The notes under the pieces: model-generated | What the model saw: only the letters and a program-made list of their open reading frames with translations | Databases searched by the model: none | What the model was told of the DNA's origin: nothing | Program-made: the position numbers and the translations under genes | Shown here: in pieces, positions 1 through 53,635 of the stretch | Layout: every line of letters begins with the position of its first letter | Position numbering within the stretch: position 1 is the stretch's first letter | Source: a virus | Lineage: Duplodnaviria > Heunggongvirae > Uroviricota > Caudoviricetes | Virus record (IMG/VR): IMGVR_UViG_2537561603_000004 | Span: 1 to 53,635 of that record | Length of the DNA: 53,635 nt | Strand: one strand, 5' to 3'

Positions 1-1143
1 CTATGCTGTTTTGATATCTACGATAATCCAGTCTTTACCACGATCATCATTGTATCGGTCGGTCATTTTTCTGGATTTATGGCCTAACAACTTTTGCGTA
101 TCCAGACCCTGTTCCCGATATAACCGTTCTGACAGAGATCGCTGCTCATGAAATGTGGGCGCAGTTCCTTGCTCCCATTTTATGCCACATTTTTCCCGGG
201 CCTTTTTAAAAGCCGTTGTCAGAGTATTTGCAGAAACCTGGTCTCCTCTGTTTGCTTGAGAGGTAGTGTGACGGTAATGGACCAGATATTTACTAACAAC
301 AGCATCCCTGCACTGAGATATAACTTCACGAAGGGTAATATTCAGAGCATCGCATTTCAGGTTAAGCGGAATAGCAAGTTTTGAACCGGTTTTTTCCTGA
401 GTAATGTGCAACATGTCGTCCCATATATCAGAGAATTTCAAATTGCAGATATCGCCTAAACGTTGTCCAGTAACAAGAGCAAGTAGCATGCCGCATTTTA
501 AATAGGGCTGCCGTCTGCTTACGCTGTCAAATATTGCCTGCCATTCGGGCAGTGACAATCTTTGGCGGTTTACTCGATTTCGCGGTTGTTTTGTTGCCTG
601 CGCTGGGTTAAATCCTGGCGGAACATGTCCTGCGTGTTGTGCTTCTTTGAAGACGTCGATCAACACCATTCTCACGACTTGCGCCATCCTGTTATGACCT
701 TCAGCCTTTACAGCATCAATTATTTCGGCAATATCAAGTGCGGTAATATCCTTGAGGTGTTGCATTCCACAATGCTCACGGAAAAGACGAATGGGTTTGC
801 CTTTTTGCCGATAGGAGTTGGGTCTTAGTTCATTATGTTGCAGCCTGTCCTCTTGGATAGAAATATATTTATCAAGCCATTCTGTCACCGTAATGTCTGA
901 GCGCCTGCCTTTCATTCTTTCCAGACGCTCATTGACGCTTAATATTTGTCTGGTACGTTGTTCAGCAATAATGGTATTTGCTTCAGTAGCAACTTGTTTT
1001 GCTTCATTCTCATCAGTTCCTAAGCTATGAAAACGACCGGATAGTGGATGTTTGTATTGCCAATATACCTTTCCGGTTCGCTTATCTAATTTGCAATATA
1101 AATTGGGTATAGAGATTTTGTGAGATCGGGGTCTAGCAGCCAT
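1..1143 (-). CDS. int: Phage integrase, tyrosine recombinase (lambda Int family)
   Basis: 380-aa ORF; C-terminal catalytic motifs (TFHEQRSL H-x-x-R box, LLGHKS...DRY tyrosine region) and overall similarity to lambda Int; sits at prophage end next to xis. Confidence 0.9.
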   Translation of the reverse strand: MAARPRSHKISIPNLYCKLDKRTGKVYWQYKHPLSGRFHSLGTDENEAKQVATEANTIIAEQRTRQILSVNERLERMKGRRSDITVTEWLDKYISIQEDRLQHNELRPNSYRQKGKPIRLFREHCGMQHLKDITALDIAEIIDAVKAEGHNRMAQVVRMVLIDVFKEAQHAGHVPPGFNPAQATKQPRNRVNRQRLSLPEWQAIFDSVSRRQPYLKCGMLLALVTGQRLGDICNLKFSDIWDDMLHITQEKTGSKLAIPLNLKCDALNITLREVISQCRDAVVSKYLVHYRHTTSQANRGDQVSANTLTTAFKKAREKCGIKWEQGTAPTFHEQRSLSERLYREQGLDTQKLLGHKSRKMTDRYNDDRGKDWIIVDIKTA

Positions 1144-1369
1144 CAGCGATTATCCTTTGGAGTTTTGGGTTTGCGTTTATTGGGAGTTGCGGTTCTGCAA
1201 GCGTTCCTACAAAACGGGAATTTCGGTCAATCATCCAGTAGCGACCAACTTTTATAGCGGGTGGGGCCATCATTTTCCCTTGCGCGTATTTTTTCAGAAC
1301 TCGCTCACTTGGTGCTAAGTCCCCAAATTCTTCTTTAGCCCAGTCCTGTAAAGTGATTAGTCGAGACAT
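1133..1369 (-). CDS. xis: Excisionase (Xis-like)
   Basis: 78-aa ORF overlapping the int start, the typical int-xis arrangement; small basic protein. Confidence 0.6.
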   Translation of the reverse strand: MSRLITLQDWAKEEFGDLAPSERVLKKYAQGKMMAPPAIKVGRYWMIDRNSRFVGTLAEPQLPINANPKLQRIIADGC

Positions 1370-1508
1370 TTGTCCTCCTCTTAGCTGCTGAGGGAGTTTG
1401 TGACCGATATATCTGACATGATATTAAGCTCATGGCAGGTACATCTCTTGACTGGTCATAGAGATAAATTTAATGCTGAGAAATGCAGTATTGAATTTAT
1501 CAATTTTT

Positions 1509-1748
1509 CTATTTCCTGCGCATGTCACGTAACTTCTTAATGTGTTCTGCCGTTTCGATCTCTTCTGCTATCCGATCTGCATCAGCTTTATTCACAGGTT
1601 CAAAGTCATGATTAAAGCGGAACATGCTGGCGATACATGTTCTGCCTTTTCGGATGTAGTGAACTTTGTTGTGGGTAGAACGCAGGATTTTGCAGGGAGT
1701 GCCGTGGTGGTCGACGTACCAGGTGTTAGGGTCAATCACTCTGAACAT
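1509..1748 (-). CDS. Hypothetical prophage early-left protein
   Basis: 79-aa ORF co-oriented with the leftward operon; no recognisable motif. Confidence 0.35.
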   Translation of the reverse strand: MFRVIDPNTWYVDHHGTPCKILRSTHNKVHYIRKGRTCIASMFRFNHDFEPVNKADADRIAEEIETAEHIKKLRDMRRK

Positions 1749-2061
1749 TCTTGACCTTGTGTTGTGCGGATTGATATTCAGTGCTGATATTCACCTTTAT
1801 AGCGAACACCTTTACCGGTTTATCGCCAAAGTGCGGATGTGTGATTGTCTTCACTTCATATCCGTCATACGGAACATCAATTCTGCGACTGGAATCGTCG
1901 CGCTTCGGATATCCCTTTGTGATAATCAGGCGGTCATATTCCCGGAACATAATTCGCTTATTCCAGTAGTCATTACACAAGCGATACTCTTCCGTTTTCT
2001 CTCCGCGAATCATGGCATCGAAGTATTCACTTTTAACAGCAAGTTGCAGGTTAGCCATCAC
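1732..2061 (-). CDS. ASCH/PUA-like domain protein (putative)
   Basis: 109-aa ORF; N-terminal pattern (LAVKSEYFDAMIRGEKTEEYR) resembles ASCH-domain proteins. Confidence 0.4.
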   Translation of the reverse strand: MMANLQLAVKSEYFDAMIRGEKTEEYRLCNDYWNKRIMFREYDRLIITKGYPKRDDSSRRIDVPYDGYEVKTITHPHFGDKPVKVFAIKVNISTEYQSAQHKVKNVQSD

Positions 2062-2279
2062 TTAATCCCCCTTTGTTTGCGGATAAGCTCCAGATCTTGC
2101 TGGCAACTGGCGCAAGTCCGACAACCCTGAACGGCCAGGCGTCTTCGTTCATCTATCGGATCGCCACACTCACAACAATGAGTGGCAGATACAGCCAGGT
2201 AGTTCAGGCGGCGCATTTTTATTGCTGTGTTGCGCTGTAATTCTTCTATTTCTGATGCTGAATCAATGATGTCTGCCAT
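2058..2279 (-). CDS. DksA/TraR-family C4 zinc-finger protein
   Basis: 73-aa ORF with CxxC...CxxC (CCECGDPIDERRR...CRTCASCQ) typical of phage TraR-like proteins. Confidence 0.6.
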   Translation of the reverse strand: MADIIDSASEIEELQRNTAIKMRRLNYLAVSATHCCECGDPIDERRRLAVQGCRTCASCQQDLELIRKQRGIK

Positions 2280-2377
2280 CTTTCATTAATCCCTGAACTG
2301 TTGGTTAATACGCTTGAGGGTGAATGCGAACAATAAAAAAGGAGCCTGTAGCTCCCTGATAATTTTGCTTTTCATGT

Positions 2378-2659
2378 TCATCGTTCCTTAAAGACGCCGT
2401 TTAACATGCCGATTGCCAGGCTTAAATGAGTCGGTGTGAATCCCTTCAGCGTTACCGTTTCGCGGTGCTTCTTCAGTACGCTACGGCAAATGTCATTGAC
2501 GTTTTTATCCGGAAACTGCTGTCTGACTTTTTTGATTTCAGAATTAGCCTGACGGGCAATGCTGCGAAGGGCGTTTTCTTGCTGAGGTGTCACTGAACAA
2601 GCCCCATGTCGGCAAGCATAAGCACACAGAATATGAAGCCCGCTGCCAGAAAAATGCAT
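2378..2659 (-). CDS. Hypothetical protein
   Basis: 93-aa ORF in the leftward operon; start uncertain. Confidence 0.25.
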   Translation of the reverse strand: MHFSGSGLHILCAYACRHGACSVTPQQENALRSIARQANSEIKKVRQQFPDKNVNDICRSVLKKHRETVTLKGFTPTHLSLAIGMLNGVFKER

Positions 2660-2669
2660 TCAGTGGTTG

Positions 2670-2861
2670 TCATACCTGGTCTCTCTCATCTGCTTCTGCT
2701 TTCGCCACCATCATTTCCAGCTTTTGTGAAAGGGATGTGGCTAACGTATGAAATTCTTCGTCTGTTTCTGCTGGTATTGGCACAAACCTGACTCCAATTT
2801 GAGCAAGGCTATGTGCCAAATCAATACTCGTTCTTAACTCAACAGGAGATGCTTTGTGCAT
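2670..2861 (-). CDS. Hypothetical protein
   Basis: 63-aa ORF in the leftward operon. Confidence 0.25.
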   Translation of the reverse strand: MHKASPVELRTSIDLAHSLAQIGVRFVPIPAETDEEFHTLATSLSQKLEMMVAKAEADERDQV

Positions 2862-3012
2862 ACCGCCCCCCGTTTATTATTTATCTCCTCAGCCAGCCGC
2901 TGGGCTTTCAGCGGATTTCGGATAACAGAAAGACCGTGAAATACCCAGCCTCGCTTTGTAACGGAGTAGACGAAAGTGATCGCGCCTACCCGGATATTAT
3001 CGTGAGGATGGG

Positions 3013-3693
3013 TCATCGCCATTGCTCTCCAAATACAAAACCAATTTCAGCCAGTGCTTCGTCCATTTTTTCGATGAACTCCGGCACCATCTCGTCAAAA
3101 CTCGCCATGTACTTTTCATCCCGCTCAACCACGACATAATGCAGGCCTTCACGCTTCATTCGTGGGTCATAGTTGGCAAAGTACCAGGCATCTTTTCGTG
3201 TCACCCACATGCTGTACTGCACCTGGGCCATGTAAGCCGACTTTATGGCCTCGAAACCACCGAGCCGGAACTTCATGAAATCCCGGGAGGTAAACGGGCA
3301 TTTCAGCTCAAGGCCATTGCCGTCACTGCATAAACCATCGGGAGAGCAGGCGGTGCGCATACTTTCGTCGCGATAGATGATCGGGGATTCAGTAACATTC
3401 ACGCCGGAAGTGAATTCAAACAGGGTTCTGGCGTCGTTCTCGTACTGTTTTCTCCACGCCAGCGCCTTAGCATTAACTTCCGGAGCCACACCGGTGCAAA
3501 CCTCAGCCAGCAGGGTGTGGAAGTAGGACATTTTCATGTCAGGCCACTTCTTTCCTGAGCGGGGCTTTGCTATCACGTTGTGAACTTCTGAAGCGGTGAT
3601 GACGCCGAGCCGTAATTTGTGCCATGCATCATCCCCCTGTTCGACAGCTCTCACGTCGATCCCGGTACGCTGCAGGATAATGTCCGGTGTCAT
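3013..3693 (-). CDS. exo: Lambda exonuclease (Red-alpha)
   Basis: 226-aa translation is near-identical to lambda Exo as I recall it ([37 protein letters not shown]...). Confidence 0.95.
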
Positions 3694-4475
3694 GCTGCCA
3701 CCTTCTGCTCAGTGGCTTTCTGTTTCAGGAATCCAAGAGCTTTCACTGCTTCGGCCTGTGTCAGTTCTGACGATGCGCGAATGTCGCGGCGAAATATCTG
3801 GGAACAGAGCGGCAATAAGTCGACATCCCATGTTTTGTCCAGGGCAATCAGCAGAGTGTTAATCTCCTGCATGGTTTCATCGTTAACCGGAGTGATGTCG
3901 CGTTCCGGCTGACGTTCCGCAGTGTATGCAGTATTTTCGACAATGCGCTCGGCTTCATCCTTGTCATAGATACCAGCAAATCCGAAGGCCAGACGGGCAA
4001 ACTGAATCATGGCTTTATGCCGTAACATCCGTTTGGGATGCGACTGCCACGGCCCCGTGATTTCTCTGCCTTCGCGAGTTTTGAATGGTTCGCGGCGGCA
4101 TTCATCCATCCATTCGGTAACGCAGATCGGATGATTGCGGTCTTTGCGGTAAATCCGGCACGTACATGATTCATTGTCCTGCTCAAAGTCCATGCCATCA
4201 AACTGCTGGTTTTCATTGATGATGCGGGACCAGCCATCAACGCCCACCACCGGAACGATGCCGTTCTGCTTATCAGGGAAGGCGTAAATTTCTTTCGTCC
4301 ACGGATTAAGGCCGTACTGGTTGGCGACGATCAGCAATGCGATGAACTGCGCATCGCTGGCATCACCTTTAAATGCCGTCTGACGAAGAGTGGTGATCAG
4401 TTCCTGTGGGTCGACAGAATCCATGCCGACACGTTCAGCCAGCTTCCCAGCCAGCGTTGCGAGTGCTGTACTCAT
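3690..4475 (-). CDS. bet: Recombination protein Bet (Red-beta)
   Basis: 261-aa translation near-identical to lambda Bet ([37 protein letters not shown]...); 4-nt overlap with exo. Confidence 0.95.
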
Positions 4476-4480
4476 CCGTT

Positions 4481-4777
4481 TTATACCTCTGAATCAATAT
4501 CAACATGGTGGTGAGCAATGGTTTCAACCATGTACCGGATGTGTTCTGCCATGCGCTCCTGAAACTCAACATCGTCATCAAACGCACGGGTAATGGCTTT
4601 TTTGCTGGCCCCGCAGCGTTGCAAATGATCGATGCAGAGTGATTCAAACAGGTGCTGTGGAAGACCTTTTTCCATGTCGTCTGCCAGTTCTGCCTCTTTC
4701 TCTTCACGGGCGATCTGCTGGTAGTGACGCGCCCAGCTTTGAGCCTCAAGACGATCCTGAATGTAATAAGCGTTCAT
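4481..4777 (-). CDS. gam: Host RecBCD inhibitor Gam (short form)
   Basis: 98-aa translation near-identical to lambda Gam-S ([21 protein letters not shown]...); an in-frame stop 19 codons upstream precludes the long isoform here. Confidence 0.9.
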
Positions 4778-4852
4778 GGCTGAACTCCTGAAAATGGCTG
4801 TGAAAATATCGCCTGCGAAATGCCGGGCTGATTAGGTAAACAGGAAAGGGGA

Positions 4853-5239
4853 TTAGTGATTCAGGCCGTTGCCGCGTCCGTCGAGAAAAACTTCCACGAG
4901 CAAATCACGGGTATAAGTGCGCTCGATGCCGCGATGCAGATAAAGCCGTCCGCGTAAATTAGCTGATGCAGTCCAGGTACCATCTTTGTGTTTGACCAGC
5001 ATTCCTGGCATGACCGCACCGCGATTAACGGTCTGCGTTCCGTAATGTTGATGAACCATAAAAACTCCTGCCCGTAAGCTGGGCTGCTGAACATATAGAG
5101 ACTTCTGCGCGCATTCAGGCGGTGGATGGCCGCCGGTTGTCATAACTAAGCCGCCTCGTTGAAGCGACTGAGGTATGAAGTGTTGAGTTGATTTCAGCTG
5201 GTCACACCGACGTTCACGCGTCCGTTTCACCCCTCGCAC
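4853..5239 (-). CDS. Hypothetical early-left protein; possible N-like antiterminator and/or Kil-position ORF
   Basis: 128-aa ORF with GTG start just downstream of the OL-like motifs; arginine-rich N-terminus (KRTRERR) reminiscent of N-protein ARM; its 3' end occupies the position of lambda kil. Assignment is by position and composition only. Confidence 0.3.
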
Positions 5240-5343
5240 TCCCCGAAGCCTGCTGAAATCAAGCTGCGGATCTAAGCGGTCATCGCAACGGTGAATCAGG
5301 TGGTTGCCGTATCGTTGTGTTGTTGCGACATGGTGATGATAGC

Positions 5344-5381
5344 CATTGCTATTGGTGATATCAATACTTATTGCTATTATT
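5344..5381. promoter_or_regulatory. Putative leftward operator/promoter (OL/PL-like) with TTGCTATT motifs
   Basis: Motif TTGCTATT at 5346-5353 and 5371-5378 matches the motif repeated in the repressor/cro intergenic region (7146-7153, 7171-7178). Confidence 0.35.
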
Positions 5382-5610
5382 AAATGTGTTTTGATATTAA
5401 ATGTTTGATAGCAAAAAGAATTAATTTTGTGACTTGCATCGCATAGCGATAACTGAAGCGAGGTCGTGGTGGTTTTTTGAACGGTTTGTGTGATGAGGGG
5501 AAGGCAAAAGAAAACCCGGCACTGGGGCCGGGTTTAGATGGATAAGAAAGGGTAATAGGGAATGAAAAATCGCTTTGCGTAATGCAAGGTGGCGAGCAGT
5601 TTCTTAAGCA

Positions 5611-6051
5611 CTAAAGAAAAAAGTACATTGATAGCTTATAAAGACCTGTTCCTGCAGCGATGATTGCTGGAACACCAAGCAATACCGCAAGCTTTGCGTC
5701 TGAAACCTTTCTATCGACAGCATCGATGGAGGGTTTTTTGGCTAGTGAATCTTTTATTGAATCGAGTCGCTCCAGAACAGCGATCATGTTTCTGTCGATA
5801 GATTTGACATCTGTCTTAAGCTCATCAACGTCACGTCGGATATAGGACACATCAGACTCAAGCTTTGCAACTTTCGATTCAAGCACATTATTACTCCCAG
5901 AGCCACCGCTACCACTTGATTGTAGCATAGGTACATTACCGCCAGACATACCAGCTGATTGAGAAAATGCTGCAGTATGCAAAGATGATGATCTTGCCGC
6001 TTGTTCAAGCTTTTCAGTTAGGTTTGGAGCTTCGTAATAACCGTGTTTCAT
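5611..6051 (-). CDS. Coiled-coil protein with C-terminal transmembrane anchor
   Basis: 146-aa ORF; central heptad-like region (KVAKLESDVSYIRRDVDELKTDVKSIDRNM) and hydrophobic C-terminus (LAVLLGVPAIIAAGTGLY); AT-rich; downstream of and co-oriented with the repressor. Confidence 0.5.
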   Translation of the reverse strand: MKHGYYEAPNLTEKLEQAARSSSLHTAAFSQSAGMSGGNVPMLQSSGSGGSGSNNVLESKVAKLESDVSYIRRDVDELKTDVKSIDRNMIAVLERLDSIKDSLAKKPSIDAVDRKVSDAKLAVLLGVPAIIAAGTGLYKLSMYFFL

Positions 6052-6059
6052 TGTTAATA

Positions 6060-6329
6060 TTATGACTTATTGGTTTTAGCTCTATCATGCTGATCGCGAA
6101 TAAAGTCAGCGAGTTTAAGCATTAAATCTTCCGTCATGCGAATTGTTGCAATGTTGTACTTTACGTTTTCAGTGTCATTACTACCATCAGCGCCCCATTC
6201 TGTAACATGCTGAAAGAAAGATATGGAGCCTAAGCGATCGTCATCTTCCCCAAAAGATGAATATCCAAATGCATCAGCATATGCATCTACACAGTTATTT
6301 GATTTTTTTATAAGTTTTTTATCACTCAT
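6060..6329 (-). CDS. Hypothetical acidic protein
   Basis: 89-aa ORF immediately downstream of the repressor gene, same strand, AT-rich. Confidence 0.45.
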   Translation of the reverse strand: MSDKKLIKKSNNCVDAYADAFGYSSFGEDDDRLGSISFFQHVTEWGADGSNDTENVKYNIATIRMTEDLMLKLADFIRDQHDRAKTNKS

Positions 6330-6408
6330 TTTTGCCTTTCCCGTAATGTTATTTTTATAAAGAATTCTTTCAGCGCATTACCCAAAAGCCTCATCAGCAC
6401 GCAGCTGA

Positions 6409-7101
6409 TTATCCGTGTTTCCTATACGTCTGCGGCATACTGCCAATAACCTTCCCGAAAATGAACACCCGGTTCATCTCGTCTTTCTCGATCGGGTCCC
6501 ACGGTGAGTAGCTCTTGTTATCAGAGATAACCAGTAGCTTATCTTTCATCATTTGCAGGCGCTTTACATGGGCTGTGTCGTCGTATAGAAACGCATAGAT
6601 ACCATCACCGTCGAAAGATTTAACCGTGATATCAACGAACAGCAGATCACCTGGTTCGATCGTTCCTGACATGCTGTCACCGCGTACGTTAATGATGCGG
6701 ATATTTTCTGCCTTCCTGCCATCGAACATGTGACGAGCATCGTCAAACGAGTACTCAACCGAGCGTAGGACTTCTACAAACTCACGGTTGATGACGCCCG
6801 GCCCAGCACTGACTTCTATATCAAGAACGTCAATCTTGAAGTATTTGGAATGGTTGACAGCAGGCTTTCCTGATTGTTGACCGTCATTTCTCATCGGGCC
6901 TATGCCTGATGAGAGCCACTCTGTTCGAACACCCAATGCATTAGCTATTTCAACAATTTTTGTTGAGCCGCGCGCGTTGCCGCTTGTCAGTCTCCAGATT
7001 GTGGGTTGAGCTACGCCAGACGCCTTTGCAAGAGCGCCTTGAGACATTCCAGATTGTTCCATCGCTAGGTTTAAGCGATCAGCAAGAGTTTCTTTTTTCA
7101 T
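6409..7101 (-). CDS. CI-like prophage repressor (HTH_XRE + S24 LexA-like peptidase)
   Basis: N-terminal HTH (MSQGALAKASGVAQPTIWRL), C-terminal S24 motifs (VRGDSMSGTIEPGDLLFVD serine region; HVKRL lysine), possible Ala-Gly cleavage site (VSAGPG). ATG at 7099-7101 preferred over the TTG at 7137 used by the ORF track. Confidence 0.85.
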   Translation of the reverse strand: MKKETLADRLNLAMEQSGMSQGALAKASGVAQPTIWRLTSGNARGSTKIVEIANALGVRTEWLSSGIGPMRNDGQQSGKPAVNHSKYFKIDVLDIEVSAGPGVINREFVEVLRSVEYSFDDARHMFDGRKAENIRIINVRGDSMSGTIEPGDLLFVDITVKSFDGDGIYAFLYDDTAHVKRLQMMKDKLLVISDNKSYSPWDPIEKDEMNRVFIFGKVIGSMPQTYRKHG

Positions 7102-7211
7102 AAGTTTTAATTTATACGCTTGCGTATTGATGGTCAAAACACGTTTTGCTATTGAATGGGTTGATACGCATTGCTATTATCTGTTCATTGCAATACCAAT
7201 AGGAATTGATA
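7102..7211. promoter_or_regulatory. Divergent PRM/PR-like promoter-operator region
   Basis: Intergenic region between divergent repressor and cro-like genes with repeated TTGCTATT motifs and an inverted copy (cattgcaata at 7186-7195). Confidence 0.5.
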
Positions 7212-7439
7212 ATGACAAATCAAACCATTCAACTCGCAATCAGTATTACAGGTAGTCAAAAACGACTGGCAGATCTATGCGGTGTAGCCCAACCCACTGT
7301 TTGGCGTTGGCTACACGGTGGCGGAATTGATGCCCGCTATGTAATGAAAATTGTCTCAGCCACTGGTGGAAAGATTAAACCAGCAGATATTCGTCCCGAC
7401 CTCGCACCATTGTTTAACGCGAGTAATTCTGCCGCCTAA
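7212..7439 (+). CDS. Cro-like HTH regulator
   Basis: 75-aa protein divergent from the repressor; HTH-like segment (LADLCGVAQPTVWRWL); ATG at 7212 preceded by aggaa. Confidence 0.7.
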   Translation: MTNQTIQLAISITGSQKRLADLCGVAQPTVWRWLHGGGIDARYVMKIVSATGGKIKPADIRPDLAPLFNASNSAA

Positions 7440-7463
7440 ACTGCGGCGTTAACTGATAAGGCA

Positions 7464-8009
7464 ATGACTATGCAACCACTTACATACCAACAGACTAGCG
7501 GATTTAGCCCGACAGCGGTGATAAATCGTTCTCAAACAAAACAGGTGCCAGGCCACGAAAAAATCCGTGATGCCGTCCGCGCCTGGTCGGCTGTAGATAA
7601 TCAGGATGTCGTTGCCACACTCATTGTGAATGAGTATCGGGAGCAGGGCGGCGGCACCATCGATTTCCCTGATGATGTCAGCCGTGCACGCCAGAAGCTG
7701 TTCCGCTTCCTCGATAACAAATTCGATTCTGAAAAATACCGAAATAACGTGCGTGAATTGACCCCGGCAATTCTGGCGGTACTACCGCTGGAATATCGCG
7801 GCCACTTGGTTGAGCAGGATAGCTTCATGGCTCGGCTGGCTGAAATGGAAAAGGAACTCAGTGAGGCAAAACAGGCTGTCATTCTCAACGCACCACGCCA
7901 CCAGAAACTGAAGGAGATGAGTGAAGGCATTGTGTCGATGTTTCGTGTGGACCCGGACCTGGCTGGTCCATTGATGGCGATGGTCACCACCATGCTGGGG
8001 GCAATATGA
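7464..8009 (+). CDS. CII-position regulatory protein (YdaT-like, tentative)
   Basis: 181-aa ORF between cro-like gene and O, the position of cII; family assignment from weak recollection only. Confidence 0.4.
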   Translation: MTMQPLTYQQTSGFSPTAVINRSQTKQVPGHEKIRDAVRAWSAVDNQDVVATLIVNEYREQGGGTIDFPDDVSRARQKLFRFLDNKFDSEKYRNNVRELTPAILAVLPLEYRGHLVEQDSFMARLAEMEKELSEAKQAVILNAPRHQKLKEMSEGIVSMFRVDPDLAGPLMAMVTTMLGAI

Positions 8010-8095
8010 CAGGTTCAGAAATGGCAAAAGCCGGTCTGCGCGAACAGAACCGACTTTCAGGTGCAAATCGTAACACACTCATTGCGGGAGGAATT

Positions 8096-9025
8096 ATGGC
8101 AAACACTGCTGAGATATTCAATTTTCCAGTGCCGGATGCGGCACAAAAGGAGCCGCGCGTGGCAGATCTCGATGATGGTTATACGCGCATTGCAAATGAG
8201 TTGCTGGAAGCTGTGATGCTGGCCGGATTAACACAGCACCAGCTTCTGGTCTTCCTGGCTGTCATGCGCAAAACATATGGCTTTAATAAAAAACTGGATT
8301 GGGTTAGCAACGAGCAACTTTCCGAATTAACCGGGATATTGCCGCACAAGTGTTCTGCTGCAAAAAGTGTTCTGGTAAAGCGTGGGATTTTTATTCAGAG
8401 CGGGCGGAATACCGGCATTAATAATGTGGTCAGTGAATGGTCAACATTACCCGAATCAGGTAAGAAAAATAAAGTTTACCTGAAAGAGGTAAATTTACCT
8501 GAATCAGGTAAAAAAAGTTTACCCAAATCAGGTAAAGGCGTTTACCCGAATCAGGTAAACACAAAAGACAAACTAACAAAAGACAATATAAAACCTTTTT
8601 CGTCCGAGAATTCTGGCGAATCCTCTGACCAACCAGAAAACGATCTTCCTGTGGTGAAACCGGATGCTGCAATTCAGAGCGGCAGCAAGTGGGGGACAGC
8701 AGAAGACCTGACCGCCGCAGAGTGGATGTTTGACATGGTGAAGACCATCGCGCCATCAGCCAGAAAACCGAATTTTGCAGGGTGGGCTAACGATATCCGC
8801 CTGATGCGTGAACGTGACGGACGTAACCACCGCGACATGTGCGTGCTGTTCCGCTGGGCATGCCAGGACAACTTCTGGTCCGGTAACGTGCTAAGTCCGG
8901 CCAAACTCCGCGACAAGTGGACCCAACTCGAAATCAACCGTAACAAGCAACAGGCAGGCGTGACAGCTAGCAAACCAAAACTCGACCTGACAAACACAGA
9001 CTGGATTTACGGGGTGGATCTATGA
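8096..9025 (+). CDS. O: Replication initiator protein O
   Basis: Strong similarity to lambda O N-terminus (VADLDDGY...LLEA...KTYG.NK) with the LPESGK repeat region encoded by ori iterons; ATG at 8096 preceded by gggagg. Confidence 0.9.
   Translation: MANTAEIFNFPVPDAAQKEPRVADLDDGYTRIANELLEAVMLAGLTQHQLLVFLAVMRKTYGFNKKLDWVSNEQLSELTGILPHKCSAAKSVLVKRGIFIQSGRNTGINNVVSEWSTLPESGKKNKVYLKEVNLPESGKKSLPKSGKGVYPNQVNTKDKLTKDNIKPFSSENSGESSDQPENDLPVVKPDAAIQSGSKWGTAEDLTAAEWMFDMVKTIAPSARKPNFAGWANDIRLMRERDGRNHRDMCVLFRWACQDNFWSGNVLSPAKLRDKWTQLEINRNKQQAGVTASKPKLDLTNTDWIYGVDL
8447..8558 (+). repeat. Origin of replication iterons (ori-lambda type) inside O
   Basis: Five ~17-bp repeats TTACC(C/T)(G/A)AA(T/A)(C/G)AGGTAA at 8447, 8476, 8496, 8519 and 8542, followed by an AT-rich stretch. 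Confidence 0.8.
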
Positions 9026-9723
9026 AAAACATCGCCGCACAGATGATTAACTTTGACCGTGAGCAGATGCGTCGGATCGCCAACAACATGCCGGAACAGT
9101 ACGACGAAAAGCCGCAGGTACAGCAGGTAGCGCAGATAATCAACGGTGTATTCAGCCAGTTACTGGCAACTTTCCCGGCGAGCCTGGCTAATCGTGACCA
9201 GAACGAACTGAACGAAATCCGCCGCCAGTGGGTTCTGGCTTTCCGGGAAAACGGGATCACCACGATGGAGCAGGTGAGCGCCGGAATGCGTGTTGCCCGT
9301 CGGCAGAATAGACCATTTCTGCCATCACCCGGGCAGTTTGTTGCATGGTGCCGGGAAGAAGCATCCGTTACCGCCGGGCTGCCAAACGTCAGCGAGCTGG
9401 TTGATATGGTTTACGAGTATTGCCGGAAGCGTGGTCTGTATCCGGATGCAGAGTCTTATCCGTGGAAATCAAACGCGCACTACTGGCTGGTTACCAACCT
9501 GTATCAGAACATGCGGGCCAATGCGTTGACTGACGCGGAATTACGGCGCAAGGCTGCCGATGAACTGGCCTGTATGACCGCGCGAATTAACCGTGGTGAG
9601 GCTATACCTGAACCAGTAAAACAACTTCCTGTCATGGGCGGTAGGCCTCTAAATCGTGCACAGGCTCTGGCGAAGATCGCAGAAATCAAAGCTAAGTTCG
9701 GGCTGAAAGGAGCGATGAAATAG
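9022..9723 (+). CDS. P: Replication protein P (DnaB helicase loader)
   Basis: 233-aa translation near-identical to lambda P (MKNIAAQMINFDREQMRRIANNMPEQYDEKPQVQQ...). Confidence 0.95.
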   Translation: MKNIAAQMINFDREQMRRIANNMPEQYDEKPQVQQVAQIINGVFSQLLATFPASLANRDQNELNEIRRQWVLAFRENGITTMEQVSAGMRVARRQNRPFLPSPGQFVAWCREEASVTAGLPNVSELVDMVYEYCRKRGLYPDAESYPWKSNAHYWLVTNLYQNMRANALTDAELRRKAADELACMTARINRGEAIPEPVKQLPVMGGRPLNRAQALAKIAEIKAKFGLKGAMK

Positions 9724-9972
9724 AGCTAAAGTATTAGCTTAAAAATAAAGTATACCTAGCGAATATAATCTAGGACTAGTTGTAACGCCCGAAATGATTG
9801 ATTGCGTGAGCAACAAAATTTTTCTTCCATTGTTGTGAAATCATTTAGCCATAAAGTTTATGCAGAGATTTTATTTTATTTTTGAGTTGATTTTTTTGTA
9901 ACGAGCTGTATATTTCGCGCCTCTTGTCATACCAGTTATTTTTTTCATTATATTCATAACGTTGATTGAACT

Positions 9973-20911: not shown

Positions 20912-21125
20912 CGGGTCCTTTCCGTCGATCCAACAGGTTACGGGGCGGCGACCTCGCGGGTTTTCGCTATTTATGAAAATTTTCCGGTTTAAGGCGTTTC
21001 CGTTCTTCTTCGCCGTAACTTAATGTTTTTATTTAAAACACTCCCTGAAAAGAAAGGAAACGACAGGTGCTGAAAACGGGCTTTTTGGCCTCTGTCGTTT
21101 CCTTTCTCTGTTTTTGTCCGTGGAA
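20912..21125 (+). other. cos: Prophage cos site (cosQ-cosN-cosB); cosN at about 20943-20954
   Basis: Sequence matches the lambda cohesive-end region (gggcggcgacctcgcgggttttcgctatttatgaaaattttccggtttaaggcgtttccgttcttctt...) immediately upstream of nu1. Confidence 0.9.
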
Positions 21126-21131
21126 TGAACA

Positions 21132-21651
21132 ATGGAAGTCAACAAAAAGCAGCTGGCTGACATTTTCGGCGCGAGTATCCGTACTATTCAGAACTGGCAG
21201 GAGCAGGGAATGCCCGTTCTGCGAGGCGGTGGGAAGGGTAATGAGGTGCTTTATGACTCTGCCGACGTCATAAAATGGTATGCCGAAAGGGATGCTGAAA
21301 TTGAGAACGAAAAGCTGCGCCGGGAGGTTGAAGAACTGCGACAGGCCAGCGAGACAGATCTCCAGCCAGGGACTATTGAGTACGAACGCCATCGACTTAC
21401 GCGTGCGCAGGCCGACGCACAGGAGCTGAAAAATGCCAGAGACTCCGCTGAAGTGGTGGAAACCGCATTCTGTACTTTCGTGCTGTCGCGGATCGCAGGT
21501 GAAATTGCCAGTATTCTCGACGGGATCCCCCTGTCGGTGCAGCGGCGTTTTCCGGAACTGGAAAACCGACATGTTGATTTCCTGAAACGGGATATCATCA
21601 AAGCCATGAACAAAGCAGCCGCGCTGGATGAACTGATACCGGGGTTGCTGA

Positions 21652-21677
<26 letters not shown>
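21132..21677 (+). CDS. nu1: Terminase small subunit Nu1
   Basis: 181-aa translation near-identical to lambda Nu1. Confidence 0.95.
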
Positions 21678-25358
<3,681 letters not shown>

Positions 25359-25378
<20 letters not shown>

Positions 25379-26678
25379 TCTCCCGCATATTGCCAGTATG
25401 GCCTTTAATGAGCCGCTGATGCTTGAACCCGCCTATGCGCGGGTTTTCTTTTGTGCGCTTGCAGGCCAGCTTGGGATCAGCCGCCTGACGGATGCGGTAT
25501 CCGGCGACAGCCTGACTGCCGGAGAGGCACCCGCGGCGCTGGCGTTATCCGTTGATGATGACGGACCACGACAGGCCCGCAGTTATCAGGTCATGAACGG
25601 CATCGCCGTGCTGCCGGTGTCCGGCACGCTGGTCAGTCGGACGCGAGCGCTGCAGCCGTATTCGGGGATGACCGGTTACAACGGCATTATCGCCCGTCTG
25701 CAACAGGCTGCCAGCGACCCGATGGTGGACGGCATTCTGCTCGATATGGATACGCCAGGCGGGATGGTGGCAGGGGCATTTGACTGCGCTGACATCATCG
25801 CCCGTGTGCGTGACATAAAGCCGGTATGGGCGCTGGCCAACGACATGAACTGCAGTGCAGGTCAGTTGCTTGCCAGCGCCGCCTCCCGACGTCTGGTCAC
25901 GCAGACCGCCCGGACAGGCTCCATCGGCGTCATGATGGCTCACAGTAATTACGGTGCTGCGCTGGAGAAACAGGGCGTGGAAATCACGCTGATTTACAGC
26001 GGCAGCCATAAGGTGGATGGCAACCCCTACAGCCATCTACCGGATGATGTCCGGGAAACACTGCAGTCCCGGATGGATGCAACCCGCCGGATGTTTGCAC
26101 AGAAGGTGTCGGCATATACCGGCCTGTCCGTGCAGGCTGTGCTGGATACCGAGGCTGCAGTGTACAGCGGTCAGGAGGCCATTGATGCCGGACTGGCTGA
26201 TGAACTTGTTAACAGTACCGATGCGATCACCGTCATGCGTGATGCACTGGATGCACGTAAATCCCGTCTCTCAGGAGGGCGAATGACCAAAGAGACTCAA
26301 TCAACAACTGTTTCAGCCACTGCTTCGCAGGCTGACGTTACTGGCGTGGTGCCAGCGACGGAGGGCGAGAACGCCAGCGCTGCGCAGCCGGACGTGAACG
26401 CGCAGATCACCGCAGCGGTTGCGGCAGAAAACAGTCGCATTATGGGGATCCTCAACTGTGAGGAAGCTCACGGACGCGAAGAACAGGCACGCGTGCTGGC
26501 CGAAACCCCTGGTATGACCGTGGAAACGGCCCGCCGCATTCTGGCAGTTGCACCACAGAGTGCACAGGCGCGCAGTGACACTGCGCTGGATCGTCTGATG
26601 CAGGGGGCACCGGCACCGCTGGCTGCAGGTAACCTGGCATCTGATGCCGTTAACGATTTGCTGAACACACCAGTGTAA
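25359..26678 (+). CDS. C: Head maturation protease C (Nu3 scaffold nested in frame)
   Basis: GTG start at 25359 (VTAELRNLPHIASMAFNEPLM...) gives a 439-aa protein matching lambda gpC. Confidence 0.9.
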
Positions 26679-26687
26679 GGGATGTTT

Positions 26688-27020
26688 ATGACGAGCAAAG
26701 AAACCTTTACCCATTACCAGCCGCTGGGCAACAGTGACCCGGCTCATACCGCAACCGCGCCCGGCGGATTGAGTGCGAAAGCGCCTGCAATGACCCCGCT
26801 GATGCTGGACACCTCCAGCCGTAAGCTGGTTGCGTGGGATGGCACCACCGACGGTGCTGCCGTTGGCATTCTTGCGGTTGCTGCTGACCAGACCAGCACC
26901 ACGCTGACGTTCTACAAGTCCGGCACGTTCCGTTATGAGGATGTGCTCTGGCCGGAGGCTGCCAGCGACGAGACGAAAAAACGGACCGCGTTTGCCGGAA
27001 CGGCAATCAGCATCGTTTAA
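26688..27020 (+). CDS. D: Head decoration protein D
   Basis: 110-aa translation from the ATG at 26688 ([12 protein letters not shown]...) matches lambda gpD. Confidence 0.95.
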
Positions 27021-27040
27021 CTTTACCCTTCATCACTAAA

Positions 27041-27062
27041 GGCCGCCTGTGCGGCTTTTTTT
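27041..27062 (+). terminator. Hairpin plus T-run between D and E (possible attenuator)
   Basis: ggccgc-ctgt-gcggc followed by ttttttt. Confidence 0.35.
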
Positions 27063-27075
27063 ACGGGATTTTTTT

Positions 27076-27351
27076 ATGTCGATGTACACAACCGCCCAGC
27101 TGCTGGCGGCAAATGAGCAGAAATTTAAGTTTGATCCGCTGTTTCTGCGTCTCTTTTTCCGTGAGAGCTATCCCTTCACCACGGAGAAAGTCTATCTCTC
27201 ACAAATTCCGGGACTGGTAAACATGGCGCTGTACGTTTCGCCGATTGTTTCCGGTGAGGTTATCCGTTCCCGTGGCGGCTCCACCTCTGAATTTACGCCG
27301 GGATATGTCAAGCCGAAGCACTTAGCATGGCTTTCTGAGGCTTTCGTGTAG
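27076..27351 (+). pseudogene. E: Major capsid protein E, 5' portion (codons 1-81), interrupted by insertion at 27320/27321
   Basis: Translation MSMYTTAQLLAANEQKFKFDPLFL...TPGYVKPKH matches the lambda gpE N-terminus, then reads into unrelated sequence (LAWLSEAFV) and stops; the remainder of E resumes at 38043. Confidence 0.9.
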
Positions 27352-27448
27352 TTGCTGGTTTTTACACTTAATCTTTTGATAATAAAGAATAAGTCTATCT
27401 GGCGCTTTCACTGGATTTTCCTCGTTATCTGTGTGTTGCAATCATCTC

Positions 27449-27469
27449 TGTATTGCAGCTTGTATTGCT
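27449..27469 (+). repeat. Arm-type repeat, left copy (TGTATTGCAGCTTGTATTGCT)
   Basis: 21-bp sequence repeated in the same orientation at 37942-37962 (one mismatch), just inside each element end. Confidence 0.6.
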
Positions 27470-27483
27470 TTTTGGGGCTTAAA

Positions 27484-28719
27484 ATGGCTGGCGAGAACAA
27501 ACTGAGCGACAAAGCACTTAAAGGATATCTGGGGAAACCCAGAGAAAAGCAGATCACCATTGCTGATGGAAAGGGGCTTTCTATTCGTGTGAGTACCAAG
27601 GGGGCTGTGAGCTTTGTTTTCTTCTACAGGTTAGCAGGTGGCCGGGCTGCTCCGGTCTGGCTAACGTTGGGTAAATATCCTGATATGTCACTCAAACAGG
27701 CAAGGGAAAAGCGCGACGAGTGCCGTGGTTGGTTGGCTGACAAACGTGATCCGCGTATCCAGATTAAGATTCAGGCTGAAGAACGCTTAAAGCCGGTCAC
27801 AGTGGAGGATGCACTAAATTACTGGTATGAAAATTACTGTAAGGTGCGTCGTAAAACTCATGCTGTAACGCTTGGCAGATTTCGAAAGCATATTTTTCCC
27901 TATATCGGTCATTTGCCTGTAAATGACACTCACCTATATGAATGGCTGGACTGTTTTGACCGAATTAAACGTAATGCACCAGTTATGGCGGCGTATGTTT
28001 TTTCTGACACTAAATTAGCTCTTCGTTTTTGTCGGGTACGCCAGTACGCGACGTGTGATGCTTTAAAGGATTTGCGCATGAGTGATGTGGGGCAGATTGC
28101 AGGTAAGCGGGATCGGGTTCTGGATGAAGCCGAGCTGGGCCAGCTCTGGAAAGCAATTTTTGTCGAGCCTGATTTAAAACTAATGTCTGAATACACGCGA
28201 AAAATGTTTGTACTTTGTACAGTATTTGGATGTCGAATGAGTGAAGCCCGATTATCAGAATGGAGCGAATGGGATCTCGAAAGTTGGGTTTGGACTGTAC
28301 CAAAAGATCACTCAAAAACTGGTGTTGAAATCGTCAGACCAGTACCTGAAATTCTACGACAGTGGGTAACGGATGTTCACGAAGAGACAAAACATACTGG
28401 TTATGTGCTGGGAAGTCTGCGAATTAGAGAAAGCGTAAGCAAGATTGGGGGGAAAATCGGTAAACGTTTGGGCCATGAAAAACAATGGTCACTACACGAC
28501 CTTAGAAGAACGCTATCTACTCATCTAAGTGATCTCGGTGTTGAATTTTATGTAGTAGAACAACTGTTAGGCCATGCGCTACCTGGCGTGGCAGGTGTTT
28601 ACAACCGGAGTAAGTTTATGGCTAAAAAACTGGATGCTCTGGAACTCTGGACTACATATCTCAATAGCATCGCAGGTGCTGATTCAAAAGTGATAATCCT
28701 CAAACAAAAGGCTGGTTAA
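27484..28719 (+). CDS. Tyrosine integrase (P4-type, satellite-associated)
   Basis: 411-aa protein from the ATG at 27484; catalytic motifs HDLRRT and LLGHA...GVYNR; the N-terminal extension in the ORF track is unlikely to be coding. Confidence 0.85.
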   Translation: MAGENKLSDKALKGYLGKPREKQITIADGKGLSIRVSTKGAVSFVFFYRLAGGRAAPVWLTLGKYPDMSLKQAREKRDECRGWLADKRDPRIQIKIQAEERLKPVTVEDALNYWYENYCKVRRKTHAVTLGRFRKHIFPYIGHLPVNDTHLYEWLDCFDRIKRNAPVMAAYVFSDTKLALRFCRVRQYATCDALKDLRMSDVGQIAGKRDRVLDEAELGQLWKAIFVEPDLKLMSEYTRKMFVLCTVFGCRMSEARLSEWSEWDLESWVWTVPKDHSKTGVEIVRPVPEILRQWVTDVHEETKHTGYVLGSLRIRESVSKIGGKIGKRLGHEKQWSLHDLRRTLSTHLSDLGVEFYVVEQLLGHALPGVAGVYNRSKFMAKKLDALELWTTYLNSIAGADSKVIILKQKAG

Positions 28720-28720
28720 C

Positions 28721-28948
28721 ATGAAAAAAATGGCGATTGTTGATAAAAAGGGTCTGGAGTACATTCCTAACATCGATCGTATGATCCGTGAGAAAGAATG
28801 TCGGGAGCTAACCACTCTTGCGAACAGCACACGCTGGAAGCTGGAGAAGGAAGGGAAATTTCCTAAGCGGATCAAGATTGGCTCCACTGCTGTTGCATAT
28901 CGTCTTTCAGAAGTGCAGGCATGGATTCGAGGTGAGTGGGTAGTTTAA
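28721..28948 (+). CDS. AlpA-family transcriptional regulator/excisionase
   Basis: 75-aa protein with AlpA-like HTH (LANSTRWKLEKEGKFPKRIKIGSTAVAYRLSEVQAWI) directly after the integrase. Confidence 0.7.
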   Translation: MKKMAIVDKKGLEYIPNIDRMIREKECRELTTLANSTRWKLEKEGKFPKRIKIGSTAVAYRLSEVQAWIRGEWVV

Positions 28949-29017
28949 ATTATCTCAGAATAAAATATTATGAATTACTGATTTGAGAATTTGCACTCAA
29001 ATCAGTAATAACATTCT

Positions 29018-29554
29018 TTATAAGAGATTAAATCCAAATAAAGAGTAATCATATGCCGGGGTGCATTGCATCCCACTGAATATGCTGATATTTTTTTCTG
29101 TTTCTATCCTTTTTTCAATAAGTTGTTGTATATTTTTACAGTACAATTTGTGTGTGATGTTATTATCGTAAGCCTGATATAACAACGTCAATGTTGACGC
29201 TATGAAACATGCAGAAAGAAAATGAACTAGTACATGTGAACGTTTTTTGGTTGTCCATGATGCATTCGCTTGTGAAATATAAATCATTCTGAGAAGGATA
29301 ATGATGATAGACAGTAACAGACCACTCAATAAAATAAGCATTGGGTTTGCGTATTTTATTAATGGTTGAGAGCAAAAAACCATTATGGCTCCTGTGACTG
29401 CGTATGAGAAAAAGGAGTAATTAAACTTTTTACTTCTTCTCTCAAGTATTTTAATTTCATCTTGTGTGGGGGTTTTAGATGCCTCTAATATAAGTTTATT
29501 GAATGTTTCTATTATCTTGTTTTTTATGTTTGTGGCTATTTTTTTTAGATTCAT
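29018..29554 (-). CDS. Multi-pass membrane protein of unknown function (accessory cargo)
   Basis: 178-aa ORF with ~4 hydrophobic helices in a strongly AT-rich segment (about 28950-29870); own RBS (gggag). Confidence 0.5.
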   Translation of the reverse strand: MNLKKIATNIKNKIIETFNKLILEASKTPTQDEIKILERRSKKFNYSFFSYAVTGAIMVFCSQPLIKYANPMLILLSGLLLSIIIILLRMIYISQANASWTTKKRSHVLVHFLSACFIASTLTLLYQAYDNNITHKLYCKNIQQLIEKRIETEKNISIFSGMQCTPAYDYSLFGFNLL

Positions 29555-29904
29555 AGTATTCTAACTCCCTTAACTTATTTATTACTTTCTCTTTATGATA
29601 AGAGAGGGGAATGACTTGGTAAAGTGATTTGTAATTAATAATGATAATCCTTGCGATAAATATTTCTGCAAGTTATTTATCTGTTTGTTGCTATCTTGTT
29701 AAGCGTTGGGTGTGGTTTATGTTTGGAGCGACTTTATTTAATCGTGATTTTATGGATCTATATTTATATCCTGTAAGATAAGCGCATGTTAGTTCAGGAG
29801 TAGTGTCAGATAAAATTATTCGGAGTAGAACTACCTTTTCTGTTTATTGCCAGTATTTACATAGCAATGCGCCGTAGTTACTCACATCACGGCGCTGATA
29901 GTAA

Positions 29905-30207
29905 TTATTCAGATTCTTTGGCTTTACGCCGCTGGAGTTCTTCACGAGCGACGGCTACGAGTTGCCCGATTTCCTCCGCTGCCTTGATGCCGATTTGTTC
30001 GACCTTAGCTAAGGCATCCAGTGAAGACACGAGGGGATTTTCTCCGCTTCCTTCTGCCTGGCGGCGGGCGATCTCACCGCGCATGGCGGTTACTATGAAT
30101 CCGGCGTTGCTTTCGCCGTCCAGTTTTACGGATTCCATGCCCTCCATAACATCGTGGGGAACCCTGATCGTTGTCATTTGCGATTTTGCATTTTTGTATA
30201 CAGACAT
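29905..30207 (-). CDS. Ribbon-helix-helix (CopG/Arc-like) DNA-binding protein, putative repressor
   Basis: 100-aa ORF; N-terminal TTIRVPHDVMEGMESV pattern resembles an RHH beta-strand/helix; divergent from the rightward replication operon with operator-like repeats between. Confidence 0.45.
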   Translation of the reverse strand: MSVYKNAKSQMTTIRVPHDVMEGMESVKLDGESNAGFIVTAMRGEIARRQAEGSGENPLVSSLDALAKVEQIGIKAAEEIGQLVAVAREELQRRKAKESE

Positions 30208-30226
30208 AGTTAATCACCAATTTGTT

Positions 30227-30329
30227 ATGTGTATATCACTATACACAAAAGTGAGATATAAAAACACTTGCAATGTATATCACCACAATATAATGTATAT
30301 CTCACATCATGGTCGCTATGTATCTCACA
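30227..30329. promoter_or_regulatory. Divergent promoter region with repeated TGTAT(A)TC(A/T)CA operator-like motifs
   Basis: Direct repeats at 30227-30240, 30273-30284, 30293-30306 and 30318-30329, plus an inverted element (atatcac ... gtgagatat). Confidence 0.5.
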
Positions 30330-30415
30330 ATGATCGATTCATAAAAACGACGAAACCCGGCAGTGCGCGAACACTAACCGGGCTTCTAACCAAACCGTTA
30401 AACGAGGTAACGATT

Positions 30416-30781
30416 ATGGCTGGAACACAGCATACCCAAACTCACCCTAAATTTATATACACCTTTCTGGCACTACACCACGACCGCATGGCAGATGGAG
30501 CAACTACGGTACATGTTGCCGCTGACACGCTGGTTGATGCCCGCAAGATGGTTAAGGAGATGGGCTATACTGCGGCTTTCTGGAAAGGGCGTGAAGAAAA
30601 CACGCTGTTTATTCAGAAATGCGAAAACAATTTCATCTGGCGTTTTATCGCCCTGAGCACCGCACAACCACGCGTAATACACATCGAGGCCGCCAGCGAA
30701 CAGGAAGCCCGCCAGCAATTCCCAACTGGCTACGTGATGATATTCGCCGCCCGTATTCGTCAGGAGGTGTGCCATGAATGA
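30416..30781 (+). CDS. Hypothetical protein (first gene of rightward operon)
   Basis: 121-aa ORF from the ATG at 30416; the upstream part of the 304-aa track ORF spans the promoter and is rejected. Confidence 0.4.
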   Translation: MAGTQHTQTHPKFIYTFLALHHDRMADGATTVHVAADTLVDARKMVKEMGYTAAFWKGREENTLFIQKCENNFIWRFIALSTAQPRVIHIEAASEQEARQQFPTGYVMIFAARIRQEVCHE

Positions 30782-30998
30782 TCTTTATTTTAAAGTGCTG
30801 ACACATGCTGAAAACGCGCTCGTTTGTGGCAAAAATATGCGAGAAATCTTATCAACCTGGCTTGATGGGACAACAAATGCGGAACACGATGAACGGGATG
30901 CTAATTTAGCTGGAGCGTTAATTACGTTACTTGATCCTGTCATCAAAGAGCTGGATGAAGCTATAAAAATACACGACCAGAGCTATACCGGAGAATAA
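30774..30998 (+). CDS. Hypothetical protein
   Basis: 74-aa ORF with strong RBS (aggaggtg), overlapping the upstream gene stop. Confidence 0.4.
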   Translation: MNDLYFKVLTHAENALVCGKNMREILSTWLDGTTNAEHDERDANLAGALITLLDPVIKELDEAIKIHDQSYTGE

Positions 30999-31001
30999 AA
31001 A

Positions 31002-31289
31002 ATGAAAAATAAATTTTCTGGCTTTATTGCCAGCGGTCAAACTCATTCAAAAATCAGCCTTGGGGATATTTTCAAAGACAGCTATGGCTATCGGGTAAAG
31101 ATTATTTCGGTTGATGATCGTCGTGTCTCTTATTTGCGTGATGGTTATGATTTTGAATGTGTTATGCCGCGTCAGCAGTTCGAAAGAGATTTCATTCTGG
31201 TAAAAAATTGCAAGACAGATAATCAGAGGCGTGCCGCAGGCTATATCCGTAAAATTCGGGCAATGTTAGTTGCCGGAGGTAACAAATGA
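31002..31289 (+). CDS. Hypothetical protein
   Basis: 95-aa ORF overlapping the primase start. Confidence 0.4.
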   Translation: MKNKFSGFIASGQTHSKISLGDIFKDSYGYRVKIISVDDRRVSYLRDGYDFECVMPRQQFERDFILVKNCKTDNQRRAAGYIRKIRAMLVAGGNK

Positions 31290-33106
31290 AACGTGCTCCG
31301 AACTTAAAATACCAACCGCGCGACAAAATGACGGAAGTCATCATTTTTGCTGGCAGTGATGCCTGGAGCCATGCAAAAGAATGGAATGAATGGGCAGGTA
31401 AGCATATTGCAGCAGATGATACACCACCAGTCATTCTGGGTACGGAACAACTGGAAAACCTGGATGATATGCAAATTATCGATGAAGGCCGTCATTATGT
31501 GCGTGTTTATCGTGCCGGAAAGATTGCAGAGAAAAGTCTGACGAAGGTTGCGACATTACTTGCTATTGCAGGCGTAAAGGAAGCACGTTGTTACCGTAGC
31601 TTTGTTGATCGAGAGCCTGAAGACTGGACTCCGCGCCTTGTCGGCCTAAAAGCTGAAGCGGAGCATGGGGAAAGTCTGGTGATTGAACTGCCAGTTAAGA
31701 AGGCTGAGCGCAAAAATGACGAGCGTGCTTCATCTTTGGCGTTGAATCAGATGGGGGCCAGCCAGCGCGGTGAAGTTCTCCTTGCACATTACGGCGGCGA
31801 ACTGGCAATCAATGCCGACTCTGACACCGTTCATCATTACAACGGCGTTGTATGGGAGCCGGTTCAGGATAAAGAGTTACAGCGTGCTATGGCGCAGATT
31901 TTCATTGATGCGGAGATCAGCTATTCGCAGAACGCTATTAAATCGGCGGTAGATACCATGAAGTTAAGTTTGCCTGTAATGGGGAATACAGCCCGTAACC
32001 TGATTGGATTCAGTAACGGGGTATTTGATACCAGAACTGGTAACTTTCGGGAGCATAACAAAAACGACTGGTTGTTAATTGCCAGTGAATTACCTTTCAG
32101 CCCACCAGCAGAGGGGGAAACGCTGGCAACACATGCGCCGAATTTCTGGAAGTGGTTGCGCCGTTCGGTGGCTGAGAATGACCGCAAGGCAGATCGCGTA
32201 CTGGCGGCATTATTCATGGTGCTGGCGAACCGGTACGACTGGCAGTTATTCATTGAGGTAACAGGGCCGGGGGGAAGTGGTAAAAGTGTGATGGCGGAGA
32301 TTTGCACCATGCTGGCGGGTAAGGCTAATACAGTATCAGCAAGCATGAAGGCGCTGGAAGATGCAAGGGAACGTGCGTTAGTGGTTGGCTTTTCGCTGAT
32401 TATCATGCCGGATATGACCCGCTACGCTGGTGATGGGGCAGGGATTAAGGCCATTACAGGCGGTGACAAGGTGGCAATTGACCCGAAACACAAAGCCCCC
32501 TATTCAACGCGTATTCCGGCAGTAGTGCTGGCGGTTAACAATAACGCCATGTCATTCAGTGACCGCAGCGGGGGGATCTCACGTCGTCGGGTGATATTCA
32601 ATTTTTCGGAAGTTGTACCGGAGAACGAACGCGATTCGATGCTGGCGGAAAAAATAGAAGGTGAGCTGGCGGTAGTGATTCGCCATCTGCTTACACGGTT
32701 TGCTGATCAGGACGAAGCCAGACGCCTGTTATATGAGCAGCAGAAATCTGAAGAAGCACTGGCGATAAAGCGAGAGGGGGATTCGCTGGTGGACTTCTGC
32801 GGCTATCTCATGGCATCGGTAATGTGTGATGGCCTGTTAGTGGGTAATGCTGAAATTGTGCCATTCAGCCCACGCAGGTATCTCTATCATGCCTATCTGG
32901 CTTATATGAGGGCACATGGGTTTGGTAAACCTGTAACACTGACGCGCTTCGGTAAAGATATGCCGGGGGCAATGGCGGAATATGGCAGGGAGTATATGAA
33001 ACGGAAAACGAAGCACGGTTTGCGTTCAAACGTGACACTGACGGAGGAATCAGAAGACTGGATGCCATCATGTGTATCGGTCACTAATGACGATAGCAAA
33101 AATTAA
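31286..33106 (+). CDS. Primase-helicase (P4/PICI-type Pri-Rep, SF3 helicase C-terminal domain)
   Basis: 606-aa protein with Walker A (GPGGSGKS) and following Walker B-like region; RBS ggaggt; followed immediately by iterons. Confidence 0.75.
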   Translation: MKRAPNLKYQPRDKMTEVIIFAGSDAWSHAKEWNEWAGKHIAADDTPPVILGTEQLENLDDMQIIDEGRHYVRVYRAGKIAEKSLTKVATLLAIAGVKEARCYRSFVDREPEDWTPRLVGLKAEAEHGESLVIELPVKKAERKNDERASSLALNQMGASQRGEVLLAHYGGELAINADSDTVHHYNGVVWEPVQDKELQRAMAQIFIDAEISYSQNAIKSAVDTMKLSLPVMGNTARNLIGFSNGVFDTRTGNFREHNKNDWLLIASELPFSPPAEGETLATHAPNFWKWLRRSVAENDRKADRVLAALFMVLANRYDWQLFIEVTGPGGSGKSVMAEICTMLAGKANTVSASMKALEDARERALVVGFSLIIMPDMTRYAGDGAGIKAITGGDKVAIDPKHKAPYSTRIPAVVLAVNNNAMSFSDRSGGISRRRVIFNFSEVVPENERDSMLAEKIEGELAVVIRHLLTRFADQDEARRLLYEQQKSEEALAIKREGDSLVDFCGYLMASVMCDGLLVGNAEIVPFSPRRYLYHAYLAYMRAHGFGKPVTLTRFGKDMPGAMAEYGREYMKRKTKHGLRSNVTLTEESEDWMPSCVSVTNDDSKN

Positions 33107-33116
33107 ACTTATGGAA

Positions 33117-33345
33117 TAACTGTTCACCACTGTTCACCCTGTCATAAATATCTTTTATATCAGTATATTATAGGGTGAACAGTTATTTATGAACTGTTCA
33201 CCAAACTATTCACTGTTCACCTTTTTGATTGTTTATTGAGCTTCAAGGGTGAACAGTGGTGAACAGTTGGTGAATAGTTTTTGTGAAACTGTTCACCAAT
33301 TAACATTATGAATTAAAAGAGAAAATATCAAAAGGTGAACAGGTG
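33117..33345. repeat. Replication origin iterons (CTGTTCACC / GGTGAACAG, about 10 copies in both orientations)
   Basis: Dense array of 9-bp repeats immediately downstream of the primase-helicase gene. Confidence 0.8.
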
Positions 33346-33393
33346 AAGGGTTAAAACGCAAAAATTTTAATTTACTGCTGTGAGATAAAGCCT

Positions 33394-33639
33394 ATGACAG
33401 CGAAGCACACAAAAAAATCACAATCGCACGCCCTTGATTTGACGGAACACTGGTTAAGGGTGTCGATAAAAATCATCGACCGCAACGCCGGGGAAGGATA
33501 CGCGAAAGCACATCCCGAACTGATTAGCGCATTCATGACAACGGCGGCTGCAAACTTTGCCACTCTGACCGAACGGGAGATTGCTGAAGCGGAGGAAGTG
33601 ACAACAATCAATATTAAGTCCGGAGAGCAGGCAGCATGA
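33394..33639 (+). CDS. Hypothetical protein
   Basis: 81-aa ORF between ori and ssb. Confidence 0.35.
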   Translation: MTAKHTKKSQSHALDLTEHWLRVSIKIIDRNAGEGYAKAHPELISAFMTTAAANFATLTEREIAEAEEVTTINIKSGEQAA

Positions 33640-34085
33640 CGGCGCAAATATCAGTTTACGGGCGGTTGGTGGACGACCCGCAGACAAAACAGACCAGCAA
33701 GGGCACCCCCATGACGCTGGCGCGTATGGCGGTATCACTGCCCTGCAGTCAGTCGGATGACGGTCAGGCGACGATGTGGTTATCTGTCCTGGCGTTTGGC
33801 AGACAAGCCGACGCGCTGGCAAAGCATCACAAAGGCGAACTCCTGAGCGTGGCGGGTAACATGCAGATGAGCCAGTGGACTGGACAGAACGGCGAAACGC
33901 GGCAGGGCTGGCAGGTTATCGCAGACAGCGTAATCAGTGCGCGATCGGTGCGACCGGGCGGCAATAAAGGCCAACAGGGGCAGGCTACTGACGCACTGAA
34001 CAGAGCAAAACAACAGGCAGATCAGCAAGGAAGCCAGCCACCAGTGGGAGATAATGAGCAATGGGGAGATGATATCCCGTTTTAA
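33636..34085 (+). CDS. ssb: Single-stranded DNA-binding protein (SSB)
   Basis: 149-aa protein with OB-fold-like N-terminus (ISVYGRLVDDPQ...), Gly/Gln-rich linker and the SSB-signature acidic tail DDIPF. Confidence 0.7.
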   Translation: MTAQISVYGRLVDDPQTKQTSKGTPMTLARMAVSLPCSQSDDGQATMWLSVLAFGRQADALAKHHKGELLSVAGNMQMSQWTGQNGETRQGWQVIADSVISARSVRPGGNKGQQGQATDALNRAKQQADQQGSQPPVGDNEQWGDDIPF

Positions 34086-34302
34086 ATATTGCCAATAAAA
34101 AAAGGCCGGAAAAAATAAATTTTCCGGCATGCTACATAAATCCCGACCAAAGGGAGTGAAGATATTAACACTAATTTTCCGCACTGAAGTTGTCACCCCA
34201 AAACTTTATACAACATTGCACTCGGTTGCATGTATTCGCATGACAAATATCGGTGATAGCATATATCCACAATTATTTTTAATGAATGCAAAGAGGATGC
34301 GT

Positions 34303-35343
34303 ATGGTTGATTTATATTCGCCTACTCAGCTTGTACAGGTGGTTAATGCTGTAGATGTACAAAAACAACTAAATGCGTTGTTTACCAGTTTGTTTTTTAC
34401 TCGCTCGGTAATGTTTGAATCGCGCGATATTATTCTTGATACAATCGACGATCCAAATATCCCAATTGCAGCGTTTTGTTCTCCTATGGTGGGTAGTAAA
34501 GTTTCACGTGACGAAGGGTACGAATCAAAAACAATTCGTCCAGGCTATATGAAGCCGAAAAGCAGCATTGATCCAAATAAGTTAGCTGTGCGCCCTGCTG
34601 GTGTATCACCTGAGCAATACAATGCTTTTGGGGCGCGTAATATTAAAGTTAAACAGGCGATTGTAAATCAAGCTAAAGCTATTCGTGCACGTATTGAATG
34701 GCTTGCTGTTCAGGCAATCACAACGGGGAAAAATATCATTGAGGGCGATGGTATTGAACGTTATGAGCTGGACTGGAATATTAAACCACAAAATATCATC
34801 ACTCAGTCTGGCGGTGCTGAGTGGTCAGGTAAGGATAAAGAAACTTTTGATCCAAATGATGATATTGAGAGCTACGCAGAATTTAGTGAGGGCGTCACTA
34901 ATATTATCATTATGGGCGGTAATGTATGGAAGAAATACCGTTCATTCAGAGCGATAAAAGAGGCTCTGGATACCCGTCGTGGTTCTAATTCCGAACTGGA
35001 AACGGCCCTTAAAGACCTTGGTGATTCGGTGAGTTTTAAAGGGTATATGGGCGATGTTGCGATTGTTGTTTACAGCGGGCGTTATACCGACGAGGACGGA
35101 ACAGAAAAACATTTCCTTGATCCTGATTTGATGGTGCTTGGCAATACGGCTCTTCAGGGGATTGTCGCCTATGGCGGTATTCAGGATCCGGAGCTAATCC
35201 GAATGGGGCTGACTAAAGCCGAACTTGCACCGAAAAACTATATTGTGCCTGGTGATCCGGCTATTGAATATGTGCAGACACATTCAGCACCACAGCCAAT
35301 ACCGGCCCGCATCAATCGTTTTGTTACCGTTCGCATTGGCTAA
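34303..35343 (+). CDS. Element-encoded major capsid protein, divergent homologue of lambda gpE
   Basis: ~346-aa protein with clear but partial similarity to lambda gpE along its length (e.g. TRRGSNSELETA.KDLG...GDVAIVVYSG); ATG at 34303 with RBS aagagga. Confidence 0.8.
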   Translation: MVDLYSPTQLVQVVNAVDVQKQLNALFTSLFFTRSVMFESRDIILDTIDDPNIPIAAFCSPMVGSKVSRDEGYESKTIRPGYMKPKSSIDPNKLAVRPAGVSPEQYNAFGARNIKVKQAIVNQAKAIRARIEWLAVQAITTGKNIIEGDGIERYELDWNIKPQNIITQSGGAEWSGKDKETFDPNDDIESYAEFSEGVTNIIIMGGNVWKKYRSFRAIKEALDTRRGSNSELETALKDLGDSVSFKGYMGDVAIVVYSGRYTDEDGTEKHFLDPDLMVLGNTALQGIVAYGGIQDPELIRMGLTKAELAPKNYIVPGDPAIEYVQTHSAPQPIPARINRFVTVRIG

Positions 35344-35352
35344 GGGGGAGCA

Positions 35353-35694
35353 ATGGCTACTCATTACACTGAACTCATGGCTGGCACTGAAGCACTGGTG
35401 ACTACGCTGGGGATATTTTCAGCTAATAAAGGGGTAATTCCTGCATTTACGCCACTGATGCAGGAAGATGCAACAGGTGCACTGGTGGTATGGGATGGTT
35501 CGAGCGTAGGTAAAGCGGTTTATGTTTCCGCTGTACAAATCGACACCGCGAAAAAAACACAGGCTCAGGTCTATAAGACAGGTGTCTTAAATGTTGATGC
35601 TCTGAACTGGCCTGAGTCTGTTAAAGAACTGTCAGTAAAGGTTGCAGCGTTTGTTGGCTCAGGTATTTCTGTTCAGCCGCTGGCTCGTGTGTAA
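35353..35694 (+). CDS. Element-encoded decoration protein, divergent homologue of lambda gpD
   Basis: 113-aa protein alignable to lambda gpD (PAFTPLMQEDATGALVVWDGSSVGKAV... versus [27 protein letters not shown]...). Confidence 0.7.
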   Translation: MATHYTELMAGTEALVTTLGIFSANKGVIPAFTPLMQEDATGALVVWDGSSVGKAVYVSAVQIDTAKKTQAQVYKTGVLNVDALNWPESVKELSVKVAAFVGSGISVQPLARV

Positions 35695-35705
35695 AGGGGG
35701 ATACA

Positions 35706-36089
35706 ATGCAGAATGATTACAATGACCTTAAGCCAATTGCCGAAATGATGTACCCGAATCAAGCTGTAGAGGAATTAAAAGCTATCGCTGACAAAATGTG
35801 TTTAAGCGAGCGCCTTGTTGATATGAATCAGGTGATGGAAATTACAACCCTGAGTCGTCGTACACTGCTAAACCTTGAGGCTAGTGGAGAGTTCCCGGAG
35901 CGTGTGCAGGTTACGGAAGGGCGTAAGGCCTGGTATTTAAGTGAAGTGATCGACTGGATAAATAATATTCCTCGCGCTTCTGAATATTGCCGCGTACCTG
36001 TCCCAAAAAAGCCAGATGCGGCGCTATGCCTCAAGATTGAGCGTGTACGCCGCAATGCACGGGATGGTCGCTATAAGCTGATTGGTTGA
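35706..36089 (+). CDS. AlpA/MerR-like winged-HTH protein upstream of the element cos site
   Basis: 127-aa protein; segment MEITTLSRRTLLNLEASGEFPERVQVTEGRKAWYLSEVIDWI is AlpA-like. Confidence 0.5.
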   Translation: MQNDYNDLKPIAEMMYPNQAVEELKAIADKMCLSERLVDMNQVMEITTLSRRTLLNLEASGEFPERVQVTEGRKAWYLSEVIDWINNIPRASEYCRVPVPKKPDAALCLKIERVRRNARDGRYKLIG

Positions 36090-36109
36090 TGAAATTAGGG
36101 CCCGCTCTG

Positions 36110-36320
36110 GCTGGCGGGTCCTTTCCGGCGATCCAGAACGTTACGGGGCGTCAGGCGCGCAGTTTTTTGCTATTTGTGAAAATTTTCCTGTTTAAGGCGT
36201 TTCCGTTCTTCTTCGCCGTAACTTAATGTTTTTATTAAAAACACCCCCTAAAAAGAAAGGAAACGACAGGTGCTAAAAACAGGCTTTTTGGCCTCTGTCG
36301 TTTCCTTTCTCTGGTTTTGT
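36110..36320 (+). other. Second cos-like site (cosQ/cosB conserved, cosN region divergent)
   Basis: ~210 bp alignable to the prophage cos at 20912-21125; the cosN-equivalent reads gggcgtcaggcg instead of gggcggcgacct. Confidence 0.8.
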
Positions 36321-36687
36321 TGCCATCCGTCGCGGTCTATCACCAGAAAAAATCTTATCCCTGAGTTGAATCAGGCACTATTCAGAAGCGGCCAATAACG
36401 CGCCGCTAGCTTCACTTCATAGTTATGGCCTACTTCTGCGCCATTGCAATTGCTTTATGCGCCTTGATGGTGGAATATAGAGCAAGCAGTTTGCGAATAA
36501 CAAAGTTTCATATGTTTTTTGCTGTGTGGCTAGACAACTTTACAGCAGAGTTTTGTGTCAGTTCTTTATGTGTGCAAGCAAGCTTGAGGGGGAATTACTT
36601 CTGGCTGCATCTTTGCTTAAGAACAGCAATAATTTAATCATAAGGAAATGTATATAAGCCTGATTAAATTTCAGGCTTATTGAAATG

Positions 36688-37830
36688 TTAACTCCTTATT
36701 AGAGAGTAAATTCCATCCTCTTTAAGGAAGTCTATTACTTCAAAGAATGAGATAAAGAATTCCCAAGAACCAAAAGCATATGCATGAATTTCGTAAGGTG
36801 CAAAATGGAATCTAAATCCATCACTATTTATTGTGAACGAGTCTAAGTTACTATCCATGATACCCGTTGCAAACGTACTAATGTCGTCCTCACTTGGTTT
36901 TTCACCAGTTTTCTCCCAAAATTCACGAGCTGATTCAGAGATTATTTTTTGTTTTATCTTATTAATCGCTTCTTGCTCTTTCCCTTCGGTAAATACATCC
37001 CATAAACTAAATTTGTATGCGTAGTCATCCTTGGTTATTACGAAATTACTAGTTTCAAAATGACTGTTAGGGTGTGCTGCTCCCGCACCATACCAATGTA
37101 CGGAATGAAGGATGCTCATGACATTTTCGTTACAGTATGAGATGTTATAACTTTCATTATAGGAACTAGTGTAAGTGTGTTTATATTCTTCATCCCAATA
37201 TGGTGTTCCTGGCCATAGTGATGTGCGTTCAGAAAAAATATGTAAAGCCGCTTTTCCTGAAAAGTAATCACTAATGAGTTTTGCTGATTTCGGTAATGTA
37301 TGGCTTTCAATTCTTGGATATGCTATTTCAATTTCATGCCCTGGGATCTTGTTATATTCTTCCTTGAAAACCTCGCTGCTAAAGTTAAATGGCCCATAAG
37401 TGATACCTTGAGATATTTCAAGTTTTTGTTGCGATGCTGCTAATCTTAAAGATCTAGATAAAATGTCCCAACCATCATTTCTCTTAAAATCAATGAATTG
37501 GAGCTTGCTTGATATGTAGGCGGGTACTTCGCAATCATCAATAAGTAATGGTATCACGAACACATCATCTGGTTTGTAATACTTTAGTTTATCAATGGCG
37601 TCATTTATTTCGCGGCGAATATAACCATTTTTCTGAGTGCTCACTTTGCTAAGGATAAGGATTATCAAGTTTGAATTAGCGAAGTTTTTTTGGATTTCAT
37701 AATCCCAGTTTACGCCAGCGGGTATATCTTTTACATCCATCCAAGGGGAATATCCTCCACTTTTTAGCCTTTCATAGATTTCTTCAGTTATCGTTTCATC
37801 TTCTTTTGCATGAGCAAGAAAAATTTTCAT
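36688..37830 (-). CDS. TIR-domain protein with uncharacterised C-terminal domain (candidate anti-phage effector)
   Basis: 380-aa ORF; N-terminal ~120 aa fit a bacterial TIR fold (MKIFLAHAKEDE...LKSGGYSPWMDVKDIPAGVNWDYEI...SNLIILILSKVS...REINDAI); AT-rich, own RBS (aagga); between the element cos and its right end. Confidence 0.7.
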   Translation of the reverse strand: MKIFLAHAKEDETITEEIYERLKSGGYSPWMDVKDIPAGVNWDYEIQKNFANSNLIILILSKVSTQKNGYIRREINDAIDKLKYYKPDDVFVIPLLIDDCEVPAYISSKLQFIDFKRNDGWDILSRSLRLAASQQKLEISQGITYGPFNFSSEVFKEEYNKIPGHEIEIAYPRIESHTLPKSAKLISDYFSGKAALHIFSERTSLWPGTPYWDEEYKHTYTSSYNESYNISYCNENVMSILHSVHWYGAGAAHPNSHFETSNFVITKDDYAYKFSLWDVFTEGKEQEAINKIKQKIISESAREFWEKTGEKPSEDDISTFATGIMDSNLDSFTINSDGFRFHFAPYEIHAYAFGSWEFFISFFEVIDFLKEDGIYSLIRS

Positions 37831-37941
37831 TGAATATTCCTTTATAATTTAACTAATTAAGTGAAGGAGGCTTTACTTGGCTGTGTTAGAAAAAATTCGG
37901 TTTGTTTTTTGTACGATGCCAAGAAGGCTTTTCCCTAACCA

Positions 37942-37962
37942 TGTATTGCAGCATGTATTGCT
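37942..37962 (+). repeat. Arm-type repeat, right copy (TGTATTGCAGCATGTATTGCT)
   Basis: Same-orientation copy of the 27449-27469 repeat. Confidence 0.6.
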
Positions 37963-38042
37963 ACGTAATTCTGCACCCTCTCATTTATAAAATAAATCTC
38001 TGTTAAATCAAGTATCTTTTTTCTATTTGACTCATGTAACCC

Positions 38043-38828
38043 AAGCATGAAGTGAATCCGCAGATGACCCTGCGTCGCCTGCCGGATGAAGATCCGCAGA
38101 ATCTGGTGGACCCGGCTTACCGCCGCCGTCGCATCATCATGCAGAACATGCGTGACGAAGAGCTGGCCATTGCTCAGGTCGAAGAGATGCAGGCAGTTTC
38201 TGCCGTGCTTAAGGGCAAATACACCATGACCGGTGAAGCCTTCGATCCGGTTGAGGTGGATATGGGCCGCAGTGAGGAGAATAACATCACGCAGTCCGGC
38301 GGCACGGAGTGGAGCAAGCGTGACAAGTCCACGTATGACCCGACCGACGATATCGAAGCCTACGCGCTGAACGCCAGCGGTGTGGTGAATATCATCGTGT
38401 TCGATCCGAAAGGCTGGGCGCTGTTCCGTTCCTTCAAAGCCGTCAAGGAGAAGCTGGATACCCGTCGTGGCTCTAATTCCGAGCTGGAGACAGCGGTGAA
38501 AGACCTGGGTAAAGCGGTGTCCTATAAGGGGATGTATGGCGATGTGGCCATCGTCGTGTATTCCGGACAGTACGTGGAAAACGGCGTCAAAAAGAACTTC
38601 CTGCCGGACAACACGATGGTGCTGGGGAACACTCAGGCACGCGGTCTGCGCACCTATGGCTGCATTCAGGATGCGGACGCACAGCGCGAAGGCATTAACG
38701 CCTCTGCCCGTTACCCGAAAAACTGGGTGACCACCGGCGATCCGGCGCGTGAGTTCACCATGATTCAGTCAGCACCGCTGATGCTGCTGGCTGACCCTGA
38801 TGAGTTCGTGTCCGTACAACTGGCGTAA
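38043..38828 (+). pseudogene. E: Major capsid protein E, 3' portion (codons ~80-341), separated from 5' portion by the insertion
   Basis: Translation KHEVNPQMTLRRLPDEDPQNL...FVSVQLA matches lambda gpE from residue ~80 to the C-terminus, in frame with the core. Confidence 0.9.
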
Positions 38829-38869
38829 TCATGGCCCTTCGGGGCCATTGTTTCTCTGTGGAGGAGTCC

Positions 38870-39268
38870 ATGACGAAAGATGAACTGATTGCCCGTCTCC
38901 GCTCGCTGGGTGAACAACTGAACCGTGATGTCAGCCTGACGGGGACGAAAGAAGAACTGGCGCTCCGTGTGGCAGAGCTGGAAGAGGAGCTTGATGACAC
39001 GGATGAAACTGCCGGTCAGGACACCCCTCTCAGCCGGGAAAATGTGCTGACCGGACATGAAAATGAGGTGGGATCAGCGCAGCCGGATACCGTGATTCTG
39101 GATACGTCTGAACTGGTCACGGTCGTGGCACTGGTGACGCTGCATACTGATGCACTTCACGCCACGCGGGATGAACCTGTGGCATTTGTGCTTCCGGGAA
39201 CGGCGTTCCGTGTCTCTGCCGGTGTGGCAGCCGAAATGACAGAACGTGGCCTGGCCAGAATGCAATAA
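38870..39268 (+). CDS. FI: DNA-packaging protein FI
   Basis: 132-aa translation (MTKDELIARLRSLGEQLNRDVSL...) matches lambda FI. Confidence 0.9.
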   Translation: MTKDELIARLRSLGEQLNRDVSLTGTKEELALRVAELEEELDDTDETAGQDTPLSRENVLTGHENEVGSAQPDTVILDTSELVTVVALVTLHTDALHATRDEPVAFVLPGTAFRVSAGVAAEMTERGLARMQ

Positions 39269-39279
39269 CGGGAGGCGCT

Positions 39280-39633
39280 GTGGCTGATTTCGATAACCTG
39301 TTCGATGCTGCCATTGCCCGCGCCGATGAAACGATACGCGGGTACATGGGAACGTCAGCCACCATGACATCCGGTGAGCAGTCCGGCGCAGTAATACGTG
39401 GTGTTTTTGATGACCCTGAAAATATCAGCTATGCCGGACAGGGCGTGCGCGTTGAAGGCTCCAGCCCGTCCCTGTTTGTCCGGACTGATGATGTGCGGCA
39501 GCTGCGGCGCGGCGACACGCTGACCATCGGTGAGGAAAACTTCTGGATAGACCGGATTTCGACGGATGATGGCGGAAGCTGTCATCTCTGGCTTGGGCGT
39601 GGCGTGCCGCCTGCCGTTAACCGTCGTCGCTGA
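39280..39633 (+). CDS. FII: Head-tail connector FII
   Basis: 117-aa translation matches lambda FII. Confidence 0.9.
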   Translation: MADFDNLFDAAIARADETIRGYMGTSATMTSGEQSGAVIRGVFDDPENISYAGQGVRVEGSSPSLFVRTDDVRQLRRGDTLTIGEENFWIDRISTDDGGSCHLWLGRGVPPAVNRRR

Positions 39634-39644
39634 AGGGGGGATGT

Positions 39645-40223
39645 ATGGCCATAAAAGGTCTTGAGCAGGCCGTTGAAAACCTCAGCCGTATCAGCAGAAC
39701 GGCGGTGCCCGGTGCCGCCGCAATGGCCATTAACCGCGTTGCTTCATCCGCGATATCGCAGTCGGCGTCACAGGTTGCCCGTGAGACAAAGGTACGCCGG
39801 AAACTGGTAAAGGAAAGGGCCAGGCTGAAAAGGGCCACGGTCAAAAATCCGCAGGCCAGAATCAAGGTTAACCGGGGGGATTTGCCCGTAATCAGGCTGG
39901 GTAACGCGCGGGTTGTCCTGTCCCGACGCAGGCGTCGTAAAAAGGGGCAGCGTTCATCCCTGAAAGGTGGCGACAGCGTGCTTGTGGTGGGAAACCGTCG
40001 TATTCCCGGCGCGTTTATTCAGCAACTGAAAAATGGCCGGTGGCATGTCATGCAGCGTGTGGCCGGGAAAAACCGTTACCCCATTGATGTGGTGAAAATC
40101 CCGATGGCAGTGCCGCTGACCACGGCGTTTAAACAGAATATTGAGCGGATACGGCGTGAACGTCTTCCGAAAGAGCTGGGCTATGCGCTGCAGCATCAAC
40201 TGAGGATGGTAATAAAGCGATGA
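39645..40223 (+). CDS. Z: Minor tail protein Z
   Basis: 192-aa translation matches lambda Z. Confidence 0.9.
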   Translation: MAIKGLEQAVENLSRISRTAVPGAAAMAINRVASSAISQSASQVARETKVRRKLVKERARLKRATVKNPQARIKVNRGDLPVIRLGNARVVLSRRRRRKKGQRSSLKGGDSVLVVGNRRIPGAFIQQLKNGRWHVMQRVAGKNRYPIDVVKIPMAVPLTTAFKQNIERIRRERLPKELGYALQHQLRMVIKR

Positions 40224-40615
40224 AACATACAGAACTCCGTGCAGCCGTACTGGATGCACTGGAAAAACATGACACCGGGGCGACGCTTTTTGATGGTCGC
40301 CCCGCTGTTTTTGATGAGGAGGATTTTCCGGCAGTTGCCGTTTATCTCACCGGCGCTGAATACACGGGCGAAGAGCTGGACAGCGATACCTGGCAGGCGG
40401 AGCTGCATATTGAAGTTTTCCTGCCTGCTCAGGTGCCGGATTCAGAGCTGGATTCGTGGATGGAGTCCCGGATTTATCCGGTGATGAGCGATGTCCCGGC
40501 ACTGTCAGATTTGATCACCAGTATGGTGGCCAGTGGCTATGACTACCGGCGCGACGATGATGCGGGCCTGTGGAGTTCAGCCGATCTGACTTATGTCATT
40601 ACCTATGAAATGTGA
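40220..40615 (+). CDS. U: Tail terminator U
   Basis: 131-aa translation matches lambda U. Confidence 0.9.
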
Positions 40616-40622
40616 GGACGAT

Positions 40623-41363
40623 ATGCCTGTACCAAATCCAGTAATGCCGGTGAAAGGGGCCGGGACCACCCTGTGGGTTTATAAGGGGAACGGTGACCCT
40701 TATGCGAACCCGCTTTCAGACGTTGACTGGTCGCGTCTGGCTAAAGTTAAAGACCTGACGCCCGGCGAACTGAGCGCTGAGTCCTATGACGACAGCTATC
40801 TCGATGATGAAGATGCGGACTGGACTGCGACCGGGCAGGGGCAGAAATCTGCCGGAGATACCAGCTTCACGCTGGCGTGGATGCCCGGAGAGCAGGGGCA
40901 GCAGGCGCTGCTGGCGTGGTTTAATGAAGGGGATACCCGTGCCTATAAAATCCGCTTCCCGAACGGCACGGTCGATGTGTTCCGCGGCTGGGTCAGCAGT
41001 ATCGGTAAGGCGGTGACGGCGAAGGAAGTGATCACCCGCACGGTGAAAGTCACCAACGTGGGACGTCCGTCGATGGCAGAAGATCGCAGCACGGTGACGG
41101 CGACAACCGGCATGACGGTGACACCCGCCAGTGCTTCCGTAGTGAAAGGGCAGAGCACTACGCTGACCGTGGCATTCCAGCCGGAGGGCGCAACCGACAA
41201 GAGCTTCCGTGCGGTGTCTGCGGATAAAACAAAAGCCACCGTGTCGGTCAGCGGTATGACCATCACCGTGAACGGCGTTGCTGCAGGCAAGGTCAACATT
41301 CCGGTTGTATCCGGTAATGGTGAGTTTGCTGCGGTTGCAGAAATCACCGTCACCGCCAGTTAA
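40623..41363 (+). CDS. V: Major tail protein V
   Basis: 246-aa protein from the ATG at 40623 ([21 protein letters not shown]...) matches lambda V. Confidence 0.9.
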
Positions 41364-41378
41364 TCCGGAGAGTCAGCG

Positions 41379-41801
41379 ATGTTCCTGAAAACCGAATCAT
41401 TTGAATATAACGGCGTGACCGTCACGCTTTCTGAACTGTCAGCCCTGCAGCGTATTGAGCATCTTGCCCTGATGAAACGGCAGGCAGAACCGGCGGGATC
41501 CGACAGCAACCGGCAGGTTACTGTGGAAGACGTCATCAGAACCGGCGCGTTTCTGGTGGCGATGTCCCTGTGGCATAACCATCCGAAGAAGACGCAGATG
41601 CCGTCCATGAATGAAGCCGTTAAACAGATTGAGCAGGAAGTGCTTACCACCTGGCCCACAGAGGCAATTTCTCATGCTGAAAACGTGGTGTACCGGCTGT
41701 CCGGTATGTATGAGTTTGTGGTGAATAATGCCCCCGAACAGGCAGAGGACGCCGGGCCTGCAGAGCCTGTTTCTGCGGGAAAGTGTTCGACGGTGAGCTG
41801 A
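41379..41801 (+). CDS. G: Tail assembly chaperone G
   Basis: 140-aa translation matches lambda G; slippery GGGAAAG at 41777-41783. Confidence 0.9.
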   Translation: MFLKTESFEYNGVTVTLSELSALQRIEHLALMKRQAEPAGSDSNRQVTVEDVIRTGAFLVAMSLWHNHPKKTQMPSMNEAVKQIEQEVLTTWPTEAISHAENVVYRLSGMYEFVVNNAPEQAEDAGPAEPVSAGKCSTVS

Positions 41802-42217
41802 GTTTTGCCCTGAAACTGGCGCGTGAGATGGGGCGACCCGACTGGCGTGCCATGCTTGCCGGGATGTCATCCACGGAGTATGCCGACTGGCACCGCTTTT
41901 ACAGTACCCATTATTTTCATGATGTTCTGCTGGATATGCACTTTTCCGGGCTGACGTACACCGTGCTCAGCCTGTTTTTCAGCGATCCGGATATGCATCC
42001 GCTGGATTTCAGTCTGCTGAACCGGCGCGAGGCTGACGAAGAGCCTGAAGATGATGTGCTGATGCAGAAAGCGGCAGGGCTTGCCGGAGGTGTCCGCTTT
42101 GGCCCGGACGGGAATGAAGTTATCCCCGCTTCCCCGGATGTGGCGGACATGACGGAGGATGACGTAATGCTGATGACAGTATCAGAAGGGATCGCAGGAG
42201 GAGTCCGGTATGGCTGA
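41379..42217 (+). CDS. GT: Tail assembly chaperone G-T fusion (-1 programmed frameshift at GGGAAAG)
   Basis: T reading frame (41783..42217; matches lambda T) is in -1 frame relative to G and overlaps the slippery heptamer. Confidence 0.8.

Positions 42218-53635: not shown

What the first reader, a model, noticed from the sequence alone, without database searches (positions are those of the whole stretch)
5611..6329. Two-gene AT-rich cassette in the rexAB position, co-oriented downstream of the repressor
Between the repressor gene and the leftward operator-like motifs lie two small genes on the repressor strand: a coiled-coil protein with a C-terminal membrane anchor (146 aa) and an acidic 89-aa protein. 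In lambda this slot holds rexA and rexB, expressed from the lysogen. It is a likely site for a lysogen-expressed superinfection-exclusion or abortive-infection pair.
Basis: inference. Interest (0 to 1): 0.6.

Follow-up and report, generated by a model that had tools for sequence, protein, structure and literature searches.

The report
Repressor-linked membrane/partner prophage cassette
Two small genes sit just after the repressor of an E. coli lambda-like prophage; they form a portable, uncharacterised gene pair (a small soluble protein plus a membrane-anchored coiled-coil protein) that turns up wherever temperate phages keep known anti-phage exclusion genes, so it is a good untested candidate for a new phage-defence module.

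Summary
orf89 (6060-6329, minus strand) and orf146 (5611-6051, minus strand) are real genes under purifying selection. They lie between a cI-type repressor and the PL/OL region of an icd-integrated E. coli lambdoid prophage. No terminator precedes them, and a strong terminator follows at 5512-5535. orf146 has a variable N-terminus, a Gly/Ser linker, seven clean heptads and one C-terminal transmembrane helix. orf89 is a small acidic beta-beta-beta-alpha protein. Neither protein matches Pfam, NCBIfam or PADLOC at significance; both fall in PHROGs of unknown function. Among 79 IMG/VR loci holding orf146 relatives, 51 lie directly downstream of a cI-type repressor (the rexAB slot). Eleven lie downstream of mnt in P22-like immI (the sieA slot) and 7 lie in tail modules, some just upstream of the tape-measure gene (the HK97 gp15 slot). 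The membrane protein core is constant. The upstream partner comes from at least five sequence-unrelated families, and the effector's N-terminus changes with the partner. The same repressor carries four different cargos in related phages, two of them PADLOC defence candidates. Best reading: a lysogen-expressed two-component anti-phage module analogous to RexAB, with a swappable sensor and an XhlA-like membrane effector. Function is inferred, not shown.

The parts
6409..7101 (-). cI-type prophage repressor (HTH + S24 autopeptidase). The RefSeq start gives 230 aa; the mechanical ORF extends to 7137.
   Evidence: Pfam Peptidase_S24 E=1.5e-18 and HTH_3; phrog_4 transcriptional repressor E=1e-69; RefSeq WP_000712399.1.
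7109..7211 (.). OR-like region with operator repeats and divergent promoter-like hexamers. A PRM-like site lies on the minus strand (7137->7109) and ends 8 nt before the repressor ATG. A PR-like site lies on the plus strand (7152-7180).
   Evidence: repeat families D1, D6, I4, I6. These are consensus matches only; their number is not above the shuffle expectation.
6330..6408 (-). 79-nt cI-orf89 spacer with no terminator-like site. GGAAAGG lies 6 nt before the orf89 ATG. The spacer is nearly identical in E. coli prophages that carry a different repressor allele (82% aa identity).
6060..6329 (-). orf89: small acidic soluble partner protein (phrog_4231). The predicted fold is three long beta strands followed by a C-terminal helix.
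   Evidence: (AF2 pLDDT 78).
5611..6051 (-). orf146: tail-anchored coiled-coil membrane protein (phrog_3556), weakly XhlA-like.
5890..6051 (-). orf146 residues 1-54: variable N-terminal helix (residues 11-30) plus a Gly/Ser-rich disordered linker. This part changes with the partner family.
   Evidence: Alignment A2; L015 matches only residues 1-103; AF2 secondary structure.
5737..5889 (-). orf146 residues 55-105: conserved coiled coil (MLEARVAKLESDVSYIRRDVDELK core), seven heptads.
5641..5697 (-). orf146 residues 119-137: single C-terminal transmembrane helix with nearly invariant A119, K120, L121, L124, L125, G126, V127, P128, T135, Y138 and K139.
5512..5535 (-). Rho-independent terminator (9-bp stem, 6 GC pairs, T-rich tail) 76 nt after the orf146 stop. 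It is the left junction of the cargo slot: six phages with different cargo become alignable exactly from this hairpin onward.
5336..5379 (-). PL-like promoter (TTGATA-17-TATCAT) overlapped by OL-like operator repeats. It fires away from the cassette toward kil-gam-bet-exo.
   Evidence: kil: phrog_294 E=1.9e-38.

Best explanation
orf89 and orf146 form a portable two-gene accessory cassette that the prophage most likely expresses during lysogeny, by read-through from the repressor promoters. The transcript would run cI-orf89-orf146 and end at the terminator at 5512-5535, like lambda cI-rexA-rexB.

orf146 inserts into the inner membrane by its C-terminal helix. Its coiled-coil stalk and variable N-terminal peptide face the cytoplasm. 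orf89, probably a dimer, docks on that N-terminal peptide and forms a variable 'head'.

The most likely function is defence of the lysogen against other phages. In this model the soluble head senses a cue from the infecting phage, and the conserved XhlA-like membrane part then perturbs the membrane (depolarisation or premature holin-type lethality) and aborts the infection. That makes it a functional analogue of RexA/RexB.

Shown here: the gene structure, purifying selection, protein architecture, mobility, modularity and the link to repressors. Inferred: lysogenic transcription, the partner-N-terminus contact, the anti-phage role and the membrane-damage mechanism.
For: (1) Operon anatomy. No terminator lies between cI and orf89. 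The two genes are 8 nt apart. A strong terminator lies before PL.

(2) Repressor linkage across lineages. Of 79 IMG/VR loci with an orf146 relative, 51 lie directly downstream of and co-oriented with a cI-type repressor, and 11 lie downstream of mnt. These loci are not de-replicated. The repressors fall into several different classes. In P22-like phages of Salmonella, E. coli, Leclercia and Serratia, the orf89 start overlaps the mnt stop, and Pmnt/Pant-like divergent promoters lie upstream.

(3) The family occupies three classical exclusion slots: rexAB (cI-PL), sieA (between genes 16 and 9; PMC10883804) and the HK97 gp15 position upstream of the tape-measure gene (L138, L143; PMC3594210).

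(4) The slot is a cargo hotspot. The same repressor (98-100% identity) is followed by four different cargos, two of which are the PADLOC candidates PDC-M11 and PDC-M63. All cargos join the backbone exactly at the terminator. The cI-N region is a known hotspot that holds rexAB and bstA (PMC8585504).

(5) Constant effector with swappable partners. The partner families are phrog_4231, phrog_5893-type, the Zn-ribbon phrog_4293, a ~93-aa family, and others. hhalign finds no relation between the three families compared. The effector N-terminus tracks the partner while the core stays 60-80% identical.

(6) The transmembrane helix has nearly invariant Gly, Pro, Thr, Tyr and Lys positions, which is more than a passive anchor needs.

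(7) Weak relation to XhlA. Three of 15 family members hit Pfam XhlA (best E=1.9e-5), and the PHROG 'hemolysin' families score E=0.003-0.01. XhlA and SPP1 gp24.1 are C-terminally anchored holin partners that kill only together with a second holin (PMC6316719).

(8) The gene order, soluble protein then membrane protein after cI, is the same as rexA-rexB.

(9) Independent report: Mannheimia lambda-like phages carry a 161-aa XhlA-domain, single-TM gene next to cI (PMC4553209).
Confidence: 0.45

Rival explanations
1. Entry-blocking superinfection exclusion rather than abortive infection. The membrane-tethered coiled coil and its variable head wait at the cytoplasmic face of the inner membrane and intercept the incoming phage's ejection or tape-measure proteins or its DNA. 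Genome entry is blocked and the cell survives, as with SieA or HK97 gp15.
For: The cassette replaces sieA in P22-like immI and sits in the gp15 slot of siphophage tail operons (PMC10883804; PMC3594210). The family profile gives weak hits to P22-like tail-needle gp26 and Lpp trimeric coiled coils (E~0.02; phrog_1219). Membrane-anchored, cytoplasm-facing proteins that act during injection are known (SNIPE, PMC13190303).
Against: Only about 8 residues are predicted outside the membrane, and orf89 has no signal peptide or hydrophobic segment. Recognition would therefore have to occur in the cytoplasm. The coiled-coil hits are not significant and may reflect composition alone.
Confidence: 0.2
2. 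A toxin-antitoxin-like addiction or host-physiology module without a primary anti-phage role. orf146 would be a membrane toxin or stress-related tail-anchored protein, and orf89 its neutraliser or regulator. The pair would stabilise the prophage or alter envelope physiology of the lysogen.
For: The order is small acidic protein first, membrane protein second, with tight coupling. Chromosomal, apparently non-prophage copies exist in Pantoea and Erwinia. A 'haemolysin/virulence' role has been speculated for the Mannheimia gene (PMC4553209).
Against: The effector exists alone, without any partner, in Pantoea loci (L021, L022). XhlA-type proteins are not toxic on their own (PMC6316719). Both points argue against a toxin that needs an antitoxin. 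The near-exclusive link to lysogeny repressors and exclusion slots is not expected for a generic TA pair. From my own knowledge, the 'haemolysin' label stems from a name collision with the large Xenorhabdus XhlA.
Confidence: 0.12
3. A regulator of the phage's own life cycle, for example a holin accessory or antiholin or an induction modulator. It would be expressed with the repressor to tune lysis timing or prophage stability.
For: It resembles XhlA/gp24.1, which are lysis-cassette proteins. Some family members are co-oriented with late tail genes.
Against: The gene is never seen next to holin or endolysin genes in the loci examined. This prophage's lysis genes lie separately, after Q. The cassette is dispensable for the backbone: phages with the same repressor and backbone lack it. 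Partner diversity is hard to explain for a housekeeping lysis role.
Confidence: 0.1

Closest known systems
Lambda RexA/RexB abortive-infection pair
   Same: Both are two genes between cI and PL/OL on the repressor strand. Both have no terminator after cI and a terminator before PL. In both, the soluble protein is encoded first and the inner-membrane protein second. Both occupy a hotspot of mosaic cargo (PMC8585504).
   Different: There is no sequence or domain similarity (no Rex family hit at E<=1). From my own knowledge, RexB is a polytopic membrane protein of about 144 aa and RexA is about 279 aa. Here the membrane protein has one C-terminal TM helix plus a coiled coil, and the partner is 89 aa. 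The partner is interchangeable between unrelated families.
P22 SieA (superinfection exclusion A)
   Same: Homologous orf89/orf146-type pairs occupy the sieA slot (between gene 16 and mnt, within the gene 16-gene 9 interval) in P22-like phages of Salmonella, E. coli, Leclercia and Serratia. There they are coupled to mnt (PMC10883804). Both are inner-membrane proteins of prophages.
   Different: SieA is a single polytopic protein with no partner, and no similarity was detected.
XhlA (PBSX) / gp24.1 (SPP1) holin partners, Pfam PF10779
   Same: Both are small proteins with an N-terminal cytoplasmic coiled coil and a single C-terminal TM helix. Family members give weak XhlA hits (best E=1.9e-5), and some relatives are named 'hemolysin XhlA' by NCBI and UniRef.
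   Different: The window protein scores 11.5 bits against a cutoff of 34.7. XhlA sits in lysis cassettes of Gram-positive phages next to XhlB and an endolysin, and acts with a second holin (PMC6316719). Here the gene is repressor-linked, has a long variable N-terminus and is paired with a soluble partner.
HK97 gp15 moron
   Same: Both are small inner-membrane proteins. Some family members (with the Zn-ribbon partner) sit in the tail operon just upstream of the tape-measure gene, where gene 15 lies (PMC3594210).
   Different: gp15 is a single YebO-like protein. It has no coiled coil, no partner and no homology.
XhlA-domain gene next to cI in Mannheimia haemolytica lambda-like phages
   Same: It is a 161-162-aa, single-TM, XhlA-domain protein encoded beside cI in the early-left operon (PMC4553209). 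This is the same kind of protein in the same slot, in another family of Gammaproteobacteria.
   Different: It is reported as a single gene flanked by a transposase, and homology to orf146 was not tested here. Its function is also unknown; the virulence suggestion rests on the Pfam name.

Membership tests
Lambda RexAB | Homology to RexA and RexB | tested here: not met
   No Pfam, NCBIfam or PADLOC hit to any Rex model at E<=1 for either protein.
Lambda RexAB | Polytopic membrane component | tested here: not met
   orf146 has a single hydrophobic segment at residues 119-137.
Lambda RexAB | Location between cI and PL, co-oriented with cI, terminated before PL | tested here: met
Lambda RexAB | Exclusion of superinfecting phage by membrane depolarisation | not testable with these tools
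   This needs infection assays and membrane-potential probes.
Pfam XhlA (PF10779) | Score at or above the gathering threshold (34.7 bits) | tested here: not met
   The window protein scores 11.5 bits, E=0.35. Three of 15 relatives reach E<=0.01, with the best at 1.9e-5.
Pfam XhlA (PF10779) | Coiled coil plus single C-terminal TM helix | tested here: met
   description of XhlA/gp24.1 in PMC6316719.
Pfam XhlA (PF10779) | Lysis-cassette context with an XhlB-type holin and an endolysin | tested here: not met
   None of the loci examined has lysis genes adjacent. This prophage's holin lies after Q.
P22 SieA | Sequence homology and polytopic topology | tested here: not met
   No family hit and a single TM helix.
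P22 SieA | Position between genes 16 and 9, next to mnt, in P22-like prophages | tested here: met
   This holds for homologues of the pair, not for this window: L002, L013-L015, L060-L064, and 11 IMG/VR loci.
PHROG 3556 / PHROG 4231 (unknown function) | Significant full-length profile match | tested here: met
   E=8.1e-54 for orf146 and 2.2e-49 for orf89.
Known or candidate defence systems in PADLOC-DB v2.0.0 | Match of either protein, or of alternative partners or effectors, to a system model | tested here: not met
   Only weak coiled-coil noise to GajA, LmuB and PbeC. Newer catalogues could not be searched.
Moron / lysogenic-conversion cassette | Compositional contrast, presence or absence between otherwise collinear phages, own terminator | tested here: met
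   GC 0.38-0.43 vs about 0.5; same backbone with other cargo; terminator at 5512-5535.
Moron / lysogenic-conversion cassette | Transcription in the repressed prophage | not testable with these tools
   Inferred from repressor/mnt coupling only. Promoter scans of the tail-module copies were inconclusive.

The most novel reading that the evidence does not exclude
The pair is the founding example of a widespread, previously unrecognised family of modular defence systems in temperate phages of Enterobacterales. The family would have a conserved tail-anchored, XhlA-like coiled-coil membrane effector. Its N-terminal peptide would recruit one of at least five unrelated, interchangeable cytoplasmic sensor proteins. 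The module would ride behind cI, behind Mnt or inside tail operons, and would abort infection by holin-like membrane failure. That would make it a non-homologous functional replacement of RexAB, SieA and gp15.
Probability: 0.3. Interest if true: 0.75.

Novelty: new variant of a known kind. Interest (0 to 1): 0.55.

Why it matters
Repressor-linked cargo slots of temperate phages have already yielded RexAB, SieA and BstA. This cassette is common: about 3.6% of complete E. coli genomes carry this allele, and relatives occur in many enteric genera. It is absent from Pfam, NCBIfam and PADLOC v2. Its constant membrane effector with swappable partners suggests a sensor-effector logic that a two-gene clone could test directly. 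If confirmed, it would add a new defence family. It would also give a function to the puzzling 'XhlA-like' genes seen next to cI in Gram-negative prophages. Finally, it would offer a simpler system than RexAB for studying membrane-based abortive infection or exclusion.

Tried and rejected
Family searches. Pfam, NCBIfam and PADLOC scans of both proteins, of alternative partners and of alternative effectors gave only sub-threshold coiled-coil noise such as FlaC_arch, LPP, YabA, Rad50 and LmuB. I rejected these as composition artefacts.

Partner relatedness. Profile-profile comparison of the orf89 family with the ~93-aa partner family and with the 136-160-aa family found nothing (probability <1%). 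I therefore treat the partners as unrelated, with the caveat that the alignments are shallow.

Structure of orf146. The monomer model had low confidence (pLDDT 59), so no fold search was attempted.

Wider sequence searches. A PDB profile search returned only coiled coils (gp26 tail needle, Lpp, SYNZIP) at E>=0.015. An exhaustive profile search of 1.84 billion representatives with the orf89 family found 8 small relatives; two WD40-repeat proteins also matched, and I judged them repeat-driven noise. Rfam found nothing in 4700-7600.

Literature. No paper names WP_001280883, WP_244345670, ECO26_0580 or the two PHROGs. Brenes & Laub 2025 is not held. The DefensePredictor supplements contain no matching sequence, but several tables were truncated when stored. 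None of the ECOR 'PhiR' phages in GenBank carries the pair.

Promoters. Scans of the tail-module copies were inconclusive. The PLIT-like hexamers inside orf89 are not above chance.

Full report
**1. What is there**

The window is a complete lambdoid prophage of E. coli integrated at icd. Over the 1,021-nt query (window 5400-6420) it is 100% identical to strain Rb-23. Reading leftward on the minus strand, the early-left region contains these features:

- An OR-like region at 7109-7211.
- A cI-type repressor at 6409-7101 (HTH + S24).
- A 79-nt spacer.
- orf89 at 6060-6329.
- An 8-nt gap.
- orf146 at 5611-6051.
- A rho-independent terminator at 5535-5512, with a 9-bp stem.
- A PL-like promoter (5364->5336) overlapped by operator repeats that match those at OR.
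- kil, gam, bet and exo.

No terminator-like site lies between cI and orf89. The cassette has 38-43% GC against about 50% in the flanks.

**2. The genes are real**

- Both proteins match PHROGs of unknown function at E=8e-54 and 2e-49.
- Homologues occur in Escherichia, Salmonella, Klebsiella, Citrobacter, Enterobacter, Leclercia, Raoultella, Serratia, Pantoea, Erwinia, Dickeya and Xenorhabdus.
- Pairwise dN/dS is 0.06-0.17 for orf89 and 0.16-0.40 for orf146, with synonymous sites near saturation.
- The allele in this window is present in 198 of 5,426 complete E. coli genomes.

**3. The proteins**

orf146 has four parts:

- A short N-terminal helix (residues 11-30) and a disordered Gly/Ser-rich linker (31-54).
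- A roughly 50-residue helix with seven clean heptads.
- A break at KKPS.
- A C-terminal helix that contains the only hydrophobic segment (119-137), followed by about 8 residues.

With no signal peptide and basic residues before the TM helix, the predicted topology is tail-anchored, with the bulk of the protein in the cytoplasm.

Across 31 relatives the core from the Gly-rich linker to the C-terminus is conserved. This includes nearly invariant G126, P128, T135, Y138 and K139 in and just after the TM helix. The first ~50 residues are not alignable between subgroups.

The similarity to Pfam XhlA is sub-threshold: 11.5 bits against a cutoff of 34.7. Three of 15 relatives reach E<=0.01. XhlA and SPP1 gp24.1 are C-terminally anchored holin partners that are harmless alone and lethal with a second holin (PMC6316719).

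**4. Context elsewhere: the decisive evidence**

(a) Same backbone, different cargo. Phages Lambda_4C10, PhiR68_2 and PhiR30_1 have the same repressor (98-100% identity) and the same exo-bet-gam-kil arm. Each carries a different gene pair in the slot. PhiR26_1, whose repressor is the 82%-identical allele also seen in L055, carries a lipoprotein gene there. Two of the pairs are the PADLOC candidate systems PDC-M11 and PDC-M63. All of these phages become alignable with the window exactly at the terminator hairpin, which marks the left junction of the slot. The cI-N interval is a recognised hotspot that also holds rexAB and bstA (PMC8585504).

(b) Same cassette, different hosts and slots. Among 79 IMG/VR loci encoding an orf146 relative (not de-replicated):

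- 51 lie immediately downstream of, and co-oriented with, a cI-type repressor.
- 11 lie downstream of mnt in P22-like immI, between ant/arc and gene 16.
- 7 lie in tail modules.
- 10 are truncated or unclassified.

The repressors belong to several diverged or unrelated classes. In the P22-like phages of four genera, the orf89-family start codon overlaps the mnt stop codon. In L060, divergent Pmnt/Pant-like promoters lie just upstream. This is the position of sieA (PMC10883804). In some siphophage tail operons the cassette lies just upstream of the tape-measure gene (L138, L143). HK97 gene 15, the archetypal moron and an exclusion gene, lies there (PMC3594210). Elsewhere it is an opposite-strand insert among tail genes (L005, L016-18).

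(c) Modularity. The gene immediately upstream of the membrane protein belongs to at least five families:

- phrog_4231 (orf89).
- A 136-160-aa group (phrog_5893-type).
- A CxxC...CxxC zinc-ribbon family (phrog_4293).
- A ~93-aa family.
- Singletons.

In Pantoea and Erwinia chromosomes a second coiled-coil/TM paralogue takes this place, or nothing does. hhalign finds no relation between the three families compared.

Conversely, every orf89 homologue is followed by a protein of the same architecture: low-complexity N-terminus, coiled coil and C-terminal TM helix. This holds even where the sequences are no longer detectably similar, as in Serratia (phrog_5820) and Raoultella.

The effector's N-terminal ~50 residues track the partner family. 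The window, UPF_BP1 and Leclercia proteins share MKHxYYEAPNLTEKLEQAAxSSSL, although the Leclercia protein has a different TM module. That TM module is shared with proteins whose N-terminus belongs to another partner class. The simplest reading is that the partner binds the N-terminal peptide.

(d) Independent literature. Lambda-like phages of Mannheimia haemolytica encode a 161-aa, single-TM, XhlA-domain protein next to cI (PMC4553209). Its function is unknown.

**5. Mechanism**

Shown:

- A two-gene unit that is physically coupled to lysogeny repressor genes in many lineages.
- Mobility of that unit between three slots known to hold exclusion genes.
- A conserved tail-anchored coiled-coil membrane protein with interchangeable soluble partners.

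Inferred, step by step:

- The pair is transcribed with the repressor in lysogens (probability about 0.85).
- It protects the lysogen from other phages (about 0.55-0.6).
- The variable partner and N-terminus act as the sensor, and the conserved stalk and TM helix act as the effector that compromises the membrane. This follows the logic of RexA/RexB and of XhlA-type holin partners (about 0.3 for abortive infection specifically).

A blocking role at the cytoplasmic face of the membrane (Sie) is the main rival. The slots it shares with SieA and gp15 favour that rival. The almost wholly cytoplasmic predicted topology and the soluble partner argue against it.

A simple toxin-antitoxin reading is weakened in two ways. 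Partner-less chromosomal copies exist (L021, L022). XhlA-type proteins are not toxic alone.

A role in the phage's own lysis is weakened by the complete absence of lysis-gene neighbours and by the cassette's dispensability in otherwise identical backbones.

**6. Comparison and novelty**

The pair works like RexAB by position, gene order and likely logic. It is not a member of RexAB: there is no homology, and it has one TM helix rather than a polytopic protein. It is not a SieA or gp15 homologue. It is at most a remote, sub-threshold relative of XhlA. It is absent from PADLOC v2, Pfam and NCBIfam. I found no paper that mentions it, but newer defence catalogues and Brenes & Laub 2025 could not be checked. 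I therefore class it as a new variant of a known kind: repressor-linked prophage exclusion or abortive-infection cargo.

**7. Verdict**

Interest is 0.55. A specialist would not be astonished that cargo sits behind cI. However, the recurrence of one membrane effector with swappable partners across the rexAB, sieA and gp15 slots is a concrete, cheaply testable lead to a new defence family.

Noticed in passing
window 36688-37830 (-), with 34129-35343 (+) and 38052-38828 (+): A 380-aa TIR_2 + DUF3298 protein is encoded on the opposite strand inside the head module. It lies between a full major capsid protein E gene and a second, partial capsid-E ORF (profile positions 95-328). It looks like a TIR-domain moron inserted with partial duplication of the capsid gene, and is a second candidate defence gene in this prophage. 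PADLOC matches only its TIR domain (Aga_TIR, ThsB-like).
   Followed up: partly
window 9973-13881 (+) and 13918-14961 (-): A 1,302-aa inverse-autotransporter (intimin/invasin-like) gene with internal near-identical repeats, and a BD-FAE/alpha-beta hydrolase gene, are inserted between replication gene P and the nin region. This is a large AT-rich cargo block.
   Followed up: no
window 5060-5336: No N-like antiterminator gene lies between the PL-like promoter and kil. The leader is about 280 nt, and the mechanical ORF 4853-5239 merely extends Kil upstream. Related phages (Lambda_4C10, PhiR phages) share this N-less layout with YdaS/YdaT-type cro and 'cII' genes. How early-left antitermination works here is unclear.
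   Followed up: no
window 6059-6088 (-): Promoter-like hexamers (ATGATA-18-CATAAT) lie inside the 3' end of orf89 and end 8 nt before the orf146 ATG. This recalls lambda PLIT, which drives rexB alone. The match is 9/12, and the number of such sites in the region is not above the shuffle expectation.
   Followed up: no
window 7109-7137 (-): The PRM-like -10 hexamer ends 8 nt upstream of the RefSeq repressor start codon at 7101. The repressor mRNA may therefore be leaderless or nearly so, as for lambda cI. This rests on a consensus match only.
   Followed up: no
orf146 family profile (A4); L020:4481-4780: The coiled coil gives weak hits to P22-like tail-needle gp26 / 'DNA stabilization protein' and to Lpp, both trimeric coiled coils (PDB E~0.015-0.1; phrog_1219 E=1.2e-5 for the Pantoea paralogue). 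This may be compositional, or it may hint at a trimeric stalk or needle mimicry.
   Followed up: partly
L020-L023 (Pantoea/Erwinia chromosomes): orf146-core homologues sit in a conserved, apparently non-prophage chromosomal locus next to EamA-type transporter and AraC-like genes. They occur either alone (100 aa, no N-terminal extension) or preceded by a second coiled-coil/TM paralogue. These are possibly domesticated copies.
   Followed up: partly
L006-L009 5474-5854; L054 3620-4000: A 126-aa lipoprotein gene (weak BamE-like hit) follows the cassette in Citrobacter prophages. A 126-aa 'putative lipoprotein' gene is the sole cargo of the same slot in phage PhiR26_1; similarity between the two was not tested. 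The slot can apparently stack several cargo genes.
   Followed up: no

What the first reader, a model, noticed from the sequence alone, without database searches (positions are those of the whole stretch)
27076..38828. A ~10.7 kb integrase-bearing satellite-like element is inserted inside the prophage major capsid gene E
Lambda-type gpE is split after codon ~81. The 5' part (27076-27320) runs into unrelated sequence and the remainder resumes exactly in frame at 38043. The intervening 10.7 kb carries its own integrase at the left end, arm-like direct repeats near both ends, and a 5-bp AAGCA core at both junctions. Recombination between the cores would regenerate the wild-type E sequence gtcaagccgaagcatgaagtgaatccg. 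This makes helper capsid production conditional on excision, resembling developmentally excised intervening elements. I do not recognise a satellite integrated in a helper capsid gene as a described arrangement.
Basis: partly seen in the sequence, partly recalled or inferred. Interest (0 to 1): 0.95.

Follow-up and report, generated by a model that had tools for sequence, protein, structure and literature searches.

The report
Known satellite inside prophage capsid gene
A 10.7-kb phage satellite really is inserted in the major capsid gene of a lambda-like E. coli prophage, but this arrangement, and an element identical in sequence to this one, was published in 2023 as a "helper-embedded PICI", so it is correct but not new.

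Summary
Lambda-type gene E starts at 27076 and is broken after 27320. It resumes in frame at 38043/38048. An AAGCA core lies at both junctions. Joining the halves gives a 341-codon gene 99.7% identical to lambda E, and 100% identical to uninterrupted E genes in five E. coli genomes.

The 10,727-bp insert is a Gram-negative PICI-type satellite. It carries int, alpA, a primase with iterons, SSB, its own E-like and D-like head genes, a cos site and a TIR cargo gene.

It is already described. Tommasini, Mageeney and Williams (2023, PMC10111431) named this the helper-embedded PICI "11capE", site E:Phage_cap_E:80. They showed excision after mitomycin C and counted 201 instances in E. The integrase here is 409/411 identical to theirs. 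The doubled TGTATTGC motifs sit where they reported. A 100%-identical copy (CP019944) is in their supplementary table.

I find the junction in 173 of 5,426 complete E. coli genomes.

Small leftovers not discussed in that paper:
- a satellite-specific 12-nt cosN next to a helper-type cosB;
- a variable defence-gene slot, here TIR+DUF3298;
- free mixing of two att flank alleles.

Verdict: real and correctly read, not novel, low interest.

The parts
27076..27320 (+). 5' fragment of helper major capsid gene E (codons 1-81 plus 2 nt); the ORF runs on into the satellite to a stop at 27351
27316..27320 (+). attL core AAGCA (the flank here is the lambda-type GCCG allele)
27321..38047 (+). Helper-embedded PICI, 10,727 bp counting one core copy; GC 43% against 51% for the helper
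27449..27468 (+). Doubled TGTATTGC motif (P' arm), about 131 bp downstream of the attP centre
   Evidence: paper section
27484..28719 (+). Satellite tyrosine integrase (411 aa), 409/411 identical to the 11capE integrase of NRG857c
28721..28948 (+). AlpA-family regulator / excisionase
29018..30207 (-). Two minus-strand genes of the variable zone: a hypothetical 178-aa protein (29018-29554) and a YlcI/YnfO-family protein (29905-30207)
30416..31289 (+). Icd-like / repressor-like gene, a small hypothetical gene and a DUF4222 gene
31286..33106 (+). D5-type primase/helicase (606 aa)
33109..33342 (.). Iterons (GGTGAACAG / CTGTTCACC) just downstream of the primase gene; likely satellite ori
   Evidence: position of ori in GN-PICIs as stated in PMC10111431
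33394..34085 (+). Small hypothetical gene and SSB
34303..35343 (+). Satellite's own Phage_cap_E major capsid homologue (346 aa; 42% identical to helper gpE; best PDB match 3bqw)
35353..35694 (+). Satellite's own gpD-like head decoration protein (37% identical to helper D)
35706..36089 (+). Second AlpA-like HTH protein (127 aa)
36115..36320 (+). Satellite cos region, 90% identical to helper cos. The cosB-side sequence is conserved; the cosN 12-mer at 36146-36157 is GGGCGTCAGGCG
36688..37830 (-). Cargo gene: TIR + DUF3298 protein (380 aa), in the variable slot after cos
37942..37961 (+). Doubled TGTATTGC motif (P arm), ending about 82 bp upstream of the attP centre
38043..38047 (+). attR core AAGCA (the flank here is the satellite-type ACCC allele)
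38048..38828 (+). 3' fragment of helper gene E, in frame with the 5' fragment
20912..21117 (+). Helper cos (canonical cosN GGGCGGCGACCT at 20943), upstream of Nu1

Best explanation
The insert is a helper-embedded phage-inducible chromosomal island (HE-PICI) of the published 11capE type, site group E:Phage_cap_E:80. It sits in the capsid gene of an apparently intact lambda-like prophage at the icd locus.

Proposed mechanism:
1. On SOS induction the whole composite excises from icd and replicates, copying the satellite passively.
2. Late transcription of the helper reads into the co-oriented satellite.
3. The satellite integrase, with AlpA, recombines attL and attR at the AAGCA core. This releases a 10.7-kb circle and restores helper E exactly.
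4. The satellite can then replicate from its own primase and iteron origin.
5. It is presumably packaged by the helper terminase through its helper-like cos site.

Shown here: the anatomy, the exact reconstitution of E, a natural empty site, near-identity to the reference element, and recurrence in different helpers.

Shown by others, for the reference element only: ordered excision after mitomycin C.

Inferred: that this copy is active, the read-through transcription, the packaging route, and the roles of the satellite's E-like and D-like genes.
For: - E is split at codon 81/82 and the joined gene is intact: 99.7% identical to lambda E and 100% identical to uninterrupted E alleles.
- The integrase is 409/411 identical to 11capE Int.
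- The backbone is 98.3% identical to NRG857c 11capE over 83% of its length.
- The doubled TGTATTGC motifs lie about 82 bp upstream and 131 bp downstream of the attP centre. The published values are 81 +/- 2 and 132 +/- 2.
- The gene order is int-alpA / variable zone / primase-ori-SSB / late genes, followed by cos.
- A copy 100% identical over bases 1-10,718 of the 10,722-base query lies in CP019944. The paper maps that copy to a different helper, at proP.
- Strain SCU-111 has a sister prophage at icd...sitABCD with identical portal, protease and D proteins and an uninterrupted E.
- The junction occurs in 173 of 5,426 complete genomes, in varied helpers.
- Excision of the reference element was measured by qPCR and deep sequencing (PMC10111431).
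Against: - No experiment exists for this copy.
- The published composite produced no detectable plaques or particles and was induced in only 7-11% of icd copies. Satellite transfer has therefore never been shown for this family.
- In this window the att identity block is only 5 bp, against 10 bp in the reference. This could lower excision efficiency.
- Some copies in other genomes are clearly decayed. MLI104K2, for example, has a frameshifted int, IS insertions and a truncated primase.
Confidence: 0.93

Rival explanations
1. This particular copy is a fixed, no longer mobile remnant. The composite prophage is defective and E stays split permanently.
For: - The reference composite yielded no plaques.
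- Decayed composites exist, such as L005.
- The att identity block here is only 5 bp.
- A helper side tail-fibre gene is annotated as partial in the near-identical TUM14697 copy.
Against: - All satellite genes are intact, including int and alpA.
- Both E halves are 100% identical to a functional-length allele, with no decay.
- The helper late-gene ORFs are full length.
- Identical satellites sit in different helpers, which implies recent movement.
- The 5-bp class is common: 79 genomes carry the lambda-type attL.
Confidence: 0.1
2. The element is not a satellite. It is a defence-carrying integrative island that uses the prophage capsid gene as a landing pad, disabling a resident prophage without being packaged by it.
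For: - The cargo slot carries defence-type genes that vary between copies: TIR, HEPN+DUF262, Abi, DUF2971.
- Particles of this family have never been seen.
Against: - It carries a cos region 90% identical to the helper's, with the cosB side conserved.
- It encodes E-like and D-like head genes.
- It has the gene order of GN-PICIs (PMC10111431), a class whose model EcCICFT073 is mobilised by lambda and phage 80 (PMC6739421).
- Its capsid protein is closest to PDB 3bqw, a putative prophage capsid protein.
Confidence: 0.05
3. The split is an assembly or chimeric-read artefact.
For: None found.
Against: The same junction occurs in 173 complete genomes from many laboratories. It was confirmed experimentally in NRG857c.
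Confidence: 0.005

Closest known systems
HE-PICI Eco567.11capE in prophage 50icd of E. coli NRG857c (Tommasini, Mageeney & Williams 2023, PMC10111431)
   Same: - Same target codon in lambda-type E.
- Same helper chromosomal site (icd).
- Integrase 99.5% identical.
- Same backbone genes in the same order.
- Same doubled att motif and same cos position.
- Same satellite E-like and D-like genes (the capsid protein accession WP_000228111.1 is identical).
   Different: - The cargo after cos is TIR+DUF3298 here, against HEPN+DUF262 in NRG857c.
- The att identity block is 5 bp here, against 10 bp there.
- The Icd-like gene is 366 nt here and 291 nt there.
EcCICFT073, the model Gram-negative cos PICI (Fillol-Salom et al. 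2018; 2019, PMC6739421)
   Same: - int-alpA-primase-ori layout.
- Lambdoid helper and cos-dependent packaging by helper terminase.
   Different: - EcCICFT073 sits in the chromosome, away from its helper.
- It keeps cosN and cosQ but has a different cosB, which is read by an Rpp-TerS complex.
- Here the cosB side is helper-like and the cosN 12-mer differs.
- No Rpp relative was found for the one protein tested, the 127-aa HTH.
Developmentally excised intervening elements and 'active lysogeny' switches (B. subtilis skin in sigK, Listeria phi10403S in comK); recalled from established knowledge, not tested here
   Same: A mobile element splits a gene, and precise excision restores it at a defined time.
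   Different: Here the interrupted gene belongs to another mobile element, the helper phage. The beneficiary is presumably the satellite, not the host cell.
Capsid-forming PICIs (Alqurainy et al. 2023)
   Same: A satellite that encodes its own head proteins.
   Different: cf-PICIs encode a complete head and packaging module. This element has only E-like and D-like genes: no portal, protease or terminase.

Membership tests
HE-PICI, site group E:Phage_cap_E:80 (PMC10111431) | [quoted passage not shown] | tested here: met
   E is split at 27320/38048. Satellite int through the second HTH gene and all helper late genes lie on the + strand.
HE-PICI, site group E:Phage_cap_E:80 (PMC10111431) | Insertion at about position 80 of the Phage_cap_E profile | tested here: met
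   The break is in codon 82. Protein residues 5-339 align to profile positions 1-328.
HE-PICI, site group E:Phage_cap_E:80 (PMC10111431) | Integrase belongs to the HE-PICI clade | tested here: met
   409/411 identity to the 11capE integrase. No phylogeny was built.
HE-PICI, site group E:Phage_cap_E:80 (PMC10111431) | Two co-oriented doubled TGTATTGC motifs, 81 +/- 2 bp upstream and 132 +/- 2 bp downstream of the attP centre | tested here: met
   Motifs at 37942-37961 and 27449-27468, giving distances of about 82 and 131 bp in the reconstructed attP.
HE-PICI, site group E:Phage_cap_E:80 (PMC10111431) | Excision after composite excision and replication on induction, restoring the late gene | not testable with these tools
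   Shown only for NRG857c. Here there is only the exact in-silico reconstitution and a natural empty site.
Gram-negative PICI | Four ordered zones: int+alpA, Bro/variable, primase+ori(+SSB), late genes; 10-20 kb in size | tested here: met
   size 10.7 kb. No Bro-N domain was detected by Pfam in the variable zone, only repressor-like PHROG matches.
Gram-negative PICI | cos site that helper terminase can use | tested here: inconclusive
   A 206-bp cos-like region is 90% identical to the helper's. However, the 12-nt cosN differs at 5 positions. Function was not tested.
Gram-negative PICI | Induction by and transfer with a helper phage | not testable with these tools
Particles were not detected even for the reference.
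Rpp-type packaging redirection (EcCICFT073) | Rpp protein plus a non-helper cosB | tested here: not met
   The cosB side is helper-like. The 127-aa HTH matches AlpA (8c3t) and not Rpp structures. The other small ORFs were not tested.

The most novel reading that the evidence does not exclude
This HE-PICI lineage keeps a helper-type cosB, so helper terminase binds it without an Rpp adaptor. It has, however, evolved a private 12-nt cohesive end: GGGCGTCAGGCG against the helper's GGGCGGCGACCT. If both are cut, satellite and helper DNA could not anneal to each other. The cos-to-cos segments of an unexcised composite (about 15 kb and about 38 kb) would then be dead ends with mismatched termini. Together with the satellite's own E-like and D-like shell genes, this would be a packaging-insulation strategy opposite to that of EcCICFT073.
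Probability: 0.15. Interest if true: 0.45.

Novelty: already known. Interest (0 to 1): 0.18.

Why it matters
The arrangement is biologically striking: a parasite of a virus sits inside the virus's own capsid gene and controls when that gene can be expressed. It was published in 2023, with excision kinetics and a survey of 491 further cases, so this window adds an instance and not a discovery.

What remains open for the whole family:
- whether these satellites are ever packaged and transferred;
- what their own capsid and decoration genes do;
- whether the divergent cosN and the swappable defence cargo matter.

This intact composite, together with the natural satellite-free sister prophage in SCU-111, would be a convenient pair for testing these questions.

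Tried and rejected
- Assembly artefact: rejected, because the junction occurs in 173 complete genomes.
- One ancient fixed insertion: rejected. Identical or near-identical satellites sit in helpers at icd, at proP and in the bioA/ybhB neighbourhood (locus L005), and the cargo differs between copies.
- Recent capture of the helper's own E and D genes by the satellite: rejected. They are only 42% and 37% identical at protein level. Nucleotide similarity is limited to one 136-bp patch at 76%.
- P4-type immunity RNA (Rfam C4/isrK) in the variable zone: not found at E <= 0.1. The only hit was a sub-threshold symR-like match.
- Rpp-type redirection: no support.
- Promoter and terminator scans of the element were at chance level. 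They gave no usable information on read-through from E into int, beyond the absence of a strong + strand terminator between 27320 and 27484.
- PADLOC recognised only the TIR domain of the cargo protein, not a defined system.
- No paper in the held library mentions both DUF3298 and TIR.
- First attempts with wrong coordinate syntax or frame and a missing file were simply repeated.
Full report
**1. Observation**

- Gene E starts with ATG at 27076. The reading frame is lambda-like up to AAGCA at 27316-27320. It then runs into unrelated sequence and stops at 27351.
- A second AAGCA lies at 38043-38047. From there the rest of E continues in frame to the stop at 38826-38828.
- Joining 27076-27320 to 38048-38828 gives a 1,026-nt ORF of 341 codons.
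- That ORF is 99.7% identical to E of phage lambda J02459 over its whole length.
- It is also 100% identical to uninterrupted E genes in five complete E. coli genomes.
- The insert is 10,727 bp, counting one core. Its GC content is 43%, against 51% for the rest of the window.
- A 20-nt doubled motif, TGTATTGC-N4-TGTATTGC, occurs once near each end, at 27449 and 37942. The two copies are co-oriented.

**2. What the insert encodes**

From left to right:

| Coordinates | Strand | Feature |
|---|---|---|
| 27484-28719 | + | 411-aa tyrosine integrase with an arm-binding domain |
| 28721-28948 | + | AlpA-family regulator |
| 29018-29554, 29905-30207 | - | two genes of a variable zone |
| 30416-30781 | + | Icd-like / repressor-like gene |
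| 31002-31289 | + | DUF4222 gene |
| 31286-33106 | + | D5-type primase-helicase |
| 33109-33342 | . | GGTGAACAG iterons, the expected position of a PICI origin |
| 33636-34085 | + | SSB |
| 34303-35343 | + | intact Phage_cap_E capsid gene |
| 35353-35694 | + | gpD-like decoration gene |
| 35706-36089 | + | second AlpA-like HTH protein |
| 36115-36320 | + | 206-bp region 90% identical to the helper cos region at 20912-21117 |
| 36688-37830 | - | cargo gene encoding a TIR + DUF3298 protein |

The satellite capsid protein is only 42% identical to helper gpE. The decoration protein is 37% identical to helper D. The capsid protein's best solved relative is 3bqw, deposited as a putative capsid protein of a prophage. 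That match is stronger than the match to lambda gpE.

**3. Context**

- The rest of the window is a lambda-like prophage with full-length late-gene ORFs: Nu1, A, W, B, C, D, FI to J, and lom.
- In the near-identical genome TUM14697, the composite lies between icd and sitABCD.
- The window differs from that genome by a 357-nt length difference. This matches the size difference between the 3,909-nt ORF at 9973-13881 and the 3,552-nt inverse-autotransporter gene annotated in TUM14697.

**4. It is already described**

A literature search found Tommasini, Mageeney and Williams, NAR Genomics and Bioinformatics 2023 (PMC10111431).

[quoted passage not shown] - They found 201 instances in E and 290 in other late genes.
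- After mitomycin C, they showed by qPCR and deep sequencing that the composite excises from icd and replicates. The satellite then excises precisely, by about 2 h, with 42-98% yield.
- They describe the doubled motif tgTGTATTGCantgTGTATTGCa, 81 +/- 2 bp upstream and 132 +/- 2 bp downstream of the attP centre.
- They note a 258-bp, 90%-identical cos-like region shared by satellite and helper.
- They also point out that the satellite's own capsid gene differs at the att-equivalent position. I see the same: 24 of 42 nt are identical.

**5. Membership tests**

- The integrase here is 409/411 identical to that of NRG857c.
- The backbone is 98.3% identical over 83% of the element.
- The motifs sit at about 82 and 131 bp from the attP centre.
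- The break falls in codon 82 of E.
- The element in CP019944 (DSM 103246) is 100% identical over bases 1-10,718 of the 10,722-base query. The paper's supplementary table lists it as Eco4802.11.E_Phage_cap_E_80, in a helper at proP.
- The same table lists att identity blocks 'aacccaagca', 'agccgaagca' and 'aagca'. The 5-bp class seen here is therefore also on record.

The HE-PICI concept has since been cited in satellite surveys and reviews.

**6. Population evidence gathered here**

- The attL junction is present in 173 of 5,426 complete E. coli genomes. Of these, 79 have the lambda-type flank GCCGAAGCA|CTTAGC.
- 3,154 genomes carry an uninterrupted E homologue.
- Strain SCU-111 has a sister prophage at the same icd...sitABCD locus. 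It has the same repressor, portal, protease and D protein accessions, and an uninterrupted E identical to the reconstituted gene. This is a natural empty site.
- Related satellites occur in different helpers. Some are clearly decayed, for example MLI104K2, with a frameshifted int and IS insertions.
- The region after cos is a variable slot:
  - TIR+DUF3298 here;
  - HEPN+DUF262 in NRG857c;
  - a small terminase subunit (terS) plus DUF2971 in strain 95-3322;
  - terS, a hypothetical protein and an Abi-family protein in locus L004 (NZ_CM187540).

**7. Mechanism**

The best-supported account is the published one: composite excision and replication, late read-through into the co-oriented satellite, Int/AlpA-mediated excision at the core, restoration of E, and cos-dependent packaging by helper terminase.

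- Established here: the anatomy, the exactness of reconstitution, and the recurrence.
- Established only for the reference element: the timing of excision.
- Never demonstrated for this family: packaging and transfer. The authors could not detect particles.

Two size inferences follow.

- The helper part of the window is 42.9 kb and the composite is at least 53.6 kb. The composite therefore exceeds the roughly 105% packaging limit of a lambda head (established knowledge). Excision would be needed for helper packaging on size grounds as well.
- Four satellite copies equal 42.9 kb. This fits the phage-length concatemer packaging reported for EcCICFT073.

**8. Details not discussed in the paper, as far as I could read it**

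(a) *cosN.* The cos similarity is uneven. The cosB side and the sequence left of the nick site are conserved. The 12-nt cosN is GGGCGTCAGGCG in the satellite, against GGGCGGCGACCT in the helper, which is 5 differences. The variant is shared by the satellites of loci L001 (TUM14697), L002 (strain 95-3322) and L003 (NRG857c), and occurs in 53 genomes. This is the reverse of EcCICFT073, which keeps cosN and changes cosB for Rpp-TerS recognition. No Rpp-like match was found for the HTH protein next to cos.

(b) *att flank alleles.* Across five loci, the four bases at -9 to -6 from the junction are either GCCG or ACCC. All four attL/attR combinations occur:

| Locus | attL | attR |
|---|---|---|
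| window | GCCG | ACCC |
| L002 | GCCG | GCCG |
| L003 | ACCC | ACCC |
| L004 | ACCC | GCCG |

.

(c) *Cargo.* The TIR+DUF3298 cargo is not assigned to a defined defence system by PADLOC.

**9. Verdict**

The claim of novelty is wrong. This is a catalogued member of a known kind, and overall interest is low.

Noticed in passing
window 36146-36157 (satellite) vs 20943-20954 (helper): The satellite cos region keeps the helper-type cosB side. Its 12-nt cosN is GGGCGTCAGGCG instead of GGGCGGCGACCT. The variant is conserved in three related satellites, including the published reference, and is present in 53 complete E. coli genomes. This is the opposite pattern to EcCICFT073, which keeps cosN and changes cosB.
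   Followed up: partly
window 36340-38042: A variable, low-GC (36%) cargo slot lies between cos and attR. Here it holds a minus-strand TIR + DUF3298 protein (380 aa). Sister elements carry HEPN+DUF262, DUF2971 with a small terminase subunit, or an Abi protein. PADLOC recognises only the TIR domain, and no paper in the held library mentions both DUF3298 and TIR.
   Followed up: partly
window 27311-27320 and 38038-38047; L002, L003, L004: The four bases just left of the AAGCA core are either GCCG or ACCC. All four attL/attR combinations occur among five loci. The satellite therefore integrates into either E allele, and AAGCA is the only block shared by all pairs.
   Followed up: partly
window 30349-30421 (-): A sub-threshold Rfam match to the SymR antisense antitoxin RNA (35 bits, gathering score 61, E = 0.001). 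It lies antisense to the start of the Icd-like gene. No C4/isrK (P4 CI-type) RNA was found.
   Followed up: no
window 29867-30781 (+): A 304-codon ORF contains the annotated 121-aa Icd-like gene at its 3' end and overlaps the minus-strand YlcI/YnfO gene. Only its last ~55 residues match phage repressor families strongly; one family (phrog_6928) gives a weak match at residues 172-230. It might be a nested-gene arrangement, as described for P4 eta/kil, or simply a spurious long ORF.
   Followed up: no
window 9973-14961: The helper prophage carries a large ORF of 1,302 codons, annotated in a sister genome as an inverse-autotransporter protein, and a minus-strand alpha/beta hydrolase gene. Both lie between replication gene P and the nin region. 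The window is 357 nt longer than TUM14697. This equals the difference between this 3,909-nt ORF and the 3,552-nt gene annotated there, but the difference was not localised and could be annotation start choice.
   Followed up: no
window 27321-38047 vs the rest of the window: Four satellite lengths (4 x 10,727 = 42,908 bp) equal exactly the non-satellite part of the window (42,908 bp). This is probably coincidence, since the window does not include the prophage ends. A four-copy concatemer would nevertheless fit a lambda-size head.
   Followed up: no
L005 (NZ_CP116925.1, strain MLI104K2) 14101-20700: A decayed example of the same arrangement. It has a frameshifted integrase, a truncated primase, IS5 and IS66 insertions, and a degraded helper. 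Helper-embedded satellites can evidently become fixed remnants.
   Followed up: no

What the first reader, a model, noticed from the sequence alone, without database searches (positions are those of the whole stretch)
27449..37962. Same-orientation 21-bp repeats near both element ends, consistent with integrase arm sites
TGTATTGCAGCTTGTATTGCT at 27449-27469 and TGTATTGCAGCATGTATTGCT at 37942-37962 lie about 130 bp and 85 bp inside the left and right junctions. Each is an internal direct duplication of TGTATTGC. Together with the AAGCA core this defines attL and attR and supports a genuine site-specific insertion rather than a recombinational mosaic.
Basis: seen in the sequence. Interest (0 to 1): 0.6.

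Follow-up and report, generated by a model that had tools for sequence, protein, structure and literature searches.

The report
Arm-site repeats of a helper-embedded satellite
The two 21-bp repeats are real, but they are the already published doubled TGTATTGC motif flanking the recombination site of a phage satellite that sits inside a lambda-like prophage's capsid gene, and they most likely dock the satellite integrase's arm-binding domains.

Summary
TGTATTGCAGCTTGTATTGCT (27449-27469) and TGTATTGCAGCATGTATTGCT (37942-37962) are co-oriented. They lie 128 nt and 81 nt inside the AAGCA junction copies (27316-27320; 38043-38047).

The 10,727-bp element splits a lambda-type major capsid gene E. 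Rejoining the flanks restores a 341-aa open frame.

This is a helper-embedded PICI of the 11capE type (Tommasini, Mageeney & Williams 2023, PMC10111431). That paper already reports this doubled motif, its two co-oriented copies, their spacing (81±2 and 132±2 bp from the attP centre) and the arm-site hypothesis. The binder has never been tested.

My independent checks:
- 78 of 78 motif-blind Int relatives carry an exact doublet upstream of int, down to 52% Int identity.
- Seven E. coli cargo variants keep the attR-side doublet 81-82 nt from the core, within otherwise unrelated DNA.

Beyond the paper:
- The "motif-less" fis and hpt sister PICIs carry their own doubled 12-nt-period repeats at the same positions (inter-doublet gap 211-215 nt).
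- Clade-specific invariant residues concentrate in the Int N-terminal arm-binding domain, not in AlpA.

Verdict: a real feature and a sound interpretation, but already known. Interest is low to moderate.

The parts
27076..27320 (+). 5' part of the prophage major capsid gene E (codons 1 to ~82, ending ...KPK-H), interrupted by the element
   Evidence: ORF list. Joined to 38048-38828 it gives a 341-aa gpE with no stops. Contiguous match to lambda E.
27316..27320 (+). AAGCA, left copy of the attL/attR identity block. The phage-type context here is AAGCCGAAGCA.
27321..38047 (+). Helper-embedded PICI (11capE type), 10,727 bp, co-oriented with the late operon. GC is 0.34-0.52 against 0.56-0.60 in the flanks.
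   Evidence: PMC10111431.
27369..27381 (-). IHF-consensus match TAATCTTTTGATA in the P' arm, 80 nt before the int-proximal doublet (candidate bending site, inferred)
   Evidence: A match at the same position occurs in three unrelated subfamilies, and a relaxed match in most. Shuffled expectation is 0.009 per arm.
27432..27439 (+). Degenerate extra half-site TGTGTTGC (weak; probably not functional)
   Evidence: it reads TGCGTTGC in relatives with 92-93% identical Int, so it is not conserved as a motif.
27449..27469 (+). Int-proximal doubled motif (P' arm; attL side): TGTATTGCagctTGTATTGCt. Starts 128 nt after AAGCA, and its 20-mer core ends 15 nt before the int ATG.
27484..28719 (+). int: tyrosine integrase with an N-terminal Arm-DNA-bind_3 domain (res 7-93)
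   Evidence: Pfam E=3.7e-19 and 1e-16. Closest solved structures are the arm-type binding domains 3JU0 and 3JTZ/3RMP.
28721..28948 (+). alpA: wHTH excisionase/activator candidate
   Evidence: Pfam Phage_AlpA E=2.8e-15.
31286..33106 (+). D5-type primase-helicase, preceded by a DUF4222 gene (31002-31289)
33105..33320 (.). Iteron-like direct and inverted GGTGAACAGT repeats (candidate satellite origin)
   Evidence: D2, D9, I1, I2, I14, I18.
34303..35694 (+). The satellite's own gpE-like capsid gene (34303-35343) and gpD-like decoration gene (35353-35694)
   Evidence: Pfam Phage_cap_E 2.4e-41 and HDPD 4.5e-15. RefSeq annotation.
36688..37830 (-). TIR + DUF3298 cargo gene in the variable hotspot next to the P arm
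   Evidence: Other copies carry different cargo in this slot.
37942..37962 (+). Distal doubled motif (P arm; attR side): TGTATTGCagcaTGTATTGCt. Its 20-mer core ends 81 nt before AAGCA.
38027..38047 (+). Conserved core-proximal segment TTGACTCATGT plus the satellite-type 10-bp block AACCCAAGCA (right AAGCA = 38043-38047)
38048..38828 (+). 3' part of the prophage capsid gene E (EVNPQ... to the stop)

Best explanation
The two 21-mers are the P-arm and P'-arm 'arm-type' sites of the attP of a helper-embedded PICI satellite.

Shown:
- The element is an 11capE-type satellite inserted at codon ~80 of a lambdoid prophage's capsid gene E.
- In the excised circle the two doublets lie 214 nt apart with the crossover region asymmetrically between them: 81 nt from the end of the P-arm doublet (its 20-mer core) to AAGCA, and 128 nt from AAGCA to the P'-arm doublet.
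- Sequence and spacing are under strong selection across the whole integrase clade.

Inferred:
- Each 8-bp half-site (two per arm, 12-bp period, four in all) is read by the N-terminal Arm-DNA-bind_3 domain of one Int protomer of the recombining tetramer.
- The core-binding and catalytic domains hold the core sites.
- A bend between core and arm lets one protomer bridge arm and core. A candidate IHF site lies at 27369-27381.
- On helper induction, late transcription reads through the truncated E gene into int-alpA. Int plus AlpA then recombine attL x attR and restore gene E.
- The int-proximal doublet ends 15 nt before the int ATG, so bound Int may also damp int expression.
For: 1. Int carries an Arm-DNA-bind_3 domain (E=3.7e-19). 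It is homologous to solved arm-type binding domains of CP4/P4-like integrases.

2. Published: the same doubled motif occurs in two co-oriented copies at 81±2 and 132±2 bp from the attP centre in HE-PICIs at all 14 late-gene sites, and 11capE excision was shown by qPCR and sequencing.

3. Independent, motif-blind test: 78 of 78 Int relatives from viral contigs have an exact doublet within 120 nt upstream of int. In 33 of them Int is only 52-57% identical.

4. In seven E. coli copies with different cargo, the P arm is at random-level identity (22-35%). The doublet is still retained, 81-82 nt from AAGCA.

5. An unbiased motif scan of viral contigs gave 44 copies 12-65 nt upstream of an Int homologue. 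At least 36 more are followed, within 48-80 nt (53-80 nt in 35 of them), by a resuming gpE, portal, terminase or ClpP fragment.

6. The fis and hpt sister PICIs live in the same host species. They carry different doublets (TGTATAAACAnnTGTATAAACA; GTATATCACTCGGTGTATCAC) on both arms, with the same 12-nt period and the same 211-212 nt gap. Two natural uninterrupted attP contigs show the 211-nt gap directly.

7. In divergent HE subclades the Int N-domain is 65-73% identical, against 40-56% (core-binding) and 42-52% (catalytic). Residues invariant in HE and never seen in fis/hpt are 5 of 95 in the N-domain (Q23, R35, F44, P57, W59) against 3 of 316 elsewhere (Fisher p=0.018).

8. AlpA has no such residue in its HTH or wing, and its recognition helix varies inside the HE clade.

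9. Precedent: ICEMlSym-R7A has defined 10-bp IntS arm motifs in the arm regions flanking the core of a 283-bp attP. Its intS is adjacent to attL, its wHTH RDF binds a single attP region upstream of intS (on the attL side) without a clear consensus, and attP-bound IntS represses intS.
Against: - There are no binding data for any protein. The 2023 authors left Int, AlpA or an unknown protein open, and no follow-up was found in the library.
- The covariation test uses only three clades. The fis set was ascertained by its motif, and hpt is represented by a single sequence.
- The p-value treats alignment positions as independent and ignores phylogeny.
- The N-domain could be conserved for reasons other than DNA reading.
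- The single-sequence structure model is low-confidence (pLDDT 44.8). Placing the clade-specific residues on beta-strands is therefore only suggestive.
- The promoter scan shows no significant int promoter overlapping the doublet, so the autoregulation step is speculative.
Confidence: 0.72

Rival explanations
1. The doublets are binding sites for AlpA, the wHTH excisionase/activator encoded next to int. AlpA would set recombination directionality or activate int and satellite transcription.
For: The 2023 paper names AlpA as a possible binder. alpA follows int in every HE element examined. Direct repeats with roughly one-turn spacing suit head-to-tail wHTH oligomers (BldC/RdfS discussion). One doublet lies just upstream of int.
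Against: The AlpA recognition-helix region varies widely among HE elements that share an invariant doublet. It is no more different in fis/hpt, which use other doublets, and there are no clade-specific residues at positions 24-72. One Int subfamily occurs with AlpAs 45% and 82-85% identical to the window's, with the same doublet. In the one characterised precedent read here, the RDF binds a single attP region with weak sequence consensus. No TGTATTGC doublet lies at any internal promoter region of the element.
Confidence: 0.13
2. The doublets bind some other factor, either an unidentified element-encoded protein or a host protein. They would act as operators, insulators, or replication/packaging signals that only happen to sit near the ends.
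For: The binder is unknown. The attR-side copy borders the variable cargo hotspot, and the attL-side copy borders int, so transcriptional roles are conceivable.
Against: Spacing to the crossover is fixed within ±2 bp at different target genes and cores, which is what recombination geometry predicts and operators do not. A host factor is unlikely, because HE, fis and hpt elements in the same species use different doublets. Packaging is unlikely, because the architecture is shared by elements with and without their own terminase and portal genes. The iteron-like origin lies elsewhere. Int and AlpA were the only element-encoded DNA-binding candidates examined and found in all three clades here.
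Confidence: 0.1
3. The similarity is a chance or mosaic artefact with no function.
For: None beyond the short length of the repeat.
Against: 0.00 matches expected in shuffles. Exact conservation in 78 of 78 Int relatives. Retention in otherwise unrelated DNA at a fixed distance. Published independently.
Confidence: 0.01

Closest known systems
Doubled motif tgTGTATTGCantgTGTATTGCa of helper-embedded PICIs; type element Eco567.11capE, site E:Phage_cap_E:80 (Tommasini, Mageeney & Williams 2023, PMC10111431)
   Same: Same element family: Int is >=99% identical in each domain to that of 11capE (L002). Same target codon in a lambda-type gene E, same motif, same orientation, and same distances from the core.
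   Different: Only the cargo (TIR-DUF3298 here; DUF262+HEPN in 11capE) and the core context differ. Here attL is lambda-type (AAGCCGAAGCA) and attR is satellite-type (AACCCAAGCA), leaving 5 bp of identity instead of 10.
att sites of fis- and hpt-integrating capsid-forming PICIs (sister integrase clades)
   Same: Two co-oriented doubled repeats with a 12-nt period, one 21-23 nt before int and one at the far end. Inter-doublet gap in attP is 211-212 nt, against 214-215 nt here.
   Different: The repeat sequences differ (TGTATAAACA; GTRTATCACTC). The targets are chromosomal (fis, hpt). A DUF6387 gene lies between int and the AlpA-like gene. The 2023 paper reported the TGTATTGC motif as absent from these PICIs and did not describe their own doublets.
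IntS arm-type sites P1-P5 of ICEMlSym-R7A with the wHTH RDF RdfS (PMC11963761)
   Same: A tyrosine integrase gene immediately downstream of attL. Short defined arm motifs in the arm regions flanking the core of a ~280-bp attP. The RDF is a wHTH protein. attP-bound Int represses int.
   Different: Five single 10-bp motifs (TGKTGGTATC) rather than two tandem doublets. A 502-kb ICE in a tRNA gene, with experimental support that is lacking here.
Phage lambda Int arm-type sites (P1, P2, P'1-3) with IHF, Xis and Fis; P2 Int tandem arm repeats (from my own knowledge, not tested here)
   Same: Heterobivalent integrase logic: the N-domain reads distal arm repeats, bending proteins bridge arm and core, and the RDF acts on one arm.
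   Different: A different N-domain family (Arm-DNA-bind_3/DUF4102 type here), a different number and arrangement of sites, and a target inside a phage structural gene.

Membership tests
Helper-embedded PICI (HE-PICI) | Integrated inside a late gene of a (lambdoid) prophage, co-oriented with it | tested here: met
   The element splits gene E between D and FI of a complete lambdoid late operon. int, alpA and the primase are on the same strand.
Helper-embedded PICI (HE-PICI) | Integrase belongs to the 11capE clade | tested here: met
   Int is >=99% identical in each domain to that of 11capE in NRG857c (L002); element DNA is 98.1% identical over the 84% of the 11-kb query (element plus short gpE flanks) that it covers.
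Helper-embedded PICI (HE-PICI) | GN-PICI gene order: int-alpA, dynamic zone, primase/replication, late zone | tested here: met
   int, alpA, YlcI/Icd-like zone, DUF4222, primase, SSB, capsid E and D homologues.
Helper-embedded PICI (HE-PICI) | Two co-oriented TGTATTGC doublets at about 81 and about 132 bp from the attP centre | tested here: met
   81 nt and 128 nt to the AAGCA edges. Centres are about 82 and 133 using the 10-bp block.
Helper-embedded PICI (HE-PICI) | Precise excision after helper induction, restoring the late gene | not testable with these tools
   Shown for 11capE by qPCR and deep sequencing (PMC10111431). Here only the in-silico rejoined ORF is available.
Arm-type sites of a heterobivalent tyrosine integrase | The integrase has a separate N-terminal arm-binding domain | tested here: met
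   PF13356 Arm-DNA-bind_3, residues 7-93, E=3.7e-19. PDB 3JU0 and 3JTZ/3RMP homologues.
Arm-type sites of a heterobivalent tyrosine integrase | Repeats on both arms of attP, distant from the core and different from it | tested here: met
   P arm about -81 and P' arm about +128. No resemblance to the core AACCCAAGCA.
Arm-type sites of a heterobivalent tyrosine integrase | Sequence and spacing conserved among relatives while surrounding DNA diverges | tested here: met
Arm-type sites of a heterobivalent tyrosine integrase | Repeat sequence co-varies with the integrase N-domain | tested here: inconclusive
   Three clades have three different doublets. Clade-specific residues are enriched in the N-domain (p=0.018) and absent from the AlpA HTH. 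Few independent contrasts, and no phylogenetic correction.
Arm-type sites of a heterobivalent tyrosine integrase | Direct, specific binding by the Int N-domain, and a requirement for recombination | not testable with these tools
   No experiment in the literature held.

The most novel reading that the evidence does not exclude
The doublet is one instance of a family-wide attP design that has not been described. In this PICI integrase family (HE, fis, hpt and more distant relatives such as L258), attP has two tandem 12-nt-period doublets about 211-215 nt apart, placed asymmetrically around the core. The doublet sequence is set by a handful of beta-sheet residues in the Arm-DNA-bind_3 domain (Q23, R35, F44, P57, W59 in the HE clade). 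Under this reading the HE clade kept arm recognition frozen while its core-binding and catalytic domains hopped among 14 or more phage late-gene targets. That would be a modular, readable and possibly re-programmable 'arm code'.
Probability: 0.5. Interest if true: 0.45.

Novelty: already known. Interest (0 to 1): 0.25.

Why it matters
The repeats mark the recombination machinery of a satellite that parasitises its helper in cis. It keeps the helper's capsid gene broken until it excises, and it carries its own capsid gene plus anti-phage cargo.

Knowing which protein reads the doublets would help explain how one integrase clade retargets to many phage late genes. It would also give a simple sequence signature for finding such satellites and their exact ends.

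All of this was already framed in 2023.

Tried and rejected
- The genome-contig scan with the single Int protein returned only 3 loci. That was too few for statistics, so I used viral contigs instead.
- My longest-common-substring heuristic for the crossover block misfired in the window, L041, L068 and L110, where chance 6-7-mers beat the true block. I corrected this by direct alignment of the junctions.
- An off-by-one error placed the left AAGCA at 27317-27321. It is corrected to 27316-27320.
- A degenerate third half-site at 27432-27439 looked promising, but it is not conserved in 92-93% relatives. Other subfamilies do have a true third TGTATTGC between the doublet and int.
- The sigma-70 promoter scan around int and around the P arm gave no more sites than shuffles, so no promoter-overlap claim is made.
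- The Rfam gathering scan of the window gave no hits.
- The single-sequence AlphaFold model of Int residues 1-105 had pLDDT 44.8, so it is not used as evidence. The alignment-based job was not possible because locus-derived sequences are not accepted.
- L053 has two HE-like doublets 238 nt apart but belongs to a Bacteroidota-type phage with an unrelated integrase. It is excluded from the family.
- About 40 singleton doublet hits in viral contigs, plus five 12-nt tandem arrays holding 10 overlapping doublet matches, are unrelated or unclassified.


Full report
**Observation**

TGTATTGCAGCTTGTATTGCT (27449-27469) and TGTATTGCAGCATGTATTGCT (37942-37962) are present on the + strand, 20/21 identical. 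With up to 3 mismatches allowed they are the only two matches in the window, against 0.00 expected from shuffles. Each is TGTATTGC repeated with a 12-nt period. Four of the eight TGTATTGC copies in the window lie in these two sites.

The left repeat starts 128 nt after the left AAGCA (27316-27320). The right repeat's 20-mer core ends 81 nt before the right AAGCA (38043-38047).

**Context**

The flanks are the two halves of a lambda-type major capsid gene E. Joining 27076-27320 to 38048-38828 gives a 341-aa open frame with no stops. It is 340/341 identical to lambda gpE as I recall that sequence. The flanks also match lambda gene E contiguously at 98.6% identity.

The surrounding window is a lambdoid prophage with a complete late operon: Nu1, A, W, B, C, D, [E], FI, FII, Z, U, V, G, T, H, M, L, K, I, J.

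The 10,727-bp insert has lower GC than its flanks. It encodes, in order:
- a tyrosine integrase with an Arm-DNA-bind_3 N-domain
- AlpA
- a YlcI/Icd-like zone
- a DUF4222 protein
- a D5-type primase-helicase
- an iteron-like region
- SSB
- its own gpE and gpD homologues
- a second AlpA-like protein
- a TIR-DUF3298 gene on the opposite strand

**Already published**

A literature search led to Tommasini, Mageeney & Williams 2023 (PMC10111431). That paper describes helper-embedded PICIs, with type element Eco567.11capE in E. coli NRG857c, inserted at E:Phage_cap_E:80. It shows precise excision after mitomycin C and reports 491 such elements at 14 late-gene sites.

Its 'Attachment sites' section reports the doubled motif tgTGTATTGCantgTGTATTGCa. 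There are two co-oriented copies per element, 81±2 bp upstream and 132±2 bp downstream of the attP centre. [quoted passage not shown]

The window's Int is >=99% identical in each domain to that of 11capE. Over the parts they share, the element's DNA is about 98% identical to 11capE. An identical copy is in E. coli TUM14697. No later paper in the held library tests the motif. The finding is therefore real but known.

**Independent tests of conservation**

1. Cargo variants. Seven E-site copies from complete E. coli genomes carry different cargo next to attR (TIR, DUF2971, DUF262+HEPN, Abi, an uncharacterised protein, restriction endonuclease, DUF3892). Their P-arm DNA around the doublet is only 22-35% identical to the window, which is random level. 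Each still keeps the doublet, with at most one mismatch in 16 specified positions, 81-82 nt from AAGCA. The int-proximal doublet sits 128 nt from AAGCA in all seven.

2. Motif-blind sample. Eighty Int relatives were retrieved from viral contigs without reference to the motif. All 78 evaluable ones have an exact doublet within 120 nt upstream of int. In 33 of them Int is only 52-57% identical to the window's.

3. The converse scan. Searching viral contigs for the exact doublet gave 118 stretches.
   - 44 copies lie 12-65 nt upstream of an Int homologue that is 49-100% identical.
   - At least 36 more are followed, within 48-80 nt (53-80 nt in 35 of them), by a late-gene fragment that resumes mid-protein. 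These are gpE at residue 80, portal, TerL at two different points, and ClpP protease at profile position 109. They match the published site types.
   - The rest are five unrelated 12-nt tandem arrays, holding 10 overlapping doublet matches, and about 40 singletons.

4. A second site group. A portal-site element (L035) has an unrelated core (TAAAGGCGAT) but nearly the same spacing, 72 and 130 nt.

**What the paper did not report**

The paper states that the TGTATTGC doublet is absent from the closely related fis and hpt PICIs. I retrieved one of each from E. coli, using the paper's attL sequences as queries.

Both lack TGTATTGC doublets, but each has its own doubled 12-nt-period repeat on both arms:
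- fis: TGTATAAACAttTGTATAAACA and TGTATAAACAtcTGTATAAACA
- hpt: GTATATCACTCGGTGTATCAC, twice

In each, one copy ends 21-23 nt before int and the other lies at the far end. These half-sites occur nowhere else in the 38-kb loci.

The gap between the two doublets in the reconstructed attP is 211 nt (fis) and 212 nt (hpt), against 214-215 nt in the HE elements. Two metagenomic contigs (L254, L268) contain an uninterrupted fis-type attP, with the doublets exactly 211 nt apart around the core AGTTCATGCCGTA. A more distant relative (L258, Int 45% identical) has GTGCAGTCAGTgGTGCAGTCAGT just upstream of int.

The architecture therefore belongs to the wider integrase family, while the sequence is clade-specific.

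**Which protein reads the doublet?**

Int. In divergent HE subclades the N-domain (residues 1-95) is 65-73% identical to the window's. The core-binding domain is 40-56% identical and the catalytic domain 42-52%. The fis and hpt Ints have the same overall identity (49-51%) but a less similar N-domain (57-60%).

I compared 57 distinct HE Ints with 20 fis and 1 hpt Int. Positions invariant in HE and never seen in the outgroup are Q23, R35, F44, P57 and W59 in the N-domain (5 of 95), against 3 of 316 elsewhere (Fisher p=0.018). HE-invariant positions overall are 39 of 95 against 67 of 316 (p=0.0003).

AlpA. I compared 45 distinct HE AlpAs with 15 fis and 1 hpt. There is no clade-specific residue in the HTH or wing. 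The recognition-helix region varies within the HE clade, and it is not more different in fis/hpt.

This favours the Int N-domain over AlpA. It is not proof: there are few independent contrasts, there is no phylogenetic correction, and a single-sequence structure model was too poor to use.

Precedent. In ICEMlSym-R7A, defined IntS arm motifs lie in the arm regions flanking the core of a 283-bp attP next to intS. The wHTH RDF binds a single attP region upstream of intS with little consensus, and attP-bound IntS represses intS. The closest solved structures to this Int are arm-type binding domains of CP4/P4-like integrases.

**Further anatomy**

IHF-like site. An IHF-consensus match (TAATCTTTTGATA, 27369-27381) lies 80 nt before the int-proximal doublet. 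Consensus matches occur at exactly that offset in two other subfamilies with unrelated arm sequence. A relaxed TAAnnnnnTGA element is there in most subfamilies. The shuffled expectation is 0.009 per arm. This is a candidate bending site, inferred from sequence only.

Crossover region. The crossover region is larger than AAGCA. Across copies, attL carries AAACCCAAGCA or AAGCCGAAGCA. attR carries AACCCAAGCA, AGCCGAAGCA or AGCCCAAGCA. The satellite side of attR can therefore carry phage-type bases at -9 and -6, which suggests that those positions lie inside the exchanged region.

Among the ten copies compared, the window (and its identical copy in TUM14697) is the only combination with lambda-type attL and satellite-type attR, leaving just 5 bp of uninterrupted identity. 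Whether that reduces excision is untested.

**Verdict**

The interpretation (attL and attR of a genuine site-specific insertion, repeats acting as integrase arm sites) is supported and is the best explanation at about 0.72 confidence. The feature and the hypothesis were published in 2023, so novelty is 'already known' and interest is low to moderate.

The incremental results here are two: the shared doublet architecture in sister clades, and the comparative evidence pointing to the Int N-domain. Both would be worth a targeted experiment.

Noticed in passing
L125 (NZ_CP061754.1; doublets at 34949-34970 and 19097-19118, minus strand) and L126 (NZ_CP018323.1; doublets at 19160-19180 and 34665-34685): The fis- and hpt-integrating capsid-forming PICIs were reported to lack the TGTATTGC motif. 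Each has its own doubled 12-nt-period repeat on both arms (TGTATAAACAnnTGTATAAACA; GTATATCACTCGGTGTATCAC), with the same ~211-212-nt inter-doublet gap in attP.
   Followed up: yes
L254 2934-3188 and L268 2790-3044 (IMG/VR contigs): Natural uninterrupted attP sites of fis-type elements (excised or packaged form). The two doublets lie exactly 211 nt apart around the core AGTTCATGCCGTA, directly upstream of int.
   Followed up: partly
window 27310-27320 vs 38037-38047: attL carries lambda-type AAGCCGAAGCA while attR carries satellite-type AACCCAAGCA. Only 5 bp are identical, against 10 bp in most copies. Other copies show AGCCGAAGCA or AGCCCAAGCA on the satellite side of attR, which suggests that positions -9 and -6 lie inside the strand-exchange region.
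   Followed up: partly
window 27369-27381: An IHF-consensus match (TAATCTTTTGATA, minus orientation) lies 80 nt before the int-proximal doublet. Consensus or near-consensus elements occur at the same offset in several unrelated HE subfamilies.
   Followed up: partly
window 36090-37941 and 28949-29900: There are two variable cargo slots. Next to the P arm this copy has TIR-DUF3298, while other copies have DUF2971, Abi, DUF262+HEPN, a restriction endonuclease or DUF3892. After alpA this copy has a 178-aa membrane protein, and L275 has an Abi protein. This looks like a satellite-borne defence hotspot.
   Followed up: partly
L011, L012, L029, L035 (int-proximal arms): Some HE subfamilies have a third exact TGTATTGC half-site about 20 nt downstream of the doublet, between it and int. 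In these the doublet-to-int distance is 50-65 nt instead of 12-25.
   Followed up: no
L053 7252-7529 (IMGVR_UViG_3300020043_006768): A Bacteroidota-type phage contig has two TGTATTGCnnnnTGTATTGC doublets 238 nt apart, plus an inverted half-site, next to an unrelated integrase (7556-8926, minus strand). This could be convergence or coincidence.
   Followed up: partly
window 33105-33320: Dense direct and inverted GGTGAACAGT repeats lie between the primase-helicase and SSB genes. This is probably the satellite replication origin.
   Followed up: no
window 34540-34575 (own capsid gene, codons around KPKS): At the position homologous to attB, the satellite's own gpE-like gene reads AAGCCGAAAAGCAGC. 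That is similar to attB AAGCCGAAGCATGAA but offset by two bases. Overall identity is 19/33 around the site, in line with the published view that self-integration is prevented.
   Followed up: partly
window ~10300-19400 and ~53700 (from the RefSeq annotation of the identical strain, L003): The helper prophage carries iss (serum-survival lipoprotein) and a 3.5-kb inverse autotransporter gene. The sitABCD iron/manganese transporter lies just beyond its tail-fibre end.
   Followed up: no
L087, L104 vs L028, L117: One Int subfamily (about 50% identical to the window's, with the same int-proximal arm) occurs with two very different AlpAs, 82-85% and 45% identical to the window's AlpA. This indicates recombination between int and alpA modules.
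   Followed up: no

What the first reader, a model, noticed from the sequence alone, without database searches (positions are those of the whole stretch)
28950..29870. AT-rich accessory island downstream of int-alpA encoding a multi-pass membrane protein
The segment is noticeably AT-rich compared with its flanks and carries one reverse-strand ORF (29018-29554) with ~4 predicted transmembrane helices and a good RBS. Its position immediately after the integrase and AlpA genes matches the variable cargo hotspot of P4-like and PICI satellites, where abortive-infection and superinfection-exclusion genes are often found.
Basis: inference. Interest (0 to 1): 0.55.

Follow-up and report, generated by a model that had tools for sequence, protein, structure and literature searches.

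The report
Orphan membrane gene in satellite hotspot
The AT-rich stretch is a swappable cargo cassette in a known type of phage satellite that sits inside its helper prophage's capsid gene, and it carries an uncharacterised three-pass membrane protein that is probably, but not demonstrably, a phage-exclusion factor.

Summary
Window 28950-29870 is the most AT-rich 921-nt stretch of the window (30.8% GC against 49.6% overall). It carries one intact reverse-strand ORF, 29018-29554, 178 aa, with an AAGGGAG ribosome-binding site. The ORF has three hydrophobic helices, not four.

The surrounding ~10.7-kb element is a helper-embedded PICI (HE-PICI, "capE" type; Tommasini et al. 2023). It is inserted in the lambda-like major capsid gene of a prophage.

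The cassette (about 28946-29862) lies where the alpA and ylcI transcription units converge. In 76 related loci this spot holds at least 17 unrelated cargo families. They include PD-T7-1, putAbiC, a CAP12/Pycsar-type TIR protein and an HNH effector-like protein. The 3TM gene occupies 21 of the 76.

The protein is real and under purifying selection (dN/dS 0.07-0.3 outside a mosaic patch). It belongs to a tiny family with no Pfam, PHROG, PADLOC, NCBIfam or PDB match. All 17 members examined keep three TM segments and two C-terminal cysteines. Distant members are stand-alone genes in other mobile or defence contexts.

Best reading: a single-gene inner-membrane phage-exclusion factor, function untested. 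It is a new candidate in a known kind of hotspot.

The parts
27322..38049 (+). Whole helper-embedded PICI satellite (~10.7 kb) inserted in the prophage lambda-E-like major capsid gene. The ends are approximate and lie within the short att identity block.
   Evidence: The capsid gene is split into an N-terminal part (27049-27351 ORF) and a C-terminal part (38052-38828). RefSeq annotates two partial 'major capsid protein' pseudogenes flanking the element. The junction sequences were read. This element type is published (PMC10111431).
27484..28719 (+). Satellite tyrosine integrase (411 aa as annotated in RefSeq).
   Evidence: Pfam Arm-DNA-bind_3 and Phage_integrase. Annotation.
28721..28948 (+). 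alpA regulator/excisionase gene. It forms the left flank of the hotspot.
   Evidence: Pfam Phage_AlpA, 2.8e-15. Homology to other elements ends at 28940-28953.
28974..29009 (.). Perfect 14-bp stem with an 8-nt loop, lying between the convergent stops of alpA and the 3TM ORF. It looks like a bidirectional terminator.
   Evidence: I2.
29018..29554 (-). 178-aa three-pass inner-membrane protein (WP_001049526.1). This is the cargo gene of the finding.
29565..29571 (-). Shine-Dalgarno-like AAGGGAG, 10 nt upstream of the ATG.
   Evidence: Read directly from the sequence.
29595..29623 (-). Sigma-70-like promoter candidate: TTTACC, 17-nt spacer, TATCAT.
   Evidence: Consensus scan, 9 of 12 matches. This is a pattern match only.
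29555..29862 (-). AT-rich upstream non-coding part of the cassette. It travels with the ORF in all E. coli copies.
   Evidence: 67 of 68 E. coli hits cover at least 80% of 28950-29870. No credible ORF and no Rfam hit lie in it.
29867..29893 (.). GC-rich 7-bp hairpin (GCGCCGT...ACGGCGC) just 3' of ylcI, at the right edge of the cassette.
   Evidence: Read from the sequence.
29905..30207 (-). ylcI/ynfO-family small gene (100-aa variant). It lies upstream of the 3TM gene on the same strand and forms the right flank of the hotspot.
   Evidence: NCBIfam YlcI_YnfO_N, 8.5e-20. PHROG 6522.
30416..30781 (+). Icd-like gene, the start of the rightward replication operon. It was used as the conserved right anchor in the census.
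   Evidence: NCBIfam phage_ICD_like, 4.8e-22..
36688..37830 (-). Second, 3'-end cargo site of the satellite, here holding a TIR-DUF3298 protein (380 aa).
   Evidence: Pfam TIR_2, 2.8e-21. PADLOC TIR models. Replaced by an Abi-family or a DUF2971 gene in relatives.

Best explanation
The segment is a self-contained cargo cassette: terminator hairpin, gene, RBS, a likely promoter of its own, and an AT-rich leader. It sits in the 5' accessory hotspot of a helper-embedded PICI satellite, at the point where the int-alpA transcription unit and the oppositely oriented ylcI unit converge.

Its product is a small inner-membrane protein. The predicted layout is a cytoplasmic amphipathic N-terminus, three TM helices, and a roughly 50-residue C-terminal domain in the periplasm with a conserved cysteine pair.

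I propose that it is made in the uninduced lysogen and acts alone as a phage-exclusion factor. It would protect the cell that hosts the satellite-helper composite. The more likely mode is interference with an incoming phage at the periplasmic face of the inner membrane (superinfection-exclusion type). The less likely mode is collapse of the membrane on infection (abortive-infection type).

Shown: the gene is real, conserved and under purifying selection. The site is a hotspot with rapid cargo turnover that often holds known defence genes. The family occurs as a stand-alone gene in other mobile or defence contexts.

Inferred: the topology, the expression state, and the anti-phage function and its mode.
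For: (1) Hotspot turnover. With flanks 97-99% identical, the site holds a CAP12/Pycsar-type TIR protein (L002), putAbiC (L003) or a 305-aa unknown protein (L004). A census of 76 IMG/VR loci that share this AlpA gives at least 17 unrelated cargo families. They include PD-T7-1 (PADLOC 2.3e-153), an HNH effector-like protein (7e-28), an MBL/LmuA-like protein, DUF3800, DUF2971 and DUF5677. The 3TM gene occupies 21 of the 76.

(2) PICIs are already reported to carry immune systems at their 5' or 3' ends (statement in PMC11364771).

(3) The gene is real. It is intact in 14 of 14 related loci. dN/dS is 0.07-0.31 outside residues 81-116. It is present in 68 of 5426 complete E. coli genomes, in the listed records always annotated as a CDS.

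(4) It belongs to a family. Exhaustive HMMER finds 11 representatives; about nine are distant relatives (22-36% identical, 113-175 aa). Invariant residues in alignment A1 include F48, P64, P71, C139, Q143, F159 and C164.

(5) The context of relatives is consistent. Copies 32-34% identical sit at the same place in diverged HE-PICIs (L035 and L036). One sits 49 bp downstream of a retron type XI RT-protease, flanked by Fic and DUF4238 genes, in Pseudomonas mandelii. One is a reverse-strand moron inside a prophage head-gene operon. One is in a Pantoea island remnant beside an HNH gene, a primase fragment and smpB. No partner gene is conserved among these neighbours.

(6) Topology. Loop 2 is rich in K/R and almost free of acidic residues. 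The C-terminal domain is charge-neutral in the family and has two cysteines in 16 of the 17 members examined (three in one). The AF2 model has pLDDT 82.

(7) The cassette has foreign composition, 30.8% GC, as does the second, TIR-bearing cargo site.
Against: There is no direct evidence of any anti-phage activity or of expression. There is no significant match to any Abi, Sie, holin or defence model in Pfam, PHROGs, PADLOC or NCBIfam. There is no fold match in the PDB or BFVD and no sequence match in the PDB.

Not every occupant of the hotspot is a recognisable defence gene. Bro-N-like regulators and several unknowns occur there too, so position alone does not prove defence.

The retron adjacency is a single instance. 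Type XI retrons are described as single-gene systems.

The topology rests on the positive-inside rule and hydropathy, not on a dedicated predictor or an experiment. The promoter is a 9-of-12 consensus match, in a region where shuffles give 5.9 +/- 3.0 such sites.
Confidence: 0.5

Rival explanations
1. It is a membrane abortive-infection effector. The protein sits inert in the inner membrane. On infection, sensed through its cytoplasmic N-terminal helices or loop 2, it oligomerises and depolarises the membrane, killing the cell before phage release. This is the RexB, AbiC or 2TM-effector style. It shares the defence premise of the best explanation and differs only in mode.
For: The same hotspot position holds putAbiC (PF16872) in L003. 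The one hypervariable, mosaic patch (residues 81-116; dS 0.46, dN 0.41) covers the cytoplasmic loop and the adjoining TM ends, as might be expected for a sensing surface. Single family members gave noise-level hits to SLATT-type models: DUF4231 at E 0.021 and Saf_2TM at E 0.038.
Against: Those Pfam hits are far below threshold and occur in one member each. The best-conserved parts of the family are the predicted periplasmic loop-1 motif QPL.K..NP and the C-terminal Cys-Cys domain, not the cytoplasmic parts. The patch has dN/dS of about 0.9 together with a high dS. That fits an imported divergent segment under weak constraint as well as it fits positive selection.
Confidence: 0.2
2. It serves the satellite's own life cycle rather than host defence. 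One example is a membrane protein that delays helper holin-mediated lysis. That would give the composite time to excise the satellite, restore the capsid gene E and assemble particles. Another example is a protein that otherwise modulates the helper.
For: [quoted passage not shown] The protein is small and multi-pass, like holins and antiholins.
Against: The gene is accessory: 21 of 76 related elements have it and the others carry unrelated genes. It is transcribed against the int-alpA unit and away from the replication and late operon. Homologues occur outside any satellite, for example in the Pseudomonas chromosome next to a retron, in the Pantoea island and as a prophage head-region moron. 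No holin family matched.
Confidence: 0.07
3. It is the toxin of a toxin-antitoxin-like pair with the upstream small YlcI protein. YlcI has a ribbon-helix-helix-like N-terminus, judged from its sequence pattern (not tested). The pair would stabilise the satellite or act as an Abi module.
For: In all 21 census loci that carry it, the 3TM gene lies downstream of a ylcI-family gene on the same strand. The gap is only 50-66 bp in L035 and L036.
Against: ylcI-family genes flank the hotspot whatever the cargo, including PD-T7-1, putAbiC, TIR and DUF2971, so ylcI behaves as a core gene of the element. The 100-aa YlcI variant also occurs with Bro-N-like cargo and no 3TM gene (L115, L116). Family members outside PICIs have no such upstream gene and no conserved partner. 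In the window the two genes are 350 bp apart, with a hairpin and a promoter-like site between them.
Confidence: 0.06
4. It is cargo with a non-phage role or none. Examples are an immunity protein against a membrane-targeting bacteriocin or T6SS effector, or a selfish hitch-hiker with no phenotype.
For: Pore-forming colicin immunity proteins are multi-pass inner-membrane proteins of similar size (own knowledge). One relative lies about 3 kb from a pyocin S gene and another lies next to a T6SS cluster.
Against: No colicin-immunity family matched. No toxin gene is adjacent in the HE-PICI copies, and the pyocin has its own 85-aa downstream gene. Purifying selection across members 22-36% identical argues for some function.
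Confidence: 0.15

Closest known systems
[quoted passage not shown]
   Same: The int-alpA-...-primase-SSB-capsid order is the same, and the element is about 11 kb. It is inserted in, and co-oriented with, the lambda-E-like capsid gene of a lambdoid prophage. It carries its own Phage_cap_E and decoration genes.
   Different: That paper calls the zone after alpA a 'Bro zone' of DNA-binding proteins and immunity RNAs, and it barely mentions defence. In this window the zone holds a membrane protein, no Bro gene and no C4/isrK RNA. The census shows many defence-type genes at the same spot.
PICI 5'- and 3'-end immune-system hotspots (Fillol-Salom et al. 2022, as summarised in PMC11364771) and the P2/P4 defence hotspots (Rousset et al. 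2022, PMC9122126)
   Same: This is a fixed site in a satellite, bounded by conserved genes. Unrelated, AT-rich, often single-gene anti-phage systems swap in and out of it.
   Different: Here the hotspot lies between two convergent transcription units, alpA and ylcI, and cargo is appended to either strand. The 3TM protein is not among the systems recognised by PADLOC v2.
Small inner-membrane phage-exclusion proteins: lambda RexB, P22 SieA/SieB, T4 Imm, HK97 gp15 (own knowledge)
   Same: They are small multi-pass or single-pass inner-membrane proteins. They are encoded as accessory genes or 'morons' of temperate elements, are expressed in the lysogen, and act alone or nearly alone.
   Different: No sequence or profile similarity to any of them was found. 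The 3TM plus periplasmic Cys-Cys domain layout is this family's own. Function was not tested.
putAbiC (PF16872), the abortive-infection protein family
   Same: It occupies exactly the same hotspot position and strand, downstream of ylcI, in a sister element (L003).
   Different: There is no Pfam match of the 3TM protein to PF16872. The length differs (227 aa against 178 aa) and the sequences are unrelated.

Membership tests
Gram-negative PICI / helper-embedded PICI (context element) | Co-oriented int and alpA at the 5' end, followed by a primase replication module. Size 10-20 kb. | tested here: met
   int, alpA, D5_N/Pox_D5 primase and SSB are all on the + strand. The element is about 10.7 kb.
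Gram-negative PICI / helper-embedded PICI (context element) | [quoted passage not shown] | tested here: met
   The capsid gene is split at about 27325 and 38045. Portal, protease and decoration genes lie upstream, and FI and tail genes lie downstream.
Gram-negative PICI / helper-embedded PICI (context element) | Integrase belongs to the HE-PICI integrase clade. Helper-dependent excision and transfer. | not tested
   No phylogeny against the published integrase set was made. Induction is an experiment.
Satellite defence hotspot cargo | Conserved flanks with unrelated genes at the same position in sister elements. | tested here: met
   The census of 76 loci found at least 17 cargo families.
Satellite defence hotspot cargo | Known anti-phage systems among the alternative occupants. 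| tested here: met
   PD-T7-1 at 2.3e-153, putAbiC at 2.8e-16, CAP12/Pycsar TIR at 1.2e-33, and an HNH effector-like protein at 7e-28.
Satellite defence hotspot cargo | The gene itself confers phage resistance. | not testable with these tools
   This needs plating or liquid infection assays.
Known Abi, Sie or holin membrane families (putAbiC, RexB, SieB, Imm, holins) | Significant profile match to the family model. | tested here: not met
   Nothing in Pfam reached threshold; the best hit was DUF443 at 18.7 bits against a 26.2-bit cut-off. PHROGs, PADLOC and NCBIfam gave no hit.
SLATT / 2TM defence effectors | Profile match to a SLATT-type model (DUF4231, Saf_2TM), and association with a sensor or nucleotide-signalling gene. 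| tested here: not met
   Only one family member each matched, at E 0.021 and 0.038, below threshold. No conserved neighbouring gene was found.
Type II toxin-antitoxin pair (YlcI + 3TM) | The two genes co-occur specifically and are conserved together across contexts. | tested here: not met
   ylcI accompanies all cargo types. Relatives outside PICIs lack it.
Retron type XI accessory protein | Recurrent adjacency to an RT-protease gene. | tested here: not met
   One instance only (P. mandelii). The other relatives have no RT nearby. Type XI is described as a single-gene system.
   No consistent transporter match. The gene is present in only 68 of 5426 E. coli genomes, always in this cassette.

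The most novel reading that the evidence does not exclude
The 178-aa protein founds a previously unrecognised single-gene anti-phage system. It would be an inner-membrane protein whose conserved periplasmic loop (QPL.K..NP) and disulfide-bonded C-terminal domain block genome entry of incoming, probably lambdoid, phages. Helper-embedded satellites, prophage morons and chromosomal defence islands from E. coli to Pseudomonas would then share it.
Probability: 0.3. Interest if true: 0.55.

Novelty: new member of a known kind. Interest (0 to 1): 0.4.

Why it matters
If the protein is shown to exclude phages, it adds a very small, stand-alone membrane system to the defence catalogue. That class is poorly covered by current detection tools, which found nothing here.

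The analysis also shows something about the alpA-proximal zone of helper-embedded PICIs, published as a 'Bro zone'. In many elements it is a two-sided defence hotspot that can be mined systematically: cargo follows alpA on one strand and ylcI on the other.

The immediate finding is modest, because both the satellite type and the hotspot concept are already published.

Tried and rejected
The following led nowhere or were rejected.

(1) Profile searches of the ORF, and of 10 family members, against Pfam, PHROGs, PADLOC and NCBIfam gave only sub-threshold, inconsistent TM-composition hits.

(2) The structure route gave nothing. The single-sequence AF2 model was poor (pLDDT 55). The alignment-based model was good (pLDDT 82). 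Foldseek against the PDB and BFVD gave no match below E 0.8, only generic helical hits. The afdb50 library was not available. A profile search of PDB sequences found nothing.

(3) An Rfam scan of the whole satellite for the C4/isrK immunity RNAs reported in some PICI Bro zones found none. There was only a weak symR-like hit at 30349-30421, outside the cassette.

(4) tblastn against 50,697 GenBank phage records found no match, either for the window protein or for the prophage-moron relative P0020.

(5) The retron type XI partner idea was rejected. It rests on a single adjacency, and the literature describes no TM partner.

(6) The YlcI antitoxin idea was rejected on co-occurrence. YlcI had no PDB relative, so its RHH fold could not be confirmed.

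(7) Literature searches for the accession, for 'HE-PICI' and for YlcI/YnfO found no paper on this protein.

(8) A genome-contig scan with the full alignment failed for lack of a conserved stretch. A subfamily alignment found only three loci.

Full report
**1. Observation**

The segment 28950-29870 has 30.8% GC in a window that averages 49.6%. Only 0.03% of all 921-nt windows are as low, and the global minimum (30.5%) starts at 28941. The flanking prophage head genes are 56-58% GC and the satellite as a whole is 43%.

One substantial ORF lies in the segment: 29018-29554 on the minus strand, 178 aa, ATG start. It is preceded by AAGGGAG at 29571-29565. A sigma-70-like TTTACC-17-TATCAT lies at 29623-29595. 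A perfect 14-bp hairpin at 28974-29009 separates its stop codon from the convergent alpA stop.

Hydropathy gives three, not four, hydrophobic segments, at roughly 44-66, 70-93 and 106-128. An AlphaFold model built on a 12-sequence alignment (mean pLDDT 82) shows helices 3-26, 31-66, 71-96, 101-147 and 152-161.

**2. What surrounds it**

The window is a lambdoid prophage. Searches identify these genes:
- integrase, 1-1143
- cI-like repressor, 6409-7137
- Q and the lysis genes
- Bor/Iss
- terminase and portal
- S49 protease
- decoration protein

Its lambda-E-like major capsid gene is split. The N-terminal 91 codons end near 27325 and the rest resumes near 38045.

Between the two halves lies a ~10.7-kb element. 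In order it encodes:
- int (27484-28719) and alpA (28721-28948)
- the cassette studied here
- ylcI (29905-30207, minus strand) and an Icd-like gene
- a 74-aa gene and a DUF4222 gene
- a D5-type primase and an SSB
- its own Phage_cap_E capsid gene and lambda-D-like decoration gene
- a second AlpA-like HTH gene
- a TIR-DUF3298 gene (36688-37830, minus strand)

**3. The cassette is swappable**

A megablast of 28300-30800 against 5426 complete E. coli genomes shows many elements that match the int-alpA side and the ylcI/icd side but not the middle. Homology ends at 28940-28953 on the left. On the right it resumes at 29863 or, in other elements, at about 30363.

Sister elements with flanks 97-99% identical carry other genes in its place:
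- a 291-aa CAP12/Pycsar-type TIR protein
- a 227-aa putAbiC protein
- a 305-aa unknown protein

I then collected 80 IMG/VR loci encoding this AlpA and extracted the alpA-to-icd gap in the 76 that had both anchors. The gap holds at least 17 unrelated cargo families in 29 different arrangements. Recognisable families include:
- PD-T7-1 (PADLOC 2.3e-153)
- putAbiC
- a TIR protein
- an HNH effector-like protein (7e-28)
- an MBL/LmuA-like protein
- DUF3800
- DUF2971 with a SWIM protein
- DUF5677

There is a structural regularity. Plus-strand cargo always follows alpA and minus-strand cargo always follows a ylcI-family gene. The hotspot is therefore the convergence point of two transcription units. 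The 3TM gene is the most common single occupant (21 of 76) and is always on the ylcI strand.

PICIs were already reported to carry immune systems at their 5' or 3' ends (PMC11364771). The 3' site of this element (36.4-38 kb) is the only other stretch of the window below 36% GC, and it carries a TIR gene.

**4. The gene is real and belongs to a small family**

The cassette occurs in 68 of 5426 E. coli genomes, and every listed hit is annotated as a CDS. All 14 related loci I translated give an intact 178-aa product.

Between alleles, dN/dS is 0.07-0.31 outside residues 81-116. Those residues form a mosaic patch (dS 0.46, dN 0.41) that covers the end of TM2, the cytoplasmic loop and the start of TM3.

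The word-indexed search found only E. coli proteins at least 85% identical. Exhaustive HMMER over 1.84 billion representatives found 11 hits. About nine of them are distant relatives of 113-175 aa at 25-36% identity.

The alignments show three conserved TM segments. They also show a QPL.K..NP motif between TM1 and TM2, and a C-terminal HD.YC..Q ... EKNS.IF..M.C motif with two invariant cysteines.

In 17 members, loop 2 is positively charged and almost free of acidic residues. The C-terminal domain is charge-neutral overall and holds two cysteines in 16 members and three in one. By the positive-inside rule this indicates an N-in, C-out topology with a periplasmic cysteine pair. That is inference, not measurement.

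**5. Context of relatives**

- Copies 32-34% identical sit at the same place, 50-66 bp downstream of a short ylcI-like gene, in diverged HE-PICIs. Their flanks are 76-83% identical at the nucleotide level, and one is from Kosakonia.
- One member lies 49 bp downstream of a retron type XI RT-protease (PADLOC 1.4e-174) in Pseudomonas mandelii. Fic and DUF4238 genes flank the pair.
- Another is a reverse-strand moron between head genes of a prophage.
- Another lies in a Pantoea island remnant beside an HNH gene, a primase fragment and smpB.
- The neighbouring genes of these relatives are not homologous to one another, so the family works as a stand-alone gene.
- It is absent from 50,697 GenBank phage records.
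- A pattern scan for one subfamily found only three loci among the species-representative genomes.

**6. What it is not**

There is no significant match in Pfam, PHROGs, PADLOC or NCBIfam, for the protein or for its relatives. The sub-threshold hits are scattered TM families. There is no fold match in the PDB or BFVD and no PDB sequence relative. No Rfam family lies in the cassette.

It is not a YlcI-dependent toxin, because ylcI flanks every cargo type and is absent from relatives outside PICIs. It is not a recurrent retron partner.

**7. Mechanism**

I commit to a single-gene inner-membrane phage-exclusion factor made in the lysogen, with probability about 0.5 for defence of either mode under this heading.

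Because the conserved surfaces are predicted to face the periplasm, I favour interference with genome entry over membrane-collapse abortive infection. The mosaic cytoplasmic loop and the putAbiC gene at the same site keep the abortive-infection rival alive.

Three readings are less likely:
- a role in the satellite's own lysis timing
- bacteriocin immunity
- no phenotype at all

All functional steps are inferred. Only the anatomy, conservation, turnover and context are shown.

**8. Novelty and score**

The satellite type and the idea of PICI defence hotspots are both published. What is new is narrow. First, there is an uncharacterised 3TM family that is the commonest cargo of this hotspot in the sample. 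Second, the published 'Bro zone' of capE HE-PICIs is often a two-sided defence hotspot.

I rate it a new member of a known kind, with interest 0.4.

Noticed in passing
window 27049-27351 and 38052-38828 (split gene), element about 27322-38049: The prophage's lambda-E-like major capsid gene is interrupted by the whole satellite, which carries its own Phage_cap_E capsid gene (34129-35343; annotated as 34303-35343) and its own lambda-D-like decoration gene (35353-35694). This is the published helper-embedded PICI configuration (PMC10111431).
   Followed up: yes
window 36688-37830 (-): The satellite's second, 3'-end cargo site holds a 380-aa TIR_2 + DUF3298 protein in AT-rich DNA. The TIR part matches PADLOC TIR models (1.6e-17). 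Sister elements carry an Abi-family or a DUF2971 gene there, sometimes with a small terminase gene.
   Followed up: partly
window 30230-30301: Three direct copies of ATGTATATC(AC), plus small inverted repeats, lie in the divergent ylcI/icd intergenic region. They look like operator sites for a regulator, possibly YlcI or AlpA.
   Followed up: no
window 29018-29554, codons 81-116: Two E. coli alleles of the 3TM gene are about 98% identical in DNA, except for a roughly 108-nt patch with dS 0.46 and dN 0.41. This is a mosaic segment covering TM2, loop 2 and TM3.
   Followed up: partly
window 30349-30421 (-): A weak, sub-threshold Rfam hit to the SymR antitoxin sRNA (35 bits against a gathering score of 61, E 0.0011) lies just upstream of, and slightly overlapping, the start of the Icd-like gene.
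   Followed up: no
window 9973-13881 (+) and 13918-14961 (-): The prophage early region carries a 1302-aa inverse autotransporter (intimin/invasin-like adhesin with an IAT_beta domain and Big_1 repeats) and a convergent 347-aa BD-FAE/alpha-beta hydrolase. These are virulence-type prophage cargo.
   Followed up: partly
L005 6303-8447 (Pseudomonas mandelii AZQQ01000096.1): A distant family member lies 49 bp downstream of, and co-oriented with, a retron type XI RT-protease, a system described as single-gene. The adjacency could be chance within a defence island (Fic and DUF4238 are neighbours) or an unrecognised partner.
   Followed up: partly
L060 5216-6558 and similar loci (census cluster c3+ c4-): A DUF2971 protein (284 aa) recurs with a convergent 118-aa SWIM zinc-finger protein in the same hotspot (9 of 76 loci). 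This may be a two-gene candidate system.
   Followed up: no
L001 14337-16156 (E. coli Rb-23, 100% identical cassette): In the RefSeq genome whose cassette is identical to the window's, the satellite primase is annotated as frameshifted. In the window the primase ORF 31286-33106 is intact.
   Followed up: no

What the first reader, a model, noticed from the sequence alone, without database searches (positions are those of the whole stretch)
29905..30415. Putative genetic switch: RHH-type repressor divergent from the replication operon with repeated operator motifs
Between the leftward RHH-like gene (29905-30207) and the rightward operon leading to the primase-helicase lies a ~200 bp AT-rich region with at least four copies of TGTAT(A)TC(A/T)CA and an inverted element. 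This is the architecture expected for the master repressor and early promoter of a satellite, the point at which a helper signal would derepress replication.
Basis: partly seen in the sequence, partly recalled or inferred. Interest (0 to 1): 0.55.

Follow-up and report, generated by a model that had tools for sequence, protein, structure and literature searches.

The report
Satellite repressor switch with antisense RNA
A phage satellite sitting inside a prophage capsid gene carries a small DNA-binding repressor gene, its repeated binding sites over two back-to-back promoters, and an overlooked antisense RNA gene. Together they most likely keep the satellite's replication genes silent, and the same undescribed module is present in the best-studied E. 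coli satellite.

Summary
The 100-aa ORF at 29905-30207 (-) is a YlcI/YnfO-family protein whose N-terminal 55 residues model as a ribbon-helix-helix (RHH) fold. The 208-bp gap before the Icd-like/primase operon holds five copies of TGTAT(A)TC(A/T)CAC, four direct and one inverted.

In 23 related islands from 12 or more genera the layout is conserved. One site pair brackets the -10 of a leftward promoter. Other sites follow the -35 and cover the -10 of the rightward promoter.

The site sequence falls into nine classes. These track exactly residues 11 and 13 of the RHH beta-strand (Arg15 is invariant). They do not track AlpA, the Icd-like protein or the primase. This argues that the RHH protein binds the repeats and represses both promoters.

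An ~80-nt cis-antisense RNA (30342-30421, -) covers the Shine-Dalgarno and start codon of the first operon gene. It has a conserved -10 and strong covariation, and it matches E. coli SymR in searches run in both directions.

The island is a known type, a helper-embedded PICI in the capsid gene. I found no description of the switch itself. Direct derepression by a helper remains inference, because published work shows AlpA drives induction.

The parts
29905..30207 (-). Gene for a 100-aa YlcI/YnfO-family protein. It has an N-terminal RHH DNA-binding domain: strand ~11-16, helix 18-27, G31-E32-S33 turn, helix 34-52. A long C-terminal helix spans 58-99.
29871..29897 (.). Conserved hairpin GCGCCGT-N13-ACGGCGC just past the RHH stop codon. 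It is a possible terminator or transcript-end structure.
   Evidence: Sequence. The same hairpin is present in EcCICFT073. Its function was not tested.
30214..30218 (-). Shine-Dalgarno of the RHH gene (GGTGA on the minus strand).
   Evidence: Read from the sequence. It lies 6 nt upstream of the ATG that ends at 30207.
30227..30262 (.). Left operator O_L. Half-site S1 is (ATG)TGTATATCAC at 30227-30239 and the inverted half-site S2 is GTGAGATATA(AA) at 30251-30262. Together they bracket the leftward -10.
   Evidence: The same two-half-site arrangement, 21-23 bp apart, is found in all 23 loci.
30238..30243 (-). -10 of the leftward promoter P_L (TATAGT on the minus strand). The predicted start is ~30231, which gives a ~24-nt leader.
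   Evidence: A TAnnnT element sits at the same place between the half-sites in nearly all orthologues (TATAAT, TATACT, TATATT...), read. No -35 is recognisable. This is inferred.
30268..30273 (+). -35 of the rightward promoter P_R (TTGCAA).
   Evidence: It aligns with TTGACA, TTGACG or TTGACC in the orthologues, with a 17-18 nt spacer to a TAnnnT.
30274..30283 (+). Operator site S3 (TGTATATCAC), immediately after the -35 and inside the promoter spacer.
30291..30296 (+). -10 of P_R (TAATGT). The predicted start is ~30303.
   Evidence: conserved position. It was not called by the generic scan.
30294..30305 (+). Operator site S4 (TGTATATCTCAC), overlapping the -10 and the predicted +1 of P_R.
30319..30328 (+). 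Operator site S5 (TGTATCTCAC), at about +16 to +25 of the P_R transcript.
   Evidence: It is conserved in the two other islands of the same specificity class.
30342..30421 (-). SymR-like cis-antisense RNA of ~80 nt. Hairpin 1 carries the anti-Shine-Dalgarno CCUC in its loop. Hairpin 2 (30352-30386) plus a U-rich tail forms the terminator. The RNA is complementary to the SD (30404-30407) and the ATG (30416-30418) of the Icd-like gene.
   Evidence: Rfam RF01809 at 35.3 bits, full length, E 4.4e-5 locally, below the gathering score of 61. Over 21 sequences, 96% of cells are paired, 16 of 25 pairs show double changes, and 0 of 500 shuffles reach this. There are 86 G.U cells on the minus strand against 2 on the plus strand. 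MFE is -33.8 kcal/mol, z = -5.4. A model built without symR finds K-12 symR.
30429..30434 (-). -10 of the antisense-RNA promoter (TATGCT on the minus strand), embedded in codons 5-7 of the Icd-like gene. It lies 7 nt upstream of the predicted start at A30421.
   Evidence: The T, A and final T of the hexamer are invariant in all 21 aligned sequences, K-12 symR included. In symR the experimentally mutated -10 lies at the equivalent place (PMC1891008).
30416..30781 (+). First gene of the rightward operon, a 121-aa protein with an Icd-like C-terminal domain. Its stop overlaps the next start (30774), and the later genes are similarly packed up to the primase.
   Evidence: NF033153 at 77.8 bits. ORF coordinates.

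Best explanation
This is the immunity and early-control region of a Gram-negative phage-inducible chromosomal island (a helper-embedded PICI), and it has two layers.

Layer 1, transcription. The 100-aa RHH protein binds as dimers to 10-bp sites of the form (G/A)TGT + ATATC. One inverted pair (S1/S2) brackets the -10 of its own leftward promoter, which gives autoregulation. Sites S3, S4 and S5 fill the spacer, cover the -10/+1 and sit in the early transcribed region of the rightward promoter. That promoter drives the operon Icd-like, orf, DUF4222, primase-helicase. Binding there represses replication. The long C-terminal helix probably links dimers bound about two helical turns apart.

Layer 2, translation. 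A constitutive ~80-nt SymR-like antisense RNA starts 3 nt beyond the Icd-like start codon and ends at a terminator hairpin. It pairs with the Shine-Dalgarno and AUG of the first gene. It would block that gene's translation, and through the tightly overlapping genes it would probably dampen the whole operon.

What is shown in silico: the fold, the positions of the sites relative to conserved promoter elements, the protein/operator co-variation, and the RNA structure, strand and promoter conservation.

What is inferred: actual binding, the sign of regulation, oligomerisation, RNA expression, and how induction overrides the switch. The override is probably AlpA-driven or helper late read-through transcription entering from the left.
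For: - Layout: in 23 loci the sites keep fixed positions around a TTGACA-like -35, a 17-18-nt spacer and a TAnnnT -10.
- Specificity: there are nine operator classes. Each corresponds to one residue pair at positions 11/13. These positions show 7 and 5 different residues across classes and no variation within classes, while the inward-facing positions 12, 14 and 16 do vary within classes.
- A prediction was tested. Two further M-T-R proteins, from Enterobacter and Yersinia, turned out to have TGTAT(A)TCTCAC sites.
- Other candidate binders are excluded. The window and L040 share 88% primase and 93% RHH identity but have different operators. The window and L038 share 83% Icd-like identity but differ in class. 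AlpA of L043 is 83% identical to that of L002, which is in another class.
- The real replication iterons lie elsewhere, as 10 copies of CTGTTCACC at 33120-33342.
- RNA evidence.
Against: - There is no experimental binding or expression data.
- The operators and the N-terminal codons are less than 130 bp apart, so part of the co-variation could reflect inheritance as one block. The alternating 11/13 versus 12/14/16 pattern argues against pure linkage but does not exclude it.
- The window's P_R hexamers are weak (TTGCAA/TAATGT) and were not called by the scan. P_L has no -35.
- In this specificity class S3-S5 are direct repeats, unlike the inverted pairs of the other classes.
- AlpA over-expression alone induces EcCICFT073, which carries the module. 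The RHH is therefore not a sufficient block when AlpA is high.
- The Rfam hit is below the gathering score.
Confidence: 0.68

Rival explanations
1. The repeats are bound by a different island or helper protein (AlpA, the Icd-like protein that PHROGs labels 'transcriptional repressor', the primase, or a helper factor). The RHH protein would have another job.
For: AlpA is the only experimentally shown regulator of these islands. The Icd-like protein hits PHROG families annotated as 'transcriptional repressor'. No binding data exist for any candidate.
Against: Operator class does not follow AlpA, Icd-like or primase identity. It follows residues 11/13 of the RHH strand exactly. The primase's P4-type iterons are at 33120-33342. 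Islands with similar lambdoid helpers carry different operator classes.
Confidence: 0.08
2. The RHH protein is an autoregulating antitoxin-like or local regulator of its own leftward unit only (the RHH gene plus downstream leftward genes). The rightward operon would be controlled only by AlpA and the antisense RNA.
For: The best structural and Pfam neighbours are RHH antitoxins. Many islands have small leftward ORFs just downstream of the RHH gene. O_L brackets the RHH gene's own -10.
Against: Three of the five sites lie on the rightward promoter (spacer, -10/+1, early leader) in every locus. The leftward partner genes are not conserved: here a 178-aa membrane ORF lies 350 bp away, while other islands have unrelated small ORFs or Bro/AntA genes. 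No toxin family was detected.
Confidence: 0.1
3. The conserved hairpin region acts in the sense mRNA, as a 5'-UTR element or attenuator of the Icd-like operon, rather than as an antisense RNA gene.
For: The hairpins necessarily also exist in the sense leader. No expression data are available.
Against: There are 86 G.U cells on the minus strand against 2 on the plus strand, so pairing falls from 96% to 80% if read on the plus strand. The U-rich tail follows the hairpin only on the minus strand. An invariant TAnnnT lies 7 nt upstream of the predicted minus-strand start. The region matches SymR in both directions.
Confidence: 0.07
4. The repeats are chance features of an AT-rich spacer, or they are replication iterons.
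For: The region is AT-rich, at 31% GC.
Against: Simulations give P(>=2 hits) = 1.5e-4, and 4-5 hits are observed. The positions are conserved in 23 loci. The iterons are elsewhere.
Confidence: 0.01

Closest known systems
RHH repressors with arrayed operators: P22 Arc/Mnt, plasmid pMV158 CopG, pSM19035 omega, F/pED208 TraM
   Same: There is a small N-terminal strand-helix-helix domain with a G-x-S turn. The predicted fold matches CopG-family, omega, AmrZ, TraM and Arc structures. Several short sites, direct or inverted, overlap promoter hexamers. As in TraM and Mnt, a C-terminal helical part could join dimers (own knowledge of those proteins).
   Different: No Pfam RHH model reaches threshold, and the family (NF041551 YlcI/YnfO) has no characterised member. 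Half-sites lie about 21-23 bp apart, bracketing a -10, rather than 11 bp apart. Binding has not been tested.
pMV158 CopG + RNA II, and R1 CopB + CopA: a protein repressor plus a countertranscript controlling a replication gene (own knowledge)
   Same: The two-layer logic is the same. An RHH or other small repressor acts on the promoter, and a short cis-antisense RNA with a loop-exposed anti-SD acts on the translation start of the operon that leads to the replication protein.
   Different: Here the repressor is transcribed divergently and is not part of the repressed operon. The antisense target is an Icd-like gene several genes upstream of the primase. The element is an integrated satellite, not a plasmid.
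E. coli SymE/SymR type I toxin-antitoxin (Kawano, Aravind & Storz 2007, PMC1891008)
   Same: The RNA has the same size and the same two-hairpin shape. It starts 3 nt beyond the target start codon, and its -10 is embedded in the target ORF at the same distance. The matches run both ways: RF01809 hits the window at 35.3 bits, and a PICI-only model hits K-12 symR at 33 bits at the annotated coordinates.
   Different: The hit is below Rfam's gathering score of 61. The target protein is Icd-like, not the AbrB-fold SymE. The sense promoter carries RHH operators rather than a LexA box.
Phage P1 immI (c4 RNA - icd - ant) and P4 CI RNA immunity (own knowledge; P4 summarised in PMC10111431)
   Same: An antisense RNA blocks the ribosome-binding site of an icd-type first gene, and downstream genes depend on that gene's translation. 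The Icd-like domain is present (NF033153, 77.8 bits).
   Different: No C4/isrK-family hit appears in the island at E <= 1. The RNA here is cis-encoded on the opposite strand, not processed from the sense transcript.
SaPI Stl/Str divergent master-repressor switch of Gram-positive PICIs (summarised in PMC6092414)
   Same: The repressor gene is divergent from the operon that leads to the primase/rep gene, and it sits right of int in a satellite.
   Different: The fold is RHH, not an HTH-type Stl. Derepression by a helper protein has not been shown. In Gram-negative PICIs AlpA is the demonstrated inducer.
Helper-embedded PICI Eco567.11capE (Tommasini, Mageeney & Williams 2023, PMC10111431)
   Same: It is the same kind of island: ~10.7 kb with int-alpA, a primase, SSB, and its own capsid and decoration genes, inserted in the lambda-E-like capsid gene of a prophage.
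   Different: That paper's text, as searched here, describes integration, Bro, replication and late zones and C4/isrK RNAs. It does not mention the RHH gene, its operators or a SymR-like RNA.

Membership tests
YlcI/YnfO family (NCBIfam NF041551) | Score above the curated cut-off of the N-terminal 42-residue model. | tested here: met
   70.5 bits against a cut-off of 30, residues 8-49. The RefSeq annotation agrees.
Ribbon-helix-helix (MetJ/Arc/CopG) superfamily | An N-terminal beta-strand followed by two helices, with a G-x-S/T/N turn between the helices. | tested here: met
Ribbon-helix-helix (MetJ/Arc/CopG) superfamily | Significant match to a curated RHH sequence family. | tested here: not met
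   Only sub-threshold PF07704 hits were found: 16.3 bits against a cut-off of 28.3, with a best E of 0.0011 across 14 of 20 homologues. PDB sequence searches gave nothing relevant.
Ribbon-helix-helix (MetJ/Arc/CopG) superfamily | A homodimer forms the two-stranded ribbon that reads the major groove of repeated sites. | not testable with these tools
   Only monomers could be modelled. Indirect support comes from operator class tracking the alternate strand residues 11/13 (with R15 invariant) but not 12/14/16.
SymR antisense RNA (Rfam RF01809) | Score at or above the Rfam gathering threshold. | tested here: not met
   35.3 bits against a gathering score of 61. The match is full length (1-77), with E 0.0012 in 12 kb and 4.4e-5 in 451 nt.
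SymR antisense RNA (Rfam RF01809) | A cis-antisense RNA covering the SD and start codon, starting just inside the target ORF, with its promoter in the ORF and two hairpins, the second being the terminator. | tested here: met
   Alignment with K-12 symR shows an invariant -10 TAnnnT and an AG(C/U)CAU start. The structure shows covariation and strand asymmetry. The reciprocal model hit falls on the annotated symR. Expression itself was not tested.
Gram-negative PICI / helper-embedded PICI | int followed by co-oriented alpA, a primase-type replication module, a size of ~10-15 kb, and insertion within a helper prophage late gene. | tested here: met
   The capsid gene is split at about 27321/38039, and the gene set matches 11capE as described in PMC10111431.
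SaPI-type Stl master repressor | Repression is lifted when a specific helper-phage protein binds the repressor. | not testable with these tools
   No data. Published work on EcCICFT073 points to AlpA induction instead.
P1 c4 / P4 CI immunity RNA (Rfam C4, isrK) | Match to the C4 or isrK covariance models. | tested here: not met
   No such hit in 27000-39000 at E <= 1.
Replication iterons | The repeats track the initiator protein and lie at the origin. | tested here: not met
   Primases that are 88% identical go with different repeat classes. The P4-type CTGTTCACC array is at 33120-33342.

The most novel reading that the evidence does not exclude
Gram-negative PICIs, including the model island EcCICFT073, do have a master immunity switch, contrary to the current picture in which only the activator AlpA is known. 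The switch would be a YlcI/YnfO-family RHH repressor that comes in at least nine heteroimmune specificity classes, set by two beta-strand residues. It would be backed by a SymR-type antisense RNA. The chromosomal symE-symR 5' region of E. coli would then share ancestry with this satellite module.
Probability: 0.4. Interest if true: 0.75.

Novelty: new member of a known kind. Interest (0 to 1): 0.55.

Why it matters
[quoted passage not shown] It also calls the different induction strategies of Gram-positive and Gram-negative PICIs 'a mystery' (PMC6092414). The module described here gives a concrete candidate repressor, with operators and promoters mapped to the base.

The same module is present in EcCICFT073, where the tools to test it already exist. 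Parts of it match DNA in about a third of complete E. coli genomes (1841 of 5426).

The residue-to-operator code (positions 11/13 against the variable 5-mer) is a ready-made specificity-swap experiment for an uncharacterised RHH family. It also predicts immunity groups among co-resident satellites.

The SymR-like RNA enlarges a one-locus Rfam family into a widespread mobile-element family. It also suggests where symR came from.

In kind, however, this is an ordinary repressor/operator plus countertranscript circuit.

Tried and rejected
- Sequence searches of the PDB, with the single protein and with a profile, gave no informative hit.
- The generic promoter/terminator scan called no site in the intergenic region. 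It also missed the antisense terminator, whose tail is interrupted (UUUCGUCGUUUUU).
- LexA-box reading of TGT-N-ACA: rejected by eye, because the spacing varies (N5, N7, N8, N10) and the motif changes between islands.
- Iteron or origin reading: rejected.
- AlpA, Icd-like protein or primase as the binder: rejected by lack of association.
- A helper-encoded RHH paralogue that could poison the repressor: none in the window. The 60-aa helper ORF near the terminase is unrelated. A tblastn search of 50,697 phage genomes found no match.
- Search for the 10-bp att core reported for 11capE: no exact repeat of 9 bp or more between 27250-27450 and 37850-38150. The island ends were therefore taken from the split capsid annotation.
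- Literature searches for YlcI/YnfO, Icd-like plus antisense, PICI plus RHH, and EcCICFT073 plus repressor found no description of this module. The library holds open-access papers only.

Full report
**Context**

The window is an E. coli lambdoid prophage. A ~10.7-kb island is inserted in its lambda-E-like major capsid gene. The N-terminal capsid fragment ends near 27321 and the C-terminal fragment resumes near 38039.

The island genes, in order, are:
- int and alpA (28721-28948)
- a leftward membrane ORF (29018-29554)
- the leftward 100-aa ORF of the finding (29905-30207)
- a rightward operon: Icd-like (30416-30781), orf, DUF4222, D5/P4-type primase-helicase (31286-33106)
- a small orf and SSB
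- the island's own major capsid and decoration genes
- a second AlpA-like gene and a leftward TIR-domain gene

Sixty-seven complete E. coli genomes carry 80% or more of the island.

This is the 'helper-embedded PICI' type in the capsid-E site, described by Tommasini, Mageeney and Williams (PMC10111431). That paper's text does not mention the leftward small gene, its repeats or an antisense RNA.

The five copies are S1 30230-39 (+), S2 30251-60 (inverted), S3 30274-83 (+), S4 30294-305 (+) and S5 30319-28 (+). There is also a palindrome at 30225-50.

Three of the window's four TGTATATC octamers, and its only TGTATCTC, lie in this 100 bp. Composition-matched simulations give 0.024 hits per region, with P(>=2) = 1.5e-4.

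**The protein**

It belongs to the uncharacterised YlcI/YnfO family (NF041551, 70.5 bits; phrog_6522). Homologues occur across Enterobacterales.

AlphaFold models show an extended segment at 11-17, helices at 18-27 and 34-52, and a long helix at 58-99. The full-length model gave uninformative fold searches.

The sequence has the R-x-P strand end and a G-E-S inter-helix turn. No Pfam RHH family reaches threshold. I therefore accept 'RHH-type' at the level of predicted fold, not of a curated sequence family.

**Comparative anatomy**

I collected 23 loci with this gene from Xenorhabdus, Photorhabdus, Enterobacter, Serratia, Yersinia, Scandinavium, Pantoea, Lelliottia, Phytobacter, a Pseudomonas assembly, a MAG and several E. 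coli islands.

All share one layout. Reading rightwards from the RHH start codon:
- A half-site, then a conserved TATACA-like element, which read leftwards is a TAnnnT -10.
- An inverted half-site.
- An A-run, then a TTGACA-like -35.
- A half-site that starts at the first base of the spacer.
- A TAnnnT -10 at 17-18 nt from the -35.
- Another half-site, then a conserved hairpin region.
- The SD and ATG of an Icd-like gene.

In the window, the rightward promoter P_R is TTGCAA (30268-73), a 17-nt spacer, then TAATGT (30291-96). The -10 of the leftward promoter P_L is TATAGT (reverse complement of 30238-43). These hexamers are weak, and the generic scan did not call them. Their placement rests on the alignment.

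**Who binds the repeats**

The half-sites have a constant part, (G/A)(G/T)TGT, and a variable 5-mer that defines nine classes.

| Operator class | Loci | RHH residues 11, 13, 15 |
|---|---|---|
| ATATC | window, Enterobacter L042, Yersinia L043 | M, T, R |
| GTTTC | eight loci from four genera plus E. coli | L, T, R |
| AAGAC / AATTAC | four loci | S, T, R |
| GATTC | two loci | Q, S, R |
| GCATT / GTATT | two loci | I, N, R |
| four singleton classes, including EcCICFT073 | one locus each | EcCICFT073: A, K, R |

Each class corresponds to one combination of RHH residues 11 and 13, and Arg15 is invariant.

Position by position, residues 11 and 13 are the most diverse across classes (7 and 5 different residues) and never vary within a class. 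Positions 12, 14 and 16 do vary within classes. This alternation is what a beta-strand with one DNA-reading face predicts.

The L042 and L043 loci were fetched as a test of the rule, and both conformed.

Operator class does not follow the other candidate proteins:
- AlpA of L043 is 83% identical to that of L002, which is in another class, but only 39% identical to the window's, which is in the same class.
- The Icd-like proteins of the window and L038 are 83% identical, yet the classes differ.
- The primases of the window and L040 are 88% identical, yet the classes differ.

The island's real origin iterons are ten CTGTTCACC copies at 33120-33342.

The remaining caveat is physical linkage, because the N-terminal codons and the operators lie within 130 bp of each other.

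Rfam gives a full-length but sub-threshold match to SymR on the minus strand at 30349-30421 (35.3 bits against a gathering score of 61).

I aligned 20 island sequences plus K-12 symR. The alignment shows an invariant TAnnnT -10, located 7 nt upstream of an AG(C/U)CAU start. In the window this is TATGCT (reverse complement of 30429-34), inside codons 5-7 of the Icd-like gene. It also shows two hairpins:
- 96% of cells are paired, against about 40% when the partners are slid.
- 16 of 25 pairs have compensatory double changes.
- 0 of 500 shuffles reach the observed values.

There are 86 G.U cells on the minus strand against 2 on the plus strand. A U-rich tail is present only on the minus strand. 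The structure is therefore selected in the antisense transcript.

The window RNA folds at -33.8 kcal/mol (z = -5.4), with the anti-SD CCUC in the loop of hairpin 1.

A covariance model built without symR finds the held-out EcCICFT073 copy at 67 bits. It also finds K-12 symR at its annotated coordinates at 33 bits.

In symER the -10 at the equivalent place was shown by mutation to drive SymR, and SymR represses symE translation (PMC1891008).

**Mechanism proposed**

The RHH protein autoregulates P_L and represses P_R. The antisense RNA blocks translation of the first gene. Because the operon genes overlap (30774/30781, 31286/31289), the RNA probably dampens the whole replication operon.

The same logic is known from pMV158 CopG/RNA II and from P1 c4-icd-ant (my own knowledge). 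Binding, the sign of regulation and RNA expression are all untested.

**Induction**

EcCICFT073 carries the module with a 59-aa RHH that lacks the C-terminal helix. In that island AlpA over-expression alone triggers excision and replication, and helpers act by inducing alpA (PMC6092414).

The RHH is therefore more likely overridden downstream of AlpA than sensed directly by the helper. One route would be transcription from PalpA running antisense through the RHH gene into the operon.

In this embedded island, antiterminated helper late transcription enters from the left in the same direction. This is inference, consistent with PMC10111431.

**Novelty**

The island type is known, and the circuit is of a known kind. 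What I could not find described is the module itself: the assignment of the YlcI/YnfO family as an RHH regulator, its operator code, and the SymR-like RNA in PICIs. The search covered an open-access library only.

The 2018 PICI paper explicitly left open whether Gram-negative PICIs have a repressor.

Noticed in passing
window 27049-27321 and 38039-38828; island ~27322-38038: The island interrupts the helper prophage's lambda-E-like major capsid gene and carries its own capsid (34129-35343) and decoration (35353-35694) genes. This is the published helper-embedded PICI configuration (11capE type).
   Followed up: yes
window 33120-33342: Ten copies of CTGTTCACC, in both orientations, lie between the primase stop and the next ORF. 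This is almost certainly the island's replication origin. From memory, the phage P4 alpha protein binds TGTTCACC iterons.
   Followed up: partly
L046 7474-8053 (NC_004431.1 1380473-1381052): The model island EcCICFT073 has the same RHH / operator / antisense-RNA / Icd-like module. Its RHH protein is only 59 aa and lacks the long C-terminal helix. Its operators are of a different class (GGGCCACACC), with strand residues A11/K13. Both small genes carry newer RefSeq locus tags (C_RS30120, C_RS30125), so they may be absent from the original annotation; I did not check this.
   Followed up: partly
L044 1815-1925 (E. coli K-12 symE-symR): The symR gene and the first codons of symE align base-for-base with the island's antisense-RNA region. 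The shared features are the -10, the AGYCAU start, UGRUUAG and GUGUU(C/G)GCGCAC. This suggests that the symER 5' region and the satellite module share ancestry.
   Followed up: partly
L008, L009, L011, L012, L033 (just downstream of P_R): A perfect DnaA-box consensus, TTATCCACA, follows the last operator site in five orthologous islands. It is absent from the window.
   Followed up: no
window 30274-30328: In the window's specificity class (also L042 and L043) the three sites on P_R are direct repeats spaced 20 and 25 bp apart. In every other class the site after the -10 is inverted relative to the one after the -35. This is unexplained.
   Followed up: partly
window 29871-29897: The hairpin GCGCCGT-N13-ACGGCGC lies immediately after the RHH stop codon. 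It has no clear U-tail on either strand and is conserved in EcCICFT073.
   Followed up: no
window 36688-37830 (-) and 35706-36089 (+): A 380-aa TIR-domain gene, likely anti-phage cargo, sits at the right end of the island. It is preceded by a second AlpA/excisionase-like gene (phrog_2790).
   Followed up: no
window 31286-33106: The primase ORF is intact here (606 aa), but the near-identical copy in NZ_AP025677.1 is annotated as a frameshifted pseudogene.
   Followed up: no
E. coli genome search: Parts of the 877-bp module match in 1841 of 5426 complete E. coli genomes. The antisense-RNA / Icd-like start segment is the most widely conserved piece. It includes 35 plasmid places and remnants with no annotated gene (for example NZ_CP034958.1).
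   Followed up: partly

What the first reader, a model, noticed from the sequence alone, without database searches (positions are those of the whole stretch)
31286..33345. Primase-helicase followed by a dense iteron origin
The 606-aa protein has a Walker A P-loop (GPGGSGKS) in a C-terminal helicase-like domain. It is followed immediately by about ten copies of a 9-bp iteron (CTGTTCACC and its complement) within ~230 bp, the classic rep-ori arrangement of PICI and P4-type satellites. An SSB with the DDIPF tail follows, giving the element an autonomous replication module.
Basis: partly seen in the sequence, partly recalled or inferred. Interest (0 to 1): 0.5.

Follow-up and report, generated by a model that had tools for sequence, protein, structure and literature searches.

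The report
Satellite replication module: helicase-initiator plus iteron origin
This is the replication module (initiator-helicase gene, repeat-built origin, SSB gene) of an already published phage satellite that sits inside its helper prophage's capsid gene; it is ordinary, except that its "primase" lacks every recognisable primase feature.

Summary
ORF 31286-33106 (606 aa) carries a Walker A motif, GPGGSGKS. Twelve bases after its stop codon lie 9 exact and 2-3 degenerate copies of (A)CTGTTCACC within 225 bp, with two AT-rich spacers. An 81-aa ORF follows, then an SSB ending in DDIPF.

The element is already known. It is a helper-embedded PICI of the "capE" type, inserted in the lambda-like major capsid gene E of a prophage. 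Its Rep differs by 1 residue, and its origin by 2 nt, from the published founder 11capE of E. coli NRG857c. The module is syntenic with the pri-rep-ori of EcCICFT073, which was validated experimentally.

- The iteron core TGTTCACC is the phage P4 "type 1" origin repeat, and the Rep C-terminus matches the P4 alpha origin-binding domain (PDB 1KA8, E=2e-24).
- A natural variant changes a patch of that domain and all of its iterons together, which supports direct recognition.
- The "primase" label is not supported. The zinc ribbon and Toprim domain of P4 alpha are absent. In their place is a ~130-aa alpha/beta module of unknown function that occurs fused to four different ATPase families.

Priming is therefore probably done by the host, but this is an inference.

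The parts
27316..38047 (+). The whole satellite (about 10.73 kb; helper-embedded PICI, capE type), inserted in a lambda-like major capsid gene E. The crossover core AAGCA lies at 27316-27320 and 38043-38047.
   Evidence: The E N-terminal fragment 27049-27351 covers Pfam Phage_cap_E positions 1-78, and the C-terminal fragment 38052-38828 covers positions 95-328. Junction sequences. The same split is annotated in RefSeq. The left end is identical to the published site group E_Phage_cap_E_80. 96.7-98.7% nt identity to 11capE of NRG857c over 27001-36320.
31002..31289 (+). DUF4222 gene. Its stop codon overlaps the rep start codon. It is a conserved upstream partner of rep; function unknown.
   Evidence: Pfam DUF4222, E=3e-22. 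Same position in EcCICFT073 and 11capE. No similarity to P4 Cnr.
31286..33106 (+). rep: a 606-aa replication initiator and SF3 helicase, annotated 'DNA primase family protein'.
   Evidence: One residue different (S84N) from the 11capE protein. 44% identical to EcCICFT073 Pri-Rep.
31286..31669 (+). Rep N-terminal alpha/beta module (residues 1-128), followed by a disordered linker (129-160). Not a recognisable primase domain.
31772..32161 (+). D5_N domain (residues 163-292).
   Evidence: Pfam PF08706, E=1.4e-13. 38% identical to P4 alpha over this stretch.
32162..32695 (+). SF3 helicase core (residues about 293-470). Walker A GPGGSGKS at nt 32264-32287, Walker B LIIMPD at 32396-32413, motif C VLAVNNN at 32525-32545, SRRR at 32579-32590.
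   Evidence: Pfam DUF5906 (E=1.3e-10) and PPV_E1_C. Match to the SaPI5 primase-helicase structure 7OLA, E=2.6e-10. G327, G332, K333, S334, N419 and R434 are invariant in alignment A3. 63% identical to P4 alpha.
32777..33067 (+). C-terminal origin-binding domain (residues 498-594), P4-alpha type. The presumed wing, KRKTKHG, is residues 572-578 (nt 32999-33019).
   Evidence: PDB 1KA8 (P4 alpha origin-binding domain), E=1.9e-24. Pfam Pox_D5, E=2.9e-12. Wing and iteron co-vary.
33119..33351 (.). Iteron array, the predicted origin. ACTGTTCACC units lie at 33119(+), 33129(+), 33174(-), 33193(+), 33205(+, degenerate), 33212(+), 33248(-), 33258(-), 33269(-, 1 mismatch), 33288(+), 33334(-, 1 mismatch) and 33342(-, degenerate).
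   Evidence: Same core as the annotated P4 'ori type 1 repeat'. Same layout in vB_KppS-Ant, in EcCICFT073 with a different iteron, and in 79 of 80 related loci.
33139..33173 (.). AT-rich spacer 1 (35 bp, 80% A+T) between convergent iterons. Candidate unwinding site.
   Evidence: P4 ori has a comparable AT-rich spacer of about 35 bp between iterons. EcCICFT073 has a 38-bp equivalent.
33298..33333 (.). AT-rich spacer 2 (36 bp, 86% A+T) between convergent iterons. Second candidate unwinding site.
33394..33639 (+). 81-aa ORF of unknown function, translationally coupled to ssb (ATGA overlap).
   Evidence: phrog_1231, E=2e-48, unknown function. An 85-aa ORF sits at the same position in EcCICFT073.
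33636..34085 (+). ssb: a 149-aa single-stranded DNA-binding protein with a C-terminal GDDIPF tip.
   Evidence: Pfam SSB, E=1.7e-16. TIGR00621 at 70.1 bits, above its cut-off of 53.95. 69% identical to the EcCICFT073 SSB.

Best explanation
This is the autonomous replication module of a helper-embedded PICI satellite.

Rep is a three-part initiator: an N-terminal alpha/beta module of unknown role, a D5_N plus SF3 helicase, and a C-terminal winged-helix origin-binding domain of the P4-alpha type.

The proposed mechanism, step by step:
1. After induction, Rep binds the ACTGTTCACC iterons just downstream of its own gene through the C-terminal domain. Tandem copies are 10-11 bp apart, so they lie on one face of the helix. 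This binding is inferred from homology and co-variation.
2. Rep assembles into SF3 hexamers, melts one or both AT-rich spacers flanked by convergent iterons, and unwinds 3'->5'. This is inferred from P4 alpha and other SF3 initiators.
3. The element's own SSB coats the unwound strands, and its DDIPF tip recruits host replisome proteins. This is inferred from established SSB-tip biology.

Rep has neither the zinc ribbon nor the catalytic Toprim residues of P4 alpha, and the island encodes no other primase. Primers are therefore most likely made by host enzymes (DnaG, possibly via SSB or PriA-dependent primosome assembly). This is an inference with moderate confidence.
For: Domain architecture: D5_N, DUF5906 and Pox_D5; 1KA8 at E=1.9e-24 and 7OLA at E=2.6e-10.

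Iteron statistics.

Link to P4: the iteron core equals the annotated P4 ori/crr type 1 repeat.

Link to EcCICFT073: same synteny (DUF4222-rep-ori-small ORF-ssb) and same origin layout. Its pri-rep-ori segment maintained a temperature-sensitive plasmid, and both the rep and the ori deletions impaired this (PMC6092414).

Conservation: in 79 of 80 related IMG/VR loci the most frequent 8-mer in the 420 bp after rep is the TGTTCAC(C) iteron, which is rare in the flanks.

Co-variation:
- In locus L057 every iteron is CTGTTCAT(T) at unchanged positions, and Rep differs in a short patch, KRKTKHGL -> KKRTTAGV.
- EcCICFT073 has TRKVKGV at that patch and uses CTGTCTACC.

Against a primase role: alpha homology starts at residue 149. 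P4 alpha has Zn_Ribbon_Prim and Toprim_3, this protein has neither, and none of 38 family members does. No acidic residues sit at the Toprim catalytic positions. hhalign gives probability 0.2%.

Host-factor sites: no DnaA box, IHF site or GATC in the origin.
Against: - No experiment has been done on this element's rep or ori.
- For the near-identical 11capE, the attP:attB ratio after excision was about 1 in two of three replicates and 1.6-1.9 in the third. Autonomous post-excision replication was weak or undetectable there (PMC10111431).
- My AF2 model of the C-terminal domain was of low confidence (pLDDT 58). Placing the co-varying patch in the 'wing' rests on the 1KA8 alignment and on canonical winged-helix topology, not on a model.
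- The co-variation rests on three specificity classes only.
Confidence: 0.8

Rival explanations
1. One reading: Rep is a true primase-helicase like P4 alpha. The N-terminal ~130-aa module is a minimal or divergent Toprim-type primase, and the element primes its own replication.
For: - The module occupies the position that Toprim holds in P4 alpha, directly before D5_N.
- PHROG 'DNA primase' profiles align over it (phrog_864, phrog_1156).
- The EcCICFT073 protein, with the same module, supported plasmid maintenance given only rep+ori.
Against: - No zinc ribbon and no Toprim Pfam hit in any of 38 family members.
- The Toprim Glu and DxD positions are invariant Ala-Gly.
- hhalign probability is 0.2%, and Foldseek against PDB finds nothing significant.
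- 130 residues are far fewer than any known DnaG-type catalytic core.
Confidence: 0.25
2. The iteron block is not the origin itself. It would be a crr-like cis enhancer or copy-control site, or an operator for the downstream ssb and capsid genes, with initiation occurring elsewhere or only through the helper's origin.
For: In P4 the iteron cluster directly downstream of alpha is crr, and the true ori lies 4.5 kb away. 11capE showed little post-excision replication.
Against: - No second iteron cluster exists in the island. Within 27316-38047 the only other match, with one mismatch, is at 35669.
- The block has the P4-ori layout of tandem iterons, an AT-rich spacer of about 35 bp, then inverted iterons.
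- Deleting the homologous block in EcCICFT073 impaired plasmid maintenance.
Confidence: 0.07
3. The module is largely dispensable in this helper-embedded configuration. The satellite is mainly copied passively as part of the replicating helper prophage, and rep-ori is a relic inherited from free-standing PICI ancestors.
For: The composite 61icd replicated before the satellite excised, and attP:attB was about 1 afterwards in two of three replicates.
Against: - Rep is intact.
- Many database entries are about 100% identical to it (BLASTP identity as rounded in the table).
- It is found with complete iteron arrays in 79 of 80 loci.
- Concerted change of all iterons together with the Rep patch in L057 implies continuing selection on the interaction.
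Confidence: 0.12

Closest known systems
Eco567.11capE, the founding helper-embedded PICI of E. coli NRG857c (Tommasini, Mageeney and Williams 2023, PMC10111431)
   Same: Same insertion site (lambda-like E gene, site group E_Phage_cap_E_80), same gene order, Rep differing by one residue (S84N) and a 290-bp rep-to-next-ORF interval differing by 2 nt. [quoted passage not shown]
   Different: The cargo at the right end differs: TIR-DUF3298 here, against HEPN plus DUF262 in NRG857c. The paper did not dissect Rep or the iterons.
EcCICFT073 pri-rep-ori, the model Gram-negative PICI (Fillol-Salom et al. 2018, PMC6092414)
   Same: Identical synteny (DUF4222, rep, about 290 bp of origin, small ORF, ssb, later the E-like and D-like capsid genes). 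Same N-terminal module (47% identical). Same origin layout of iteron sets flanking AT-rich DNA. The function of its rep and ori was shown by a plasmid assay.
   Different: Rep is only 44% identical overall and 33% in the DNA-binding domain. Its iteron is CTGTCTACC rather than CTGTTCACC. It is integrated in the chromosome (ycfD-phoQ), not in a prophage.
Phage P4 alpha protein with ori and crr
   Same: D5_N, the SF3 helicase (63% identical) and the winged-helix origin-binding domain (48% identical; 1KA8 E=2e-24). The same octamer TGTTCACC, often the same 10-mer. Tandem 10-11-bp spacing and an AT-rich spacer of about 35 bp. An iteron cluster directly after the gene.
   Different: Alpha has 777 aa with a zinc ribbon (30-66) and Toprim with EGYATA and DRD (210-299), and these are missing here. 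P4 needs two separated cis sites (ori and crr), while this element has one cluster. No cnr homologue is present. The island has no sid, psu or delta genes.
SaPI Pri/Rep-ori; SaPI5 PriRep1 structure 7OLA
   Same: An SF3 helicase-initiator whose origin lies immediately 3' of the gene, with iterons flanking AT-rich DNA.
   Different: Distant in sequence (E=2.6e-10, helicase core only). The SaPI primase part is of another type. Gram-positive hosts.

Membership tests
Gram-negative PICI replication module (EcCICFT073 type) | Origin immediately 3' of the rep gene, built of iteron sets flanking AT-rich DNA | tested here: met
   The first iteron starts 12 nt after the stop codon. There are 12 units and two spacers of 80-86% A+T. 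Definition taken from PMC6092414.
Gram-negative PICI replication module (EcCICFT073 type) | Homology and synteny with the validated EcCICFT073 pri-rep region | tested here: met
   44% identity over the full length. Gene order DUF4222-rep-ori-small ORF-ssb.
Gram-negative PICI replication module (EcCICFT073 type) | rep plus ori drive autonomous replication | not testable with these tools
   Needs a plasmid maintenance assay. The published attP:attB data on 11capE are equivocal.
Helper-embedded PICI (HE-PICI), capE group | Integrated inside a late gene of a helper prophage and co-oriented with it, with int, alpA and rep in the same direction | tested here: met
   The E gene is split at profile position about 80. 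Terminase, portal, protease and D lie upstream; FI and tail genes lie downstream.
Helper-embedded PICI (HE-PICI), capE group | Close identity to the founding element 11capE | tested here: met
   96.7-98.7% nt identity over 27001-36320.
P4 alpha-type primase-helicase | N-terminal zinc ribbon (Zn_Ribbon_Prim) | tested here: not met
   Present in P4 alpha at residues 30-66 and absent here. The alignment shows that the N-terminal ~170 residues of alpha have no counterpart.
P4 alpha-type primase-helicase | Toprim catalytic domain with the EGYATA Glu and a DxD motif | tested here: not met
   No Toprim hit in the protein or in 38 relatives. Ala22-Gly23 and Ala77-Gly78 occupy the corresponding strand ends. 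hhalign probability 0.2%. The fold resemblance is only marginal.
P4 alpha-type primase-helicase | D5_N plus SF3 helicase core with Walker A, Walker B and motif C | tested here: met
   50.6% identity to alpha over residues 149-596.
P4 alpha-type primase-helicase | C-terminal winged-helix origin-binding domain that recognises TGTTCACC iterons | tested here: met
   The domain matches 1KA8 at E=1.9e-24, and the iteron core is identical. Actual binding was not tested.
P4 alpha-type primase-helicase | Two separated cis sites (ori and crr) | tested here: not met
   There is a single cluster in the island. In P4 the sites are at 4291-4590 and 9310-9413.
P4-like satellite (whole element) | Capsid-size and transactivation genes sid, psu and delta | tested here: not met
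   Pfam and PHROG scans of the island ORFs give int, AlpA, Icd-like, DUF4222, Rep, SSB, an E-like capsid protein, a D-like decoration protein, a second AlpA and TIR. None is Psu-, Sid- or Delta-like.
Bacterial SSB | OB-fold SSB domain plus an acidic C-terminal tip ending in DDIPF | tested here: met
   Pfam SSB over residues 4-99. TIGR00621 at 70.1 bits, above its cut-off of 53.95. The tail is ...WGDDIPF.
DnaA-dependent iteron plasmid origin | DnaA boxes, often with IHF sites or GATC clusters, next to the iterons | tested here: not met
   No DnaA box with up to 1 mismatch, no IHF consensus and no GATC in 33051-33420.

The most novel reading that the evidence does not exclude
Two linked readings remain open.

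(a) The HE-PICI Rep and P4 alpha recognise the same ACTGTTCACC iteron through homologous domains. Two satellite families with different helpers (lambdoid phages versus P2) could then fire, titrate or block each other's origins when they share a cell.

(b) The ~130-aa N-terminal module is not a primase. It occurs in Gram-negative PICI replicases fused to four different ATPase families (D5_N/SF3, DUF927, VapE-like, AAA_25). It could instead be a new adaptor that recruits the host priming machinery, or a new minimal primase.
Probability: 0.35. Interest if true: 0.45.

Novelty: already known. Interest (0 to 1): 0.25.

Why it matters
The case shows that a first-pass reading of raw sequence can correctly recognise a satellite replication module. 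It adds little new biology, because the element (11capE type) and the kind of module (EcCICFT073 pri-rep-ori) are both published.

Three points are useful beyond that:
- The widespread annotation 'DNA primase family protein' for these satellite initiators is unsupported by any primase feature. This bears on how these satellites depend on host or helper replication proteins.
- Sharing of iteron specificity with P4 predicts cross-talk between satellite families, which can be tested.
- The natural variant in which the Rep patch and the iterons change together gives a ready-made specificity-swap experiment for the P4-type origin-binding domain.

Tried and rejected
- **DUF4222 as a Cnr analogue.** DUF4222 sits upstream of rep, as cnr sits upstream of P4 alpha. 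I found no sequence similarity and no PDB relative.
- **AF2 model of the C-terminal domain.** I made it to locate the co-varying patch, but the pLDDT was 58, so it was not used.
- **Rfam scan of the island.** No hit at gathering thresholds, so no C4/IsrK-type immunity RNA was detected.
- **Host-factor sites in the origin.** No DnaA box, IHF site or GATC.
- **Literature search for the bare iteron string.** It returned only unrelated primer sequences.
- **Promoter and terminator scan around the origin.** Nothing beyond chance expectation.
- **The exact iteron copy at 48663.** It lies inside the prophage tail gene and is treated as chance.
Full report
**Observation**

The ORF at 31286-33106 (+) is intact and encodes 606 aa. 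GPGGSGKS is residues 327-334, nt 32264-32287. Twelve nucleotides after the TAA stop codon begins a block of repeats.

CTGTTCACC occurs nine times exactly between 33120 and 33342 on both strands, plus a one-mismatch copy at 33269. The only other exact copy in the 53.6-kb window is at 48663. Allowing one mismatch, the window has 35 matches against 11.5 +/- 3.5 in dinucleotide shuffles, and no shuffle of 100 reaches 35.

The real unit is the 10-mer ACTGTTCACC, with 12 units when up to two mismatches are allowed. The layout is:
- two tandem (+) units;
- a 35-bp spacer of 80% A+T (33139-33173);
- one (-) unit and then three (+) units;
- a 26-bp spacer;
- three (-) units and one (+) unit;
- a 36-bp spacer of 86% A+T (33298-33333);
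- two overlapping (-) units (33334 and 33342).

Tandem units are 10-11 bp apart. An 81-aa ORF (33394-33639) and then a 149-aa SSB gene (33636-34085) follow. The SSB matches Pfam SSB and TIGR00621 above its cut-off and has a GDDIPF tail.

The P-loop domain is central rather than C-terminal. A small ORF separates the repeats from ssb.

**What the element is**

The module lies in a 10.7-kb island (about 27316-38047). Its genes, in order, are:
- a P4-type tyrosine integrase;
- AlpA;
- two leftward small genes;
- an Icd-like gene;
- a 74-aa ORF;
- DUF4222;
- rep, the repeats, the 81-aa ORF and ssb;
- a lambda-E-like major capsid gene and a lambda-D-like decoration gene;
- a second AlpA-like gene;
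- a leftward TIR-DUF3298 gene.

The island interrupts the lambda-like major capsid gene E of a lambdoid prophage. The N-terminal fragment (27049-27351) covers Pfam profile positions 1-78, and the C-terminal fragment (38052-38828) covers positions 95-328. Terminase, portal, protease and D genes lie upstream, and FI and tail genes lie downstream. RefSeq annotates the same split in other E. coli genomes.

This configuration is published. It is the helper-embedded PICI (HE-PICI) of Tommasini, Mageeney and Williams 2023, whose founding member 11capE sits in the E gene of prophage 50icd in E. coli NRG857c. The left junction in the window is the same as in their site group E_Phage_cap_E_80.

Direct comparison with NRG857c gives 96.7-98.7% nucleotide identity from the E fragment to the end of the second AlpA gene. 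Rep differs by one residue (S84N). The rep-to-next-ORF interval differs by two bases. The cargo at the right end is different.

The E::integrase junction is present in 173 of 5,426 complete E. coli genomes. DNA similar to rep-ori-ssb is present in 1,663 genomes.

**Rep**

Pfam finds D5_N (163-292), DUF5906, which is the SF3 P-loop (326-434), and Pox_D5 (497-592). Against solved structures, residues 498-594 match the origin-binding domain of phage P4 alpha (1KA8, E=1.9e-24). Residues 238-441 match the SaPI5 primase-helicase (7OLA, E=2.6e-10).

tblastn against phage records aligns P4 alpha at 50.6% identity, but only from residue 149 onward. Domain by domain, the SF3 core is 63% identical to alpha and the binding domain 48% identical. 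This is closer than to EcCICFT073 Pri-Rep (54% and 33%). The N-terminal 128 residues, by contrast, are 47% identical to EcCICFT073 and at noise level (20%) to alpha.

P4 alpha is known to combine a DnaG-type primase, an SF3 helicase and a winged-helix origin-binding domain (PMC2777425). Pfam places its zinc ribbon at 30-66 and its Toprim at 210-299. Neither domain is found in the window protein.

**The N-terminal module**

A full HMMER scan of 1.84 billion cluster representatives with residues 1-160 found only 91 relatives. In nearly all of them the module lies at or near the N-terminus. These proteins carry different ATPase modules behind it: D5_N/DUF5906/Pox_D5, DUF927, VapE-like or AAA_25. 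None of the 38 sampled proteins has a Toprim or zinc-ribbon hit.

AlphaFold gives a confident beta-alpha-beta-alpha-beta-alpha-beta-alpha fold for residues 1-125 and a disordered linker at 130-158.

The fold searches were as follows:
- Foldseek finds nothing significant in PDB.
- In BFVD, Foldseek finds one uncharacterised phage protein and only weak TOPRIM-annotated hits.
- Profile-profile comparison with a P4-type Toprim alignment gives probability 0.2%.

At the strand ends where Toprim carries its catalytic Glu and DxD, the family has nearly invariant Ala22-Gly23 and Ala77-Gly78.

I conclude that nothing supports primase activity. Whether the module is a decayed Toprim remains open. The 'primase' names in databases derive from families (primase_Cterm TIGR01613, D5_N, Pox_D5) that describe the helicase and the DNA-binding parts.

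**The repeats as Rep binding sites**

The octamer TGTTCACC is the repeat annotated as 'ori type 1 repeat' in the P4 record, in both ori and crr. P4 ori even shares the 10-mer, the 10-11-bp tandem spacing and an AT-rich spacer of about 35 bp. In P4, crr lies directly downstream of alpha, as the block does here, but this island has only one cluster.

The 16.5-kb element vB_KppS-Ant has a Rep 74% identical and eight TGTTCACC copies in an alignable layout.

EcCICFT073 has the same synteny and the same layout, but its repeat is CTGTCTACC. Its rep-ori segment was shown to maintain a temperature-sensitive plasmid, and the rep and ori deletions impaired this (PMC6092414).

In 80 IMG/VR loci with Reps 77-100% identical, the most frequent 8-mer in the 420 bp after the gene is the TGTTCAC(C) repeat in 79. 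It has 3-9 copies there against 0-2 in about 6 kb of flanks.

The exception is L057, and it is informative. Every repeat is CTGTTCAT(T) at unchanged positions. Its Rep is 98-99% identical in D5_N and the helicase, and differs in the binding domain mainly in one patch, KRKTKHGL -> KKRTTAGV.

Across all loci, the patch K(R/K)(K/H)TK(H/Q/N)G goes with TGTTCACC, KKRTTAG goes with CTGTTCAT, and TRKVKGV goes with CTGTCTACC. By alignment with 1KA8 and canonical winged-helix topology, this patch is the beta-hairpin wing, which together with the recognition helix contacts DNA. My own model of this domain was too poor to confirm that.

**Mechanism**

Shown by sequence: an intact SF3 helicase with a P4-type origin-binding domain; a cognate iteron array with AT-rich spacers; an SSB with the host-interaction tip; and no DnaA box, IHF site or GATC.

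Inferred from P4 alpha, SF3 initiators and EcCICFT073: Rep binds the iterons, oligomerises, melts an AT-rich spacer and unwinds. SSB coats the single strands and recruits host replisome proteins.

Inferred with moderate confidence: priming is by host enzymes, because neither Rep nor any other island gene shows primase features.

Evidence that tempers this comes from 11capE. Its attP:attB ratio after excision was about 1 in two of three replicates, so much of its amplification may be passive, within the replicating helper.

**Novelty and score**

The element and the kind of module are already described.

The added points are a shared iteron specificity with P4, the patch-iteron co-variation, and a modular N-terminal domain of unknown function in place of the primase. 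These are modest and untested.

Interest 0.25; novelty 'already known'.

Noticed in passing
window 27049-27351 and 38052-38828, with the island at 27316-38047: The satellite is inserted inside the lambda-like major capsid gene E of a lambdoid prophage and carries its own E-like and D-like capsid genes (34129-35343, 35353-35694). This is the published HE-PICI 'capE' configuration. 173 of 5,426 complete E. coli genomes have the same E::integrase junction.
   Followed up: yes
window 36688-37830 (-): The cargo gene encodes a TIR plus DUF3298 protein. Its TIR part resembles the TIR domains of PADLOC defence models (E=1.6e-17 for a TIR-containing pAgo-system protein model; also ThsB-like). The otherwise near-identical 11capE of NRG857c carries HEPN plus DUF262 genes at this position, so this is a swappable defence-cargo slot.
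   Followed up: partly
L057 (IMGVR_UViG_2784132061_000002), Rep at 2501-4315: This Rep is 98-99% identical to the window protein in D5_N and the helicase, but only 51% identical in the N-terminal module. This implies recombination at the module boundary. The same locus has the CTGTTCAT iteron variant.
   Followed up: partly
L082 (IMGVR_UViG_2843276658_000002), about 4570-4700: Downstream of its iteron origin this relative has a separate tandem array of a unit of about 10 bp (CATCTCACTG, roughly 10 copies). The array is absent from the window.
   Followed up: no
window 35706-36089 (+): A second AlpA-family gene (127 aa) lies downstream of the satellite's capsid genes, in addition to the alpA next to the integrase (28721-28948).
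   Followed up: no
window 29905-30207 (-) and 30416-30781 (+): A divergent pair lies between alpA and the replication genes: a YlcI/YnfO-family gene, and an Icd-like gene whose PHROG relatives are annotated 'transcriptional repressor'. No C4/IsrK-type RNA was detected by Rfam in the island.
   Followed up: partly
window 33394-33639 (+): An 81-aa ORF of unknown function (phrog_1231) is translationally coupled to ssb. An ORF of similar size occupies the same position in EcCICFT073 and 11capE. It may be a further replication factor.
   Followed up: no

What the first reader, a model, noticed from the sequence alone, without database searches (positions are those of the whole stretch)
34303..35694. 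Element encodes its own divergent gpE-like capsid and gpD-like decoration proteins, in reversed order
The element disrupts helper E yet supplies paralogues of both shell proteins (E-like 34303-35343, D-like 35353-35694). This suggests a capsid swap or capsid-size redirection, but unlike capsid-forming PICIs it brings no terminase, portal or protease. The element relies on helper A, Nu1, B, C and tail genes. A 10.7 kb genome would need either a smaller shell or multimeric packaging.
Basis: partly seen in the sequence, partly recalled or inferred. Interest (0 to 1): 0.8.

Follow-up and report, generated by a model that had tools for sequence, protein, structure and literature searches.

The report
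Known satellite's own capsid gene pair
A small phage satellite sitting inside the capsid gene of a lambda-like prophage carries its own intact, divergent capsid and decoration genes, but this element and this gene pair are already published and no function has been found for the pair.

Summary
Window 34303-35343 encodes a full-length lambda-E-family capsid protein (E*), 42% identical to the helper's E. Window 35353-35694 encodes a gpD/SHP-family decoration protein (D*), 37% identical to the helper's D. Their order is reversed relative to the helper's D-then-E.

The carrier is a 10,727-bp Gram-negative PICI inserted at about codon 82 of E in an icd-integrated lambda-like prophage. It is the published helper-embedded PICI type "11capE" (Tommasini et al. 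2023); E* has the same RefSeq protein accession as in E. coli NRG857c. The capsid plus decoration pair was described in 2018 in the model PICI EcCICFT073 (c1499/c1500; c1499 crystal structure 3BQW). There, deletions changed neither transfer nor lambda interference, and packaged DNA was phage-sized.

- E*/D* form a lineage not found in 50,697 phage records.
- They are under strong purifying selection (dN/dS about 0.04-0.13) and match the satellite's low GC.
- E* is always followed by D*, including in PICIs that do not interrupt E.
- The element has its own cos site. Relatives carry a Nu1-type small terminase that this copy has lost.

Size redirection is not supported. Packaging of about four genome copies into normal heads is the documented route for the model PICI. 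The function of the pair remains unresolved.

The parts
34303..35343 (+). E*: satellite-lineage major capsid protein homologue (346 aa, HK97 fold, Pfam Phage_cap_E)
   Evidence: It is 42% identical to helper E and 55% to EcCICFT073 c1499. The protein accession is the same as in the published 11capE. dN/dS is 0.035-0.09.
35353..35694 (+). D*: satellite-lineage head-decoration protein homologue (113 aa, Pfam HDPD, gpD/SHP family)
   Evidence: It is 37% identical to helper D and 54% to c1500. The best solved relative is phage 21 SHP (1TD0, 4.7e-16). dN/dS is 0.06-0.13.
35706..36089 (+). AlpA-type helix-turn-helix protein that always follows D* in this module; function unknown
   Evidence: Pfam Phage_AlpA 7.5e-09. 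It holds the same position in L002, L004, L005, L006 and Serratia L007. It has no similarity to c1501 or RppA.
36120..36320 (+). Satellite cos site: flanks are like the helper's, but the 12-nt cosN overhang differs (36146-36157, GGGCGTCAGGCG)
   Evidence: Alignment with helper cos at 20900-21140, with phage cos regions, and a pattern search.
27484..28719 (+). Satellite tyrosine integrase (P4-type arm-binding domain)
   Evidence: Pfam Arm-DNA-bind_3 3.7e-19 and Phage_integrase 1e-16.
28721..28948 (+). alpA (PICI regulator/excisionase-type helix-turn-helix protein)
   Evidence: Pfam Phage_AlpA 2.8e-15.
31286..33106 (+). Primase-helicase (pri-rep), followed by ori-like repeats at 33109-33300
   Evidence: Pfam D5_N, DUF5906 and Pox_D5. 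Repeat families D2/D3, GGTGAACAG...CTGTTCACC.
33636..34085 (+). Single-strand DNA-binding protein, immediately upstream of the E*/D* module
   Evidence: Pfam SSB 1.7e-16.
36688..37830 (-). Cargo gene: TIR plus DUF3298 protein in the variable slot between cos and attR; it occupies the place of the small terminase gene found in relatives
   Evidence: Pfam TIR_2 2.8e-21 and DUF3298 1e-10. Alignment to L002 shows the Nu1-type gene missing from its first codon. Relatives carry other cargo in this slot.
27076..27320 (+). 5' fragment of helper capsid gene E (codons 1 to about 82), ending at attL (...ATGTCAAGCCGAAGCA)
   Evidence: RefSeq annotates it as 'major capsid protein, incomplete'.
38048..38828 (+). 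3' fragment of helper capsid gene E, starting after attR (CATGTAACCCAAGCA|TGAAGTG)
   Evidence: Joining the two fragments gives 341 aa, 340/341 matching lambda gpE as I recalled it (the reference sequence is from memory).
26682..27020 (+). Helper decoration gene D (intact), upstream of E as in lambda
21132..21677 (+). Helper Nu1 (small terminase), with helper cosN at 20943-20954; the only Nu1 in the window

Best explanation
Identity (shown, about 0.95). Window 27321-38047 is a Gram-negative phage-inducible chromosomal island (PICI) of the helper-embedded type published as 11capE. It is inserted, in the same orientation as the late genes, at about codon 82 of capsid gene E of an icd-integrated lambda-like prophage. 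E* and D* are the 'late-zone' capsid and decoration genes typical of these PICIs, the counterparts of c1499/c1500 in EcCICFT073.

Nature of the genes (shown). They are not recent copies of the helper genes. They belong to an old lineage not found in sequenced phages, match the satellite's low GC, are always arranged E* then D*, and are under strong purifying selection. E* keeps a complete HK97 fold.

Mechanism (inferred, about 0.4). E* and D* are assembly-competent shell proteins made late in infection. In the embedded state, helper late transcription should run through the satellite and express them. They then join, or can substitute in, normal-size heads built on the helper's portal, protease/scaffold and tails. 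This gives the satellite a matched shell and decoration supply that does not depend on helper E, which is unavailable until the satellite excises. The supply is dispensable when helper E is intact.

Packaging. The satellite DNA is cut at its own cos by helper terminase (Nu1 plus A). It is most likely packaged as a concatemer of about four units (42.9 kb) into lambda-size heads, not into small heads.
For: Identity:
- 100% nucleotide match, with the same gene annotation, in E. coli TUM14697.
- 84% coverage at 98.2% identity to NRG857c, the strain in which 11capE was described. The E* protein accession is the same, WP_000228111.1 (PMC10111431).
- int, alpA, pri, ssb, cos and an icd-side prophage are all present.

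Known pair:
- c1499/c1500 are described in PMC6092414.
- E*/D* are 55%/54% identical to them, in the same order.
- 3BQW, the crystal structure of the CFT073 capsid protein (the c1499 sequence), is the top hit by sequence (2.6e-121) and by fold (TM 0.90).

Functional constraint:
- dN/dS for E* is 0.035-0.09 at dS 0.17-1.25; for D* it is 0.06-0.13.
- All 7 E-type and 7 D-type genes translated (helper genes included) are intact.
- The two protein clusters at 99% identity to E* hold 1,918 member sequences and have 346-aa representatives.
- The pair covers at least 80% of the query in 395 of 5,426 complete E. coli genomes.

Separate lineage:
- The satellite clade (bits above 350) is clearly set apart from the phage E clade (bits below 300).
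- No phage record is closer than 42% for E* or 40% for D*.
- GC3 is 36-38% against 68-69% for helper E/D.

Structural competence:
- The AlphaFold model (pLDDT 80.6) matches lambda gpE in monomer, procapsid and mature forms at TM 0.74-0.87.
- 95 alignment columns are conserved identically in both clades.

Packaging:
- The satellite has a cos site with helper-like flanks.
- It has no Rpp and no small terminase of its own.
- EcCICFT073 DNA in particles was phage-sized.
- Four copies of 10,727 bp equal 88% of the lambda genome.
Against: - No expression or particle data exist for this element.
[quoted passage not shown] A structural role is therefore unproven and at best redundant under those conditions.
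- Tommasini et al. could not detect virions or plaques from the 11capE composite.
- E* is only 42% identical to helper E. Whether it is compatible with the helper's scaffold, protease and portal is untested.
- The promoter scan found nothing above the shuffled background upstream of E*.
- Strong purifying selection shows that the proteins do something, not that they build shells.
Confidence: 0.55

Rival explanations
1. Capsid-size redirection. E*, with D*, biases assembly toward small heads (T=4 or T=3) that fit one or two satellite genomes and exclude the helper genome, as the capsid homologue Ccm of SaPIbov5 does.
For: - Satellite-encoded capsid homologues can redirect size (Ccm in SaPIbov5).
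- PmCI172 makes small heads and encodes a capsid homologue (PMC6893505 and PMC6092414).
- By rough volume scaling (my estimate), 10.7 kb would fit a T=3 head and 21.4 kb a T=4 head.
- E* differs from helper E most in the N-terminal arm, E-loop and spine-helix regions.
Against: - For the closest studied homologues (55% identical), all packaged DNA was phage-sized and size redirection was ruled out.
- The E* model keeps every domain of gpE at TM 0.83-0.90, with no truncation.
- A decoration protein is not needed for size control.
Confidence: 0.1
2. Backup copy specific to the embedded state. E* exists to replace the interrupted helper E, so that heads can form before or without satellite excision (suggested by Tommasini et al.).
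For: - Helper E is split and cannot be expressed until excision.
- The E site is the commonest site for helper-embedded PICIs, and capsid genes are the commonest late genes in these PICIs.
- The satellite is co-oriented with the late operon, so read-through could express E*.
Against: - The same E*-D* module occurs in PICIs at chromosomal sites: phoQ, tRNA-Pro, cspD/clpS and fis.
- It also occurs in an Edwardsiella PICI embedded in the portal gene, whose helper keeps intact D and E.
- D is not interrupted here, yet D* is always carried.
- The unexcised composite would be about 61 kb according to Tommasini et al., larger than the 48.5-kb lambda genome, and so probably too large to package.
Confidence: 0.15
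3. Interference. E* and/or D* co-assemble with helper proteins and poison or divert helper head assembly, lowering helper yield.
For: - Satellites usually interfere with their helpers.
- This element lacks the known interference protein Rpp, so another mechanism might be needed.
- The hybrid E::E* gene on a metagenome scaffold shows the two genes share enough homology to recombine, if the scaffold is real.
Against: - Deleting c1499 or c1500 did not relieve lambda interference in EcCICFT073, although RppA could have masked an effect.
- Interruption of E already delays the helper.
- There is no direct evidence.
Confidence: 0.12
4. Decaying leftovers of captured helper late genes with no present function.
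For: - PICI late zones are dynamic and capture helper late genes.
- No phenotype was found for c1499/c1500.
- The neighbouring small terminase gene has been lost in this copy.
Against: - dN/dS is 0.035-0.13 with synonymous divergence up to saturation.
- The ORFs are intact across genera.
- Gene order is conserved and composition is fully adapted to the satellite.
Confidence: 0.04

Closest known systems
Eco567.11capE, the helper-embedded PICI in capsid gene E of prophage 50icd in E. coli NRG857c (Tommasini, Mageeney and Williams 2023, PMC10111431)
   Same: - Same insertion site in E and same co-orientation.
- Same helper type, at icd.
- 98.2% nucleotide identity over 84% of the element.
- Same E* protein accession; D* differs by one residue.
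[quoted passage not shown]
   Different: - The cargo slot differs: TIR plus DUF3298 here, DUF262 plus HEPN in NRG857c.
- NRG857c keeps a 64-aa ORF that starts like Nu1; the window has lost the gene from its first codon.
- The paper's main text does not mention the decoration gene.
EcCICFT073 c1499 (capsid homologue, PDB 3BQW) and c1500 (head decoration homologue) (Fillol-Salom et al. 2018, PMC6092414)
   Same: - Same two families, same E*-then-D* order, same position after the replication genes.
- 55% and 54% identity.
- Same satellite clade, distinct from phage E and D.
   Different: - EcCICFT073 sits at a chromosomal site next to phoQ.
- It uses RppA and a non-lambda cosB to redirect helper TerS.
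- The window element has no Rpp, has cos flanks like the helper's, and has a variant cosN.
Ccm of SaPIbov5 (capsid-protein homologue that redirects cos-phage head size)
   Same: A satellite-encoded HK97-fold homologue of the helper's major capsid protein.
   Different: - Ccm has a demonstrated size-redirection and interference phenotype. The E* family has none: packaged DNA was phage-sized and knockouts were neutral.
- Ccm has no partner decoration gene.
Capsid-forming PICIs (cf-PICIs)
   Same: A PICI that encodes its own major capsid protein.
   Different: cf-PICIs encode the whole head and packaging set (capsid, protease, portal, connectors, terminase) and take only tails from the helper. 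This element has only capsid and decoration genes plus cos.
Lambda gpE/gpD and phage 21 SHP
   Same: Same protein families and folds (Pfam Phage_cap_E and HDPD; fold match TM 0.83-0.87 to gpE).
   Different: - 42% and 37-40% identity.
- Opposite gene order.
- Much lower GC.
- No sequenced phage carries this clade.

Membership tests
Gram-negative PICI (Fillol-Salom 2018) | int at the left end followed by alpA, with genes transcribed in one direction | tested here: met
   int 27484-28719 and alpA 28721-28948. All core genes lie on the + strand; only the cargo genes and two small ORFs are on the - strand.
Gram-negative PICI (Fillol-Salom 2018) | Own replicon: a primase-type initiator with an origin just downstream | tested here: met
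   pri 31286-33106 (D5_N, DUF5906, Pox_D5). Repeats at 33109-33300. Origin function was not tested.
Gram-negative PICI (Fillol-Salom 2018) | Size of 10-20 kb, no lysis or tail genes, and a cos site related to the helper's | tested here: met
   10,727 bp. Only the capsid and decoration genes are phage-structural. cos at 36120-36320.
Gram-negative PICI (Fillol-Salom 2018) | Induction, packaging and high-frequency transfer that depend on a helper phage | not testable with these tools
   Requires induction and transduction experiments.
Helper-embedded PICI, E:Phage_cap_E site group (Tommasini 2023) | [quoted passage not shown] | tested here: met
   E is split after codon 82 (KPKH|EV). Removing the insert restores a 341-aa E. 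The prophage lies at icd.
Helper-embedded PICI, E:Phage_cap_E site group (Tommasini 2023) | Close sequence relationship to the reference element 11capE | tested here: met
   98.2% identity over 84% of the element to NRG857c. The gene-by-gene map is identical apart from the cargo.
Helper-embedded PICI, E:Phage_cap_E site group (Tommasini 2023) | Doubled DNA motif flanking the attP core | tested here: inconclusive
   A doubled motif TGTATTGCAGC(T/A)TGTATTGCT lies near both ends, at 27449-27469 and 37942-37962. I did not compare it with the motif in the paper's supplement.
Helper-embedded PICI, E:Phage_cap_E site group (Tommasini 2023) | Integrase belongs to the helper-embedded PICI clade | not tested
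   No integrase tree was built. Membership is inferred only from the near-identity of the whole element to 11capE.
Lambda E family major capsid protein (Pfam PF03864, HK97 fold) | Full-length profile match and HK97 fold | tested here: met
   Pfam 1.4e-41 over profile positions 4-327 of 329. Fold matches: TM 0.90 to 3BQW and 0.83-0.87 to gpE.
gpD/SHP head decoration family (Pfam PF02924) | Profile match above the curated cut-off and similarity to solved gpD/SHP structures | tested here: met
   56.3 bits against a cut-off of 29.1. SHP 1TD0 4.7e-16 and gpD 7VII 1e-11. Trimer formation and capsid binding were not tested.
Capsid-forming PICI | Encodes the full head module: capsid, protease, portal, connectors and terminase | tested here: not met
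   No portal, protease, connector or terminase gene lies in 27321-38047.
Ccm-type size-redirecting capsid homologue | Causes satellite-size heads and thereby blocks the helper | not testable with these tools
   Needs microscopy and DNA sizing. For the 55%-identical homologue, the published result is negative.
Rpp-type packaging redirection (Fillol-Salom 2019) | Encodes an Rpp protein and a cosB unlike the helper's | tested here: not met
   No RppA match in the window. The region right of cosN is nearly identical to the helper's.

The most novel reading that the evidence does not exclude
E* and D* are a working, satellite-owned shell. Together with the helper's portal, protease/scaffold, terminase and tails, they would build particles whose coat is partly or wholly satellite-encoded. 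That would make this an intermediate between classical PICIs, which steal everything, and capsid-forming PICIs, which steal only tails. The role would become important, or even required, in the helper-embedded state, where helper E is split. Under this reading the neutral knockouts in EcCICFT073 reflect redundancy with an intact helper E.
Probability: 0.2. Interest if true: 0.6.

Novelty: already known. Interest (0 to 1): 0.18.

Why it matters
In fact the configuration (a helper-embedded PICI in E that carries its own capsid gene) was published in 2023. The capsid plus decoration pair was published, knocked out and crystallised between 2008 and 2018.

What remains open is why PICIs across Enterobacterales keep this pair under strong purifying selection when no phenotype has been found. 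The embedded configuration in this window is the natural setting in which to test that, because helper E is absent until the satellite excises.

Tried and rejected
- An Rfam scan of the whole window at gathering thresholds found nothing, so the C4/isrK-type immunity RNAs reported for some PICIs were not detected.
- The promoter and terminator scan of 33300-36700 was not enriched over shuffles. It gave only a hairpin at 34105-34128, which looks like a minus-strand terminator. No promoter for E* could be assigned.
- I searched the window for RppA, c1501, c1504 and PICI small-terminase homologues. Only the helper's Nu1 matched.
- I looked for a phage that carries an E*- or D*-clade gene as a possible source. 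None was found in 50,697 records.
- I considered programmed read-through giving an E*-D* fusion, because the two genes are in frame here, separated by a stop plus three codons, and one 463-aa fusion protein exists in the database (P0005). I rejected it: the spacing is 11 nt in CFT073 and 10 nt in Serratia, the frame is not conserved, and P0005 is a single sequence.
- P0083, a 470-aa protein with both domains, turned out to be a frameshift fusion of ordinary lambda D then E. It is not an E-then-D phage arrangement.
- One literature search was wasted on an ambiguous term. A search for newer work on c1499/c1500 function found none in the held library.
- I did not download all 395 E. coli copies to count pseudogenes. 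Intactness rests on 6 copies translated, on annotation labels, and on cluster representatives.
Full report

Yes. Window 34303-35343 (+) is a 346-aa ORF and 35353-35694 (+) a 113-aa ORF.
- The first matches Pfam Phage_cap_E end to end (1.4e-41). The second matches Pfam HDPD, the lambda gpD family (4.5e-15).
- Against the helper's own genes in the same window, E* is 42% identical to E (E=5e-86) and D* is 37% identical to D (E=3e-17).
- The helper order is D (26682-27020) then E (from 27076). The element's order is E* then D*.
- Both genes have strong ribosome-binding sites.
- An E. coli genome 100% identical over the element (TUM14697) is annotated with exactly these coordinates as 'major capsid protein' and 'head decoration protein'.

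**2. What carries them?**

Helper gene E is split after codon 82...PGYVKPKH | EVNPQ... The left junction is ...ATGTCAAGCCGAAGCA|CTTAGC at 27320/27321. The right junction is ...CATGTAACCCAAGCA|TGAAGTG at 38047/38048.

The insert encodes, in order:
- a P4-type tyrosine integrase and AlpA;
- a YlcI/YnfO-family protein and an Icd-like protein (RefSeq names), then a DUF4222 protein;
- a D5-type primase-helicase followed by ori-like repeats;
- SSB, E*, D* and a second AlpA-type helix-turn-helix protein;
- a cos site;
- a minus-strand TIR plus DUF3298 cargo gene.

The surrounding prophage is lambda-like and lies next to icd. It has int/xis, red genes, a repressor, O/P, Q, lysis genes, Nu1, A, W, B, C, D, the split E, FI, FII and tail genes.

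**3. It is a published element.**

Tommasini, Mageeney and Williams (2023, PMC10111431) described Eco567.11capE in E. coli NRG857c. [quoted passage not shown] They found 201 further instances at the same E site.
- NRG857c is hit H27 in my search, at 98.2% identity over 84% of the element. The remainder is the cargo slot.
- Its gene map is the same, and its E* has the same RefSeq protein accession (WP_000228111.1) as the copy identical to the window.

The capsid plus decoration pair itself was described earlier in the model Gram-negative PICI EcCICFT073 as c1499 and c1500 (Fillol-Salom et al. 2018, PMC6092414).
- In CFT073 the two genes have the same order.
- They are 55% and 54% identical to E* and D*.
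- PDB entry 3BQW, 'putative capsid protein of prophage (E. coli CFT073)', has the c1499 sequence. It is the best solved relative of E* by sequence (2.6e-121) and by fold.

**4. What the literature says about function.**

In EcCICFT073, deleting c1499 or c1500 changed neither transfer (3.8e3 and 8.7e3, against 8e3 transductants/ml for the parent) nor lambda interference. [quoted passage not shown] Dokland's review says the same. Tommasini et al. suggest the PICI capsid gene could act as a backup for the interrupted helper gene, but note the redundancy is not essential. I found no later work on these genes in the held library.

(a) *A separate lineage.* A search of 5.8 billion proteins separates a satellite clade from the phage E clade. 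The satellite clade has at least 50% identity and more than 350 bits, and spans Escherichia, Salmonella, Cedecea, Scandinavium, Serratia, Edwardsiella and Lelliottia. The phage E clade has 38-44% identity and fewer than 300 bits. No record among 50,697 phage genomes has an E* relative closer than lambda E itself at 42%, or a D* relative above 40%.

(b) *Long residence in the satellite.* E* and D* have 43.5% and 47.1% GC (GC3 36-38%), like the element as a whole (43.4%). Helper E and D have 55.9% and 59.0% (GC3 68-69%).

(c) *Strong constraint.* For E*, dN/dS is 0.035 at dS 0.18 and 0.084 at dS 1.25. For D* it is 0.06-0.13. All 14 genes translated are intact. The two protein clusters at 99% identity to E* hold 1,918 member sequences and have 346-aa representatives. 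The pair covers at least 80% of the query in 395 of 5,426 complete E. coli genomes.

(d) *Not tied to disruption of E.* The same ssb-E*-D*-HTH module occurs in several other settings:
- E. coli PICIs at tRNA-Pro/yejM and at cspD/clpS, with different integrases and a different replication protein;
- EcCICFT073, next to phoQ;
- Serratia and Lelliottia PICIs at fis;
- an Edwardsiella PICI embedded in the portal gene, whose helper keeps intact D then E.

In all ten contexts examined, E* is immediately followed by D*.

(e) *Fold.* The AlphaFold model (pLDDT 80.6, pTM 0.81) has low confidence only at residues 56-73, which I take to be the tip of the E-loop. It matches 3BQW at TM 0.90, monomeric gpE (7SJ5) at 0.87, the lambda procapsid (7VI9) at 0.83 and mature capsid chains at 0.74. 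No domain is missing. Differences from helper E concentrate in the N-terminal third, the spine-helix region and the C-terminal strands. The central part (alignment columns about 165-255) is closer to lambda E (70-77%) than to c1499, which suggests old recombination with a helper-type gene.

(f) *Packaging equipment.* The element has a cos site at about 36120-36320 whose flanks are nearly identical to the helper's. Its 12-nt cosN overhang differs: GGGCGTCAGGCG at 36146-36157, against GGGCGGCGACCT at 20943-20954.
- Close relatives carry a Nu1-type small terminase directly after cos (Pfam Phage_Nu1 8e-82). In the window this gene is missing from its first codon, and cargo sits there.
- There is no Rpp homologue. 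'No terminase' is therefore true of this copy but not of the family.
- With helper-like cos flanks, helper Nu1 plus A should be sufficient for cutting and packaging.

**6. Most likely mechanism.**

*Shown.* E*/D* are intact, conserved proteins of the capsid and decoration folds that belong to PICIs. The element depends on the helper for portal, protease/scaffold, terminase and tails. Helper E cannot be made until the satellite excises.

*Inferred.* E* and D* are probably made late. In the embedded state, helper late transcription should read into the co-oriented satellite, as Tommasini et al. also argue. They probably enter, or can build, ordinary lambda-size heads on helper portal and scaffold. 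This would give the satellite a shell supply independent of helper E, redundant when helper E is present. I put about 0.4 on this mechanism and about 0.95 on the identity of the element.

For packaging, four copies of 10,727 bp make 42.9 kb, 88% of the 48,502-bp lambda genome. This fits the phage-size DNA seen for EcCICFT073.

Rival readings and my weights:
- size redirection, 0.10;
- backup specific to the embedded state, 0.15;
- interference by co-assembly, 0.12;
- functionless relic, 0.04 (contradicted by the selection analysis).

**7. The reversed order.**

E*-then-D* is conserved across the whole satellite clade, so it is ancient. In the Lelliottia PICI the order is E*-D*-S49 protease, a complete reversal of lambda's C-D-E with orientation kept. 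Tommasini et al. report a PICI in which two captured helper segments are in reversed order and abut, in the prophage, at the E integration site. They suggest integrase-mediated capture. My inference, untested, is that successive captures of upstream flanking genes, each added at the right end of the late zone, would produce exactly this reversed but co-oriented order.

**8. Verdict.**

It is unsupported on capsid swap or size redirection, and wrong in linking the gene pair to disruption of E. The element, its site and its own capsid gene are published (2023). The capsid plus decoration pair is published with knockouts and a crystal structure (2008-2018). Novelty: already known. The remaining open question is the function of a strongly conserved gene pair with no known phenotype.

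Noticed in passing
window 36146-36157 versus 20943-20954: The satellite's cos has flanks almost identical to the helper's, but the 12-nt cohesive-end sequence differs at 6 of 12 positions (GGGCGTCAGGCG against lambda-type GGGCGGCGACCT). The same variant is in NRG857c 11capE and in L002. An N15-like phage (YDC107_1) has a third variant, GGGCGGAAGGCG. Satellite and helper DNA ends would not anneal to each other.
   Followed up: partly
window 36320-37830; L002 12036-12587; L006 10460-10654: Relatives carry a Nu1-type small terminase gene right after cos. In the window it is deleted from its first codon, and in NRG857c only a 64-aa ORF that starts like Nu1 remains. The slot between cos and attR holds different cargo in different strains: TIR plus DUF3298 here, and elsewhere DUF2971, abortive-infection proteins, or DUF262 plus HEPN. 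It looks like a defence-gene hotspot.
   Followed up: partly
L013 2801-3829 (ENA metagenome scaffold, protein P0044): A clean hybrid capsid gene: residues 1 to about 225 are essentially lambda E, and residues about 226-342 are 100% identical to the window's E*. Helper portal, protease and D lie upstream, and D* plus the HTH gene downstream. This is either homologous recombination between helper E and satellite E* or an assembly chimera. It rests on one scaffold only.
   Followed up: partly
window 34303-35343, alignment columns about 165-255: E* is mosaic. Its central part is 70-77% identical to lambda E but only 43-57% to c1499. The N- and C-terminal parts are closer to c1499. This suggests old gene conversion with a helper-type capsid gene.
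   Followed up: partly
L009 10001-12752 (Lelliottia sp. SL45, PICI at fis): This PICI carries E*, D* and then an S49 protease/scaffold gene. That is lambda's C-D-E order fully reversed with orientation kept. It also carries a Phage_HCP-family protein after alpA.
   Followed up: no
L008 765-12681 (Edwardsiella tarda): A PICI with E*/D* is embedded in the portal gene of a lambda-like prophage whose own D and E are intact. This shows that the capsid pair is carried regardless of which helper gene is interrupted.
   Followed up: partly
window 27449-27469 and 37942-37962: A doubled motif TGTATTGCAGC(T/A)TGTATTGCT sits about 130 bp inside the left end and about 100 bp inside the right end of the element. 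It would flank the core in the circular form. These are probably integrase arm-type sites, perhaps the 'doubled DNA motif' mentioned by Tommasini et al.
   Followed up: no
window 34105-34128: A strong 9-bp hairpin (GCCGGAAAA...TTTTCCGGC) lies between ssb and E*. It reads as an intrinsic terminator only on the minus strand. It is conserved in NRG857c and in the tRNA-Pro PICI, but the region is largely different in the cspD/clpS PICI.
   Followed up: partly
window 35341-35355; protein P0005: E* and D* are in the same reading frame here, separated by TAA plus three codons. One database protein (463 aa, a single Logan contig) is an E*-D* fusion in which the stop is read as Leu. The frame relation is not conserved in CFT073 or Serratia, so this is probably a mutation or a sequencing error.
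   Followed up: yes
window 33109-33300: Repeated inverted units GGTGAACAG(N)CTGTTCACC lie just downstream of the primase gene, where PICI replication origins are expected.
   Followed up: no

What the first reader, a model, noticed from the sequence alone, without database searches (positions are those of the whole stretch)
35706..36089. AlpA-like winged-HTH protein immediately upstream of the element cos: candidate packaging-redirection factor
The gene sits directly before the element cos-like site, mirroring nu1 after the helper cos, and encodes a wHTH of the same general kind as the Nu1 DNA-binding domain. It could steer the helper terminase to the element cos, analogous to Rpp or Ppi functions in E. 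coli PICIs, or act as a late activator.
Basis: inference. Interest (0 to 1): 0.6.

Follow-up and report, generated by a model that had tools for sequence, protein, structure and literature searches.

The report
Second AlpA-type regulator in satellite capsid operon
The gene is a real, conserved DNA-binding protein of the AlpA/excisionase family. It ends the capsid-gene operon of a phage satellite embedded in its helper prophage, and it most likely controls that operon rather than steering DNA packaging.

Summary
Window 35706-36089 encodes a 127-aa AlpA-family winged-HTH protein ("alpA2") whose stop codon lies 28 bp before a lambda-like cos.

The setting is already published. The window is a lambdoid prophage whose capsid gene E is split by a helper-embedded PICI of the 11capE type (Tommasini et al. 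2023). alpA2 is a second AlpA paralogue, distinct from the canonical alpA next to int.

The block capE-decD-alpA2-hairpin-cos is conserved in every relative examined, down to 46% identity.

Packaging redirection is not supported:
- alpA2 is unrelated to Rpp or Nu1 beyond the generic fold.
- The element's cosB is identical to the helper's.
- Near-identical alpA2 genes sit next to different cosB types, with a satellite-type Nu1-family terS gene, a lambda-type nu1, or none, and ten cohesive-end alleles.

An array of 3-5 direct repeats with a 10-bp period, followed by an extended -10, precedes capE in all alpA2 lineages. It is the only such array in the window and is missing from the EcCICFT073 lineage, which lacks alpA2.

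Best reading (about 0.45, inferred): alpA2 is the autoregulatory regulator of the satellite's late capsid operon, and cos adjacency is an operon-end by-product. Interest is modest.

The parts
34105..34128 (.). Palindromic GC hairpin with T/A runs after ssb. It is a bidirectional terminator-like site that insulates the capsid operon from the replication genes.
   Evidence: terminator scan; sequence
34204..34243 (+). Array of four direct repeats at an exact 10-bp period (CTTTATACAA / CATTGCACTC / GGTTGCATGT / ATTCGCATGA; core TTRYAC). Candidate operator of the capsid operon.
   Evidence: Conserved in position and phase in all alpA2 lineages. It is the only cluster of three or more phased hits in the 53.6-kb window on either strand. 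It is absent from 80 EcCICFT073-type modules that lack alpA2.
34254..34262 (+). Extended -10-like element TGATAGCAT (TGnTAGCAT). The fourth repeat overlaps the -35 position (TTCGCA, 16-nt spacer).
   Evidence: conserved as TGnTA(G/A)nAT in relatives. Consensus match only; the start site is not mapped.
34303..35343 (+). Satellite major capsid gene (capE, 346 aa, lambda gpE family). The true start is 34303, not the 34129 of the mechanical ORF.
35353..35694 (+). Satellite head-decoration gene (decD, 113 aa, lambda gpD family), 9 nt after capE.
35706..36089 (+). alpA2, the finding: an AlpA/Xis-family winged HTH (residues about 36-87) with an N-terminal two-helix extension and a C-terminal basic helix (about 105-119). 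It is the last cistron of the capE-decD-alpA2 operon.
36097..36122 (+). GC-rich 10-bp-stem hairpin directly after the alpA2 stop. Its 3' arm overlaps cosQ. Relatives have a hairpin or canonical intrinsic terminator at the same place.
36117..36312 (+). Element cos: cosQ 36117-36135; cohesive end GGGCGTCAGGCG 36146-36157; cosB R3 about 36196-36215, R2 about 36254-36272, R1 about 36293-36310. cosB is identical to the helper's; the cohesive end differs at 5 of 12 bases.
   Evidence: (I3)
28721..28948 (+). Canonical alpA (alpA1, 75 aa) immediately after the integrase gene. Paralogue of the finding: about 33-37% identity over the wHTH in blast and MAFFT alignments, and 37% in the hhalign match.
27484..28719 (+). 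Tyrosine integrase of the helper-embedded satellite (411 aa). The element splits helper gene E (N-terminal part 27049-27351, C-terminal part 38052-38828).
20914..21108 (+). Helper prophage cos (cohesive end GGGCGGCGACCT at 20943-20954), followed by nu1 at 21132-21677.

Best explanation
alpA2 is a second AlpA/Xis-family winged-HTH protein, specific to this satellite capsid module. It is the last cistron of the satellite's own late operon (promoter/operator - capE - decD - alpA2 - hairpin).

The most likely mechanism is that AlpA2 binds head-to-tail, as Xis-, RdfS- and BldC-type proteins do, to the 3-5 direct repeats spaced 10 bp apart. These repeats span about -65 to -27 of an activator-type promoter: an extended -10 with no good -35. 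In this way AlpA2 would autoregulate expression of the capsid, decoration and alpA2 genes, most plausibly positively.

In the embedded state, helper late read-through would supply the first AlpA2. After excision, AlpA2 would keep the operon on.

Its position next to cos arises because cos lies just past the end of this operon. The cos/terS segment to its right is exchanged freely by recombination with helpers, without any change in alpA2.

Shown: the operon structure, family and fold, the conserved repeat array, its uniqueness in the window, and the decoupling from cosB/TerS type and from integrase type. Inferred: that AlpA2 is the protein that binds the array, and the sign of the regulation.
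For: 1. Operon anatomy. Gaps of 9 and 11 nt separate the three cistrons. A terminator-like hairpin lies upstream at 34105-34128 and a hairpin directly after alpA2.
2. Family and fold. Pfam Phage_AlpA; hhalign against canonical AlpA 95.8%. The AF2 model has pLDDT 79, above 90 in the core. Best Foldseek matches are the GIsul2 excisionase 8c3t (42% identity, rmsd 0.9 A), RdfS, BldC and MerR-type domains. From established knowledge, these proteins bind direct repeats as head-to-tail multimers.
3. Conserved operator. A phased TTRYAC array plus extended -10 lies upstream of capE in every alpA2 lineage, including the three deepest ones (L011/L012, L176, L292). A 10-bp deletion in the window type keeps the helical phase. 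In L292 the repeat sequence has drifted (TTAGAC/TTGTGC) while the array is kept and the recognition helix also differs. This pattern fits a co-evolving element-encoded binder better than a host factor.
4. Uniqueness. The array is the only such cluster in the 53.6-kb window.
5. Association. It is absent from 80 EcCICFT073-type capE modules that lack alpA2. Of the IMG/VR contigs with the exact operator and enough downstream sequence, 94 of 96 carry alpA2. The two exceptions are an IS3 insertion and a capE/E recombination deletion.
6. Only candidate in the module. capE, decD and alpA2 are the only genes shared by all these satellites, and alpA2 is the only DNA-binding one.
7. Precedent. The canonical PICI AlpA is a positive autoregulator (PMC11773190; PMC10111431).
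Against: No binding or expression data exist. The operator-alpA2 association is confounded by linkage, because both belong to one co-inherited module, and the alpA2-less comparison is effectively a single lineage.

The PWM was built from the site itself. The repeat core TTGCAC resembles a -35 hexamer and lambda CII sites (TTGC-N6-TTGC), so a helper or host factor could be the binder.

Co-variation between the recognition helix and the repeat sequence is weak: L176 has helix changes but keeps TTGCAC/TTATAC.

The -10 and start site are predicted only, and the general promoter scan did not list this site.
Confidence: 0.45

Rival explanations
1. Packaging redirection or cos accessory factor. AlpA2 binds at or near the element's cos, or binds helper Nu1, and biases the helper terminase toward satellite DNA, analogous to Rpp or Ppi.
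For: The stop codon lies 20-70 bp from cosQ in all loci examined. The fold class is shared with the gpNu1 and Rpp DNA-binding domains (1j9i rank 47, 6hn7_B rank 48). The gene is kept in satellites that have lost their own terS. The satellite cohesive end differs from the helper's.
Against: - No sequence relation to Rpp or Nu1.
- The gene is on the wrong side of cos and is separated from it by a hairpin or terminator.
- cosB here is identical to the helper's, so Nu1 should bind unaided.
- 46 of 95 relatives carry a Nu1-family terS with its own GGTGGTGG-type cosB, which already accounts for packaging specificity.
- alpA2 at 94% identity or more is found with three or more cosB types and ten cohesive-end alleles, so there is no co-variation.
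- No repeat array or other alpA2-specific conserved block lies in the cos region. cosQ and cosN are equally conserved in EcCICFT073 and in helpers that lack alpA2.
- AlpA2 has no counterpart of the TerL-binding C-terminus of Nu1.
Confidence: 0.08
2. Recombination directionality factor. AlpA2 is an excisionase or integration-directionality cofactor for the satellite integrase, or a surrogate Xis for the helper, like alpA_1 of EcCIMP1.
For: The closest solved structures are excisionases (8c3t, RdfS 8dgl, Pukovnik Xis), and PHROG 2790 is labelled excisionase/regulator. Satellite excision from the helper is late, about 2 h (paper), which would fit a late-expressed factor. EcCIMP1 provides a precedent for a second AlpA acting as an excisionase (PMC11773190).
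Against: - The AlpA2 HTH is 89-91% identical in L003 and L013, whose integrases are at most 31% identical over a short stretch, and in L002, where no integrase match was found in the 9 kb held upstream. It is 77% identical in L011, whose integrase is 24% identical.
- Its divergence tracks capE/decD, not int.
- A canonical small AlpA or HTH_17 gene already sits by int in most loci.
- The attP doubled motif tracks the HES integrase, not alpA2.
- No repeat cluster lies near attL or attR.
- The helper Xis (1133-1369, minus strand) is lambda-Xis type and unrelated.
- There is no PDB sequence hit to TorI 1Z4H, the EcCIMP1 alpA_1 type.
Confidence: 0.12
3. Trans-acting regulator of other targets. AlpA2 represses or activates helper or host genes (interference, as PLE CapR does), while another factor (helper CII-like, host, or canonical AlpA) recognises the capE-upstream repeats.
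For: The repeats contain TTGC-N6-TTGC, the lambda CII half-site arrangement (CII site from established knowledge). The nearly invariant HTH could reflect a conserved target in lambdoid helpers.
Against: No second phased cluster occurs anywhere in the helper part of the window. L011/L012 and L292 arrays lack TTGC yet keep the architecture. Helpers of L011/L012 have different tail modules. The repeats persist in satellites without an HES-type AlpA1 or Int.
Confidence: 0.12
4. Read-through factor. AlpA2 loaded at P_capE lets RNA polymerase pass the hairpin after alpA2, so that transcription crosses cos into the satellite terS. This would be a Q-like logic for the satellite.
For: A hairpin or terminator always separates alpA2 from cos-terS. 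In 54 of 95 loci (46 satellite-type, 8 lambda-type) a Nu1-family terS/nu1 gene follows cos, and I identified no promoter for it.
Against: The only AlpA-named antiterminator (P. aeruginosa AlpA) is a 21Q-like eight-helix protein of a different fold (PMC9371919). It does not appear among the fold matches. Elements like this window have no terS downstream yet keep alpA2.
Confidence: 0.05

Closest known systems
Canonical AlpA of Gram-negative PICIs (EcCICFT073 alpA; here alpA1, 28721-28948) and CP4-57 AlpA (Pfam PF05930)
   Same: Same Pfam family and wHTH fold. Encoded by a PICI-type satellite. The proposed mode, positive autoregulation of its own operon, is the one reported for PICI AlpA (PMC11773190, PMC10111431).
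   Different: The gene is not next to int. It is the last gene of the late capsid operon. It is 127 aa, with N-terminal (1-35) and C-terminal (91-127) extensions missing from the 70-85-aa canonical proteins. Identity to alpA1 is only about 33-37%. It forms a narrow clade: 3 full-length clusters at 50% identity among 1.84 billion representatives.
Excisionases/RDFs of the Xis-MerR winged-helix class (GIsul2 excisionase 8c3t, RdfS 8dgl, Pukovnik Xis 4j2n) and the related regulator BldC (6ama)
   Same: Best structural matches. These proteins characteristically bind arrays of direct repeats head-to-tail, which matches the 10-bp phased array upstream of capE.
   Different: No linkage to any one integrase or att site. 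Extra terminal helices. The candidate target is a promoter, not an att arm.
Rpp (RppA c1503 / RppC, PDB 6hlk, 6hn7) of EcCICFT073-type PICIs
   Same: A small wHTH protein encoded next to a PICI cos, in a satellite with the same capE-decD late zone.
   Different: Rpp is TerS-derived (PHROG 57). It lies downstream of cos in the terS position, and its PICI lacks helper-type cosB. alpA2 is Xis/AlpA-derived, lies upstream of cos, and here cosB equals the helper's. In EcCICFT073 the slot before cos holds an unrelated 137-aa protein resembling the C-terminal part of the head maturation protease family.
alpA_1 of EcCIMP1 (second AlpA paralogue of a PICI; PMC11773190)
   Same: A precedent that a PICI can carry two AlpA-family genes with different roles. 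The second lies at the far end of the element and is dispensable for excision and transfer.
   Different: EcCIMP1 alpA_1 is on the opposite strand, resembles the helper's TorI-type Xis, and acts as a helper excisionase surrogate. alpA2 is co-oriented inside the capsid operon and unrelated to this helper's lambda-type Xis.
gpNu1 (lambda TerS) DNA-binding domain, 1j9i
   Same: Same broad winged-HTH fold class (rank 47, TM 0.57 normalised to the target).
   Different: No profile similarity (0.1%). The HTH is not N-terminal. There are no self-assembly or TerL-binding domains. Genuine Nu1 paralogues exist separately in related satellites.

Membership tests
AlpA / Phage_AlpA (PF05930) winged-HTH regulators and excisionases | Sequence match to the family profile above the curated threshold | tested here: met
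   35.8 bits against a cut-off of 21, E 7.5e-9, covering profile positions 2-51 of 51. hhalign to canonical AlpA of the same elements: 95.8%, E 6.5e-9.
AlpA / Phage_AlpA (PF05930) winged-HTH regulators and excisionases | Beta-alpha-alpha-beta-beta-alpha winged-helix fold of the Xis/MerR type | tested here: met
   AF2 model with core pLDDT above 90: H40-47, H51-60, wing 67-77, H78-86. Foldseek top hit 8c3t, rmsd 0.9 A, 42% identity.
AlpA / Phage_AlpA (PF05930) winged-HTH regulators and excisionases | Canonical PICI position immediately downstream of int (master regulator) | tested here: not met
   That position is occupied by alpA1 (28721-28948). alpA2 lies 7 kb away, at the end of the late zone.
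AlpA / Phage_AlpA (PF05930) winged-HTH regulators and excisionases | Sequence-specific DNA binding with transcriptional or recombination-directionality activity | not testable with these tools
   Only a candidate operator was identified.
Rpp (redirecting phage packaging) proteins | Homology to RppA/RppC | tested here: not met
   No PDB sequence hit to 6hlk at E up to 1, whereas EcCICFT073 RppA hits it at 5e-31. No TerS PHROG hit, unlike RppA.
Rpp (redirecting phage packaging) proteins | Gene in the terS-equivalent position downstream of the PICI cos | tested here: not met
   alpA2 is upstream of cos, with a hairpin in between. Downstream there is no terS or rpp remnant.
Rpp (redirecting phage packaging) proteins | PICI cos with helper-like cosQ/cosN but a cosB unlike the helper's | tested here: not met
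   R3, R2 and R1 are identical to the helper's.
Rpp (redirecting phage packaging) proteins | Heterodimerises with helper TerS and blocks helper plaque formation | not testable with these tools
   Needs two-hybrid or pull-down assays and plaque assays.
Terminase small subunit, Nu1 family (PF07471) | Nu1 profile match, including the oligomerisation and TerL-binding regions | tested here: not met
   No Pfam or PHROG TerS hit. hhalign 0.1% against an alignment of helper and satellite Nu1 proteins.
Helper-embedded PICI (HE-PICI, site E:Phage_cap_E:80) - the element that carries the gene | Integrase-first element inserted co-oriented in helper gene E, with the attP doubled motif, alpA, primase, a late zone and cos | tested here: met
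   E is split at Pfam positions 78 and 95. The doubled motif lies at 27449-27469 and 37942-37962. Gene order is confirmed and matches the description of 11capE.

The most novel reading that the evidence does not exclude
AlpA2 is a satellite-specific late factor with a dual role. It switches on the satellite's own capsid operon, and it also acts at the operon-end hairpin/cosQ junction, either by allowing transcription through cos into the satellite terS or by marking the left side of cos for the terminase. Capsid production and packaging of satellite DNA would then be coupled by one protein, a packaging-linked function not known for the AlpA/Xis family.
Probability: 0.07. Interest if true: 0.65.

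Novelty: new variant of a known kind. Interest (0 to 1): 0.35.

Why it matters
Gram-negative PICIs are thought to carry one AlpA master regulator. This late-zone paralogue, with a conserved candidate operator in front of the satellite's own capsid genes, points to a separate, self-contained control circuit for satellite-encoded capsid proteins.

That circuit is portable. The same promoter-capE-decD-alpA2 block occurs in helper-embedded PICIs and in chromosomal PICIs with unrelated integrases.

It provides a concrete, testable handle (one protein, one 40-bp array) on when and why these satellites make their own gpE- and gpD-like proteins, whose role is still unknown.

Packaging specificity in this family instead appears to be settled by exchangeable cos/terS cassettes.

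Tried and rejected
- **Rpp or Nu1 homology.** Searched by sequence, profile and fold; only the generic wHTH class is shared.
- **Degraded terS or rpp after the element cos.** tblastn found nothing.
- **P. aeruginosa 'AlpA' antiterminator as a model.** It is a 21Q-like eight-helix protein, so the shared name is a coincidence.
- **Helper-Xis surrogate, as in EcCIMP1.** The helper Xis here is lambda type and unrelated.
- **First structure prediction.** A 15-sequence alignment gave pLDDT 49 and was unusable. Adding generic AlpA sequences raised it to 79.
- **Genome-contig scan.** It returned only 4 loci, and the IMG/VR scan returned only near-identical copies. Diverged lineages had to be reached through protein look-ups.
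- **Co-variation between recognition helix and repeat sequence.** Suggestive in L292 but not consistent in L176, so it is not used as proof.
- **Other libraries.** NCBIfam, PADLOC and Rfam gave nothing for the gene or its flanks.
- **Close homologues in deposited phage genomes.** None found.
- **PDB code 8C3T in the literature.** No paper was held.

Full report
**What is there**

Window 35706-36089 (+) is a 127-aa ORF with a Shine-Dalgarno sequence, 11 nt after the preceding gene. RefSeq annotates it identically, as WP_001178672.1, a helix-turn-helix transcriptional regulator.

It matches Pfam Phage_AlpA above threshold, the PDB chain 8c3t and PHROG 2790. The family keeps its length and sequence across Enterobacteriaceae. 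Its HTH core is under strong purifying selection: dN is 0.04-0.05 where dS is saturated, and omega is 0.06 for window versus L005.

Directly downstream lie a GC hairpin (36097-36122) and a complete lambda-like cos (36117-36312). The two 261-bp cos regions (helper 20880-21140, element 36080-36340) are 89% identical in the alignment. cosB R3/R2/R1 are identical, but the 12-base cohesive end differs: GGGCGTCAGGCG against GGGCGGCGACCT.

**Context**

The window is a lambdoid prophage (int 1-1143, cos, nu1, A, B, C, D) whose major capsid gene E is split (27049-27351 and 38052-38828) by a 10.7-kb element. The element's gene order is:
- tyrosine integrase, then a canonical 75-aa alpA
- an Icd-like gene and small ORFs
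- D5-type primase and ssb
- gpE-like capE and gpD-like decD
- the finding, then cos
- a reverse-strand TIR gene

This is the published helper-embedded PICI type '11capE', in site E:Phage_cap_E:80 (Tommasini, Mageeney and Williams). Those authors noted the 258-bp cos shared with the helper, and the 'integration zone' int+AlpA. They do not discuss a second AlpA gene in the late zone.

The finding is therefore a second AlpA paralogue, here called alpA2. Pick et al. state that typical E. coli PICIs encode only one AlpA.

**Synteny**

The same order is kept in every relative examined: capE (346 aa), decD (113 aa), alpA2, a hairpin or terminator, then cosQ-cosN. The relatives are:
- four species-level genomes
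- E. coli variants
- Salmonella, Buttiauxella and Scandinavium
- 80 IMG/VR contigs
- two deeper lineages at about 46-50% identity, one of them a fis-site PICI

A profile search of 1.84 billion representatives finds only three full-length clusters of this subfamily. Scores then fall to generic AlpA wHTH matches. No close homologue exists in deposited phage genomes.

**Is it a packaging-redirection factor?**

The evidence is against it.

1. EcCICFT073 RppA, fetched for comparison, hits PDB RppC at 5e-31 and the TerS PHROG. alpA2 hits neither.
2. Profile-profile comparison gives 0.1% against an alignment of helper and satellite Nu1 proteins, and 95.8% against canonical AlpA.
3. Rpp sits after cos, in the terS position, in PICIs whose cosB is unlike the helper's. 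alpA2 sits before cos, behind a hairpin, and this element's cosB equals the helper's.
4. Among 95 alpA2 loci:

| Configuration after cos | Loci |
|---|---|
| GGTGGTGG-type cosB plus a satellite Nu1-family terS with a diverged DNA-binding domain | 46 |
| Lambda-type cosB plus a full lambda-type nu1 | 8 |
| Lambda-like or other cosB, no terS (as in this window) | 38 |
| Contig too short to tell | 3 |

Ten cohesive-end alleles occur, and all of this variation sits next to alpA2 proteins that are 94-100% identical. Packaging specificity is thus carried by an exchangeable cos/terS cassette, and alpA2 does not co-vary with it.

5. The only DNA conserved with alpA2 on that side is cosQ/cosN, which is equally conserved in helpers and in EcCICFT073, which lacks alpA2.

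A role at cos cannot be excluded without experiments. I put it at about 0.08.

**What else is conserved with it**

Upstream of capE, after a terminator-like hairpin that closes the replication genes (34105-34128), lies an array of four direct repeats at an exact 10-bp period (34204-34243, core TTRYAC). An extended -10 (TGATAGCAT, 34254-34262), an RBS and the capE ATG at 34303 follow.

The array and its phase are conserved in all alpA2 lineages. A 10-bp deletion in the window type preserves helical phase. In the deepest lineage the repeat sequence has drifted (TTAGAC/TTGTGC) but five phased copies remain, and the AlpA2 recognition helix also differs.

A PWM scan of the whole window finds no other cluster of three or more phased sites. 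There is none at either cos, at the att sites, or in the helper. Eighty EcCICFT073-type capE modules, which lack alpA2, lack the array.

Of the IMG/VR contigs with an exact operator match and enough downstream sequence, 94 of 96 carry alpA2. The two exceptions are an IS3 insertion and a capE/E recombination deletion.

**Not an integrase partner**

The AlpA2 HTH is 89-91% identical in L003 and L013, whose integrases are at most 31% identical over a short stretch. The same holds for L002, where no integrase match was found in the 9 kb held upstream. Its divergence follows capE/decD. The published attP doubled motif (27449-27469, 37942-37962) follows the HES integrase, not alpA2. Most loci have a separate small AlpA or HTH_17 gene by int.

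**Structure**

With a 54-sequence alignment, AF2 gives pLDDT 79, above 90 in the core. The elements are:
- two N-terminal helices
- a beta-alpha-alpha-wing-alpha winged HTH (residues 37-86)
- a linker
- a basic C-terminal helix (105-119)

Foldseek ranks the GIsul2 excisionase 8c3t first (42% identity, 0.9 A), then RdfS, BldC, MerR/CarH N-domains and Pukovnik Xis. gpNu1 (1j9i) and the TerS chain of 6hn7 appear only at ranks 47-48, with E about 0.5.

From established knowledge of Xis, RdfS and BldC, the top-ranked proteins bind direct repeats head-to-tail. That matches the array found.

**Most likely mechanism (inferred, about 0.45)**

AlpA2 is the module's own regulator, binding the phased array to control capE-decD-alpA2. 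The control is probably positive, as reported for canonical PICI AlpA. The promoter has an extended -10 but no good -35, and the sites span roughly -65 to -27.

In the embedded state, helper late read-through could prime it. After excision it would sustain capsid-gene expression.

Cos adjacency follows from cos lying just beyond the operon's end. In EcCICFT073 the equivalent slot holds an unrelated 137-aa protein whose only named match is to the C-terminal part of the head maturation protease family.

**Caveats**

The pairing rests on co-inheritance within one module. The alpA2-less control is essentially one lineage. TTGC-N6-TTGC also resembles lambda CII sites and -35 hexamers. No binding or expression data exist.

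**Verdict**

This is a real, conserved, uncharacterised paralogue in an already described satellite type. It is a new variant of a known kind, of modest interest.

Noticed in passing
window 27352-38051 (E split at 27049-27351 / 38052-38828): The element carrying the gene is a PICI-type satellite inserted inside the helper prophage's major capsid gene E, and it carries its own gpE and gpD homologues. This matches the published helper-embedded PICI '11capE' (Tommasini et al. 2023).
   Followed up: yes
window 36146-36157 vs 20943-20954; loci L001-L095: The element cos is a mosaic. cosB is identical to the helper's, but the 12-nt cohesive end differs at 5 positions. Across 95 related satellites there are 10 cohesive-end alleles, recombined freely with three or more cosB types. 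Whether lambda-type terminases nick all these cosN variants, and whether unlike ends keep satellite and helper DNA from annealing, is open.
   Followed up: partly
L005:9547-10089 (also L001, L002, L007, L008, L011-L015); cosB at L005:9400-9545: About half of the related satellites encode their own Nu1-family small terminase. Its N-terminal DNA-binding domain has diverged while the C-terminal half is conserved. It follows a cosB built on a CTGGTGGTGG motif. EcCICFT073's Rpp-type cos has the reverse complement (CACCACCACCAC, L010:2605-2620). This looks like a TerS-swap route to packaging specificity, parallel to Rpp.
   Followed up: partly
window 36688-37830 (-): A TIR-DUF3298 gene (weak PADLOC matches to TIR defence proteins) occupies the slot between cos and attR. 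Relatives carry Abi_C or other cargo there, so this is a variable accessory or defence hotspot.
   Followed up: partly
L010:2084-2497 (EcCICFT073): In EcCICFT073 the gene between decD and cos is an acidic 137-aa protein. It matches the C-terminal part (profile positions 495-567 of 583) of the head maturation protease PHROG 53, which may correspond to the scaffold region. The last cistron of the capsid operon therefore differs between PICI lineages.
   Followed up: no
window 27449-27469 and 37942-37962: The doubled motif TGTATTGCAGC(T/A)TGTATTGCT lies in both att arms, as published for HE-PICIs. Its unit TATTGCA resembles the capE-upstream repeat ATTGCAC but has a 12-bp period, and it tracks the integrase clade rather than alpA2.
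   Followed up: partly
L211:4144-5355 and L200:6608-8069: Two derivative elements. In L211 the satellite capE has recombined with helper E, giving a chimeric capsid gene and deleting decD-alpA2-cos. In L200 an IS3-family element truncates decD.
   Followed up: partly
window 33105-33340: Dense direct and inverted GGTGAACAG-type iterons lie downstream of the primase gene. This is presumably the satellite replication origin.
   Followed up: no
window 35975-35991 and 36374-36390: A 17-nt inverted repeat (94% complementary) brackets the cos region. One arm lies inside alpA2 and the other 60 bp past R1. It may be chance.
   Followed up: no
window 29018-29554 (-): A 178-aa predicted membrane protein with no family match lies between alpA1 and the YlcI/Icd-like genes. 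It is variable among relatives.
   Followed up: no
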